Positions 1 to 64,000 of a DNA stretch of 64,000 bases are shown here, in pieces. Position numbers and translations under genes: made by a program. Below the pieces are notes generated by a model. That model saw nothing but the letters and a program-made list of their open reading frames with translations, did no database searches and was not told where the DNA came from. The DNA comes from Takakia lepidozioides (Eukaryota > Plantae > Bryophyta). Location: the NCBI GenBank assembly GCA_030704615.1, contig CM060732.1:21204001-21268000 (forward strand). Direction: 5' to 3'. Numbering within the stretch: the first letter of the stretch is position 1; each line of letters begins with the position of its first letter.

Positions 1-1
1 T

Positions 2-701
2 AACTTGATGCCACCCGCACTGCTCAAGCGTGCATTTGATGGGTGTGCAGCGGCCAGCACATCTCACAGTGGATAGCATTCTGGACACAGGGAGGCAGTC
101 TCAGCGTGTGAGACACGATGACCGTTCGCTTTTGGCAGTGGTCAACAAGGTGGGTCAACCACGAGCAGCATTACCTACACTGCTCAGCTTCCCAGGATCG
201 CATGCTTTCCGGGATAGTGGACCTGGCCTCCTGTGGGATGCTCAGTTGCAGCAGTTAGTGGAGCCTAATGCTGACGAGCGTGAGCGGGCAATGGGTTTTA
301 CCACTGGTACCACGACGGTGTCGTCTCTTTCTGAGGCATCATGTCGTCAAGTGTTGGGGCAAGCAATGGATCTCAATTGCTTGACCTGGATTATCAGCTT
401 GGCTATGGCTGAGCAACGCAAAGTGCGGAGTACACTTCCCTCGATGGTCTCTCTGCCTACTGAGATGGTACAGATAGTGAGTGGGGGCGAGCATGTGAGG
501 ACCATGGGGTGCAAGCATCCATGGCACACGTGGGAGGTGCTCGAGGTTCAGAGGGAGTTGGCAGCCAAGGTGGCGATGAAAGATGAGGTTGGGGATTTTT
601 CTCGGGTGGAGGAGGTCTTCAAGGATGAGATGATGGGGCAGGATGAGGCCTTGTCATTGACTGAGCAAGCAGGGAGTACTGCTCAAGAGGTTGCGGCATA
701 G
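2..701 (+). pseudogene. C-terminal part of a C5 DNA cytosine methyltransferase (DNMT3/DRM-like motifs IX-X) within the retrotransposon polyprotein
   Basis: EPNADERERAMGFTTGTTTVSSLSEASCRQVLGQAMDLNCLTWII (261-~395) matches the spacing of the DNMT3/DRM C-terminus (E-x-E-R-x-x-G-F-x4-T ... R-x-x-x-L-G-x-S/A-x). Frame 2 at the window start reads NLMPP.., as expected just after motif VIII (..FWTNL). Frameshift at ~41 and in-frame TAG at 699-701. Confidence 0.72.
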
Positions 702-865
702 CAACCATGGGACGCGTCCTCTACCTCTAAGTCTGCTGGACTTAAGGTTGCAGTTATGAAGGGCAATTGGGAGCCTGACATTGGACCTATTGTCACTAGA
801 GAAGAGGGACGACGTATACGGCGGTTCCTGAGGCTTACAGGAATTGCTTTGCCTCTCGTGCTACG

Positions 866-2428
866 GTGGAGGAGCATGAGAGACATGTTCAGGTTGTGCA
901 TCGACCGGGTTTGGTCAATAGGGATGTGGATGGATTGAGTCGCAATCCATGCACGAGCCAGCAGGATGACACTGGAGCTCGGTTGCATGGTGAAACGGAC
1001 GAGGAGATGGTGTCGGGATGGCATGCATCTGCCTTTTTGTGTATCTTGGCATCGGAAGGTCGGGTTGGACCTACAACAGGGATGACTGTAGACGGAGTGT
1101 CTGAGGACCCTGAGGCTAGTGATGAGCCAGGTGGTGCCAGAGATATACATGAGGATTCGGTTGTGTTGGACTACCTCCGCACTAGAGACACAGCAGCTAG
1201 TGTGACTGCCAAGGAGAGGGATCGGATCCTACAACGAGCCAAGAGGTTCAAGTGGGAGGGGATACACCTACTTCGAGTGTGGGAGGATGGTTGGGTGAGG
1301 ATTGTGCCTCACCCCACACAGCGTGCACGGTTAGTGCGGCATGCCCATAAGGAGTTGGGGCATTTTGGAGTGCGACGCACTCACAGTTTACTGCAAGGGC
1401 AATATTGGTGGCGTGGTATGCATACAGAGGTGCAACAGTTCGTGGCTAGGTGCATGGTGTGTGACAGGGTGCGTGCTTCATTCAACACCCCTACACCACA
1501 GTTGCATCATTTACCAATCATGGGATTGGGCTACAGGTGGAGTCTTGACTTTGCAGGACCGTTGCCACTGACTATGCGCCACCACAGATATGTGTTGGTG
1601 ATGGTGGAGCACTTCTCCAAGTGGATTGAGTTGGTTCCATTGCTTGACAAGGCTAGTGAGGGGGCTGTGTATGCATTCTTGGATCGTGTGCTTAGCCGAT
1701 TTGGTGCTCCAGCTGAGGTACTCACGGACCAAGGGAGAGAGTTCTTGGGGGAGTTTCAGGCTTTGTGTGATAAAGCCTTGATAGACCACCGCACCACTTC
1801 TCGGGATCATCCTGAGGCCGATGGCTTAGCAGAGAGAGTTGTTCAGATGGTGAAGAGGGGTTTGCGCAAGTATGGCTTGCAGAAGGGACACCTAGGAGAT
1901 TGGGATCTTCAAGTTCCTTGGTTAGCCATGGGCTACAGGTTCAGCAAACAAGCATCACTTGCCTCCTTCTCACCATATTTCCTTCTCTTTGGCCGAGAGC
2001 CGGATTTGCCTGCAGCCATTCGTAGGGACACTGCTCAAGTCCTTAACCTTGACGATCCGGACGTGTGGGTACGTGCATGTGATCAGCGTGTAGAGTTGTT
2101 CAAGAAAGTCATGCCCATGGCTTTTGAGAACCTTGCCATTGCACAGCACCGTGATACGTTGAGGTATGCCACTATACGTGGTGGAGGATATCGTCCTGGG
2201 GTTCGGAGGTTTAGCCCTGGTGACTATGTTTACTGGCTCTACGACTCTGATGTTACTGCAGGGCGTGTTATTCTGAGGGTTCGAGAGGCGTTGCCCTCAG
2301 GGGTCCTGATCTTGGAGGGTCGGGATGGCATGACTTGGAAGGACCATGTGCGTAATTGTGCACCATGTCACCTTCCCATGTCGATGACAGAGTTGACCCA
2401 AACTTGGCAGTGGTACCTGCAGGTTTGA
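866..2428 (+). CDS. Retrotransposon pol remnant: RNaseH C-terminus plus integrase
   Basis: HAHKELGHFG..CMVC zinc finger, WSLDFAGPL, EVLTDQGREF, HPEADGLAERVV, FSPYFLLFGREP. Confidence 0.93.
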   Translation: MEEHERHVQVVHRPGLVNRDVDGLSRNPCTSQQDDTGARLHGETDEEMVSGWHASAFLCILASEGRVGPTTGMTVDGVSEDPEASDEPGGARDIHEDSVVLDYLRTRDTAASVTAKERDRILQRAKRFKWEGIHLLRVWEDGWVRIVPHPTQRARLVRHAHKELGHFGVRRTHSLLQGQYWWRGMHTEVQQFVARCMVCDRVRASFNTPTPQLHHLPIMGLGYRWSLDFAGPLPLTMRHHRYVLVMVEHFSKWIELVPLLDKASEGAVYAFLDRVLSRFGAPAEVLTDQGREFLGEFQALCDKALIDHRTTSRDHPEADGLAERVVQMVKRGLRKYGLQKGHLGDWDLQVPWLAMGYRFSKQASLASFSPYFLLFGREPDLPAAIRRDTAQVLNLDDPDVWVRACDQRVELFKKVMPMAFENLAIAQHRDTLRYATIRGGGYRPGVRRFSPGDYVYWLYDSDVTAGRVILRVREALPSGVLILEGRDGMTWKDHVRNCAPCHLPMSMTELTQTWQWYLQV

Positions 2429-2574
2429 GGTGCATGCTCTGTGGGTCTGCCAAAGGGGCAGCCACCATGCTGGTGTGTGATCGATGCTCAAGGGGTTGGC
2501 ATATGGGATGCTTGACACCACCTCTTGAGAAGGTTCCTGACGGAGATTGGTTGTGTCCACACTGCTTGGGATAG
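2356..2574 (+). CDS. PHD finger (C4HC3) at the integrase C-terminus, separated by a 1-nt frameshift near 2378
   Basis: CMLC..MLVCDRCSRGWHMGCLTPPLEKVPDGDWLCPHC. Restoring one C in CACCTTCCC(C)ATGTC joins CAPCHLP to HVDDRVDP. Confidence 0.9.
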   Translation: MCTMSPSHVDDRVDPNLAVVPAGLRCMLCGSAKGAATMLVCDRCSRGWHMGCLTPPLEKVPDGDWLCPHCLG

Positions 2575-2831
2575 TGGCAGTGGACATGACTGGAGGCAGC
2601 TAACAAGACATGGGGCCAAGCTCATAGGAGTCAATACATGAGATCCCAAGCTCAAGTTCATAGGTTGCAAGACGGCGACTAATGATGGGGCAACTCTTGC
2701 ACCCGGCCTCTGATCTATCGAGTTTGAGTGTAGTAGGGATAGTGGTGGAGGACTTAGTGAGGCTATGGTCACTATCACATCTTGTGGCTACCTGGACTTA
2801 GAGGGACCTAAGCACCAGCTAGGGGGGCGAT

Positions 2832-4030
2832 TGTGTGGACTTGACTGCCATAGTGGGTAGCAGTGGCAGCCTAGTGACTGATTAGTTGTAGCCTAGTGGT
2901 TGGACTAGTGGCTGGACTAGTGGTGGACTAGTGGTATACTAGGTGTGGTATTGCAAAGTGTTGTGTGGTTTGGACAGCGATAGTAGTTGGTTAGCAAGAT
3001 GTATGCGCACGACAGCCGAAGTTATTTTACCACTAGTGTGAAACTAGCTAGGAAAAGCTCGTTTTTACATATTGACATTGGGATTGGACCAAGTGTCAAT
3101 CCGGGGCAAGGCCGATTTGGCCCTGGCTGAGTGGTATCTTTACGGCAAGCGCGGAGGACTCATCTTTCTCCGAGTTGAGCCTCACCGCGCCTAGCTTATG
3201 GCGCCGTAGTGTGGATACCCATGGCGTGGGGTGCACTTGGTTGACTTGTATTTGAGTGATGAGGTTATATATGCATGAGTTTATGCTTCAGCTTTGTGAG
3301 CTCGCCTGAGCTTGTGCTTGTATTCTTCGTCTTTATCTATTGTGTGGACTAGTGACTGCCATTAGTGGGACAGCATAGTGGCAGCCTAGTGACTGACTAG
3401 GTGTAGCCTAATGGTTGGACTAGTGTGGGGACTAGTGGTTATACTCGTGGTGGTGTGCACATGTGTTGTGTGGTTTTGGACAACGATGTAGTTGTGTAGC
3501 GATATATATGCGCACGACAAATATTTCTGCTGCACGTCGTTGGTGGGATGGTAAAGAAAATGTGAGAAAAATGGAGGATATTGGTGTCAGAAAGAAGCCA
3601 GTGTACCACTGCATTAAGTTTGACAACTAGGTTGTTGATGACACATTACATCCACCAAGGAGGGAGATCCATAATGGGGTGAGTAGATTTGGGGAGATGA
3701 AGGATGATGTCTGCCAAGACACTGTAAGCAGGTAAGTAAAAGAAATTTCTTCATAGCCACCACAGGTAGAAGCTGGCATTGCTTTTGGACTGCGCACCAC
3801 ACCCCCTGGATGACTTTTCCGGTCATCAAGGACCTTGGCGTGTGTTGTGACGGCCACATAGCCACCAAGTTGCAACCCCCTAAAGAACTTTCAGCTTTTT
3901 CCCTCAAAGGAAACCAATGACTTAAACCTGTGAATCTACACACCAGCCTGGCGGGTAGATTATAGGATCATGTAACTCACTGGCTAACCTGGCGCGTGCA
4001 TTGCAGCGTTTCCTGTGCGTTCTTCACGCA
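2832..4030 (+). repeat. Putative 3' LTR with an internal duplication (2832-3014 repeated at 3341-3519)
   Basis: Starts TGTGTGGAC immediately after the PPT. Candidate end CTTCACGCA at 4030 is only an imperfect inverted match to the start. Confidence 0.55.
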
Positions 4031-5023
4031 CGGTAAGCCTCATTGTGTCGGGGATTACCTACACTCGCCCCGCCACTCGGCTACCGCCTCATGGTTGGGC
4101 TCATTTCGGTAATCCCCTCCACTCGAGGTTTTATCCTACACTGTCACCACTTCAAGATTAGATTTTCTCTTGTGGGGGTTGTTGGCGAAAGAAGCGTCAT
4201 GCATGAAACTAGAGGGAAGAAAGCTCATACGATTCACTATGTTTGTAAGCGAGTAAGAAACATGTGTTTGTCACTGCATGCACCAGTCTGTACTGTACGA
4301 ACTGCCCATGGTGGTGAGTATACCTGAGGGCAGCAGCAAGTAGTGGAAAACCTGAAGACAAGGGGCAATCCTGGAATGGGTGGATTGGAAGCTTCCACCA
4401 CAAAGGGTTGAACAACAGGGTGCTCAAGACTTAAGAAGGCTAGGTGAGGACAATTTTCTTTGGATTGACTGCGGAGGGCCTGGGGTACATGCTGAGGCAG
4501 GAGGCTTCATGTTGATTATTTCGAATTTCATCCTCTAGTTTTTCACCTGAGAGGAAGGAGTGGAGGGTTATGTAGTTGTAACCATGTCCCATAGCCCACC
4601 TAGAGCACGCACTTCAGAGTCAGTCTAAGTGAGCATTTTCAGATAAGAATGAAGAGCAACTGTATTATTGGCGAGTGTAATAACAGTTGAGATAGGTTCT
4701 ATGAGTAACCAGATCCAATATTGCCAGTGAATGTTACTGGCCCAAACCATTTTTCCCATTTTCTTCATCATTGGTGATTTTTAAAAGTAACAGTTTTCTA
4801 TACCGAGCAAAACCAGCTGTGGCAAGCTTCACCTGGAATAATGCATTATGTGAGCTTGGTATATAGAGATCACAAAGTAAAGTGAAAAAAGGGAACACAC
4901 TAGACATAGGATAGGAGTTGAATGCTCTATACGGTCACCAGGGCGAGTCCGGAGACTCGCCGGCTTTGACGGTCCCGTAGTCAAAATCCCCACCCCTCGG
5001 CCTCACCCTTGTGCCTATATTTA

Positions 5024-5215
5024 TTCTAGTGACAACAAAGGTTGGAGACTAGTTTTAGCATAGAGCGGGAATAGGGTGCCATAGTGTCATGTCATCATTT
5101 CCACGTCATCGCCATCATGCCACGTCGTCGTCGTCAGCCAGATCATCGTCATCATCGTCATCAATTTTTTAATCTGCCCGAACTGCCCCAAAAAAACTAA
5201 ATTTTCAAACTGTTT
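5024..5215 (-). repeat. Dispersed repeat end, an inverted relative of 58480-58711
   Basis: TTCTAGTGACAACAAAGGTTGGAGACTAGTTTTAGCATAGAGCGGGAATAGGGTGCC matches the reverse complement of 58650-58711. Confidence 0.6.
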
Positions 5216-5249
5216 CTGAACGGATTTCCATGGAGGTTTCAATATTTAG

Positions 5250-6240
5250 ACATATTATGTCCACATTATTCAAAGTGGATTTCATCCAAACATCTTCCTA
5301 CTCAACACCCTTGTTACCATGTATGCCAAATGTGGGAGCTTGAAAGCTGCATGTCAAGTGTTTGGCAAAATGTCTGATTGCAATGTGGTCTCATGGAGTG
5401 CAATGATCGCAGGATATGCAAAGTATGGGAGTCCTAAGTAGAGAAGCTTTTGGCCTCTATGAACAAATGAAACATGAAGGCCGGTTGAAGCCAAATGATA
5501 TAACTTTTCTATGTATCATGTTTGCATGTCATGTTGGCCTTGTGGATGAAAGGAGACACTACTGGGATTCTCTTAGTCGAGATTATGGCTTCACACTCCT
5601 ACAAATGAGCATTTTAGCTGCATGTTGGACCTTCTAAGGCTTGCAAGGCACCTGGAAGAAGTAAAGGACCTCATTAACAAAATGCCAACTGAATGAGATG
5701 ATGTGGTTTGGAAGGCCTTGTTTGGTGCCTACAGAATTCATGGCAATGTGGAGTTGGCAGAACGTGCAGCAACATGGATTCTCAAGTGGGATCAACATGA
5801 TGTTGCAAATGTTGTCCAACATCTATGCTGCAGCTGACAAGGGGGACGATACGGCAAAAGTACGAAAAATGATGAAGGTGAGAGGTGTGTAGAAGGAGCC
5901 AGGGCCCAGGTCGCAGCTGCATTGAGGTCAACAACGAGGTGCATATATTCATAATAGATGACAAAATGCATCCACAGATTGAGGAAATCCATGTTGCGTT
6001 GTAAAGACTGTCCAAGCAGATGAAGGAGGCTGGGTATTTGCCTGACACGAGTTTTGTATTGGTTAATGGAGAAGGAGCAAAATGAATCTTCTCTCTGCCT
6101 CCATAGTGAGAAACTGCCATTGCTTTTGGGCTAATTAGTACATCCCTTGGGACGCCTCTCTGTCTCATCAAGATATTTGCGTATGGTTGACGCACCAACA
6201 TTGAATAGATCTGCCATTATGGTTAGGGAAATACCATGTG
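5250..6240 (+). pseudogene. PLS-E-DYW pentatricopeptide repeat (RNA editing factor) pseudogene
   Basis: HIIQSGFHPNIFLLNTLVTMYAKCGSL, VVSWSAMIAGYA, WKALFGAYRIHGNVELAE, PG-box-like KEPG, MKEAGYLPDT, HSEKL(A)IAFGLIST; many stops and frameshifts. Confidence 0.88.
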
Positions 6241-7189
6241 CAAAGCTAGAGGACAACTGCTACAATTTTTTGGATCTGTAGTTGTGGTCTTACTTAGCAG
6301 TGGACTTAACCCCTAATGGATGAGGCTGTTTTTGGTGGGCCCACGCCAAAACAGCACATACCCTCACGGATGAGGGTATATCTCCCAGCTAAGAACATCC
6401 ACAGGGATGAACCGTATGAAAAGGACGCTACCTACCTCATGCACCTGCTGTAAGACTTTCAGCCCATTTCACCGTGTCATTAGGAAGATTATAACAAAAT
6501 GGTAAGCTCTAAATCTGTAGTGTATTCCAATTTTAGAGGGAAAAATTGGTTTGACCAGGCAGTTGGACCGAAAAAATATTTTTTCCTCGCAAGACCCCAA
6601 CCACATTCCAATTCTCAGGCACCTAAAGCAACTTGCCCCAAATTTGCAAAGCAAAATTCCAAAATCTGCATAGGGTTCCTTTGCATGGGAAAACAGGGGG
6701 GTCAAAAAGCACTATTTGCTTCAATTGACCTCTAATTCAGCCATAGGGGCGAATTTTCATTGGAACCAGAATTCCAACGGTGGAATTGTTCCTCCTATGA
6801 TTTCCTACTACCTCCAAAAAGAATTTCTGAATTCTAACCAAAATGTAGGCAGAGATTTCTAAGTAGGTGTATTTCTACTTGAATCCCAGCTCAGGCCATG
6901 TATTGCCTGAGCCGGTAGACAATTCCAGCTACAAAAAGGGGGCTACGTCACCGATTGACACAGAAAACTCGGGGGACCCCAAAATCGACACCCAAAAAAG
7001 GGCCCGGAAACGCCCGACGTTTCGGCGTTCCACCCGACAGGCAATTGAAAAACTAACAACTACCAACCGTCACGAATGTGGCCCATCTGTGTTCAAGCTC
7101 CCCGTGAGCTCCTGCGTTTTCCTTTGAATGCAGCGAACCCAAACCACACACCACCCCGAAGACATGATCCACAAACTGGGGGAGTTGAA

Positions 7190-7275
7190 CCCCTCGATCT
7201 GCCCATTGTGCTAGCGCCCCCCCCCCCAAGCAAGCGAACACCCCAAAACCACAACCAGCAAGCATGCCTGCTGCC

Positions 7276-7322
<47 letters not shown>

Positions 7323-7770
7323 ACTGTGAAACCACCCAAACACAACGCACACACGCCAACACTGAAGGACCCCCATCACCTCCACAGCCCCTCAACCAGC
7401 AGCAGCAGATCCCCATCACCCCCACAGCCTGTGAACCATCACCAGCCCTTCCCCCATCACCAAAACAGCCCACAATGAGCAAGCAGCAGATCCCCATGAC
7501 CCCCCACTCCCAAAACTGCCCATCAACCAGCAGCAGCATGACCCCCACACCCCTCCACTTGAACCGTCACCACCAGCCCCCCACGACCCCCACTGCCCAT
7601 CAACCAGCATGGACACACACAACCCCCTAACCTGAGAAGAACCCATACCCACCACAGATCAGAGATACCCACACCCCACGCCCCACGCACACACGCCATC
7701 CACAGCCTCCAGCATACCTGCATGCAGTCCCACACCCCGGTGTACCCCGGTGAACCCCCACCCACACAAA
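7190..7770. repeat. C-rich low-complexity tract with a ~44-nt poly-C run and CAGCAGATCCCCATCACCCCCA-type repeats
   Basis: Read directly; poly-C at about 7277-7320. Confidence 0.85.
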
Positions 7771-7818
7771 CATATGCACACACAAAGAAAGAAGACAGTG
7801 CAGCAAGCCATAATTCAG

Positions 7819-8742
7819 TCACCTCAAGGCATGCCGGTGTGCCTTGTCAACAAGATGCAAACAACAGAGTATGGCCTCATACCTATCTCGAGTCATCACT
7901 TTGCGAATGACAGAACAAGCAAAGAATGTCTCCGAGTGTTGCCAGTAAAATCGTGTTCGGGGCAACTTTTTCATGCCCATGAAGACACAGACTCCAATCC
8001 AAGCCCTGAGCTCAGGAACAATGAGCTCTTTCCACCGAGGCCCCCCACGAGTGCCCGTACCGAAAGGTTCAGCAGCATAACGATTGGACTCCCTACATAT
8101 TCGCCCAAGCACCTGTCGCCTCCAAAACAAACCAAAAAACCAAATCGGATGTGAGCCCTTCATCTCAGGCAGGCAGGGACCAGGTTGAGGGCCAAAAAAT
8201 GTAGCTCTATCACTCACAAAGTCAGAGCCTGCGTTGGTTTCCCACGTCTTCGCCTTGAACATCTCCACAAAATCGGCCGAGATTTCCTCATCACACTCCA
8301 TATCAACCACCTCGTTTTCCTAGTCTGCTTCGTCAGCAGAGTCGCCCATGTACCCATCGTCACCCTCAAAATCCTCGTCCATGTCGGAGGAGGCCTCATC
8401 GTGGCCCAAAACAGGATTAGAAGACCCCTCACCAAAAAGAACCAGTGCACCAGTGTTGGGATGCATGTCCCCCAAAGCAGCCCGACCGATGGCAAGCATG
8501 CTCCCAGCACCCAGAGGCCCGCCAACACATCCCACAACACCCGAATTCACCACTCCCTTATTTTTTTTCCTCACCACACCTTTGCTGTCACACTTGTAGG
8601 AACCGACCTCTTTGCCCGAGCCAACTCCTTCAGACGCCTGACTGTCGGCATCGGGCCAGATATCATCTCTCAAAACAGAATTCACAGTGAACCCCTCCTT
8701 ATCACCTTCCTCTCTTCTCTCTCTCCAACCAAGAACTAGAGC
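7819..8742 (-). pseudogene. piggyBac transposase N-terminal part (DDE_Tnp_1_7-like)
   Basis: Acidic N-terminus, then FFGLFWRRQVLGRICRESNRYA..WKELIVPELRAWIGVCVFMG..YW..IRKVMTRDRYEAILCCLHLVD. In-frame stop at 8320-8322; the catalytic DDD region is absent. Confidence 0.85.
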
Positions 8743-10325
8743 CATCTGGCGTCTAAACAAAAAGCGAAAATTGTGAGGACGAGGGTGGCGAGGCCAACGA
8801 TTGGCGAACGGCAGTGGAGGCAAACTACAGAGGAAGGCATGAGACAGACACCCCAATATTACCTTTGCACTGCTCGGGAGTGCAGTGCTGCTCCTCAAGC
8901 GCCCACATAACCTCCGCGGCAGCTGCAAGCTAGGGTGGGGGCGACGGTGGCTCAGGCACAGGAGCGTTCTTCCTCTTTGGTGCCATACGAATCCCTGAGA
9001 CCGACAGAGATCACATGAAATGAATGCAAGCCTCACGATGAATCAATGCAGCATGCCAACCCTGCATGCACCCGATCGCTGGCATCGGGCCACCGATGCC
9101 CATTTTGCCTGCCACGTGGCTAGGTCAAAGCCCGTGGAGGGCCAGAAACCATTGGATTTTGGGTGCTCATCATCACTTCAAAAAATCCTGACGGTGCAAG
9201 ATTTGTCCAATTAGGGTGTAATAAATTCTGTCCGGCGCAAAATCTCAAGGGCTACAACTTTCGTTCAGGGCCCATCTTCATCCAGATTCATCCAAGGGGC
9301 CCACCGACGGTCGAAATATCCAATCGAATCAGGTCGACTCGTCCATTAGGGGTTAACAAATGACGTAAGCTTATCAACCAAATTGTTGAAAGCCTCATAT
9401 GTCATTCTATAATTCCGTAGAAATTTCCTTATCTCTGACCTCATGGATAATGTGCCAAATTTGTGCTTCTATGAACGCCTAGTGCGTTCATTGTCTTGGC
9501 TCCTTCCACCATATGCATGGAGGCCTTATCTTCTTTCGACAAATTGGGAAGTATGGATATCCAAGTGACTATCCAGTGACTGCTCCGTCTCTCTCAAAAT
9601 AAGTCTTGCTTTTGATTTGACTATCAAACAATTCCCTAAGCTCAGAGACATAAGCATCCATAGCAACATAATGACCTTGCCGATGAACAGCATATGCTAC
9701 CCTCATGTGGAATTTTCAATATGTAATCTGTAACGAGTGGCAAAGATTATGAAACTCTTTCATTCAGACCTGGTTTAAAGCTCCCTCATGTAAATGATGA
9801 AACCTTGTAAGACTTTATTTACAACATGTACAATGGGTGAACGTTCATATGATGTGAAGTTCCCAAAAGTGGGGGGGGGGGGGAGGAACAAGAAACAAGA
9901 GAAGAAAACAAAAAGCTATAGTGAGCAAGCTACTCATGTAAAGCTTTCCACTAAGAGGAGTACTGGCGTGTGTGAGGAGGTCGAGAGGAGAGAGACGACC
10001 GAGTTGGCTACTGTGAATTCTTGCCAGAGTTCACCCAGCGGATGAGTCCCTCATGTGCGTAGTACTAGCGTTTGGAAGCCACATAGAATCGAGTGAAGAG
10101 AGAGGGAATAGAGAAACCCACAAATTGGTATGTGGATAGAGAGTGAAAGGAATGTACTCATAAGACGTTGTTTGCCGAAGCCTTGTGGCCTTATGGACAG
10201 AGTGAAAGGGAGCGATTTAGAGAAAAATGTGATGTTAGAGTGAGGGAAAGGTCAACGATGCTTTTGCCATCGGTCGATCCAGTGCCTGCTAAAGACTGGG
10301 TCTGAGGAGATACAGGTTAAGGATT

Positions 10326-11895
10326 ATGGCAGCTGGAGGCGGGCAGCCGGCAGAGAGAGGCGATAGGAAGTGGTACAACACCGAAGGCGGTATGTGTGCT
10401 CACTTGTGTCTTGATCTTCATTACCTCATCCTCGCGCGCTTTTCATTGCCGTGTAAGAAATCTCTGTCTCTCTGGGAAAACCTGCAACGGGAGGACCGCC
10501 TATGTCCAGCTTGCATAGGGCGCAGCAAGGAAATTGAAACTGAAGAACACTTCTTCTTCTACTGCCCTCTATACTACGAGATCCGTGGGAGATTTCACTG
10601 TTTATTCAGTGGAACCCAAACTCTCACTGATGTCTTTCACTATGAGGATCAAAAATGCGTGGCAGCCCACCTACACGAGGCATTCACCCTTAGACAATCG
10701 CTAGAACATTAATTGTGGTTTCTGGATTTGTTCCTCTCTCATGTTTTCTTCCATTTTGTCCCATAAGCTCTACGAGCTTTCCGCGGACGTTATAAAGCAC
10801 CATTTCATTTCTCTGTCTCTCTGTCTCTCTTCGTCAATGGGGTGTGCCTTTTGTAGAATGGGAGCTGGTGACCGACGAGGGTTTTATCTTCAAGCGTCGC
10901 AAGCGGGAGGTCTGTGCCAGGCCTCAGACGAATGCCGCTGAAGAACAACACCCCAGAGCGACTGACAAACCTGTGCCGAATCAGGCTGTGGAACGGCACA
11001 AAAAGAAGAAGATGCTTTTAGCTGCAAAAGCACTGTAAGCCGCCTTGTACGAGCCCTCACGCACTCTGGTCTTCGACATTGTCGCATTCAAGGGATTCTT
11101 CATGTGAAGCTGCGGAGTTGTAAGTGTACAGAGGGAGAGAGACGTATGACTAAATGAGTGGATGCAGGTATGCAGCAGAATTGCAGGCATGGGAAAAGTT
11201 GGCAGCAGCTGCTGCACCGCCCCCTTTGCCGGCCCTGCCATCTGCTAGCCCAAGTTGTTCACCAACCAAGGAAGACAGCTCTCATGATGAAATGCTTGAC
11301 CAGCTGTCCATCGAGGTTAGACTCTTATTCAGAAACTTCTTGCTGTATGGTTTACGGTGGATGTGGACCCATAGGATCAACCTTAGGAGGCACACCTCAA
11401 AACTTCAGGTCATATGCAATCCTAAACATAACTTCCAGCAATTAGCATGACACGGGAAGTCTGTGGACTGATTTTGAATAGTACCACATGCTGAGAGGTC
11501 TGGGCAGAGGTTTCTTTCACCCCTAATACACAAGGCTTATTCAGTGGGTAGGACTGCTGGTTGAAACTCAGTGGAGTTCTAGAGGGTCAAAAAGATCTGG
11601 ATCTCTCCAGCATCAGGCTATGAGAAGCATTCGCTCACTGAATGATCACTGATAGCCAGTTCTTTGGCTCATAACTGTGAAGGTGACTGAGATGGAGATA
11701 TACATACGGAAGTTACAGGACATTTGTGATCAAGGGGAGGCCACATACAAGATGCTTGTAAAGGACTTGAAGGAGGAAGTCCAAACAGGGCCTGCTGAGA
11801 AGTTCATCCATGCCCTAACTGATCCAATACCTGCAGTACCAAAGATGACACCGCCACTCTCATCTACTCCTCTACCTGAATCTTCCTCTGGATAG
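10326..11895 (+). CDS. Small plant protein, putative kinetochore MIS12-complex subunit Dsn1-like; 4 exons (10326-10389, 10857-11034, 11168-11315, 11683-11895), 200 aa
   Basis: GT-AG junctions give a continuous frame. Motif EWELVTDEGFIFKRRKR, then Y-x-x-E-L-x-x-WE and a coiled-coil LDQLSIEVTEMEIYIRKLQDIC. The family assignment is from recall. Confidence 0.7.
10475..10810 (+). mobile_element. 5'-truncated LINE (3' end only) in intron 1 of the Dsn1-like gene
   Basis: REDRLCPAC..ETEEHFFFYCPLY zinc knuckle and a CATTT-repeat tail. Flanked by the 13-bp direct repeat CTCTGTCTCTCTG (10462-10474, 10811-10823). Closely similar to 14310-14654. Confidence 0.85.
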
Positions 11896-11936
11896 TGTTG
11901 TTGGTAACTAGTGTACATTTACTTTTCTAGTCATTG

Positions 11937-12205
11937 TCTGATTCTTTATCTGGTAGAAGAAGATTCATAGGTTCAGGGTAAAGTAGAATTAAGGTCCCCC
12001 TGCAGTGTGCATCTGGACTACTTTGGAAGGTATGGGCAGGAAACCTTCGAGAGCACAGTGAATGAGGCTTTTCTGATCCTTTATCTGGTAGAAGAAGATT
12101 CATAGGTTCAGGGTAAAGTAGAATTAAGGTCCCCCCTGCAATGTGCTACCTTGGAAGGTATGGGCAGGAAACCTTCGAGAGCACAGTGAATGAGGCTTTT
12201 CTGAT
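11937..12205 (+). repeat. Tandem duplication, ~134-bp unit x2
   Basis: TCTGAT(T/C)CTTTATCTGGTAGAAGAAGATTCATAGG...GAATGAGGCTTTTCTGAT occurs twice. Confidence 0.9.
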
Positions 12206-12959
12206 GTGTTCATATCAACACCTCTAACCTAGTGGATTGTGCTCTTTTGTATTCTAGTTTTTGGAGGGAGGTCCCTCTCTTTGAGACGAGAAGAAATAGA
12301 CAACCTGTAAGTTAGCCAACACTTTGAAATCAAGCAGTATGAAAGCTTTCACCGCATTAGTTACTGTACAGATTATAAGACACAGCAAACAAAACTAGGG
12401 GAACAGAGGAAGGAAACTAGATTGATCTAGAGCCACTAGATCCAGTCTGAAACAGTCTTCTTGTTGAGTTAGGTCTTGCAAGAAGATTTGGCATATCATT
12501 CGGGAGTGAAGAAGGTCCTGATCATTGATGGAAAGCTTCAGTGCAAGTGCCTAGGGGATCTTCAAGCATGGATAATGTGGTTATTCATTTTATTTGCATC
12601 GTCCTATGTGAAATCTCAAATGAATGTATTGGGTAGATGGATGGAAATTTGAGCACTTACTCTCTGGGATTCTGTTCTGTTTTTTGAAGCTTGAATTTTG
12701 AAGAGTCTTTGGATTTGCAGATTCACTTGGAATGTATGGGTCTGTCCGAATTGGCAATGCTCTGTGGTCTGGCCGAATGATCTTTGCTTGATCATGTACA
12801 GAGGCTACGCGGAAGACCGACAGCAGCCAAATGAACACAATTGGTTCTTTTTTCACTACACTAGTGGTATGCATAACCATTTACATATCATAGCAGTGGT
12901 ATGTGTTCCTCGTCCTATTCCTAATCACTTACACACCAGTGTACTAGTGATATATGTAA

Positions 12960-14654
12960 GACTACAAGCTGGTGTCCGTCGCAACAGATCCACTCTTGAC
13001 TCCTTTTAACTCTTTAGCTGGTTATGGTAGAATGTGCAAGCTATGACAAAAGCCTGGTATATGTTTGCTTCGATGCGGTTCCTCGGGACCTTCTTTTCCG
13101 ACGGCTCCATAGGATGGGAGTCCCTCATGACATCCTATATGCCATCTCTTCCATGTATGAGATTGTCACTGGCATGGTCAACTTTGCGGGGGAATTCTCA
13201 GCAGAGGTTCATAGCAACATTGGGGTCCCCTCTCACCTACCCTTTTCGAGATCTACATTGACGTCCGAGAGGTTTACATCTCAAAAAACTATGGAGATGG
13301 GGTGCAGATCTCCTCTACGTTGATGATGTTGCCCTTTTGGCACAATCTCCTGTCTTCGTGCAATGTCATCTCCACATCCTGGAACAGTTCTCCAAAGATT
13401 ATGGGTTGATTATGGTCAAGCTTAGCAAAACCAAGATCATGGTTCTCAATGGCCAGGCTGACCGCAGATTCATCTTTAACAATCAGGAAATTGAGATAGT
13501 GAAATCATACCGGTATCTGGGTTTGATTATCACTCCCCCAACTTCCAATTTACAGCAATTGCCCTAGACAGATTGGTAAGGCGGCCTCCATCCGCCTTCA
13601 GGCCAAATGCAAACAGATACATCTGCACCTCCAACCAAAAAGTGGCTATTTGACAACGTTGTTACCCTGGCTACTACTTATGGTTGTGAATTCTTGGCAC
13701 ATGGTGTCCCAGTTTCCTGGTGGGAAAGAATCTGGAACCATTGCAGTCATCTTTTCTCCAAATAATGCTTGGCGCCAGAAGCACAACTCCATCTCACATC
13801 CTAGGTGCAGGGTTCGCATGCGTGCCACTACAAACCGAGGCCCTCTTTCGGCTTACAAGTTTTCTTCATAGGTTACAAGCTGCCCTTTCACCCAAGGGGC
13901 TTGTGGCAAGAGCCCTCACAACATCTATTAGGCTCAAATCTGCAGGTTTCAAGCACTCATGGTATGCTCGAGTGGACAGTTTTTTGAACGCAATGGACTC
14001 TCTATTGCTTCACTACTACCCGTGAATGCAGAAGGAGTGGACACATCACATCCAAAAAGGACCGCAACAGACTCATTAGAAAGGAGCTTATGGAACTACA
14101 TGTCAGGAGAACTTGGAAGCTACCCAATCTCACGACAAAGCTCAATTTCAATCGAGAGACATTCTTGGTTCTCTGAGATGATAAAATCTTGCGGCCCAAT
14201 CACCTTTCCGCATCTTTATCTCCTTCCCTCATAAGGGCATTGGGGCGGTTCAGGGTGGGCTTCAACAACCTACGAATAGAGACTGGCAGATGGGAAGCCT
14301 ACAACGGGAGGCCTACAACGGGAGGACCGGTCTTCCCTATGTCCAGCTTGCAGAGGGTGCAACCGGGAAACTGAAACTGAAGAACACTTCTACCTATTGC
14401 CCTCTATACTACGAGATCCGTGGGAGATTCCACCGCCTATTTCACGGAATCTAATCTCTCACTGAAGTCTTCCACTGTGAAGATCAGAAATGCTTGGCAG
14501 CTTACCTGCACGTGGCCTTCACCCTTAGACAATCACTCAAAACAGTTTTTCAAATTTAGGCTCTAGTTTTGTTTTCCTCTCTCATGTTTTCTTCCATTTT
14601 GTCCCATAAGCTCTATGAGCTTTCCACGAATGTTATAAAGCACGATTTCATTTA
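12960..14654 (+). mobile_element. Non-LTR retrotransposon (LINE) RT and C-terminal region, degenerate
   Basis: FDAVPRDLLFRRL, SNIGV, (Y)VDDVALL, KTKIMV, YRYLG, RFRVGFNNLRIETGRW, ETEEHF..CPLY; ends in a CATTT-like tail. Confidence 0.85.
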
Positions 14655-15026
14655 GTTTCCGTGACATAATTTGAAATAGTCTCTGGACTTGTTACTGCAT
14701 ATTCATATTTCCAAGTTGATGTCATATTTGGGATATATTTACTTTCATACAAGTATTATACCTCACAATTGGTCCATTTGGTTGTCTTGTGGACTTCATG
14801 TCTCTGATCTGATCAACCCTCGGGCCTCCCAAAACTAACGTAGCACTGGCAGAAGGTATGTGTTGGTCACTCAGTTCATACATGTTGACCCCTCTCCAGG
14901 GCCAAAAAGATTAGAAATGATCCTCTACCCCATCTCGAGTTGAAGATAAAGATAAAGTTTCTTTAACGTCCAGTGAATTTACAGAGGGCCCAATGGACGG
15001 TTTGAAGGCACATGTTGAAGGATTGA

Positions 15027-15117
15027 ACCCTGGATTGACACTTGGGCCAATCCCAAATGTCAATATGTAAAAGCTAGCTATTTCCTAGCTAGTTTCACAC
15101 TAGTGGTAAAATAACTT
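15027..15117 (-). repeat. Inverted fragment of the Ty3 LTR (matches 3019-3106)
   Basis: CCCTGGATTGACACTTGGGCCAATCCCAAATGTCAATATGTAAAA...CTAGTTTCACACTAGTGGTAAAATAACTT is the near reverse complement of 3019-3106. Confidence 0.85.
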
Positions 15118-16194
15118 GACATATTCAATTTGTAAATGTCGGGATTGAAGGCAGCTTCCGCAATGCACAGGCAAGGCACAAACACCCAACCACTGTGCTA
15201 CCTGCTCAAGAGAAATTCAAGTCAAGGAAGTCAAAACGGATGCTTTCACAAATTGGAGTGTGTCTCCCTCAAGACAGAGAACAGAAAACCTTATTGAGAG
15301 AGGAGCAAACAACACAACGCCAAAAAGGGAGAAGGGCACAAGATATAGAGAGAAAACTTGGGCCTTTGAGATGCATTTTAGAATGGAAGTCGCCAGAACA
15401 TGGTTGTGGATAACTAGGATGGCACGCAAGTCCCTTGCAACCTGCAATGGAGGTCAGCGCTGTATTGCAACATTGTGGCAGACTGTCATTGTGCCCCATG
15501 CACTCTCGCTCATAGCAGGCCAGAAAAAAGGACGACTTCCATGTGTGTGAAGAATCTGCAGCCTTTCAGTCATCAATTAGCTGGGTGTGTCCCTCTTCAC
15601 CCATGAAACATCTACACTCATGTTTCATACATCTTCTAACTACGAAGACGCATGTCAGCTGTGGGGAAGGCTGCAGTACATTTACAAATGAGAGTCTAGC
15701 TTACAACAACAAGCTTTTAAGTCCCTCTACTCTATTAAGTGGACTGTGATCAGACCACTGCCAGCTCACCCCTATGATGGTGGTAAAACACCTCCAGAGG
15801 ATCATAGCTTCAATACAAGTGTACAAAGCGAGTGGTCTCAGTAAACTGCACCAATCTTCCCGCCCCACCCCCCCCTCCTGCCCCTCCCACACACACACAC
15901 AACCGGTCACCAACTAAACCCCCTCCTCCTTCAGAAATTGTCGATCTCCAATGTACAGTAGATCCAAAAATTTGATCTCCAATCTGTTCCCTGGGTTATG
16001 GACCCTTCGACCACCTTGCCAACCGGTGAGGCCTAGTGAAAATAGAGTGCCAGGGCAAGACAACAAGAACTTCAGACACCAGTACTGTCCAGATCCCACA
16101 TGGCGGCCAGAAGGGTAAGACGTCAGGGAGTTGTGGGCATAGGCCCTAATGAAGAGCACCTGACCAACCAAAGTGATTTGATTGCACTCTGCTC

Positions 16195-19100
16195 CTACCA
16201 GGGCCCTGTTAGGGTGCGCCTAAGACCATTCCGACAAGCCAATGGTTTAGGCATATGAACCATAGACTCGCAGTTCTGCAGATGAAACACAACGATCAAT
16301 CAGAAATCTAATTATCAGAAACTGAAAACAGATTCAAGAGTCCACTACAAAAGCAGCTTTCAGTTGGATTCCATAGCTTTACAAGACCTCGTAAGGTCCA
16401 AGACCAAGACGTGGTCGGGAGCAGTGAAATAACAACATCCTCTGACAGCATTCTAAAAAATCCCAAGAATGAGAAGGTAGCGACATTACTTCTACCAGAA
16501 GCCCACTAACTTCTGGACAGATTCTGGGAGGCGGGAACAGTATCTACAGTGTTTTTAGTACAGCAATCTACAACACTAGGAAGATCACATTTACGACTCG
16601 GAACAAAACCAACACATTCATCTTGCGAGGTGAAATGAACCAAAAAAAGGACGTTGGTTAGACAGTTCATTGTAAGCATACCCGTTTCTTCCTCCGTTCC
16701 ATGTCTTCCTCCTGTTGCAAAGATACCACAATCATCCCAAAGATACATCAGCATCTGCACATACACCTCTCTCTATCTCTAGGGCACCTGTGGATTATGC
16801 AAAAACTCTCCTCTCTTTGTCTTAGCTTCCTGTGGACATTAAATATCTTCTCTCTCTCTCCCTCTTAGCTACAAGGTAGTCCATCAAGCTGTAATTTCTG
16901 CAGATGGACGCAGTATGACCACCAAGTACAAGTCATACAGTAAAGTGTCATCTCTTTTTCCTCCCATCCCAAGTGAGCTAGGCCAAGAGAGATGAAAAGT
17001 GTAAAAATGCATAAAAACCCAAGCCACACAAAGGCATACAACAGCTCTTAAAATTCAGATTTTCCTACCGTTGCACTCATTGTCATACAACAAGAGGAGG
17101 ACCCAACCTACGATTGTTGGATCTCACAAACCCAAAGCAATTTAAGCCCCTAAAAGAGAGAAATCCTATCTGCTTGGTAAGATTCATCAACCACTTCAAT
17201 GATTCTACACCTCACGCTGGACCAACACCTGCATGACAGCAATCACTGGCAGTATTTCTGTCTGGCCAATGCACTACCCTCCTCAGAAAATTAGGCTCTG
17301 TTGACAGTTCTTCCACCACTTCTAGATCGAGCAGCCTATAGACACTGCACATGCATAATCCACCTCAAGCCAGTCGTCCCTTGACTGGCAAACAATCAAC
17401 ACATGCAAGACTCCCCACGACCAAAACAAAATCCATGGATGCGAGACATACATCGCCTGTGCATTGAAGACATGATAGCAAGCTTCTACACAGTACAATC
17501 CCCACTAATTCTTTTCTAAAGGATGGAGGAGGTTGAGATTTGCTTGCTAGCAAACAGCAGCATACGTACAGTTTTTCTGGTAGATACCTGCTGCTTCCTT
17601 AGCTTCGTGTTCTCCTCCTTCAATTGTGTAACTTCTGCTTCTAACTCCACTGTGTAAGCCTAGACACCACAGAACAAGCCCACAAATCACATTACACTCC
17701 ATTTCCTGTCTGTGAGGGTATAACATGCAAGGCGTCTGAGCATAAGCAGTTCAGCGAAGTTCACATTTATGCTCATGCTCATAAGCATATGATCTCGCAT
17801 CACAACTTGGATACGTGACCACCCAACCCTGCTAGGCAGAAATGGTTCAGGAGATACAGTGGAGGTGGATTGCAATTTAAGGTCAGGGGCGTCTTTACTA
17901 TCCAAATCGCATTTCCCCAGCCCTTGCCTCAAGCAATCTAACTTTCCGGTGAAGAGCAAGCAAGCCTACTTCAGGAATCAGTCTGCCCGGTAGCTAAAAG
18001 AGATTACATGTGCTGTCTGCTTGCTTGTTCGAATATATGCAAGCAAATCTACGAAAACTGCAACATAGATTGCACCAGCTCCCACCCGCACGCACATACC
18101 CACATAACGTAGATCTTCACAGTACCTGCTTTCGAGCACGTGAGCGGGCAGCTGACTCTCTATTCTTGATCATGCGACGCTGCCGTCTCTCCACCACTTT
18201 CTCCACTGGACCATCAGCGCCCCTTTTCCTCCCTCGCAGTGCTCCTTCCATCCCATAGTTCGCCGGGGAGAGAGTATGACCGTTGCCATTGCTGTCTGAG
18301 AAAGGACTTTGCGGGGACACCGGAGCGAGGCCCATACCTCCGTTTAGACCGGCCCCCAGGCCTGCAGCAGCTAGTTCACCACCCATCCCACCCGCCATGG
18401 CTTGCCCCATTCCCATGCCTGGTATGCCTCCCCTGGGTCCAGGACCATTCTGAACTCTCTTAGCTGCGGCGTTGGCAAAAGCATCTGCTTGTTGTTGATA
18501 TATTTGTTGCTGCTGGTGTTGTTGCGCCAAGCTTCTCATCCACTCGGCCTGTGAATTCGCGGGACAGATGCAGATGAGTCAGGGACACAGTGAAAAATGA
18601 TGCACGGAAATTTCTACTTAGTCCTCGGACATAATTTTTCTCGTGTCTTGGCTTTCGCCCATCAACATGCGAGCTGTGCCAGAAGCACGAGACCAAAGTT
18701 CAATCTAACCAAGAAAAACAGTAGAGCACTCAGAATCCCACGCAAGCATGAAAACACAATCACCTGCTGCTGAGAAGCTGCTTGATTCTTGTAGGCATCC
18801 AGTTGCATAGCATCAATACTGGCCTGGCTGGGCAGAGCATTGGCAGGAGAGAGTGAAAGAGTGGGGACAAGGGCGCCAGCCCTGTCCCCTGCTCCCTGCA
18901 TTTCTCTTCCCCTGTCTCCCAGTCCAGCTCCAAATGACCCAAAAGCTAGACTCGCGATCTCCACATCCTCTCTCACAACCCCCGCCTTCACCAGGAAATC
19001 TTCAAGAGTCATCTCTGCGAAGGTCGCCTGCCGCTGCTGCTGGCCAGTGCCAGGGCTGGCTCCCCCACCATTCTCAAGGTTTCCCTGTTGGATATCTTTC

Positions 19101-19483
19101 CAAACATCATCCACAGTTTTCCCACCGAGAGCACTCATAGTCCGTGGAAGAACGAGAGAGCCTTGTCTTTGCAGACTAGGCTGTCGGTTAATTCCAATAG
19201 CACCACTTGCCGCATCTCCGATGGCCTCTGCCATTGCTTGGCTCTCTTCAGCTGTCCAGATGTTCTTGAGAAACTCATCCATATTCATAGAACCGAAGTT
19301 CTTGCCAGGATCACTTCCCCCCATTGCATTCTGGAACTCGTCCAGAGTGAGAGAGTAGATAGATGCCTGTCTTGTGAGTGAGGGGAACCGGAGGCCTCCG
19401 CTTGCAAGAGTGGAGGGCACCATCCCATTGCTGGCGAGCGGCCGGGCAGGCGCTTGCTGTTGCATCTGTGGTTCCGATCCCAT
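16195..19483 (-). CDS. ABI5: Group-A bZIP transcription factor ABI5/ABF-like; exons 19483-18764, 18548-18126, 17659-17588, 16711-16682, 16275-16195 (441 aa)
   Basis: C1 LTRQASIYSLTLDEFQ/FGSMNMDEFLKNIWTAEE, C2 LQRQGSL/KTVDDVWKDI, C3 RQATFAEMTLEDFLVKAGVV, bZIP ERRQRRMIKNRESAARSRARKQAYTVELE, C4 LRRTLTGPW. All junctions are GT-AG and in frame. Confidence 0.95.
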
Positions 19484-20684
19484 TGGTTCTGGCCAGGAAG
19501 CTTGATGGCTAGTGTTTTCAGAAACTTGTTGGGTGGTATTTTCAGAGGCTAGCCTGCGTGCTGCCCGATCGCGGGCCCGACTACGGGCGTCTGGACCCGC
19601 CAGTGTTGTAGACTGTTGGAGAGCGAGGGCTCACAATGCCGCTGCCTCAATTGGTCAGCCGATTCTGCTCTGCAGCGCTAGAGACCGACTGCGGAGAGGT
19701 TCGTCAGATGGAATCACAGACAAATTGCATCATGAAGGAAAGAGATGCGAAAACACTATCGACTCTTTCCCAACTATCGACTTTTGGAGGTCGAGTAAGG
19801 AACCAAAAGCAAAGTAAGGGAAGACGAGGTATGCCGATATGGGAATTTTCGTATATCGCGAGCTGGAAAGGGTGCATGTAATGGTTTGCTTCTACCGGTG
19901 AAAGTAAACTCTGGAATAGCTCTGTGATTGTAAAGGCCTCGTTGTGTGCGTGAGTGAGAAGACAATGACAGAGTTCCTAGGCAGACGACTTCATCTCATT
20001 TGCTGCAAGCCGAGGAAGAAAGAACCAGAGGAACTAGAGAAAATTTGGAGACAACCTCTGCAGGCTCACAAAGCTACCCCAAGCCCGTAACCTGCCTACA
20101 CACAAGGAAGTTTTAAGAAAAACCCAGAAGAAACAAGGAGCAGTCGGAAGAAAGCCCCGCCTGGGAGGGACGGCCCTCCCCGCCTCAACTCTGGTCTTGG
20201 CGAGAGCAGGTAAGTATAGTGTGGAGGAAAAGCGCAAGCTTGTCCCGGCACAGCCCGAGAGTGCGAGCGAGAGACAGAGAGACAAGAGACTGATTCGGTG
20301 TCGCGCTCCCTCGCGGACACCTTGCCTTTGTTGCCTCTCCGGCCCTGCGCTTTACCACGGATGAATGTGTACTGTACCATGCGCGACGAATGTCGTTCCA
20401 ATATCCTTAGATGCGTGGATGATGATTGCGTACGCTCGATGAATGCATTATGAAATGGATCGCTTCATCCACACGTCACCTCCATTCCGTACCCACATCG
20501 ACGGAAAGTATGTCGCGCCACCACTTTACATCCATGGATGGATGCTTTTCCTCCCGGGCCCCAACTGCCAAGGATTTATAATAGAGGTCCAACGACCAAT
20601 GAGAAGGCCGAATCAAAGGATTTTGACCTTCAATAAATATCCATAACGACTCCGAATAGGACAACGAAAGAGTCATTCGAAAGA

Positions 20685-20955
20685 AACCACGTGTTTCAAA
20701 GCCGGATGAACTTCCATGTGTCCATCCATTAGAGCCTTCCTGAAACGGCCCGGACTCTCCGGTTGCCGTTCCACTACTGGCGACCCGACGAACAGACCCG
20801 AACTTTTTTCATACATCCGCGTTCATCTGAACCAAATCCTGACCGAAATGGAGACGGGTAGAGCGGCGACACGTGGTGTCGTCTTTAAAGCTAAATAGCC
20901 GCCACGCGTCTACGATCATTGCGTGGCCGAATGGGAACAGTGTCACGTGGCATGC
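20685..20955. promoter_or_regulatory. ABRE/G-box cluster upstream of the ABI5-like gene
   Basis: CACGTG at 20688, GACACGTGG at 20868, CE3-like GCCACGCGTC at ~20900, CACGTGGC at 20944. Confidence 0.5.
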
Positions 20956-21177
20956 GCTGCTCGCTCTCCGCTCCTGCACACGATGGTGAGGTCTCACGAA
21001 TCTCACTCTATACCGTTGGATAGACATCCGACGTCATCCGACGGTGGATAGCGGCGGTGAGATGCTGTGGCTTGCATTTCCGAAAAAAGTGCCGTGCGCA
21101 TACCTTTTTTTACCTGCCTTGCGTGGCGGCCTGTCACGCGCTGCCACGCGCCCGACTTTCTCGAACGTTGACGAAGT

Positions 21178-21740
21178 ACGTGGATGAATTAATAGCGGCG
21201 TGGATGATTAATCTTGATGAATGAATGACTAATTGTGTGGATTGATTGTCTGGATGGATGACTGAATAGCGGCGGGGATGATCTTCTGGATGGCTGAATG
21301 AAGGGAGGCGTGGATAGATTGTCTGGATGGATGAATAAATAGCGACCTGGACTGATTGTCTTGATGGATGAATGAGTAACGGCGTGGATTGATTGTCTGG
21401 ATGGACGAACAAATAGCGGCGTAGATGATTCTGTGGATGAATGGATGAATAGCGGCGTGGATTCATTGTATGGATGGATGCATGCAAAACGGCCTGGACG
21501 GATTGTCTGGATGGATGCATGGATAGCGGCGTGGATTCATTGTATGGATGGATGCATGCAAAACGGCCTGGACGGATTGTCTGGATGGATGCATGGATAG
21601 CGGCGTGGATTGATTGTCTGGATGGATGCATGGATAGCGGCGTGGATTCATTGTATGGATGGATGCATGCAAAACGGCCTGGACGGATTGTCTGGATGGA
21701 TGCATGGATAGCGGCGTGGATTGATTGTCTGGATGGATGT
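21178..21740. repeat. TGGA-rich minisatellite, ~37-bp monomer with a 74-bp dimeric higher-order repeat
   Basis: GCGGCGTGGATTCATTGTATGGATGGATGCATGCAAAACGGCCTGGACGGATTGTCTGGATGGATGCATGGATA occurs three times, with more diverged monomers to the left. Confidence 0.92.
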
Positions 21741-24149
21741 ACGATCTCGAGCCGAAAGTTCTACCAACGATTTGAAAAGTGCGGAAGGTTGTTTTTGTAA
21801 ATTAAAGTTTGGTAACTACGGCCGAGATACTTACTCAGTAAAATTTCTATGATATATTACGTAAGAAAAGGAAAACGGACGACATCTGTGAGTCCTACAT
21901 TTGCACCCAAATTTCGCCCTTTCATGTTTTCGTCCATCCGTTAGGCGGGGACTTCAAGTGGGTTTCATGCCGGAATATCCGCAATTATCGCCGGCGCGGC
22001 TTTGGCGGCCTTTTTGAGCCTGCTCCTGTCTGCTCTCGCCACCTGCGTGTTCGTTCCTTACAATGACTGTGACGCGTGTCGGGTCCTCAGACTCCCGCCC
22101 ACAGAATCACGCCACGTCTCTTGGATGGCACATAGGCCCCACGACGAAGTAGTCATCCTCCCACATTCATCCATGATTATGACCGATTTTTGCAAACTGA
22201 TTTATGATATTTATTTAGCCCCAAGTTGTGAGTGAAGCTCTTTGGGACAGTGACTTCTGATTTGATCGTATTACTCTTCAATGTTTCAAATATCAAAGTT
22301 TGCTACCCGGAACTTACTTGCAATTACCAGGTTTTCTTTTCTGTTTTTTAGTAAAACTATTAGAGCGGATGGCAAACTTGAAGGGTCATTTTAATTTGTT
22401 ATAATACATTACAACCAGTCCTTGGGAAAAAGACAAATTGCGGAGTTAGGTTCTTCATCTCCAAATTTTGCTATACATATCATCTATACTTTATTTACGA
22501 ACTAAAGGTGGGTCGCTCATGTTATAACGTATATCATCATTTCATTAGTGGACACCTTCTAACGGCCGTGGAAAAGCCCGCATAAGCATCCAACAGCATA
22601 CCCCAGAGCGACCTCCTCCAGATTTTCATTGGGTGAAGCATAATTTCCTAAGGGAGGGGAGCATGGAAACCCTTTTGTACCACAATTGTTGGCCCCGGAA
22701 CACATTCTTGTCCATTTGATGACATATTGTCTATGGCGTAAAGTCCTCGGCCAAAGCTATATGCTCTATTTTTAACGCGATGTTGGATATCACCCAATAA
22801 CTTATAGCCAACCCAACTAAAAAAGGTGTGGTTGGGTGGAGGGGTCATTTACCATCAGCCCTTGAAGGGTTTGGGCAACCACTTTTCACCCATTAGGTGC
22901 GGCCGTCAGGAATTGTCCATTGAAAGACAATAGTTCTTCAGGGTGAAGAAGCGACACCATAATTTACACAGCAAAAATTTAAAAAAATTCGCAGAAGATG
23001 GACACCTTTTATAACAGCAAGTTTACCCATATATCTGTAAGATCAAAAAGCTTCTATATACCTCCAATGCACCTACACGTTACCCCCACATGATCACCCT
23101 TTCCTTACAATCCACCCTTTCCTTAAAGCTCCTTTCTTCTCACAGCTGACACCATCTGTGACCTTGAGCAACTGGAGTTTCAGCAGACTGTTGTAACTTA
23201 ACCTCTCTCAAGCAACTGACAGCGGAGGTCTTCAGACATAATCCTCACAAAAAGTTGGCTTCAACTGGACATTAGTTAGGCATCAACCACGAGCCAATCA
23301 ATGGGGCATTGGGATTGAAAATAGAGTCTGGGACATGGGATTGAGGAAGGCCTAGTTTGAGATGTGCTATTGGTGAATCAGGAGGAAGAGGGACGATTAG
23401 AGGGACTTGAAGCAGCATAAACAGCACACACAACAAACAACAGGGGCTTACAACTTTCTCGAGGAACCGCTTGCCATTTTTGCAAGAATGCCAGAGGGGT
23501 CCCCTCCAGTCAAGTAACTATGCAAACTAATGGAAGAAAGAATACAGCACTGAGGAGATAAATATAGTGGCCCCAGGTATACCCATAGATATGAGGGGCA
23601 CTGCTGCCACCACCGACCACGAATTGCCACAACTCAGACTGCCAAGCCTGACCTGAATAAGAGCTATCATAGAAAGCATCAAGAAGATTGTGCCAAACAT
23701 GGATCCCAATGCTGATGCCAATATGCCAAACCGCAAAAATTTGTTGTTGATTTCAGCTGATTTTGAGCTCCCCTGTAACTTCCCACTACCTGAAATCAGA
23801 GTGTGTCACAATTAAAGCGCACATGATCAGTGCCTTACGACAAGGGAGGGTAGCAAAGTTGGAGGCACAGTCAAGAGAGAGGAAAGGAAAGGAATTTGAT
23901 TGTCCAGCAGCGATTGGTAGGGCAGAGTCCTCTGTTTCCAGCCCATTGATGGGCAACAGGAAGAGCGTGTGGGCCTTCAACAGCACATCCACATACAGTC
24001 AATGAATGAATTCCCTTTACTGATTCAACTGATTATGCATGGATGGAGAGAGAGAGAGAGTGATTGCAATGTTACCTAGAACGATGAACAGCTTAAAGCC
24101 ATGAGCCACCAGACTGGAGAAAAGAAAGCAGCTGAAGGCTATCACTTCG

Positions 24150-25220
24150 AACACCATCAGGTACCGATACATGTCGATCCCCACAAGGCACTCACTTCTA
24201 TGGGGCACCAGTGATGTTGTAGGTTGAAGGTTCTGAGCAGGTGTGAAAGATAGTCCAAGAAACACTGCCACCGTAAAGAAAGAGTTCACCTGCAATGGGG
24301 TTCATTTTCTTAGAGAGTACTTTAAATGCAAGGGAGTTATAAAATTGAAACACTTCTGAACGTAGCATCAAAATACCCTTGAAATCAAATTCTTAACATT
24401 TGAGGTTTTTAGTTTGGAAATTACCGAGACGACCTCATCAAGAGTGGTGACATGGACTTGCGTGACCTTCTGGTTGTCAGCCATGTCAATGGACACACCA
24501 TATTCTGAATGGCTGCGATACAGTGGAAAGATTGTTCTCAGTAGCTTGGCCATGTTTGAAAAGAATCTTCTGCACTCACCATCAAAGAAACACACTAATC
24601 TCACTGGGTTTGATCAGTACACAACAACAGAAAGAAAACAGCTCTCTATGGTGTCCATTATCCTTGGAAGGTCTGGAAGAGCTTTTTCAGTTATGAGGAC
24701 CAAGTCCTTAACAGCTACCTGCATGAGGCACTTCTCTCCGTGCAATGCAATGGTTGGTTGATCTGTTCTTTTGTTGTTCTGCTCTGTCATGGGCCAAATA
24801 ATAGATTCATTCTTTCTTTCTTTTCTCTTTGTCTTTCTTTATAGAGTACCATTTCATTTCTTTTCTTTTCTTTCTTGTCTTATTGAGTACATTCTATCTT
24901 TCTTTGTGTCTTCACAGTTTTATCCAATGGTCATTGAGACGACTCACTCCCCGTTTGTGTGCTGGACCAGCACAGCAGAACTCCGTCTTACACTGTTTGA
25001 AAATCCCTCCAAGGCCAGAGGCCACACAAGTGACTGAGGCATGTCTAACAAATCTCTGCAGCAGGGATGGAGAACTTTGTATCCATGATTTACCAAATCA
25101 ACCCCATTTGAGGCATATCCTTGAGTCATTTGCTGATGTGAAGTGACAACTTGATTCTGACAAGTTTCCACATCATGAGGTTTTGGCCATTAAACTCCTT
25201 CAGTGAAAGGGCCATTAAGC
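24150..25220 (-). mobile_element. Possible highly decayed Ty1/copia remnant
   Basis: Short motifs EFNGQNLMMWK (gag-like, ~25190) and LFLYGGSVSW (RNaseH-like, ~24270), in copia order on the minus strand. Confidence 0.3.
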
Positions 25221-27711
25221 TCTTGGGATTCAGTTTTTGATCCATGTGGAGACAAGGGTGGGAAAGACTAGACCTATAAATCTAACTGAAGCCTGAGGGA
25301 GTGAGCATTAACTCAAGTTCCCACCAAGAAAGATGTGACCATGGGCGCAGATCACCGTGGAAGAGACATGAGTCTCTGTTTGACTGTCATTTGATAATTG
25401 ACAAGAGCTACTCTAGAGCAGAAGATTCTAACAAACTGGTGAATCACAGAGAACCTTTTCTGTATGGAAACGACTCAAAACATACAGTGGGGTGAATTTG
25501 GGCATTGCTCTAAGGCATCTAGAAAATATAATGCAAGGAGAAATTAAATGAGAGGGTCTGAAAAAGAGAGAGTACTTGCTGCATATATTTCCCTTTCAAC
25601 TCATCCTCTTATGGCACACGTAGACCAATTCCAGATATGGAGGAGCGTTTAGGGTGGGTAGCAATGGAGGAGAGAGATGTGCAGATCTGCTCATTATTAG
25701 ACCGTGCCTCGGCCTTATGGCCAGAAACTCTGCCACCAATTTAGGGGGAGAAAACGAAGGTGATGTGAACTTCTCAAAGACAATGCACAATCTCCCATGA
25801 TAGTCGCTCAAAGCTGCAGGATCATCTATCTCTCGAGACAGACAAAGACAAATTCAACGGAGCCATAGGGCAATTATCAGTGATCACATACCTGGTCGTA
25901 AGCACCAATTCGTCATCTACAACGGTGGTGGTTGTAGCATTATTGTTATCAGTCATGGAAGGATTTCCCCCGATCCCCATTTCCCTCCAACGTTTTGTAA
26001 ACCGCATTATCTTTGGAGATCGCTACCACACACTGTGTTACATCAGCTTGCAACCCAAATCGCCGTGCATCTCGTTCTCAGTCTAACTCTTGCAAAGTAT
26101 GCGTGTGTCTCCCTGCCGTTCCTCCCTCTCGTACCACACACACATCCTCCTTTCCTTTCTGTAGTATTCAATTCATATACATATCCGCGATCTCTCTTCC
26201 AGCTTCCTGTGGGCATTATACGGTATTACCTTCAGATAGGAGGACCCGAAGTGCTTAGGACATTCCGCGCACGAGGCGCTCCATCTCGAACGACTTTTGA
26301 GAGTTTTGACCCATTTCTTGATTGCCTGTTAGTTTACTGCCGGGTCGATGTTATAAAGCTCCTTTCTTTCTTTTCTTTCTCTCTCTTCAATGGCATAACA
26401 AACTCCTTCGCTACGTCTTGCACTAAAAGCCGTGTAAAGATCTGTGATATACAAGAGCTGACGGAAACGATACCTCTGTCAGGGCCCAGGAAGATAGTGA
26501 TGGTGTAAAACGAAAGTCTCGACTTTACAATCGTGCAAACGGCAAACGGCACGGAACTACCTCTAGTTCCCATGGCGGCGACGCTCTCTTCCACCACCAT
26601 TGCACCTAATCAAGTGCTAAACTGCTGTAGCTTGGCCTGTAATAAGCTCAGTGACGTCCATTATGCAACAAGACATGATCCGGACACGGTGGGCCCACAC
26701 ACCGTACGTGACAATGACAAACAATCTGTGCCGGTGCGCACATAGCGCCTTCATCAAGTGTGGGTTCTACCAAAGAGGGATGCTTATCGGAAACTGTTCC
26801 GAATGACCCAGATGCTTTCCTCGTAGATGACAACCTTCACGCCTACTCCAAAGGAATCCAATCCTCTCGAGAACGCGTATGGTACATGTACCTACTTTCT
26901 GTATGGGTACCTACCTTACTGCAAAGAGATCCAAAAACTGAACTGTACAATATCTCATTGCACCAATGCTGTGGTTGTTGGCATTGGTAGAAAGTCGCAG
27001 GTCCATTCTACTTTCATGATAGAAGCCAAGCATTTCTACGTGACAGACGTACACAACATCCCTGATAGGTACTTGCAATATGTATATGCTATGAAAGTGC
27101 AGCAGACAAACAAACAAAGCAGACAAACAGAATTTTTGGGTTCTGCACCGTAGCCATACAAGAAACCTCCATGGAATGTAACGATGTTTTGTTTGTAATC
27201 CTCATTCGATTCCCAAGCGAGAGCCAACCGATTGTTACAAATTGCTTGCATTTCAGACTCCTCGTGTTTCTCACAAAACTTTGAAACACCACATAATCGG
27301 TTAACCACATAACCACATAACCACCACTTACGTAACGACTCTTTCATTGTGCAACCAGCAACCTTACAGCTAACACAACACTTCCTAGAATTTCTAGAGA
27401 AGAGATCTCTAGGTGTTGGGTATCAACTTTTCATGGTGGACCTCTAATATTCAAGTTGTCATCTGAAAGAACCAGACCCGATCCTCTGGATTCCCGGTTA
27501 TACATGAGTAATGGACAAAGCGAGCTGTGGCGGAAATACAATGGAAGTGCGTGCAACATAGATAATCAACATGCAGGATGGTACACAACACGGCATCTGT
27601 TCAAGTGTTTTGACTTCACGTGCATATTACTAGTACTTGAGATTCTCATTTTGCATGCAGGTCGATCGATGCATATAATAGTCAGGTTGGATGTCACCGT
27701 GCAGGGTCTCA

Positions 27712-30572
27712 TCACACTGCACGATTAAATCTCTTAAAGGGAATTGCTCGAATCACCAATGTTTGGTACATTGCTGCGAGGGCGGCCCCAACGAATGGAC
27801 CTACCCAGAAGATCCACTGCACCACCATAGCCAACCAAATCCATTTGGAAGGTTAGCAAAGCTTCTTTTCTCTCCCTCTTTGCTACAAAAGAAAATTTAA
27901 GTAAGACAAACAGGCTACACATCCACACAAGGGCTCTACAGGTCTCTCCCTCCTGTCACGTTCTTCGGCAAACCCAAGCTAGTCTAGACATTTGTCACCC
28001 AGGCGTTCAAATTGGCTGGATTCCCTTTTGATGTCATGGATTGTCATGTGCCAGGCCCTAAGATCGATCGTAAGAGACGACACCACAAGACTCGCTGCAC
28101 TTCAGTCATTGTAGACTGCAGGAGTGCTACTACCTGTAGGTATTGTAAGAATTCACATTCTGCCTAGCACAAAACAGGACAAAAAGCCTCTTTTCCCAGG
28201 GTCAGATTACGTTGTCCTTTGAAGATTAGGGCGCTTAATAACGACGTGTTGTAGGCAGACTTCAGGAACTCGCGTAGATTGCTCATATCTAGATAGGAAT
28301 TCTAGAAGAGAGGCTAAGTCAAAGAGATTTTGGTGACCAGTGAAGGTTACTTACATGTTCATCCCAGACGTTGTCTCTGTTAAAGATGATGGCAGCGCCC
28401 AGGCTCCGGGCGGGATTGATGCCTGTGCCTGTGATGGGGATTGTGGCCAAATGCACCAAAAAGACTGCAAACCCGATAGGAAGCGGCGCAAGCACCTGTC
28501 ATGATGTACAAGCACGCGAGGTACCTGATGAAACTCTCTCTCTCTCTCTCCGATCCTTCTCTGGTCCTTAGTTCTAATGCTTAAATGCTAGTGCATGGCA
28601 GTAAGCTCATTGGGCTTTCTGTCGACGTTACAAAGCTGATTTATTTCTGTTGTTATTCCAGATCCATTTTCTGATCGACTCGGCTCCTCTCGTCCAGATA
28701 TCAAATCACACCACCCACTTTGGCCTGAAGTCATCCCTCCCTGGGAGTTGGTTCTGGTCTTCAAGAATAGTGTTAGGCAGTGTCGATGTACTGGCTCTCA
28801 CATGCACATATCATAAGGTACAATACAGAGGTTCCATATGGACAGATTGTCGTAAATATAATGCCACTTAATGCAGTTATGCCGCTTTGTCATATGATGC
28901 ACGACCGTAGACACACACAAACCATACAGACTCAGAGGCACCAAGCAGCTAAAAAGAATCAGTGTTCCTTCTCGAAAGTGTGAGTTACATCTGTGTCTCG
29001 CTCGTCCTTGTACTTAGCGAAGACGATCGTGAAGGGACTTTTGCTTACCTCGAGATAGATCTCTCCCCCAACCCCGGGAACTCTAACAGTACCAGCTGAG
29101 TGTATGTCTCTGATCATCCTTACTGACCCCATCCTAGCCGCAAGCCTAAGTACTTGCATGAAATCATGTATGTGTTTCCGACTATCCAAGCGGTGCTGCA
29201 AACAAATGTTCCAGCCAAAGCAACGTATACTCGAGACTTACCGGCACATGAGAATCGCGGGCTCTACGCTTTGCATCAGTGGCAGAGAAGACGGTGTACA
29301 CCAGCACAAATGTTCCGACAATCTCTGCTCCAAGACCACTCCCCCTGGTGTAGCCGTGGGAGACAGTATTGGCACCGCCGCCTGCGGTCTCATAGAAGCC
29401 TGGCTGGAAGCCTTTCACTACTCCCGCTCCACAGATCGCACCCAAACACTGACATATGATGTAAAATATCGTGCGCGGGAGCGATACTTTCCTCGCCAGG
29501 AACAGCCCAAACGTTACAGCTGGATTGATGTGTCCTCCTGCATGCAGTGAAGATCGTGAGATTGTGATCTTTGATGGCTTCAGATCGCTGCAGAAGACAA
29601 AATAACTAGTGCACAACATGAAGCCCTGGAGAAGCCAAAGTACGGTTTCAAGGACGTTTTCATGCATGCGAGAGAAAAACTTCCTTCTGAAGAAAGACAG
29701 GAAAAATTTAACGGCGTCCACAAAGAAAAAGAAGGTATGTAGAAGAAGCTCCAGATGTAGCAGAGTCTGGAAGAAACCCAGAATGCTTAGGGCTAACCTT
29801 GAGATTAGTTTAATCCGTGGCTGCGAGACTACTTTCAGATCGATCCAAATTTCAAGATCATGTGCCCCATCTGGATGCTCGAATGGGCTGGGGAAGTTCA
29901 GACTTCAGACACTTTGTTCTGAGCATAGAAGAAAGCTGACAACAAGGTCCGATCAGGATGAGCATAGTAGAGAAACTAGTAGGTGAATTAGAGACATTTA
30001 CAATTTGCTGTTTGTCGCTCACCTTGCACATGATGCGGCTATTTGCAAATTCTTGAATGGAGGAGTTAAAAATCGCTCTCAAATTTTGACTCCACCTCCA
30101 GGGGGTAAGGGCAGTTCATCTTCAAATTTACAAATTCACACAGATGAGCTTAAATTGAGTTGTGGAAGCGCAACTGATCAGTCCTTGACCTTCCCCTGGA
30201 TGTGTGAACACACTGAGTTAAAATACCTGATATCCCAGCAGTGCAATAGACGAGGGCAAAAATCATCCCACCAAACGCCCACGCAATGCCTTGAATGCCG
30301 ACACCACTGCAACTTCCGAGTCGTACATTACCCATCACAGTGTTGATGGTGATGTAGAGGAAGAGAAAGCTGGCAATGAACTCAGCAATCCCGGCCCTCC
30401 AGAACGACCATAATCCAAACTCTCTGCTGTCATACATGGGAGTAAACACTGGCTCGGCGTAGTCCCTCTCCGCGGTCTGGGAAACAGTACCCAATGGTGC
30501 TCGCTCTCCAAATTTTGTAGCTGCGCCGACGGCGATATCATCTTCCTCGTCTCCCGTGACGTGATCTGCCAT
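27712..30572 (-). CDS. PIP1: Plasma membrane intrinsic protein PIP1-type aquaporin; exons 30572-30227, 29537-29242, 28495-28355, 27816-27712 (295 aa)
   Basis: [29 protein letters not shown], ar/R filter F-H-T-R, RDSHVP, C-terminal VIRAIPFK. Internal exons are 296 and 141 nt, typical of PIPs. Confidence 0.95.
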
Positions 30573-32654
30573 GAGCGCTGCTTCTTTCCTTTTCACTAGG
30601 TTTCAGTTAGAGCTTGGGGATATGTAGCGCTGGCCCGGCAGTTGGCTGAGGCTAGAGCCTCGTACTTCTTGGAGGCCTTGGTGAGAAACAGGATTAACTG
30701 TCAGACTCTTCAGCTGTTGCAAGAGTGCCCAAGTTGGTGCTCAATTTCCTCAAGATCTTTCGGATATTCAAGGCGTTGACAATCTGGGATTCCCAACGCA
30801 AGTCTGGTTGACTGTTCGACAGATCAAGCAGATATATACACATCAGAGAAGAGAATGGTCAGTTCGGTAGAAGAACTGAGACAGAATTGAATACGTCACA
30901 GAGGGGAGAGATGAGATTGTACCGGATGCTGTAACCTATACTAGGTTCGAGCACTTCAATGCTGTGAACACAAGCAAACAAGGAGCAACGCAGATGGGCT
31001 GACAAAAGCAACAGCTTAGGTACAGCTCCAGAAAAACCTGGAGTGATCCCTGGAGAGAAATGCAGACGTGAAAAGGAGATAGGAACTGTTTTGTGTACCC
31101 GGCTCAAAGATTTTCTACTTCTACAGCTTCAAAGGCTCGGCGGGTGACGCCATGCACAGAGTGGCGCATTAATGGTTGGAGGACGTCAGCTCGTGCTAAG
31201 AGGTGGGGGTCGGGGGGGGGGGGGTTACTATTCATATAAATCTCATAACATGTGCGATCAAGACATGTTTCTTAATACCTATGTACTCAGCATTGTTACA
31301 CTGATATTGACCCCTTGTATGTATTTTAATTACGCATTTACCCATCCCTTGTGTATAAAAACTTGTACAAATTTTTATTTTTAAAAAAGTCCCTCCCCGT
31401 ACAAAAAGAGAGAAAAATTTAAGTCTTAGGGTCAATCCCATCAACAAATGCAGAAAAAAAAATAATAACTTGTCCTCTTATATGTATTTATAGATCTTTG
31501 TAAAGTTTATGTAAATGCATTATCCCCTATGTATACTTTAATATTTTAATCAATCATACCCCTTCCCATACTTGTATTTCGTGCAATTGTTTTTTTTCAA
31601 AACCCCCTCTCCGATAAAGTATTGATCGCAGATGGTGTTCTAGCCTAATGTAGAGTGACCACCTCTGGAGAAGAAAAATACCCAAAATTCTACCCAAAAC
31701 TCTATCTCTCTCTCTCTCTCTCTCTCTAGCCTAATTTCTGGCCCTGTGTACAACATATCACAGAGAATCATTCTTTAGAGTTACCTCCAACAGTTGTAGA
31801 TTCACCTGGGTGATGTTTATGGCCATTACTAGATCATGACTCGTTGAAGGCAGCGAGAGCTGAGAACACGGTGGTGGAAGTATAATAAGTTAAATGGTGG
31901 CGGTGTCACACACCCAAATCAGCAATAACTAGCACGCCCAAGCTTATTCAACAATACTTTAGATTCCTCACGTTCTCTTACTTTGTTTGAAAACACTGGT
32001 AAATTTTGTCCAGGTTTCCACGGGTAGCGTGATCAACAGAGTAGGTTGCACCAGAGTTTGACATGGTCGTCATAAGAACCAAATCACAGTTGCATGCAGA
32101 AGTTTGGTGTCGCATGGCCCACTCCTCCCAAAATCAAAACAAAACAACTCTCAAAGATTACGAGGGAGACATCAATACTCTTTTTTAAAGATCAGTTGAC
32201 GCATTTGTTGTTGCAATATATTCTCGAGCCCACGTGGATTGATCAAACTTCGAAAGACAAGGGTCAACCATATTATAAAAAACACAACAACAATTGTAGC
32301 TGGCCCAGTAATTCGGAATCTGGATGTTTGTGGCAATTGTTTTTTTTTTGGGCAATTGTTTTCTCTTAACAAATTTCATGGGCCATTTTGTTGTTTTTGT
32401 TTTCTGGGGCGGTGGCCCCTCAACCTCGTCAGCAGGTCAGCCTCAGCGCATGGCACTGAGGGTTTTTTTTTTTTCTCTCTCTCTCTCACTAATAATCATA
32501 ATAATCATAATAATATATAGTATATGTTGCATCCAAAAGGAAGTGTGATTATGCTGCCTCTTGACCTAGAGGGCCTCCTGCCTTCTGGCGGGAAGGTGAA
32601 CACTGATACCAACTTGTGGATTGAACCCACGACCACTTTTGAGGTGGTATGTAC

Positions 32655-33154
32655 CAGTGTTGTTCTGGTATCAGGTTCAGGACATACCAGACTGGTCCTG
32701 GTACCAGACGTATCAGAATACTTTTATATCAGTCTGGTCTATATAATGATGGATGTATTTGTTTTTTTCCACATACTAGTATGAGTACAAGTATCATGAC
32801 CACAACACCAGCTGGTATGAGATATCAATTCTGGTATCATTTCAAAGCCATCTTGAATTACAAGTTTATCACATAGCAAGTATCAAGTGAAAACAAATAC
32901 AATCCAAATAAAGATATATATATATATATATAAGTATAAGTACAAGTATGTAGGCATATGTACACATAAATTAGTATAGTACATATTACCAGAGTAAATG
33001 AGGAAGAGGGGGGGGGAGCACTGGTATTGTGGCTGGTATGAAAAAACTGATACCAGCTCTGGTATATGACCAAGTATTCTCCCAAATGATATGAGACTTG
33101 GTCTGGTATCTAATACCAGTGCATATACCAGTATTTCTTACCAGGCCAACTTTG
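32655..33154. mobile_element. hAT-like MITE (~500 bp)
   Basis: Ends CAGTGTTG / CAACTTTG, 8-bp TSD GTATGTAC / GTATGTAA, many ATACCAG/CTGGTAT subterminal motifs. Confidence 0.6.
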
Positions 33155-33959
33155 GTATGTAATTATGTATCCTTTACCAACGGGCTACAACTTGGTCGCC
33201 TTTCTCTTTTAAAGAAACTTTATTTATTTATTTATTTAAGCTTTTAAAAGGAGCATGCCAAGTTACTGCTAGGGATGCCTGATTTTAACTGCTAGTGACG
33301 ATTTCTGAGAACAATGTTCACGTTTTTATAAATTAATAAAATAATTTAAAATAAACGATATTCAATCAATTAATGGTACTACTTTTATCATAGAGAGAAA
33401 AGACACTCTTGTATGTCATGGCTGGATTGTGCAACACCATCCATTTGCTTATAAACATAAGCTGACGAATGGAAATCACCTAGAGTTGACATAAGTAGTA
33501 GCCACTTCATTTTATAGCTACTGCTCTTTAAAAGGTGGGTTCTATAAAGGTTTTTATAAGCAAAGTCTTAACAAATAAATTTTAAAGATAGAGATTAACT
33601 GGATTTATATACATTTAATATCTATGATAGAATCTATTAATGTGTATTTATAATATATTAATAGCTCTCTATTTTCAATTTCTAGAATATAGAAAAATAT
33701 GTAATCTGGTATTTTATTAACTATTACCATTATCATGTTTCTAATATATGAATGTGCAATCATATATTAGTAATTCAAACCATTGAATTCTGTTTGGTGG
33801 TTTATCATAATTAATATCTAGAAATATTATAACATTTACATTGAATATGTGAAGAAACAAAAGAGAGAAACGATAGAAGAGCATATTCACATTTAGAAAT
33901 ATTTTAAAAAATCAGATTTTATTTTTTTGATTTAAAAAATGACAATGATGAAGTGGCTG

Positions 33960-34161
33960 AAGAAAAGAAGAAAGTGATATTGGAGCAGATTCGTAAAATG
34001 GATTTTCAAAGAAAAAAAAAAAAATCGGACAGCCAAAAAACATAGTCATGACATCTTGGGAAGAAGAAAAGAAGAAAACGATATTGGAGCAGACTTAAAA
34101 TAGATTTTCAAAATTCAGTTTTTTTTCGGACAGCCAAAAAAGAGAGTCGTGACATTTTGGA
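33960..34161 (+). repeat. Tandem duplication, ~104-bp unit x2
   Basis: AAGAAAAGAAGAAA..GATATTGGAGCAGA..GATTTTCAAA..TCGGACAGCCAAAAAA..TGACAT occurs twice. Confidence 0.8.
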
Positions 34162-37100
34162 ATTATCTCTATACTACAAGGTTAATTTGCATTGGTCTCT
34201 CTGAAATTTGACTCTTAAGCACTTCTATTTACTTTTAACCCCTGAAGGACGAGGGAGGGATTGACACAGGGAGCGTTTGGGAAAAGGGCTTGCTTGGAAA
34301 TGGAACATAGATTCTTATGCAAGTTTGGGACCATAGCTATTTAAGTTATAGCCATCATATGATTTGATAGTTTCATTGTCCAATATTAAGGTAGCATGAG
34401 TGTAATGCAGTACATGTGATTTAACAAGGTGATTGCATGCAAATACATCGCGAAATGGATGAATGCAGTGTAAAATGGACTTCCCCATGCTAATTTTGCA
34501 GTGATTGTGGTCCATGGTACCACCCATAATTATTAAAAACTCGCTATTGCATCCAATTGTACATGGTTTAGAATTATCAACGTCTCTAATATCTACATGT
34601 ACCAATTGTTGGATTGCAAAACGGATAAAGTATATTCAAGCTATGAACTTTTGAAAACCGAATTATGTGGACTATCTTTTCAACCGTATTAAACTTATGG
34701 ACGCTAAAAAAGTATTGTGCACTTGGGCAATTGCTCTAAAATTTTGAGTGGCGAGGAAAATTATATGGACATTATAATGATCTATTTACAGTATCAAATT
34801 GATTTGTCATTTGGAACCTATGGACTAATTTATAAGCTAGGAATGCGCACAAGTGGTGGCACATGTTATACTTCTATTTTATTGACACAAGTTTGGTGAC
34901 GGATACATCATCAACATGGAATTCATGAGATATTCCAGGGGACGGACACCATGTGCGTAGCTTTTCTTCGTTCACATGGGCTTGTTTGCAAAAAGAGAGC
35001 ATGGTCACACACTAGTTATTCCTCATTTGGATTACAACTTAAAACATTTAATAGTCATCCATGCACTTGGCTTTGTTTAAGAAGACCAGCCATTACATGA
35101 TACCTATATATTTAAATTTTTGGTCACATATCTAATAATAGATAGCCCATTTGTGTATGCCCGATTTTGAAAGACTCGTAGCTATTTTATTTCTACTTTT
35201 CAGACATGGAGCTAGTGGAAATTAACTTGATCGAAGGTCATTTAAGAAGAACAAGTATGTACATTAAATTTTGTAAACCATTTAACTCATAAAAGGGACA
35301 TATTTTAGTTGCTATAATGCAGGGAAAAAAAAAAAAAAAAAAAAAAACCTTTCCCACACCTGTTTGTGTGCATGAGAGAGAAAGAACTCTGGCCATAGCT
35401 GCCGTAACTAGGAGCCACTTCGCCTTGCAGCTTATTATGTCTCATTAGGTACGTTCAGACTGACGATTAAGTTGGGGGATAAAATACCACCGGGTCTATC
35501 TTTGTTCACATGTGTCAATGTCAGCAAGTTAACTGCGGACTGGATGTCGTCGTGGCAAGTGACATGGCAGAAAGTTATTGATATTGCTATTTAAATACAG
35601 TTGATACAGTTTTGAGAGGCCGCATTACGATCTGAAGCTACAAGGAAAGTGATTCTGCAAGTGCAGACTTGTGCTGCAAAGAAGAGCGATGCTGCAAACG
35701 ACGCAAAGGAGAGCGATGCTACAGGATGACGATGGAGGCAGTTTATGTCATCCATAGCAATTAGGGTAAATACACGTGGTATGTTATGAACAGAGGTAAG
35801 AGAGAATATAAATAGGTAAAATTATTTGTTAATATATGCATATGTGTGAACGAAAATAGAATAAGTTTCATGTATAAGTATAACTCGAATATAAGAAGGT
35901 CAAAGAAATTTATTTGCCATGAAAATATTCACTCTTTAGTTGGTAGACATTTGGATGCTACTTATGAGTCTGAATGTACCTATTGTAGGGGTGGGCCATA
36001 ATACCATATAAAGAAAGCAAGCTACCCCTATGGAGTACCTAGGGTACTTGGGCTACACAAGATACCTACGGTACAAAGGGTAGGAATGTTAGAATGAAAA
36101 TATAGTTATGTATCAAATTACAGCAAAATTACATACCAAATTATTATAATATTCAAGTTTTTAGTTGATACTCTTACAAATGTATCACCTTGAAGATGAA
36201 TCTATGTTTGTGTTCTCACCCCCAAGGATATATCAAACTTATATCAATCAACACTCCGATAGAGGTAGCACTCCCATAGAGGTACCGTATTGTACAACTT
36301 GCTCGATTATACACGTCTAGGCACATGAGGCCCTAGATGTTGATGATGTCAAAAACATCAAGACAACACGGCATAGGCAGTCATCAGTTTTTCATATATT
36401 GGAGTGTCATTGGGCCACTCTCTTTTCATTCGCCTTGCCTTTAGTAGGGACTATGTGGGTTCACTTGCATGCAATGACCTTAAAGACCTTATATCTTGAG
36501 GGGGTCCTTAGAGCTGGGCATAGGTTTGTTGTGTTCTTTATTTGTTCCAATTATGGATGAATGTAAATCTTATGAGATGAATTTTGTCCAATGGATCCCA
36601 CATTGGATGGAAGTAAATTTGAAGGTTTATGTAATGCATTGGATCAATCTATTCAACACCATTAGTAAAAATAAATGGTCAATGGATGAAGTTAAGCAAC
36701 ATGCATGCAATTCAATCCTCATAAATGAATCAAGTCATAGGGCTGCAATTGACTTAAATAATATAAAGTTTAAACATGTATTAATGTGCCTCTAGGACAT
36801 CGGTTTTCATAAAGTTTAAGGTATATTATATACCAGGAAGGTCCATAGGATGATACCGTAATTAAATCCGGTGAACATAGGTCCTTGCCTTCGAATTTTG
36901 TGTGGCCTCGTTGTAATGAGGTTGGGGCCGACATAGGCCCGAACTATCTCCATGCCTCTAGACTTAGAATTTTGTTGGCTTAGGTCCAAATTTGTAACTA
37001 CCATTATGCATGTAGTTACAAGATTTCCTACATGAAGGTGGTTGTAAAAATATGTTAAACTACCTTCATGCAAATATACATGCAAACTAACTCAATGGAG

Positions 37101-38110
37101 GTGGTCATGATCAGCATCCATTTACGATTGAACCCATAACCTCCAAGATGACAATACCGACATCCTCAACCCTAGCCGCAATGTAATCGTTTATTGAATA
37201 TATAACAAAAACATAGCAATATGGAGGGTTTAAATGTGCGGTCAGTGTCGCCTATGCCTCGTGCGGCCTCATTACGATCCATGGCTTTTACGTGGAATGG
37301 ACAATGGCAACAGGGTCTTTAATTCAAGGCAAAACAAATGGTGAATCTACGATTTCCTGCTTAGCATCGTGTGTATGGAGGCAAGAGCGGAGGCAAAAAA
37401 AGAGGAGTGTCATCTCTCGTAAAGCTCATGTGTGTTTCATGTAGGTTGTGTCTTTCTCTCACAAGTCCCAATAAAACGATGCATACATAAAGACCTGCGA
37501 TCAGTGCTCTTATGAGTTCTTAAAACAGTGTTTTTATATATAAGTTGGGGTTTTACATGTAGTATTTGTTAGGAGTGTCGCACACATTGAGAAAATACAT
37601 ATGTACTGCTCAGTACATAATTATCCAACAGCTCTACGGTCTTTCTTTGAACGCCATTATGTAATCCAAAAGTAGGAAAGATAAGAGGTCTACATATTTT
37701 GAAGATCCCAAAGGTTGAATTTAATGTAAATGTCAACATGTGTAACCGCTTCAACTGGTAGCGAAATTCTCTACAACTTTGGTCTCAAGTCCGGAGAATG
37801 ATCAATGTGCATATATCGTCATAATGAGGGTTTCAGACTGACTATTTAGCTTAAGCGAGAGCGATCACAGGACCTTATATATGTACATGGACATTGGAGA
37901 ATTCAAGATCGACCAAGATCTTTATATTGTTCTTTAACATGTTCGAAGTAAAAATATCAGAAGTTGGTGAGAATGATATCCAGCTGATGGTGAACTCGCT
38001 TTAGCGTGTGTGAGGCACTGACATCAGTATCATCACCGTATAATATGGGTATCCAATAATATAAGTCATGCGCTTTTGTCGAAATATGGCATATAAGCAA
38101 GTTTAGCTAA

Positions 38111-39258
38111 CCCCTAAAAGACCATGCTTGTTTTGACGTTTTCGGCCAAAAACACTACATACACTACATCGACACGCTGTAACTTTTTGTAATTTTTCAT
38201 CCCCGTGGATGAACCGTACCAAATGAAAAATAAGGCCATGGTGCAGGTTCCCTGCAAATTTGAAAAAATTTCATCGTTTCAATTTTTCAAATTTTGGGAG
38301 AAAGTAAAATACATTGCAGGTTTGACCAATGGTTTTCTCAATTTTTTGGTTTATGCTTGAGCCAAAAGTTCTACAACCTGATAGCATATCATCAAAATTT
38401 GAAGCCCAAATCCCATATTTGGGATGGTTCACTTTGTATGTGACCACAAGGGGATATAAATTGCAAATTTCTCACATCCCTTATCCAATAGGTAGCAATG
38501 TCCTCAATTTTGAGAAAAAAAAATGGACTTCAATGGTGGGTGTGTAGTAGGGAACTCCAACAACTATTTTGAGAGATTTCACAAAACTGAGAAGAAGATG
38601 TCAATTTTTGTGAGATTTCTATTGGTTGGCAACTCGGGCAAATCTCTGCCGGAAAATGCATGACCTCCAGCGACAAATTTTGGGTCAAGTATGAGGACGC
38701 CACGTTGCAGATCAACCGGCGTGGCGTCCCTTTGGCCATGCCATTTCTGCACCCCCCACCCTGCCAATGTTTTTCTTTCTGGCGAAAAATCGCCAGATTT
38801 CGAACTGGAAACTCGGTCAGCTACTTGTATAAAAGAAATTATGGGAGGTAAAATCCGAGATTTTCGCCAAAAAACACCGGGAGATAAATTTCAGGAGCCT
38901 AATCTTGCCGACGTGGACCAAAGAGAACGTGATACCTAGAATATAGTCACTTTTCTAACTTTGTCACCTCGATATTCTCGCCACATGGGCACTGGGTGGA
39001 ATCCACAGGTGGCCCCGCCAACAATTTTGGAAATATGAAGGAAAAAAAAAAAAAAAAAAAAAAACACTGCCCCTGCACACGAAAATAAATTCGGGCGACG
39101 CATTTATGCAATCTGCATGTTATAAAGCCCGTTAGAAAGCACTATTCAAGTGGTACATTTCATCTGCAGGGTGCAAGTTCATCTGACTTCATCTGCGACA
39201 GTGGTGGGCCCCAGAAAAACTCGAGCGACCCGATTCGGGTCGCTTGAGCATTTAGGGG
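38111..39258. mobile_element. Non-autonomous piggyBac-like element
   Basis: CTAA|CCCCTAAA...TTTAGGGG|TTAA termini resemble the TIR of the 6310-9352 element. No transposase ORF. Confidence 0.6.
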
Positions 39259-39429
39259 TTAATTGCCATTGCTCGTTGAATAAGGTCTTGGGGAGTTCCA
39301 TTTCCTATAATTGCAGATCAGTTTGCTTGTGTTGTTTTCAGTAGGCATTTGGGGCCATAGAGAGTAAATGTTTAGAAAATAAAATCACTTTCTACCCGAT
39401 AATGTCATTTATGTAACATTTCCTACTCA

Positions 39430-42400
39430 AATTATCTGCGTCAGTCACGCCAGGTCGCGTCAGATTTGACACTGACGAGGCCTGAATCATGTCAGTATTA
39501 GGTGTCAGTAATGTAATTTTGGGAGGTGAAAAATGTGACATGTAAGTGTTCACGTCCCCCGAAAACTATACATATGAAAAAAAAATCAATTAAATTAAAC
39601 ATTAGTAATTAGAAATGGCCGTCACAATCGCTCGACCGTCGCCCAACGGTCGCCTCACCGGAAAAAGAAAAAGAAAAAGAAAAAATCGCATAGCCACGGT
39701 CAAATTTTTTTTTATTAACGCTATTTTTGATAAATGCATGTGAAGAATGGATACATTTCCTAGTGAAAGGTTCCAGCATCTAGTACCCTAGAAAGTTAAA
39801 CATTACTTATCCATGTGAAGGTCTAGTTACTTCCACAAATCTAAATTCACATATTTAGAATGGTCGTTTTAGGAAGCTCCATGGTATCCTCTAGAAAAAA
39901 AGAAATGGCATGAAATGGCATGACATTACCTGAGTCATGTTGTTATCCATTTCCCAAAGCTGTATTATGTCAAAGTTCATTTCTTACAACTGATCTTGGG
40001 CAACGTGTATTACCAAATGTTCGATGTGATCAAGCCTACATAATGCCATCTTTCATAAGTTTAACGTATAGGGATTTTATGGCACATTTCTATGTGAAGT
40101 TTTATTCTTTTTTGGATTTTTTCCCAGTATGGTTTGGAGGAAGTGAAAGGCTTCAGTTTCAACCTTTTTCTTGGCCTTGGTTAATGCAATCTTGTCTTTT
40201 TTGTCCTACAAACAAATGTTCATTCCAAAATATCACGACTTTGCATCTTTCCACAAAATGGAAATGGAAAGGGCATTCACAATCATATTCCCAAAATCAT
40301 ATGAGATGACAGTTTTGAACTAGTCTTTATTATGGCATTATTATGACATTCATAAAGCTCTCTCATGAGGTTCTCCGGCTCCAAGTTTTGTTGGAGACTA
40401 CGACTATTCTTAATTGTCTGCGACCGCTAATATCGACGGTCGCAACATTTGTTTTTAAACAAATGCATGCGACAACTAAATTTTGGCTATTGTAACATTT
40501 TATTTTATTTATAAATGCATGTGACCGCCAATATTGGTGGTCGCATGTTTTTCTATTTTTTTTAAATGCGTGCGCCCAATACTGACAATCGCATGCGTTG
40601 AAAAAAAAAAAAAAAAAAAAAAACATAATTTTTTTCTTGGATATTATACTGATTATACATGTTATTGCATGGGAGAAATTGACCCTCCGGCTCATTGAAT
40701 CTGAATTTCTAGTAAAGTATGAAATTTTGATAGTGACCATATCATCATTGCGTAAACATCCATGAGAGCCTATAACTCTGCCAAAGCTTTTGTATTTGCA
40801 TTGAGTTATTTGAAGAATGTTGTCTATGGAATACGACTGAGAATATGAACCATGTCTCCACTCAAATCAATTCACTGACAAGCTTCTGATAACGCATTCA
40901 AATTATGTCAATAAATTTAAATGCTGGAGAGAGACATTAAAATTATTTCAATAGAGAATGTTAAAGAGAATCAATGCGCATCATATTCATGACATACACT
41001 AGGATAAAAACGATTGTACTTTGAATGACCACAAGCAAGCCTAGCTAAGGGGGAAACTTCCAATCAGACGGCGTACCCCCATCCTTCCAATGAGATTTCA
41101 ATCTTATATGTTGTTACCGAGGGTGGTGATGGGTCCACAACAATTTTCATTTTTAATGGTGATATTAGATCCATCATTTCCTGTATAAAATCCTCCTCAT
41201 CCAAAGGCAGATTGACACCGTACTCAATACACTGATATCTCTCGCCGGCGTACCATCGGTTTGAAATGGTCTTGTAAGTGCGGAGAATTAGTGTGTCCTC
41301 AAAACCAAAACGAACTTGAAGCACGATTTTTGCAGTTTGGAGGTCTCCACCTTGGAGATAGGGAAATTGTAGTTCTCCCAACTCCACAGACAAGGTTCTT
41401 GTTGGGTCTTTTTTCTGTTTGATTTTTCTTTTTCTTTTTTTTCTCAATGCATGCGACTCATCACACTCATTTATAAAAATAAAAATAAAAAATATATGCG
41501 ACCAGCAATATTGGTTGTCGCATGCATTTGTTTAAAAAAATGAATATTGTGACCGCTAAGCAACGCTGATAAATAGGCTTATTATACAAAAAATGTTTGA
41601 TCGATCTAGGTGCAACACCGATCGTGACGAAGGGTTTGGAGTTACTCGGTGGCTGGAGACTGCCAGTTGTACATTTTTTACAAAATGTGGGAAAAAGTAA
41701 CAATACAAGGAGAATCAGACCCTCGGGCTTCTTTGGACTCTGAATTTCTATTGAAGTATGAAATTTTGACCTAGTGACCATATCATTGTTGCACGAACAT
41801 CCATGGGAGCCTCTAACTCTGTCATAGCTCATGTATTTGCACCGAGTCAATGTTCTGTGAAATAACACTAAAAATATCAATAATGTATCCACTCAAATCA
41901 ACTTACTAGCAAGTTTTTTAAGGCGAATTCAAATTATGTCAACAAACTTCAATGGCTGGATAGATGAATTGAAATTATTTCAACAAATAATGTTAGAGAG
42001 TCAATCGGCATCAACTTTATGACATACACTAGGATAAAAATGTTTGTATTTGGAAGCACCATAAACAAGTGATTCGAGTGGACACATGGTTGATATTCTC
42101 CGTCCTATTCCACAAACAATATTTTTTACATGACTTGGTGCAAATACAAGAGCTCTGGCAGGGTTATAGGCTCTCGTGCATATTTATGTAATGATGATAT
42201 GGTCACTAGATCAAAATTTTATACTTCGATAGAAATTCAGAATGCGAAGGAGTTTGAGGGTCAGTTTCTCGCAAACAATACCATGTGTAATCAGTATAAT
42301 ATATTTAAAAATATTTAAAAAATATTTAAAAAAATATATACAAAATAATACAAGTGTAAGAGCATCGATCGCCCAACAAGAACCTTGATTGTGGAGTTGG

Positions 42401-42990
42401 AAGAATTACAAATTCTCTATCTCCAAGATGGAGACCTCCAAACTGCAGAAATCGTGCTTGAGGTTTATCTTGGTTTTGTGGACACACCGATTCTCCATAC
42501 TTACAAAACCATTTCTAACTAATGGTACCGCAGAAGTGAGATTGAAATCCCGTTGGAATGATATGGCACGCTGCCTGATTGGAAGTTTCCGCCTAGCTAG
42601 GCTTGCTTATGATTATTCCAAGTACAAACGTTTTTATCTTGGTGTATGTCATGAATATGATGCGAATTGACTCTCTTTAACATTCTTTGGTGAAATAATT
42701 TGAAGATATATCTTCAGCATTATTTGTTGACGTAATTGAATGCATCATTAGAAACTTGCCAGTGAGTTGATTTGAATGGAGACAATGTTGATATTCTCAA
42801 TCATATTCCACAGACAACATACATTTATTTTTTACATACATTTGTTTTTTTTAAATATCACGCTCATTGATATTAGTGGTTGTAGACACTTAAAAATAAA
42901 AAATATAGCGATGTGGCTGCTGAAAAGACACATTTTTATCTTTAAATTTATTTTATCAATATATCGACCCGACGTGACGCTGATAATTAG
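39430..42990. mobile_element. Non-autonomous TIR/foldback-like element with long internal direct and inverted repeats
   Basis: Inverted ends AATTATCTGCGTCA.. (39430) and ..GACGTGACGCTGATAATT (42970-42987). Block 40660-41080 is repeated directly at 41710-42070 and inverted at 42070-42300 and 42570-42810; 41220-41400 is inverted at 42380-42530. Confidence 0.6.
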
Positions 42991-43149
42991 GCTTATCATA
43001 TAAAAAATATTCAATCGATGTAGTTATATTCTTCTTCAAGCGCAACCCTGATTGTGAAGAGAGGTTTGAAGTTACTCGGTGGCTTTAATAGTGGAGATCT
43101 TCTGTCGCACATTTTGACGAAGCTGGGAAAAAAACAACGGTTGTCGCCT

Positions 43150-44590
43150 ATGCAAAGTTTCACTAACGCCCCATTGACCCTCCTAGATCTGAAATAGTGG
43201 TAGCGGGTCTACTGACCTACGAATTTACTACCTCCTACCACCCAAGATGTATGTATTCCAATTGTACGGGAGGCGGGTTGCAGGGATGGAGCGGCGCTCC
43301 GCCCTCCCACCATGATCTTGTCTATGGCTTAGTTATGACTATCTTCTGGGGTTCCGCCAAACTCCTAATCTCCTCGTCTTCCTAAACTCTCCAGACTAGC
43401 GGTTCCGCTTATTTACTAGTGTCTCTAGATTTAACCATGGTCGACCTCTCAATGCGCTCCCACGGGGCGTTCTCACCGCCTTACCCCTTGCTTTAGCAAT
43501 GCTTCTTACTGCTGGATCATAGCGCTTCTTTTGAGCTCCCCCTTGGTGTTTTTAGACTGGATTCCGACAGCAAACAATCACCATATGACTCGTGAGGTTT
43601 TAAGTTTTAAGTTGTCTCATTGCGATGAAGACCCCTTACGCGAATGGGTGCTCTTCCACCCCCCCCTCTTTATATTAGAAAATGATCTACATTACGACAA
43701 GTTCTACTGCAACGGCTCATCATCTTTTATGGCTTATCTTAATGAAAGGCGCTTTTCAGAGCAAACTCGGGATGTTCTTGGAACTCACGTTTTACTACGA
43801 CAGCACTGCAGACCCCCTTTTCTCGTCATAGTCACTTGCGAGCTTCTGCCACATCTTCTCCAGCGAAGGCTTACAATATACACTCTCTCCCACAGTCATT
43901 TACCTCACCTCAGTTCCGCGTTTCTTCTCAATAGGTTTTTGTGGCTTTTTACTCTAGTTATGTCCCCCTGGGGGACGTTAAGCAGGCCCCCCGACCTTGA
44001 TCTGCTTCGGTGCTAAAGAAGCCAAACACGGCGTTTTTGACGATTTCCAAACCGAAGTGTCTTCATCAAATTCAACAGATTACACCGCCCAAATCGCATG
44101 TTGCGCAGACAACCAATGTGCTTGGAGATCCTCCTCTCATATCTCATTTCCGCTGCAAAGACGAGACACGCAGATCACCCTCCCGCACCTCTGGCACACT
44201 ATCAAAGGTGCACACTTTCAATGCAGCCCTTGCAAGCTTCGACGACATTTGGCAATTGACATTGCTACCCCCAACCGATGGTGTGATGACAAGGTGTCGC
44301 CCTTAGTTGCTGCATGGGCACCCTTCTGGAGCCTTGAAGGGCAAACGCGGGCTTGGGAGTTAGGACCACCCCCCGACCACTTAATGTTCTCTGCTTACCG
44401 ACCGCATACACAAAACGTCAGCATGTCTTTTCTGGTGAGTTTTTGCAAGATCTTTGACAACTTGCTTGTCGGAACAAGGAATGGTTGCTGCCCCCCTCAA
44501 ATCTCTGTTTGCTCTCTCCTCCCGCCAATCCAGCAAATCAGGTGATGTTCCCTCCCCATTTCTTGTATACACACAGGTAATAAGTACCAC
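43150..44590 (+). mobile_element. Possible decayed LINE 3' region
   Basis: Pyrimidine-rich broken ORFs with Trp/Cys patterns like an L1 C-terminus; no RT core visible. Confidence 0.25.
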
Positions 44591-45039
44591 GTACACATAT
44601 AAAGCTTTGACGTGAGCAATGGTCGCTGCCAAGATAATGTTTTTCAAACATGTGAAGGATATTGTAGTGATGACAAACCAACAAGAGACAGCAGCGAAAC
44701 GGATGCATCCCGGTTCATTACTGATAGTAGCAGTGGGTCCATGATTATGGAGTCTGGAAGATCTGCAGATCTCCAATGCCAACCTTTGAAGAAATTCCTA
44801 CTGATCAGGCCTCTCATCTCAAATACCACAACGCAACCTGCTGCAATCATGGAGAAGCTTTCACCCACTGAATCAGTACCTTCAATCTGGTCACCCACTT
44901 GCTCCTTCAACCCCGACGGCCACGCAAGCAACACCCCCCATGCCTGCAAGGTCTGATCAAACTTCAATATCAAAATCCATGGAACCACTTGCACATCAGC
45001 CTACAACTCAACAATCTTCCCTACAAACCCTACCAGCTT

Positions 45040-46600
45040 TGTCACTCCAGCACGTGACACCCAACCACAGCACGTTTGTGTGCATTTGCAATGCGTGTGC
45101 AAGCCTAGCAATTCTGGAAGAGGGCAAAGATGTCCATGACGACAGTGACAGAGCTGGAATCGTACCAAATGTCATTCTGAGCAATACCCTTGGGGACATA
45201 TTGCCAAATGTGAGTGCAGCGAGGATGCACAGGTAGGTCTCAACACTATGGCTGAACGAGACAAGGTGTCGCGGGGCAGTTGCAGGATTGAGTGGATAAA
45301 AAACGGCAGATCCCAGTCCATGAAAGTCCATCACCAAAAAACAAAAGTTGAGGATACTATCCAAAATATTTCTTTAGTGATATATAATGGTATACTGAAC
45401 ATATTTAGTAAAGAGTCATATCCCAAATATTAAAGATATAATTTATTAAATATTTTAATTTATTATTTAGAGTTTACAAAAATTTGTCAATATGCCACCT
45501 AGCGATAGAAGATTATAGGTTTTTATACTTCTAGAAAACAAATGACACCCAAAATCCAAAAAACAATATGAGCTATGGACTTTTCAAAAAATGCTTATTT
45601 TTTGGACATATATTAGTCCATATGATTCAAATGACAAATGATTTTGCCACTTCAAATCCATACCTATGATGTGGACTAAAATGACCACCTTATGTCCAAA
45701 TTTCAATGGAATTGACCAATGGCACATAGGACTTCTTGAGTCCATTCTAATTTCATTCACCGCGGAAACAAGTCCACTCTAAGGTCATCAGAAGTCCATA
45801 ACTGTGTCATTTCTTATCGGATTCATGATTGGAGAGTTGCTATGGGTGCGTATTGAAGCTAGGAGTCCAATGACATATATATTTTCTGGTTTTAATGAGT
45901 TAATTTAAATTCAATTGATGACACAATCAATTGCAATCATCTAAAACTGTGCTGGTAACGTCCATTTTGGTCTAGTCAACCCTACATTCACCCCGTGGAG
46001 CGCGTTGCTTGCAGAGTATGCACAGCAAGGACGTGGTACAGAGGCCTTGGACACCAATGATCAGATGATGGGGGAGGGGTGAAGCCCAACAACACGATGT
46101 ATGTGTGCATTTACAATGCTTGTGCAAGCCTGACAGCCCTGGGAAAGCGCAAAAAGATGCATGGTGACATCTTCAAAGCAGGAGTTGTACAAAATGTCAT
46201 TCTGAACACTTCTGAACAATACCCTGGTGAATATGTATGCAAAATGTGGGTGCATGGAAGATGCAAAAGGAGGGTTCGACACTATGGTTGAACGATATGT
46301 ACTGGGATCATGGAATGCGATGCTTGCAGGGTTTACACAGCAAGGACGTGGTATGGAGGCTTTGGAGACCTATGATCAAATGATGGGGGAAGAAGAGAAA
46401 CTCGATTAGAACACGTCTATGTACATTTGCAATTCCTTTGTAAGCCTGGCAGCTCTGGAAAAAGACAACGAGGTCCATAGTAACATTGTCAGAGCTGGAA
46501 TTGTACCAAATGTCATTCTGAACATTACCCTTGTGGATGTATATGGCAAATGTGGGTGCTTCGAGGATGCTCACAAGAGTCGCCCTGGGTACTAATCGGA
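45040..46600 (+). pseudogene. PLS-class PPR pseudogene fragments interrupted by an AT-rich insertion (~45285-45985)
   Basis: VTPNHSTFVCICNACASLAILEEGKDVH..GIVPNVILSNTL; MYAKCGCMEDAKGGFDTM..SWNAMLAGFTQQGRGMEALETYDQM. Confidence 0.8.
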
Positions 46601-46890
46601 GCATCGTGACGGGAAGATGGAGTGTTCTGCTCAGAGGGCATGTCCAGATCCAAAGACATTGGAATATTCCCTCTACATTGGACAAAGTGGCTTTTTACCC
46701 GCATAGATGCTTTAGGGCATAAACCCACCCCAGCGCTCTTCACACCTTTATAGCTGAGGTGAACGAGCAACCGATCCTTACGATAAGAAAGCTTTAATCC
46801 ACATATGTTGCACTCAACACTACCAGTGGCACTGACAGTGTTCGGGATTGTCGTATACCAAGGGCTCCATTCCTCCCTTATCTTCACCCA
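46600..46890 (-). pseudogene. BED-type zinc finger fragment (likely a transposase N-terminus, e.g. hAT)
   Basis: W...VECNICG..SYRKDRLLVHL.........VGLCP, a W-CxxC-H-C pattern. Confidence 0.55.
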
Positions 46891-47036
46891 ATATCACTCC
46901 CCTGGGCCCAAGCGATGTAAGCAACAAAAAACAGTCACCTTTAAATGAACGTGTTGTGAATGTAGAGTGCAATGCGATAGCCCAACACTTCTACACCTCT
47001 CAGCAACCCAAGTGGGTCGATGTGGGTTGTAGTGTT

Positions 47037-47659
47037 TGTCGCGGATTTAGCCCAGAAGAACTTACCATGAATAAATACCAGAAGTTTACAAAGTTACCAT
47101 GTTACCAAAAATTACCGTGATCTACCATGATTTATCATAAATTACCATTAGTTACCAAGTTACTGGAAGTTTACCAAATTACCGAAAGTAAATTGGGAAA
47201 CTGATCAGGAAGCTTCCTTTGGAGGAAACTTCTCCATCAAGATACCTCATTTGTTTAAGAAAACTTCTCCGTCAAGAAACCTTTGTTTAACCTTGGAAAC
47301 TTCTCCATCAAGAAACCTCATTTGGAGAAGCCTCTTAAGGAATCTCCTGGTATCCAGTATATATAGGAGGCGAGACTGGACACTCTTCAGTCTCGCCAAC
47401 ACAAATTCAAGCTACTCTTGTTTCCAGTCCTCCAGTCCAGCTTCCAGTACTCTAGTCTAGTATCTAGTACTCAAGTCCAGTTTCCAGCATTCCAGTATCA
47501 AAGTCAAGTTCCAGTATCTTGTACTCTTGTCCATTGTTATAAATATCATCTTGATTCATACCCATCATGCATCGGCCATGCCGACCTTGACTTCTTGTCT
47601 AGTCTTGTACCTCTAATCTGATCTTTTGTTTGTGTTCAGTCATGCTCTCGTCCTTGACA
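47037..47659 (+). mobile_element. Solo LTR (623 bp)
   Basis: TGTCGCGGA...TCCTTGACA termini, perfect 5-bp TSD GTGTT (47032-47036, 47660-47664), TATATATAGG box at ~47359, internal TTACCA and GAAACTTCTCCATCAAGA repeats. Confidence 0.88.
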
Positions 47660-47939
47660 GTGTTGAACTTATACACAATCTGCTGAAGTGGCTTTGGTGA
47701 AAGCCACAATGGCAAAAGGTGCGCACCCTCCTTTTGGACTACACTCTCGTTCAATGGAAGAGAACATCCAAAGCAACCTCAAGAGTTTGCGCCTAAAGAA
47801 GTGAGGAGCCTGGTAACCTTCCTCCCTTATATATGATCCAAGAAGGATGAAAGTGAAATGAAAGTGAAATGAATAAATAACAAACCAATAGCGCCCACCC
47901 GCAAAAGGCTGTACAACCATATTTGTTGTAATTTTGAAA

Positions 47940-49060
47940 TTAAGCGACCGTTAATACTACGGTTGTTATTTCTATTTTTTATGAAAAACAAGCAACCGCC
48001 ATTACTGCGGTCGCTTTTATTTCCTTTCATTTTGTGCAATATTGCGGTCACTTCTATTTTGTATATTTTTAAATTTAAGCGACCGTCCGTATGGCGGTCG
48101 CTATTGTTTTTTATTTCAAAATATAATGTGACTGCCGGTATGGCGGTCGCTTCATTTGTTAATATATTTAAAATAAAACGACCGCCAATATGGTGGTCGC
48201 GTTTATTTTAAATATTAAAAAAAAAACGCGACCGCCAGTAAAGCGGTCGCTTTTAATCTTTATATTTTCAACTTAATATATATTTAAAATTGACGCGACC
48301 GCCGGTTTGGTGGTCTCAAATATTGTATTGTTTTAAAACCAGCGACCACCGGTGTGGCGGTCGCTTTTATTTTCATATGTCGTTTTTTTTATTTAGATAA
48401 TTTTAAATTTACCGACCCCATATGGCGGTCGTTTGTTTTTCTATATATTTTTTAAATTAAGCGACCGCCCAATGGCGGTCGCTGTTTTTTTTTTTTTTTT
48501 TTTTTTTAATTATCCGACCGCCATATGGCGGTCGCTTGTTTTTTTTATATATTTTTGAAATTATCCGACCGCCATGTGGCGGTCGCTTGTTCTGTACATA
48601 TTTACAAAATTGTGCGACCGCCAATACGGTAGTCGCTTGTTTCTTTTATAAAATTAGGCGACCGCCAATCTTGTTTTTTCTTAAAAATAAATTGAAACGA
48701 CCGCCAAGATAGCGGTCGCTATTTTTTTTTTAAATTCAAAAATAAAGCGACCGCCAGTGCGACCGTCAATCTTGTTTTTTTTTTTTTTTAAATTGAAGCG
48801 GCCGCCAATTATGGCGATCGCTATTTCTATTTTAATTTCGAAAAACAAAACGACCGCCATAATTGGCTCGCGTTCATTTTGTTAATTTTTAAAATATATT
48901 TGCCACCGTCACCGTGTCGGCGACGTGGCTGCTTAAGTGGCAGTATTTTACCTGGTACTATTTTTATCAGAATATTCCTTGAACCTGACGTGACGGAGGT
49001 CCCGTCAGCGTCAGGTCTGACGTAACCTATGCTGACGGACGGACGTGACGCTGATAACCA
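47940..49060. repeat. Array of GCGACCGCC-N3-6-GGCGGTCGC palindromes separated by AT tracts (transposon subterminal region)
   Basis: About 20 copies. The array ends in GACGTGACGCTGATAA, the same motif as at 42970. Confidence 0.8.
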
Positions 49061-50264
49061 GGGGGATGACCTACTTTCGCCTCGATCCAATTGCCGCGAT
49101 ACTCTTCAGCAATCTCCTGGATTTTGCTCAAACACCGATGCGTGATCTCTCTTTGGTCTTTGGGCTCCCACTCCCCTAAGTGACAGGAGGAAATAGTGCG
49201 GTAGTGCCCTTGCACTCTTCTCTCAAAGGAGATAAAAAACCGATCGTTCGCTACCATCTTCTTTAATCTGCACAACCATCTTGAAATATTTGAGAATTGT
49301 TGTTATAAACTTCAAAATAACGAAAACAAGATGTTCAAAACACTACAAACAGCTAGTCTATTTCCCGGCAGACGCACCAAAAATATGTCAACCATTAATG
49401 CACCCCATTAACAGTTGCATATTTAATTTAGGGTTCGTGTTAGACAGAGCTAGGTTAGGTCCCGAAGGCGCCTAGCCCCAAGGGTGCTGCTAGTGTGGAT
49501 TATAATTTTTCTATGTTATAAGTGTTTGCGTTTGTAATTTGTAACCAACAGTTAGCGCTAACTCATTGACGTATTTACGAAAATAATAGTATAGAAATAA
49601 GTAAGACGAATGTATAATTACTTCGGGATAAATAATTATGATTTTTAGATGTATATATATATACGCATATATCTATATATTAAAAAAGATAGCTTAGTGT
49701 AAATATGAGTTATTAAGCAAACAACAAAATTTAACTTCAACCAATCAACTTAATTATTTGTTTTCTTTTTGAAGAATTTTATGTATATATTTACGTTTAA
49801 AAGATGGGGATATTGATTTATTTAGTTTTAACTAGTCCCCATTAATTTATGTGAGTCAAAAATAGATAAGCGATTAGATCATTCTAAGGAAAAGATCAGC
49901 CCAGCAAACAATCTTAGTATAACCGAAATAAAAAGAGATAATCAAAACGGCTTAGAGGGAGCAGTGCGGGCTAAACCCCTAACCAATAAGTCTATCAAGA
50001 ACCATTCAAAACCTATTAACCTATCTAATTATTTATAGAGCTATTTCAAGGGGTTTTTAAATATAAGCAAAACTAACTAAGTTGTAACAAGCGAGAGTTG
50101 ACCCCCCCAACCTCAGCGATGCAGCTGCCAGCAGAGGTCCCTAACCGACAGACCAAGGTGGATTTGTGAGAGTACAAGCAGTAATTTAACTACTTAATAT
50201 TCATTTCTAGGATCTATCCAATGAATCTTGAAATAAATAGGAAAAAAAACTAACTACAAGGGAA

Positions 50265-50338
50265 TGGTGTAGGAACAGGGTTTGAACCTCTGCCTTATGA
50301 TGCACAAATAACTTCCTTAACCACTAAACCCAGGTGCC
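50265..50338 (-). other. Degenerate tRNA-like (SINE-head-like) sequence
   Basis: Minus strand has an A-box-like TGGGTTTAGTGG, a B-box GGTTCAAACC and ends ..ACCA. The acceptor stem does not pair. Confidence 0.35.
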
Positions 50339-51089
50339 ATTCTTGAAAATCTTTTAGTGTATTAACAAACTAGGGCTTCGCGTTGCTCCGCACTACTAGC
50401 GACGAATTCTGAGAACTACCGTTCAATTTTCACAAAATAAGGTGGGTTTCCAAATTTCATTGTTTGATGTAGCTATCTCTATCTATGCCCTAGAAATGAG
50501 GTAGAGGTGAACCCGTATTTTCCCCTTCGTTAAGCATTTGTTTCATCAGGATCGAAATCCGGTTGTTTATCCGTTGCTCATCATTTTTTTAATTTTTTTC
50601 TTAAAGGGAAACACCTGGGAGCGACATCTCACAAATCAGGCCCCTTGATAGCGAGGAGAAAATAACCTCTTTCACAGTAACCCCACCATGAAGGCGTAGA
50701 AATGGGGCACCGCCCAATGGAAGGGGTAGAAGAGTATACCACACCCCTCAAGTAGCATGTTTTGCCCCAGAATCATCTGGGTGGCACTCAGTTTACTAAT
50801 CAACTTAGGTACTGACTGTTGGCCATCCTTTAGTTTCTCAACAATTAACTTTATTATCTTGATAAAAAATGATTGTCTTGATAAAAATGCCTCAATACAG
50901 CAACGACCTGCCTCCTTTCTAACCCCTCTGACCATTTGTTTATATGGGCAATTGATGTAGATTTCAAATAGTTTGGATTCTTAATTTAATGTCCCGGTAG
51001 CTATATAAACAATTCTAAGTGTCAAATTGTCATACAAGGAAGAACAAGCTCATGTGAAATGTGATGGGACATACAGCTTGTTGTTAGGC

Positions 51090-54000
51090 GCTTGGAAAAT
51101 GCAAGGAGAACGTTCTGCTGCTCAGATGGATCCCACCTGGCAACTGCAGCATAGATATTTGATAGCAACACATAAGTCGCAACATCCTGTTCATCCGATG
51201 GGAGGATAGATGTTGCCGCACATTCAGCCATCTCCACATTGCCATGGATTCTGCAGGCACCAAGCAAGGCCTTCCACACCACAGCATCTGGATTGATGGC
51301 ATTTTATTAATCAGGTCCACTGCTCATCCAGTTGTCTGGCACGTCCAAGCCTACCACACTCGTTTGGCCATATGGTCGAACACTCCCTCCACATCCTCGA
51401 TGCACCCACATTTGGCATATATGTCCACGAGGGTATTATTCAGAACCACATCTGGTAGAATTCCAGCTTTGGCGATGCAACCATAAACCCTCTGCCCTTT
51501 TCCAGGGCTGCCAGGCTTGCACACACACTGCAAACGCACAAACCTGATGTGGTCGGGCTTCACCCCTTCCCCCATCATTTGCTCATACGTCTCCAAAGCC
51601 TCCTCCCGGGCCCCTGTTGTGCATACCCTGGGAGCATCGCACTCCACGACACCACATCTCATTCCGCCATATTGTCGAACACTCCCTTTGCATGCTCGAC
51701 GCTCCCACATTTGGCATACATGTCCACCAGGGTATTGTTCAGGATCACATCTGGTACGATTCCAGCTCTGACGATGTCGCCATGCACCTCTTTGCCCAGA
51801 AATGCCAGAAGAGGCATTGTGGACTCCCTCTCTTGATCCTCTTCCAGAGGCTGTGGTCATGGTTGAGGTGCCTGATTTTATCAATTGTGCCGCTGCAGCT
51901 GTTGCTTTTAGTTGACCATCTACCCATGTAGGTTTATTGTAGCTATTGATCCACAGGGAATCATAGGTAATCTTGTGCTTGAAATCTGGCCCTCTTGGAT
52001 GCACACTCTACCCCTGCTCCTTCAGCTATCCATGCCTCTGCACAAATCATGCATTCATCCTTGTCTTCCTGCTAACAACTGACAATAACAGCCTAGATTT
52101 GTTCTAGGAAACACCCAACTCAGCTTATCACACTAGTTCCTATGCTCCTTGCGTTTGCTACTCTCTGTAATCCAACAGGCATCCACCTTTTTGCCTCAAT
52201 TGTCCCACCATCGACTGGGGTCAAAAAAGTATTCTTTCCACAGCTTCTCCTCATCTCTCTTACCTTTTTCTGGATACTTTGGCAGTATCATGTCAAAGTC
52301 ACTCCAACTATCAAAGGTTCACTCAACCAGCTAACTTGCAGAATTCAACATGAAAATTTAGGGCCGGTTCTGATAAGAAGGAACCCTCACTCCATCCCTG
52401 CTCCTTCAGCTATCCATGCCTCTGCACAAATCATGCATACATCCTTGCCTTGCTGCTAGCAACATACAATGACAGCCTAGAATTCTTCCAGCAAAAACCC
52501 CCGCACTTAACATACATGTTGACAAACACCCAACTCAACGTTCCTATGCTAATTGCGTCTGCTACTCTCTGTAATCCAATAGGCGTCCACCTTTTGCCTC
52601 GATTGTCCCACCATTGACTGTGGTCAGAAAAATATTCTTTCCACAGCTTCTCCTCATCTCTCTTACCTGTTTCTGGATACTTTGGCGGTATCATGTCAAA
52701 GTCACTCCAACTATCAAAGGTTCACTCAACCAGCTAACTTGCAGAATTCAACATGAAAATTTAGGGCCGGTTCTGATAAGAGGGAACCCACACTCCATCC
52801 CTGCTCCTTCAGCTATCCATGCCTCTGCACAAATCATGCATACATCCTTGCCTTGCTGCTAGCAACATACAATGACAGCCTAGAATTCTTCCAGCAAACA
52901 CCCCCGCACTTAACATACATGTTGACGAGGGTGCTGAGGAGAAAAACATTTGGCGTGAATCCACTTTGGATAATGTGAGCGTGCACCTGCTTTCCAGCTT
53001 CCAGGCCACCTGATGCACTTATGCAAGAGACAGACATACGTTTCTGAATCTGCTGAAATGCCTCCTTGGTTTAAAGTCTGTAGAGCCTCTTTCAGTCTGC
53101 CTGCCTCACAAAGCATCTTCACATGCCCAGAAGTGCCAGAAGAGGCATTGTGGACTCCATCTCTTGATCCTCTTCCAGAGGCTGTGGTCATGGTTGAGGT
53201 GCCTGATTTTATCAACCGTGCCGCTGCAGCTGTTGCCTTTAATTGACCCTTTATCCATGCAGGTTTCTTGTAGCTATTGATCCACAGGGAATCATAGGTA
53301 ATCTTGTGCTTGAAAACTGGCCCTCTTGGATGCTTCTGTACACACACTCTACCCCTGCTCCTTCAGCTATCCATGTCTCTCCACAAATCATGCATTCATC
53401 CTTGCCTTGCTGCTAACAGCTGACAATGACAGCCTAGATTTGTTCTAGGAAACACCCAACTCAGCTTATCACACTAGTTCCTTGCTCATTGCGTCTGCTA
53501 CTCTCTATAATCCAACAGGCATTCACCTTTCTCCGGTGAGAAACATAAGTCCTTGCCATTGAACACGAGGTCAAGTGGATGTCGTACCTGGCGGAAGGTT
53601 TATTGGACAAGGAGGAAGTCCAGCCTTCTCATCCTTTCTTTTGGTGTTCCAGCCAGCAGCCCGTGGAGCAAGCTGATTGCAAGTAGCGGTTTCGTCTACT
53701 GGTTTCTTGAATCAAGTTTACAAAGACGATTCAGTTGGTTGCGTATGTCATGTCACTAGTCTTGTTCTGCTATGTATCTGAGGATAAGCCACAAAGTGAA
53801 CTCAACTGAGCACCTGGGACCTTAGCAAGGGACTTCCACGAATTTACCGAGGTTAAGCGGAGATACAGCTTAGATTTGTTCTAGGAAACACCCAACTCAG
53901 CGTTCCTATGCTCATTGCGTCTGCTACTCTCTGTAATCCAACAGGCATCCACCTTTTTGCCTCGATTGTCCCACCATTGACTGTGGTCAGAAAAGTATTC

Positions 54001-54620
54001 TTCACAGCTTCTCCTCGTCTCTCTTACCTGTTTCTGGATACTTTGGCGGTATCATGTCAAAGTCACTCCAACTGTCAAATGATGTAGCTACGTTTATCCA
54101 TATTATCAGGGCATGTGTATGAAACATTGATTAGAAGTTGATAGCTGTTTAAAGTCTGTAGAGCCTCTTTCAGTCTGCTTGCCTCACAAAGCATCTTCAC
54201 ATGCCCAGAAGTGCCAGAAGTGGCATTGTGGACTCCCTCTCTTGATCCTCTTCCAGAGGCTGTGGTCATGGTTGAGGTGCCTGATTTTATCAACTGTGCC
54301 GCTGCAGCTGCTGCCTTTAGTTGACCATCTACCCATGCAGGTTTCTTGTAGCTATTGATTCACAGGGAATCATAGGTAATCTTGTGCTTGAAATCTGGCT
54401 CTCTTGGATGATTCTGTACACACACTCTACCCCTGCTTTGGCATACATGTCCACCAAGGTATTGTTCAGGATCACATCTGGTACGATTCCAGATCTGACG
54501 ATGTCGCCATGCACCTCTTTGCCCTTTTCCAGGGCTGCCAGGCTTGCATACGCATTGCAAATGCAACCAAACGTGATGTGGTTGGGCTTCACCCCTTCGC
54601 GCATCATTTGCTCATACGCC
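51090..54620 (-). pseudogene. Rearranged, tandemly duplicated PPR (PLS-E) pseudogene cluster with an N-terminal OSB-type PDF motif
   Basis: EKLWKEYFSDHSQWWDNRGKK | (N/K)HPR(G/E)PDFKHKITYDSLWINSYKKPAWVDGQL, followed by VKMLCEAGRLKEAL and PLS repeats ending WKALLGACRIHGNVEMAE..YVLLSNIYA. The module recurs about three times with frameshifts. Confidence 0.8.
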
Positions 54621-55849
54621 TGTACCTCTGTTTACCAACTTTGAAAGTCTTGAGGCTGAGCCAAACGCTCAGGCCCTTTTGGGCCTAGTTTTTGGGCAAA
54701 CCACACACAGCAGGTTGAAGCTTGTGTAAAGGGATTTCTAGAGGATATCGGGAAAACCCGGATCAATTGTTTATTCCAAGGTAAGTCTTACTACGGGCGT
54801 CGGCCCCTGACAAAGGTAGGTTCTGTCCCTTTGTGTTCTGCTCAAACTGGGCGTGGAGTCAATGGCCACAAGGCTACGGCAAACAACGTCTTAGGAATAC
54901 TCTCTCTCTCTCTCCCTCCAGACGAGAGGACCGATTCCCTTGGTCAACTAAGTCTGGGAAAGGTAAAGCTGGTCAGCAATAAGAAATGACGTTATAATAT
55001 ATGCTTGATGTATCACTGCTTATGGAATCGGGAGACTTGCCTTGTATCTGGATCTGTTAACATGATTTGCAAATGAAGTATCTGATGTATACCATGTCTG
55101 AAATCTAAATGTGCCCTACCTCTTGCTCATGGATCCTTTTCAATGAATCGAGCTTCTCCTCAGCCAGAATGGAGCTGTTTCTGAGCAGCTGGACCTCTGA
55201 CGAGCAAGAGATTAGGATACCCACAATGATTGAAGGTGAAAATGTTCCTGGTGAAAGCACTTCTTTTCATCGAGCTGCATTGCATTCATCTCCTTCAAAC
55301 CAGCATCCAGCTTGCTCACCAGCACCTCCAACTGCAATCCCAACAATGGCCACCTCATCACCACCTGTTGTCCATAGATAAGGTGCAAGCTCTTTGGGAA
55401 TCTGGCCACCAGCAGTCTGTACAGCACCTCAAAAAGTAAGATAACAGCTGCACCACTCGAAACATTCCAAACTGATGTATGGGGCCTCTAGGCCATCATA
55501 GAATTAAGAGGGTCAAAATGATATGATAGATCAGTATGCAACTCACAAGAGAATTGTGGTCTCGCCTTGGATGAACACAACTTTGGCTTGTACCTGCCTC
55601 CGGATGTGATCTGACTGCACCCCTCATGCCAAGACATCTGGTCACGGATCCCTTCTTTTTCTATCTCTCCCTCATTTTTAAGTTACTTCCTTTCCGTTTC
55701 TCTCACATTAAATTCTAATTATTTCCTCCACTGTGACTGGCAATGAGCCACATGTGTGTCCACCCAGCCCAGTGCCAAGAGATGAGCACGGCCCCCCACA
55801 CCAATGCACCTGGTTCAACTAGCATTTCATTAATAAATTCTTCTGCCTT

Positions 55850-56100
55850 GACCAATCTCCCTGCACGGCCAAGAAGATGTATTTAGATCTTGGAGTCTGG
55901 CTGGATACCATGTTGGTAAGAAACGTGCAGTGCCTCTTTCCGTCGTCCTGACTTGCATAGTCTTCTAATGTCTCCACAAGTGCAGAAGAACTCTTACTGA
56001 CTTCGCCTCTTGGACCTCTTGCAAAACCACCAGTGAGAGTCACCACCAGGGAGGGTTTGACCAACCCATCCAGAGAACCTCATTTCTGCCCTTGAACTGC
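55850..56100 (-). pseudogene. PPR gene N-terminal fragment
   Basis: GDIRRLCKSGRRKEALHVSYQHGIQPDSKI resembles the first PPR repeat of the neighbouring copies; contains stops. Confidence 0.5.
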
Positions 56101-57024
56101 TCCGCGACAACACCAGTGGGCAACTGAGTAGCCATGGCCTCTCGCACCACGCTATAACCACCAAAGCTTCACACATTTCAAAAAACAGACAGATCCCGAA
56201 ACAACCTGCCAGTACTTTTAAATGAACATGTGCACAGGGCCATGAAGTTTGGCAGAAAACTTCCTTGAACCTGTTTCCAGTCTGTGACATGGGACCTACA
56301 CAGGCAAGCCACAAATTCCCACCAACTGGGCTGCCTGCTCAAGTGCGAAAGAGGGGTACTACTACCCCGTCCAATTTCAGTGCTCCTAGGCACTCACTCT
56401 ATTCCGTAATCCTCACAAGCATATCTACAGTAACCTTTGACAAGTTTCACAATACAGAGTCTTGTGACTAGACTGCATGCCTGCAAATTCACATATGTGG
56501 GCACACCCCCACAAAACTGAGAGAGATTCTCAGGCAGGCAAAAAGCAGGCTTCGTAATCAGAAACCTTTTTATCCAATCATGGTGCAGCCAGAACAATAA
56601 ATAATCTTGGCCTCCCAAACTGTTATACATGCAATCATCAACAGGCATGCATTGCCACTGTTCAGATATGAACAAAGCCTGGCCTATCCAAAGATATTTG
56701 GCGCATGTCAAACACCAAGCCCTTCCACTCATATCATCCCACCATTAAGTACAGTTCAAACCAATTTCCAACTTCCTCAAGACATCCCCTCTGCTTACTC
56801 ATGTGGGCAGACCCACAACTTTAAATTAACATTTCCAAACTTGCCGATTGCAAGGCAAAATGCAGCAGGTCTGTGTGCAGATGTGGTTTGAGCACTGACC
56901 TCAAGCCATTTGCAAACCACCCCTTATTATAAAACCCTCAATGCCAAACACAGACTAGGTACCCAAGGTTTTTGGACTCCATGCAAGCACTAAATCAAGA
57001 ATCTAATAACATCACACAGACTTG

Positions 57025-57409
57025 TTACTTTGCCGATGGTCCTGCTTGTGGTGCAGGCCTTGAGGTTAGAAGCGGTTGCAGGGCTTTCACCACGATACTC
57101 ATGTTGGGGCGAAAGTCCCCTTCGTACTGCACACAGAGTGCTGCAACTGCTGCCATCTGCCATTCCAACCCAAACTTGCATCGGTAACCTTTATCCAGTT
57201 GTTGAGAGAACCTAAATACGGAGCTAGGGGCTGCCATAAGCCAGCCAGTTGCTGAAGAGACCATCTACTATGCAATCTCTTGCAATGAGAATACAACTCA
57301 AAAGGTTGACACAAAAACCTACCTTGGCAATTGCCTTTGGAGGATAGTCACCCTCCAGCTTGGGATCAACGCATTGCTTTACTTTGTCCTCGCTCAACCT
57401 TGGTGTTGC
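57025..57409 (-). CDS. PTI1: Last two exons of a Pto-interacting 1 (Pti1)-like receptor-like cytoplasmic kinase (57409-57323, 57156-57025); upstream exons not found in the window
   Basis: [29 protein letters not shown] | [30 protein letters not shown] with intact GT-AG sites. Confidence 0.85.
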
Positions 57410-57605
57410 CTGAAGAGTAATAAATACAGAAAGTTAGACAACCACCAGCGTTCGCCTTGGCGGAAAGGTGAACGATGGCGGAAAACGTTCATTATGCTTT
57501 TAAAACCAGCATTCTGTTGAGGTGGTGACCCCCTGTCCCAAGGCATCAATGTTTTGCTTCCTGCTATGTTGGAGCTCTGATTTTTGTAGTCCACAGCCGG
57601 TGCTC

Positions 57606-57915
57606 CTATCTTATGTTAATACTTCGCAATGACAGATCACCAGTTCCTCCCATGGAGACCTTCTTGACAGGTTGTGCCATCCCAAATACCTTCCAAAAGC
57701 GAAGTGTCTTATCCGCAGCAGCGGAGACTACCATTGTGTAGATAGACTGCTGACTCAGGTGATGATGATGTGACAGCTGCATCCCAAAATGTAGAGCAAG
57801 TTGTCATTGCCTCCACTTGCTAGCTGTTGGCCTGACGGTGACCACTGGAGGCCACACACCTCCTGATTGTGCCCTATCAGACGGGAGGTGACATGATCTT
57901 TCACCCGTACTGCCA
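57606..57915 (-). pseudogene. CDC20: Intronless, internally deleted CDC20/Fizzy fragment
   Basis: [29 protein letters not shown](W)D joined to VVSAAADKTLRFWKVFG..SINIR*, which ends in the IR tail. Confidence 0.85.
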
Positions 57916-58479
57916 ATTCAAAACACACTCTTTAGCAAGTCATATTTTGAAGGAAGACATGTCTGCAATATCCATTTAAGCCTCTTTCTCCTTCTGGTAC
58001 TTTCAGTAATCTCCACTGCCTTCAAAGTTCCCCGTCTGAATGCTCAGTTAGTCCTTGAATGTGTTTGTGACAACCATTGTTGAGTTTCAGAAACATCTCA
58101 CTCCATCAGAAAAACATTGTTATGCTGATCAGCATACTTTGTATCACTTCTTGTTGATTCCTTACCCCAAACTTTCTCTGCCTCACAGAAGCTATTCAAT
58201 GCTTGGAAAAGGGCCCAAAAGCAAACAACCTTACCATCATGATTGATGATGTGGCTGTCACGACCAAAACACGTTCACAAGCCTAAGCAAGCAAAATGAT
58301 GTGATCTGCGGAGCCTTTGCACGAAAACCAAAGCTGATCGAATGAGGGAAAGGCCACGGTTTGCATTGAGCAGCGAGACTGTTGAGAGCTTGCAAGGTGC
58401 ACGATGGTGGATAACGCAGAGCTCATGCAGTTCAAGAACTTCAAGAACCGGGCAGTCCGGGCAATTCCAAAACAACTTG

Positions 58480-58711
58480 GCGCTTTGGGGATTTTCGGGC
58501 GAGCCGTCCGGGCAGATCCCAAAGAAATTGACGACGACGATGACGTGTCTACGATGACCTGGCTACGATGACGTGGCTATGATGACGTATCTACGATGAC
58601 GTGGCTACGATGACATGGCTACAATGACATGGCAACGACGACGTGGCACTAAGGCACCCTATTCTTGCTCTACGCTAAACTAGCTTCCGACCTTCGGTCG
58701 TCACTAGAATT
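58480..58711 (+). repeat. Dispersed repeat with a 14-bp tandem array (GCTACGATGACGTG x7) and a hairpin-CTAG end
   Basis: Array at 58548-58646. CGACC-TTC-GGTCG hairpin followed by TCACTAG. Homologous to 5024-5215 in inverted orientation. Confidence 0.65.
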
Positions 58712-60559
58712 TAAACGGTTGTTTCAAAACTTCCAACTATGCAACGTTTCATCTCCTTGAACATGAACAGACACCACCAAAACGTCTCTGGCATTATGAT
58801 TATCAAACGCAAGTGCATGCACAGGCGTCCAAGCGGTTAAACGGAGTGGAAGCGGTCTGCCATGAGTGGTTGCAGCTTCTCTCGGGTGTTCACTCTTAGA
58901 ATATGTCAACGACTTGCAGCAATCGGAGTAATGGTGTATGCGTTATTACGTAATACAGAAGCGGGAGATAAGATGAAGATGAATACTAGATATTCTTCTT
59001 CAAAGAAAATTATGCTAAGATCTGAACAAGCAACGGGCGACGAATTTGTGGAACAACCGTAGTATCTGAGGGTTAGACCATGAACAAGTGCCACGATCCC
59101 TGATCCAAATGATAGCAGCAGTACCAAGCTAAAAAGAAGAAGAAAATTTCACACATGATCGATGAACACCAAGTCCTGGTGATGCATAACCAGTGAAGCT
59201 TCAGGAAATACACTGCCACTTCACACCCATAATCGTCTCCCTCTTCCATTAAGACGAGCGGTGTAGATCAATGCGGGAGACCAAGCTTCAAACATCTAGC
59301 TGGCCCCTGTGATTCATCGTGCCACCACCTATTTCTAATGACGCCTGAATTATAGAAAGCTGTGACTATTGAGTTTTCAAGGGCCACATACCCCTTCCTC
59401 TTGATTTTAGTCTTCGTTCGCAAACAACTGGTCTTATCTCCAGTTCCGCTCACCCACCGGTCAATGATAGTATTGTTTTTTTTTTTTTTTTTTAAATTGC
59501 AGGCCAAGTACTCTCTTCCCACCGCTGGAAAGTAATAAGTACTAAACTGATATGATCCAGCCTATTATACAAGACGTTTGAGATGGTAAGCTTCACTACA
59601 AGAGATGAGCGTTTTTAGGACTACGGGTTTGGCGGAGTCATAAAAACTGCACTAGATACATGACTACAGAGCGCTGAAATGCATTACAGTTTTAGTTTTA
59701 TGACTTTGTAGTAATGGATATCACTACATGACTCCGGAAAGTTAGGGAGCATTGGTCAAACATTGTTGACCATGATGACAGGGATGGTTTATATGACTAG
59801 TGTGATATGTTTGACTACACGTGGACGATGTTTCATGGAATCTTATGACTCCATGACTGAAGATGGTTTCAGAGCTCTATTTATACGACTACATCACTAC
59901 ACGTGTCATTTTGAAGGCACATATAATGCAAATAAGGTTGCCCATTAGGTTTTAAAAAGTTAAATTTTTTGCTAATAAGGTTGCCCATTAGTGTAATCGT
60001 GAACAGAAAGGAGGGCTGGGACTTGGCGTCTTTTTGTCTCCTACGCCACACCACATAGCTGAGGGATGGAACGCGATGATAGCAGGATATGCAGGGGCGT
60101 GGGATGGAGGCGTTGAGCAAATGATGCACGAAGGAGAAGAGGAGGAGGAGACGAGACGAGGACAAGCGAGCTCGCCGTTCTTGGGAGAGTCAGCTTGGTC
60201 TTAGCAAGCGTGTTTCAATCTCTGACTACTCATCTACGCCGTAGTGGTTCGATCTGACAGACCAATCCAACATTACCTGACTACAGACACAAGCAGCACA
60301 CACAAGAGGTCATCGGTCAAATCCTCCATGGGTCAGGACAGGTCAAGGACAATGTGGTAGGGCACCTTCTTCTTCAACCTATTTCAGCCTGTGTTGCCCT
60401 CTCATCAGACTCGGCCGCAAGATGCATATTGAATTCTGTAAGTTAGGTCGTTGGGTACATCTGTGGTGGTTTGGAGTGACTCACAGGAGACTCTGGCATT
60501 CGGAAGAACCTACCTTTTCTTTCACTCCAATGTCCTCCAAAATGGGCAAGTTACTGCCA

Positions 60560-60940
60560 GTGTGGCAGCAGGGAAGTATCCAAAAACATATAATAGAGGT
60601 GAGGAGAAGCTTGGGGTGAACACTTTCCGACCCCAATGGTGGGACAATGGAGACAAAAAGGCGAATGCCTGTTGGACTACAGAGAGAAGCAGATGCATTT
60701 CAGATTGTGATAAGTAGGGTTGGGGTGTTTTGGGGAAGAACTCCACACCAGTATGGTTGGGGTGTTTGCTGGTAGAATTGTAGGCTGTCAGAGGCATGGA
60801 TAGCTGAAGGAGCAGGGATAGAGTGTGGGTCCACATTCATCCAAGAGGGCTGGATTTCAAGCTCCACATTACCTATGATTCCATGTGGAAGGATAGGTAC
60901 AAGAAACCTACATGGGTAGATGGTCAACTGGAAGCGGCAT
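60560..60940 (+). pseudogene. More diverged, opposite-strand copy of the OSB-type PDF module
   Basis: KYPKTYNRGEEKL..QWWDNGDKK and HPRGLDFKLHITYDSMWKDRYKKPTWVDGQL; the intervening intron-like sequence also resembles the 52-54 kb copies. Confidence 0.75.
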
Positions 60941-62288
60941 GCTGTACTATATGTCATTCCAGAGACTGTCATTGTTGGTCCATGTGTTTTACAACAATGC
61001 TATCAATATAAGACTCCTGGTTCGCATTGGAAGCTCAATCCCTGCAAGTTCATTGTGTGTGAAGCTCAAACTTGCGATTTGAAGGATCTTGTAGCCAAGT
61101 TCATTCAACCGGAAAGGAGAAATTCTGAAAGCTCCCAAATTTGATGTGGGCAAGCTTATGGAGGTATGACTTAGCTTCCCTCCTCTAATGTAAGTGTTGG
61201 ATAAGTTTCATTTAGTGTCGACCTTCACTGCATATATTGGCTCTTTTCTTGGCTGGTTTCATATTTTCTTGGCTGGAATGCTGTTGGTTGGCTTCTTTCA
61301 TTTCACGTGTGTAGTGGAAGGGGAGAAGTACTTTCCTAAGTTCTGCTGCAACAATGTCTTTTTCCAGCCTAGATGTTTTCGATGGATACAAATTGAAGTG
61401 CTTTGAATGTTGCTGCAATACTATAATAAAGTGGAGGGTGCTGAATGCAGTTGGTCTTGCTTCGTGCAGGCATAATCCAGGGAAATGTGGACATAGCTGA
61501 AACCCCATGATAGCATTTCCAGAGGACGGTGTGGATGGCCTCACAATCCAGCATGCAAAATCCATGACAATGTGGAGCTGGCTGAATGGGCAAACAGGTT
61601 AAGTGGCGAACAAGCCACGTCACTGGTACATAGTTGCATGCTTACATAGTACATGAAAGCGTACTATATGTCATTCCCGAAATTGACCATGTTGGTCTAT
61701 GTATTTTACAACAATGCTATCAATAAAAGACCAATGGTTCGCATTGGAAACTCTATCCCCGTAAGTGGCTTGTGCGTGATGCTCAAACTTGTGATTTGAA
61801 GGATCTTATACCCCAGTTCATTGCAGAGGTCATTGGAAAAGACATTGAGAAGGCAACAGCCGTTATCTATAATCTACAGATCCCCTTCAATTTGATGTGG
61901 GAAAGCCGGCTGGCTGGAGGTCTAGTCTCACTTTCACTCATCTAATGTCAGTGTTGTATCCATTGCAATGTGGAGATGTTTGAAACAACATTGGAGCATT
62001 TCCAGAGGATGGTCTGGATGGCCTTTCGTGGCGTGTGCCGAATCCATGGCAAGAAAACATTGCAGGCAAACCCATGGCAATGGTACCAGCACGGGTTGGT
62101 CCAAAGCCAATTGCAACAACAAATGAATAAAGGGTGCTGAAAGGAAAGCACTCCATAATTGATCATAAAATCCAGTGTCCAAGCATGATATCTTAATGGG
62201 AATGCGAAGGGAGTGTTACCACCTTAAACTATCATGCATGGTCTATAACTGGAGTGCACAAATCGCGCATATCTAATCTTCATCATCC

Positions 62289-64000
62289 TCATCTATGTCT
62301 GGGCTCACTACATGTATCACTGTCTTCATCACAGACTTCATCTTCTCCAAGGGTTGGCTGAACATCATCACCACGTATACGGGGTGCTCGGAGGTACAAG
62401 GAGGCCACCTGCTCTGGAGTAACCGGTACCGCTCGGCTGCATGTTGGGCCATCAGTAACCACAGTCTCCTCTAGTCTTTGTGGGGCTAACAATCCTTCCA
62501 CTTCCGCCACATCATCATTATCAATTGATATGTCGCAGACCACTCTACGTGCTCGGGGGCTCTTCTCCAGGACGACTTTCCACCCCGGCTCCTTCACACA
62601 ATCAGAAAAAAAACACTTGATCAACCTGGCCAGGAAACACAAAAGGTTGCTCAGAAGGTGGAAGCATACGGTTAAAATTGACAAGTGTGAAGCCAGCATC
62701 ATCCTGCTTCATTGACATAGGTTGACGACCCACGCGACTCGCCCGTACCCACGAACACAAAAACACTATAGGTTGTGTTTGGCCATAGTCAATTTGCAAA
62801 ATCTCCCTTATAAGACCCACATATCTTGTAGGTTCCTCCATGTCATTGCCTGAATTGTTGGTAATGGGCTGGTGCTGGAAAACAGATGAGACTCCACAAT
62901 CAAAAGACACCATACTTGTTGTGTTCATGCCGGGGGATGTAACCCTGTAATGGTTACCATACGCTGTCATACTCTTGAATGACAGGGCAGTAAATGATGG
63001 AGGCCTTGAAAGATCCAGTAATTCCTCACGTGTTGTAGGATCAAGCCCATCTGATTGAATTGAGAGATGATCCCGTACACCTTGAGGGAGCCAAACAGCA
63101 AATGGAGGACAAGGATGCAAATCAGGAGGGTACTGAATTGCCGTGGGATTGCTCATGCCTTCCAGCCCTTGCTCCTCACGAAACAAGCGTCGTCTGGCTT
63201 CTATCCGTGTGGACTCTGCTTCATATATCCTGTCACAATCCGAGGGTCAGCCAGGAGATTGACAGAGGTGGCGTGGGAGATTTGAAAAGACGCCATATGC
63301 CAACTAATGATAAATGACTAAAACTTGGAAATCTGAATGTCAATGAAGTAGATTTCTTACCCCAACATGACTGATAGACGAGGATGGTTCTGAATGATGT
63401 ACTCATGTACAATATCACACAGGTCATTCAATTTTCGGGCTTTAGAACTTCCTTCCACAACTTCACGTTCCACAGATTCTGCCTCATCTGCATCCCACAC
63501 CCTTCGTACACTTCCATCAAATCCTGCCATATACTCTGTGCAAAAACCCAATGCTTCTTCAAATTGGTATCCTTTGCCATGCTCCCCTCGGGCCTTGCCA
63601 TGTTTCTTACGTAGCCCTTCATATCTTTCATTGCCCGCTCCATGGGGTACATCCAACGAGATGCTACGGGCCCGCATAAGTACAACTCATCCACTAGGTG
63701 AACAACCAGATGTGTCATCACATCAAAAAATGATGGTGGGAACTCCTTCTCTATAAGACACAGAGTGAGAACTGCTTCAGTTCTCAATTCCTCATACTCT
63801 ACAGGATTCACCACTTTTGCACACAACTTCTTAAATACACGACATACTCGCAAAATGGCCCTTCGAGGACCACTTGGCATGAGCCCACGGATAGCAAGCG
63901 GTATAATTTGCTGCATGAGCACATGATAGTCATGTGATTTCATGCCAGACAACTTCTTCTTCACCACATGCTTTTTGAAAGCTGATGCGTAGCCTGTTGG
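62289..64000 (-). mobile_element. CACTA (En/Spm) TnpD-like transposase, DUF4218 and DUF4216 region, frameshifted; continues beyond the window
   Basis: LSGMKSHDYHVLMQQIIP, FPPSFFDVMTHLVVHL, GPVASRWMYPMER, NMARPEGSMA, GYQFEEALGFCTEY, YVGLIREI, VFLCSWV, QPFVFPGQVDQVFF. Confidence 0.93.

Follow-up and report, generated by a model that had tools for sequence, protein, structure and literature searches.

The DNA analysed here is a 64-kb stretch of the Takakia lepidozioides genome (hereafter the window), the left end of which lies inside a decayed Ty3/gypsy element read on the + strand. Positions 2–425 hold a partial DNMT3-type C5 methyltransferase (DNMT), its C-terminal 40%. The first piece (2–43, frame 2) is cut by the window edge and matches the end of the motif VIII region in relatives; after a frameshift near position 44, the remainder (45–425) comprises the target-recognition region, motif IX (276–299) and motif X (345–371). 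Only motifs IX and X lie whole inside the window, and the remaining motifs were read from relatives. Downstream are a poorly conserved ORF1 tail (426–698) with a conserved HPWxxW motif at 516–533; a conserved in-frame TAG followed by CAA CCA (699–707), a candidate programmed readthrough site by the CARYYA consensus (PMC2754532); a pre-RT linker (708–854) with a WEPDIG motif at 768; and remnants of reverse transcriptase (RT; ~855–889) and of the end of RNase H (890–943). These are followed by an integrase (1163–2236) with an H2C2 zinc domain (PF17921, E 1e-15) and an rve core (PF00665, E 3e-13), and by a PHD finger at the end of pol (2431–2574; PF00628, E 2e-12), which in this copy is in a different frame from the integrase.

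The copy in the window is dead. Its frame is broken near 44 and again near 831, within the linker, and RT/RNase H has lost ~1.25 kb through two deletions of ~570 and ~680 nt, measured against the related locus L002. In run X12, a contig connects window positions 327–854 to 888–1250 with ~1.28 kb in between, and one contig from the organism extends from the DNMT end across the absent RT part into the integrase region. In the host organism's DNA the family is very abundant, with 35,924 contigs of run X1 matching 3.7 kb of the element, a figure that is not a copy number. The observed/expected CpG ratios of the element (~0.5) and of the rest of the window (0.57) are alike.

At its 3′ end the element has a polypurine tract (2819–2830), which also precedes repeat B1 in related loci, followed by terminal repeats B1 (2831–3015), A2 (3016–3341; assigned by homology of plan, its 5′ partner lying left of the window) and B2 (3342–3520), which is ~80% identical to B1 and ends in ...CACGACA, the 3′ end of the element. 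Seven loci have long flanks on both sides; only four of them show split direct repeats in the order A1...B1-A2-B2, which take the place of two identical full LTRs (identity 86–92% for A and 91–94% for B). The window contains the B pair. Outer ends of the form TGTC...GACA with 4-bp target duplications were seen at three independent insertions (L040/L043, L051 and L052), and the duplications point to integration by a DDE integrase. The TG...CA ends, polypurine tract and 4–5 bp duplication that characterize Ty3/gypsy elements are all found in the family, the window containing the 3′ end only. By eye, none of five loci has a TGG-type tRNA primer site directly after A1. Elsewhere in the window, a 90-bp piece on the − strand (15028–15121) begins TGTC and matches the opening part of repeat A (3019–3106) at 93% identity; it is likely the truncated 5′ end of another family copy.

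The rest of the window includes host genes and other repeats. The first exon of an ABI5/ABF-type bZIP host gene lies at 18662–19630 (−); the best named matches of this ABI5-like gene (18665–19630) are from Pohlia, Physcomitrium and Sphagnum at 58–60%, above those from gymnosperms, lycophytes and Marchantia, which by itself suggests a host that is probably a moss only distantly related to these three. Inspection of translations by eye identified a PIP-type aquaporin exon at 29182–29904 (−) and decayed PPR (PLS/DYW-like) pieces at ~5300–6200 (+), ~45000–46600, 51300–54600 and 60500–61000, among which a repeat family is scattered. Self-comparison revealed tandem repeat arrays at 21181–21739 and 48040–48899, with offsets of ~74 bp and ~95 bp. 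The right end of the window (62602–64000, −) holds what we take to be CACTA/En-Spm-like transposase ORFs.

The methyltransferase domain and its relatives

A preliminary description made from the letters of the window had pointed to motifs with C5-methyltransferase spacing in the ORF ahead of the pol remnant, and both motifs lie where it placed them in the frame-3 ORF at 9–701: ERERAMGF at 276–299, with the T four residues on, and RQVLGQAMD at 345–371. When query residues 9–425 were compared with 783 candidate proteins, 74 gave matches at E≤0.001, the strongest of them at 2e-69; PF00145 is present in 34 of these proteins. The similarity of the fragment to DNMT proteins, and hence the presence of the motifs, is therefore not chance. 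The matched proteins include named ones from Marchantia polymorpha, Calypogeia fissa, Riccia sorocarpa and three Sphagnum species, and one 92%-identical match reaches the motifs upstream of the window fragment. Within a full-length relative, HMMER aligned ERERAMGF...RQVLGQAMD with EMERVFGF...RQRLLGRSW of DNMT3A, a stretch that is weak when taken singly. The Pfam check proposed in the preliminary description thus succeeded for the relatives and failed for the window fragment by itself, which had no Pfam match because motifs I–VIII sit to the left of the window; against the PDB the fragment gave a single match at chance level (E 0.64).

The relatives in Marchantia, Calypogeia, Riccia and Sphagnum have DNMT motifs I–X, with motifs I, IV (PC), VI (ENV), VIII (RxR), IX and X in unrearranged order. 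To obtain further copies, we scanned metagenome contigs with a DNMT query, which yielded 66 loci; because the loci were picked by this query, copies without a DNMT could not appear among them. The motif I Phe is kept in 48 of 48 loci and the motif VI Glu in 56 of 59, and the upstream catalytic PC motif, the absence of which would have argued against the original proposal, is present, with the motif IV Cys kept in 53 of 55. The two motif VIII Arg residues are kept in 37 and 48 of 63 loci, and we infer that their losses are mostly changes of the CpG-decay kind. Of 144 more distant representatives (P0275–P0418), 61 have GWECQ as motif IV and 39 have GWPCQ, the GWECQ relatives keeping the cysteine and swapping the usually invariant proline.

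The assignment to "DNMT3/DRM" in the preliminary description can be narrowed: the DNMT3 half stands, and the DRM half does not. DRM enzymes have a circularly permuted motif order, which is absent here, the motifs of the relatives running from I to X normally. A 31-sequence profile searched against the PDB had DNMT3A as its best match (E 3e-20), with DRM at 4e-9 and HaeIII at 1.6e-6; both this profile and a full-length Marchantia relative placed DNMT3A first and DNMT3B/C next, with DRM and bacterial enzymes far behind. The closeness to DNMT3 over DRM, DNMT1 and bacterial enzymes is a similarity rank and not a phylogeny that includes host enzymes. A structure model of one natural domain (pLDDT 82, pTM 0.85) is predicted to fold like DNMT3A: Foldseek gave DNMT3A/B as the best matches (E 7e-18 to DNMT3A), and the superposition on DNMT3A/B had a Z of 25.6 and an rmsd of 2.7 over 260 residues, compared with a Z of 22 for HhaI. 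Between families, the DNMT had a dN of 0.28–0.32 and a dS of 1.66–1.90 (5 pairs), and the part in the window had a dN of 0.18–0.27 with saturated synonymous sites (6 pairs), so that with dS near saturation the selection ratios are rough. The linker had a dN of 0.69 and a dS of 0.88 (1 pair), and the RT, with a dN of ~0.16–0.20, is under tighter constraint than the DNMT. These values point clearly to the DNMT domain evolving under purifying selection, and the domain is probably catalytically active on cytosine.

The preliminary description had also proposed that a Ty3/gypsy lineage of land plants carries a DNMT placed between its protease and its RT, and this is borne out by the bryophyte relatives and by the metagenome loci. 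The family order is gag, zinc knuckle, protease, DNMT, stop, RT, RNase H, integrase and PHD. Among loci with enough DNA, the DNMT is preceded by a protease in 36 of 45 and followed by an RT in 48 of 51; the full order from gag and zinc knuckle through protease, DNMT, RT and RNase H to integrase was found in 18 of the 66 loci, the others being cut short or deleted, and a PHD is present in 18 of the 66. The family thus has the gag-PR-RT-RH-INT order of Ty3/gypsy elements, of which the window retains the RT/RH remnant followed by INT. We conclude that this is almost certainly an element-borne DNMT3 lineage. Some proteins (P0139, P0092 and P0290) fuse DNMT and RT without a stop. Public databases annotate two others from Marchantia and Sphagnum, P0010 and P0023, as DNA (cytosine-5)-methyltransferase genes, yet these are transposon ORFs. 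H3K4me3-reading PHD fingers have a cage Trp; the PHD of the element (window 2431–2571; L052:9923–10057) has a Gly at this position, which would fit a reader of unmethylated H3K4.

The domain is spread widely in the green lineage, a search with it returning 236 clusters (50% identity) at E≤1e-30. A Closterium member has the order protease-DNMT. The chlorophyte members, from Hariotina, Haematococcus, Monoraphidium and Scenedesmus, carry the DNMT downstream of RNase H and before the integrase where one is present, and in P0069, P0114, P0134 and P0289, which are Gypsy-PHD elements of chlorophytes, RNase H and integrase have a DNMT3-like domain between them. Literature searches not aimed specifically at this RNase H-DNMT-integrase arrangement found no paper on it. 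In a quick tree of 92 rows, which left out host DNMT3, Klebsormidium and 13 near-duplicate or gapped proteins, the window grouped with the liverwort and Sphagnum rows in a clade of 20 (SH-aLRT 98), and a separate 41-row clade (SH-aLRT 99) was nearly all of the RNase H-DNMT-integrase type; the tree bears on the placement of the window and not on the origin of the domain. Our protein searches for relatives found no named Klebsormidium protein.

The stop codon between DNMT and RT

The single TAG that the preliminary description had placed in the DNMT frame is at 699–701, and the frame carries on beyond it to the pre-RT WEPDIG motif at 768. Fifty loci span the region from the end of the DNMT to the beginning of the RT; the two domains share a frame in 39 of them, and the other 11 are frameshifted. 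A stop occurs at the homologous place in all 39 in-frame linkers, and no other stop position in the linker was found in more than 6 loci. Because related linkers have the same stop, we conclude that the TAG in the window is not a product of decay. A conserved stop 3′ of the DNMT means, by the predicted reading frames, that the domain shares ORF1 with Gag and protease. Among the named proteins of liverworts and Sphagnum, several terminate 74–78 residues past the DNMT block, and for liverworts the stop context was inferred from these protein ends only.

The sequence around the stop is also conserved. After merging near-identical loci (L040 and L043 are a single insertion counted twice), 56 distinct copies were left, of which 12 lacked the anchor; TAR-CAA-CYN was present in 41 of the 44 anchored ones, and the exceptions were two copies with two stops in a row and one that is frameshifted. 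The stop and the following 6 nt have an identity of 0.67–1.00 across five families versus 0.30–0.60 in the flanks. The context in the window, TAG-CAA-CCA, agrees with the tobacco mosaic virus (TMV)-type CARYYA consensus. The exact CAR-YYA is found in the window, L023, L030 and L039, that is, in only 3 of the 44 copies plus L039; in the largest family the stop is followed by CAA-CCC, which departs from CARYYA at a single base, and by an in-frame ATG two codons after the stop, an ATG that neither the window nor L023 has. RNA folding 3′ of the stop gave no consistent structure (z −0.7 to −2.2 in the 5 tested). In TMV, CAR-YYA is essential for readthrough, which is ~10% in vivo, as described in the available text of PMC2754532. 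From its position and context, we consider it likely that Pol is made by readthrough of the conserved stop.

Proposed role of the element-borne DNMT

The best explanation of the whole, in which we have moderate confidence, is a bryophyte Ty3/gypsy element whose ORF1 encodes Gag, protease and DNMT3, whose Pol arises by readthrough of a conserved stop and whose DNMT acts on the element's own cDNA. ORF1 would yield Gag-protease-DNMT in excess, such that the DNMT is likely made and packaged at the level of the capsid protein, and RT, RNase H, integrase and PHD would come from occasional readthrough. The protease would free the DNMT within the particle, and the DNMT would then methylate new cDNA there or at integration, so that a new copy may arrive already marked like host heterochromatin; the PHD of the integrase may read chromatin and guide the choice of integration site. 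We lean towards the element's own cDNA or insertion site as the main DNMT target. This model originates with SymbioDIRS-Dnmt3 (de Mendoza et al. 2018, PMC5890265, in its main text), and self-methylation of cDNA is put conditionally here because the Klebsormidium Gypsy DNMT, when expressed in yeast, gave no methylation, a result its authors deem inconclusive (PMC5890265).

A different target is possible, although we consider it unlikely: the element-borne DNMT may be real and free ORF1 product may act on host chromatin, either methylating DNA of the host or of competing elements in trans or binding it as a decoy. The position of the domain in ORF1 would make DNMT in excess over RT and integrase, beyond the need of one cDNA; the family is abundant, by the 35,924 matching contigs of run X1; and the host DNMT3 of P. 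patens performs de novo and CHH methylation, according to the available text of PMC10952607. However, a benefit in trans would reach non-carriers, and a domain with such a benefit would be hard to retain by purifying selection in many families.

Somewhat less probable still is that Pol is obtained from transcripts in which the stop is spliced out, or from ribosomes that reinitiate at an ATG further downstream, either of which would leave the DNMT in ORF1. Ogre elements splice across a stop to make pol, and some Marchantia gene models (P0011, P0037 and P0006), which are predictions only, join both sides of the stop; the in-frame ATG of the main family would suit reinitiation. However, the linker retains its frame with one conserved stop, and the six bases past the stop are far better conserved than the flanks, which argues against both routes. 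The lack of the ATG after the stop in the window and in L023 likewise argues against reinitiation, and a run X12 contig that spans the stop unspliced argues weakly against splicing, X12 being only guessed to be RNA. Finally, that a host DNMT3/DRM gene fragment lies beside a Gypsy remnant by accident, or that the motifs arose by chance, is vanishingly improbable: although the window fragment by itself has no Pfam match and its 5′ part is outside the window, the domain is intronless, the organism contig connects the DNMT end, by way of the RT part, with the integrase region, a Pfam search of the relatives found no DUF3444, the mark of host plant DNMT3 (PMC6453930, in its available text), and the recurrence of one domain order across dozens of loci, and among named proteins from four bryophyte genera, rules this out.

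Readthrough of the stop and a DNMT directed at the element's own cDNA thus remain our preferred reading. More tentatively, an ancient green-lineage PHD-Gypsy clade may have taken one captured DNMT3 from algae to land plants and shifted its place in the polyprotein, to give RNase H-DNMT-integrase in chlorophytes and protease-DNMT-RT in streptophytes; the CARYYA stop of the bryophyte elements would make the DNMT a capsid-level cargo, with many copies per particle, that pre-methylates cDNA and may add to the host methylome. These elements carry the type of enzyme that hosts use to silence them, and with the family in Marchantia and mosses, the question reaches genetically tractable land plants. 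The conserved stop predicts that DNMT is packaged with Gag and is far more plentiful than RT or integrase. In the proteomes of Marchantia and Sphagnum, several entries annotated as "DNA methyltransferase" genes are in fact ORFs of transposons.

Comparison with known systems

DNMT-bearing retrotransposons have been described in dinoflagellates and one charophyte alga (PMC5890265, main text). Our search of the literature, with subscription papers, figures and preprint supplements outside it, likewise found DNMT3 retrotransposons of algae only and none of land plants. Marchantia, Physcomitrella and a PHD are unmentioned in the main text of PMC5890265, and the terms methyltransferase, PHD, Marchantia and Sphagnum do not occur in the available text of Neumann 2019 (PMC6317226). 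A recent preprint (bioRxiv 10.64898/2026.05.21.726589) names "streptophytes (Gypsy-DNMT3)" once, its available text being free of bryophyte, Marchantia, moss and land plant, and PMC12344493, in its available text, refers to Gypsy-DNMT3 only as streptophyte.

Several of these systems differ from the moss family in the type or place of the enzyme. The EpiLTRs/DAM-LTRs share LTR-borne DNA methyltransferases and a chromatin reader, but their DNMT is a DNMT4 sister accompanied by DAM and a chromodomain, unlike the DNMT3 type found here (available text of bioRxiv 10.64898/2026.05.21.726589). Host plant DNMT3 (PpDNMT3a/b; Yaari et al. 2019, PMC6453930, as far as its available text describes it) has the DNMT3-type catalytic domain in common with the element but a C-terminal DUF3444, whereas the element's domain is set between protease and RT. 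SymbioDIRS-Dnmt3 is likewise a retrotransposon-borne DNMT3, and it methylates CG de novo in yeast; it is a dinoflagellate DIRS element, whereas the moss family is Gypsy, with 4-bp duplications as with a DDE integrase (PMC5890265, main text).

With respect to the stop, the exact TMV-type UAG-CAR-YYA consensus is shared by the window, L023, L030 and L039, and rice gypsy elements cited in PMC2754532 include readthrough candidates (both by its available text). The stop of the moss element, known here from its sequence alone, comes after protease and DNMT, unlike a stop at the gag/pol boundary. A literature search for CARYYA together with retrotransposon found no paper.

The closest known system is KnitGypsy-Dnmt3 of Klebsormidium nitens, which according to PMC5890265 shares the Gypsy domain set, an unrearranged, intronless DNMT3 under purifying selection, and the DIRS-like repeat plan, in which A1 and A2 flank the ORFs and two B repeats flank A2. 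In KnitGypsy-Dnmt3 the DNMT is in the RT/RNase H ORF, whereas in the moss family a conserved stop separates gag-PR-DNMT from RT (PMC5890265); the hosts are a charophyte alga and a land plant, respectively, and the two elements were compared by description rather than by Klebsormidium sequence. A Gypsy element with DNMT3 and split repeats was already known from KnitGypsy-Dnmt3 (PMC5890265); what would surprise a specialist is the conserved candidate readthrough stop together with a spread from chlorophytes to bryophytes.
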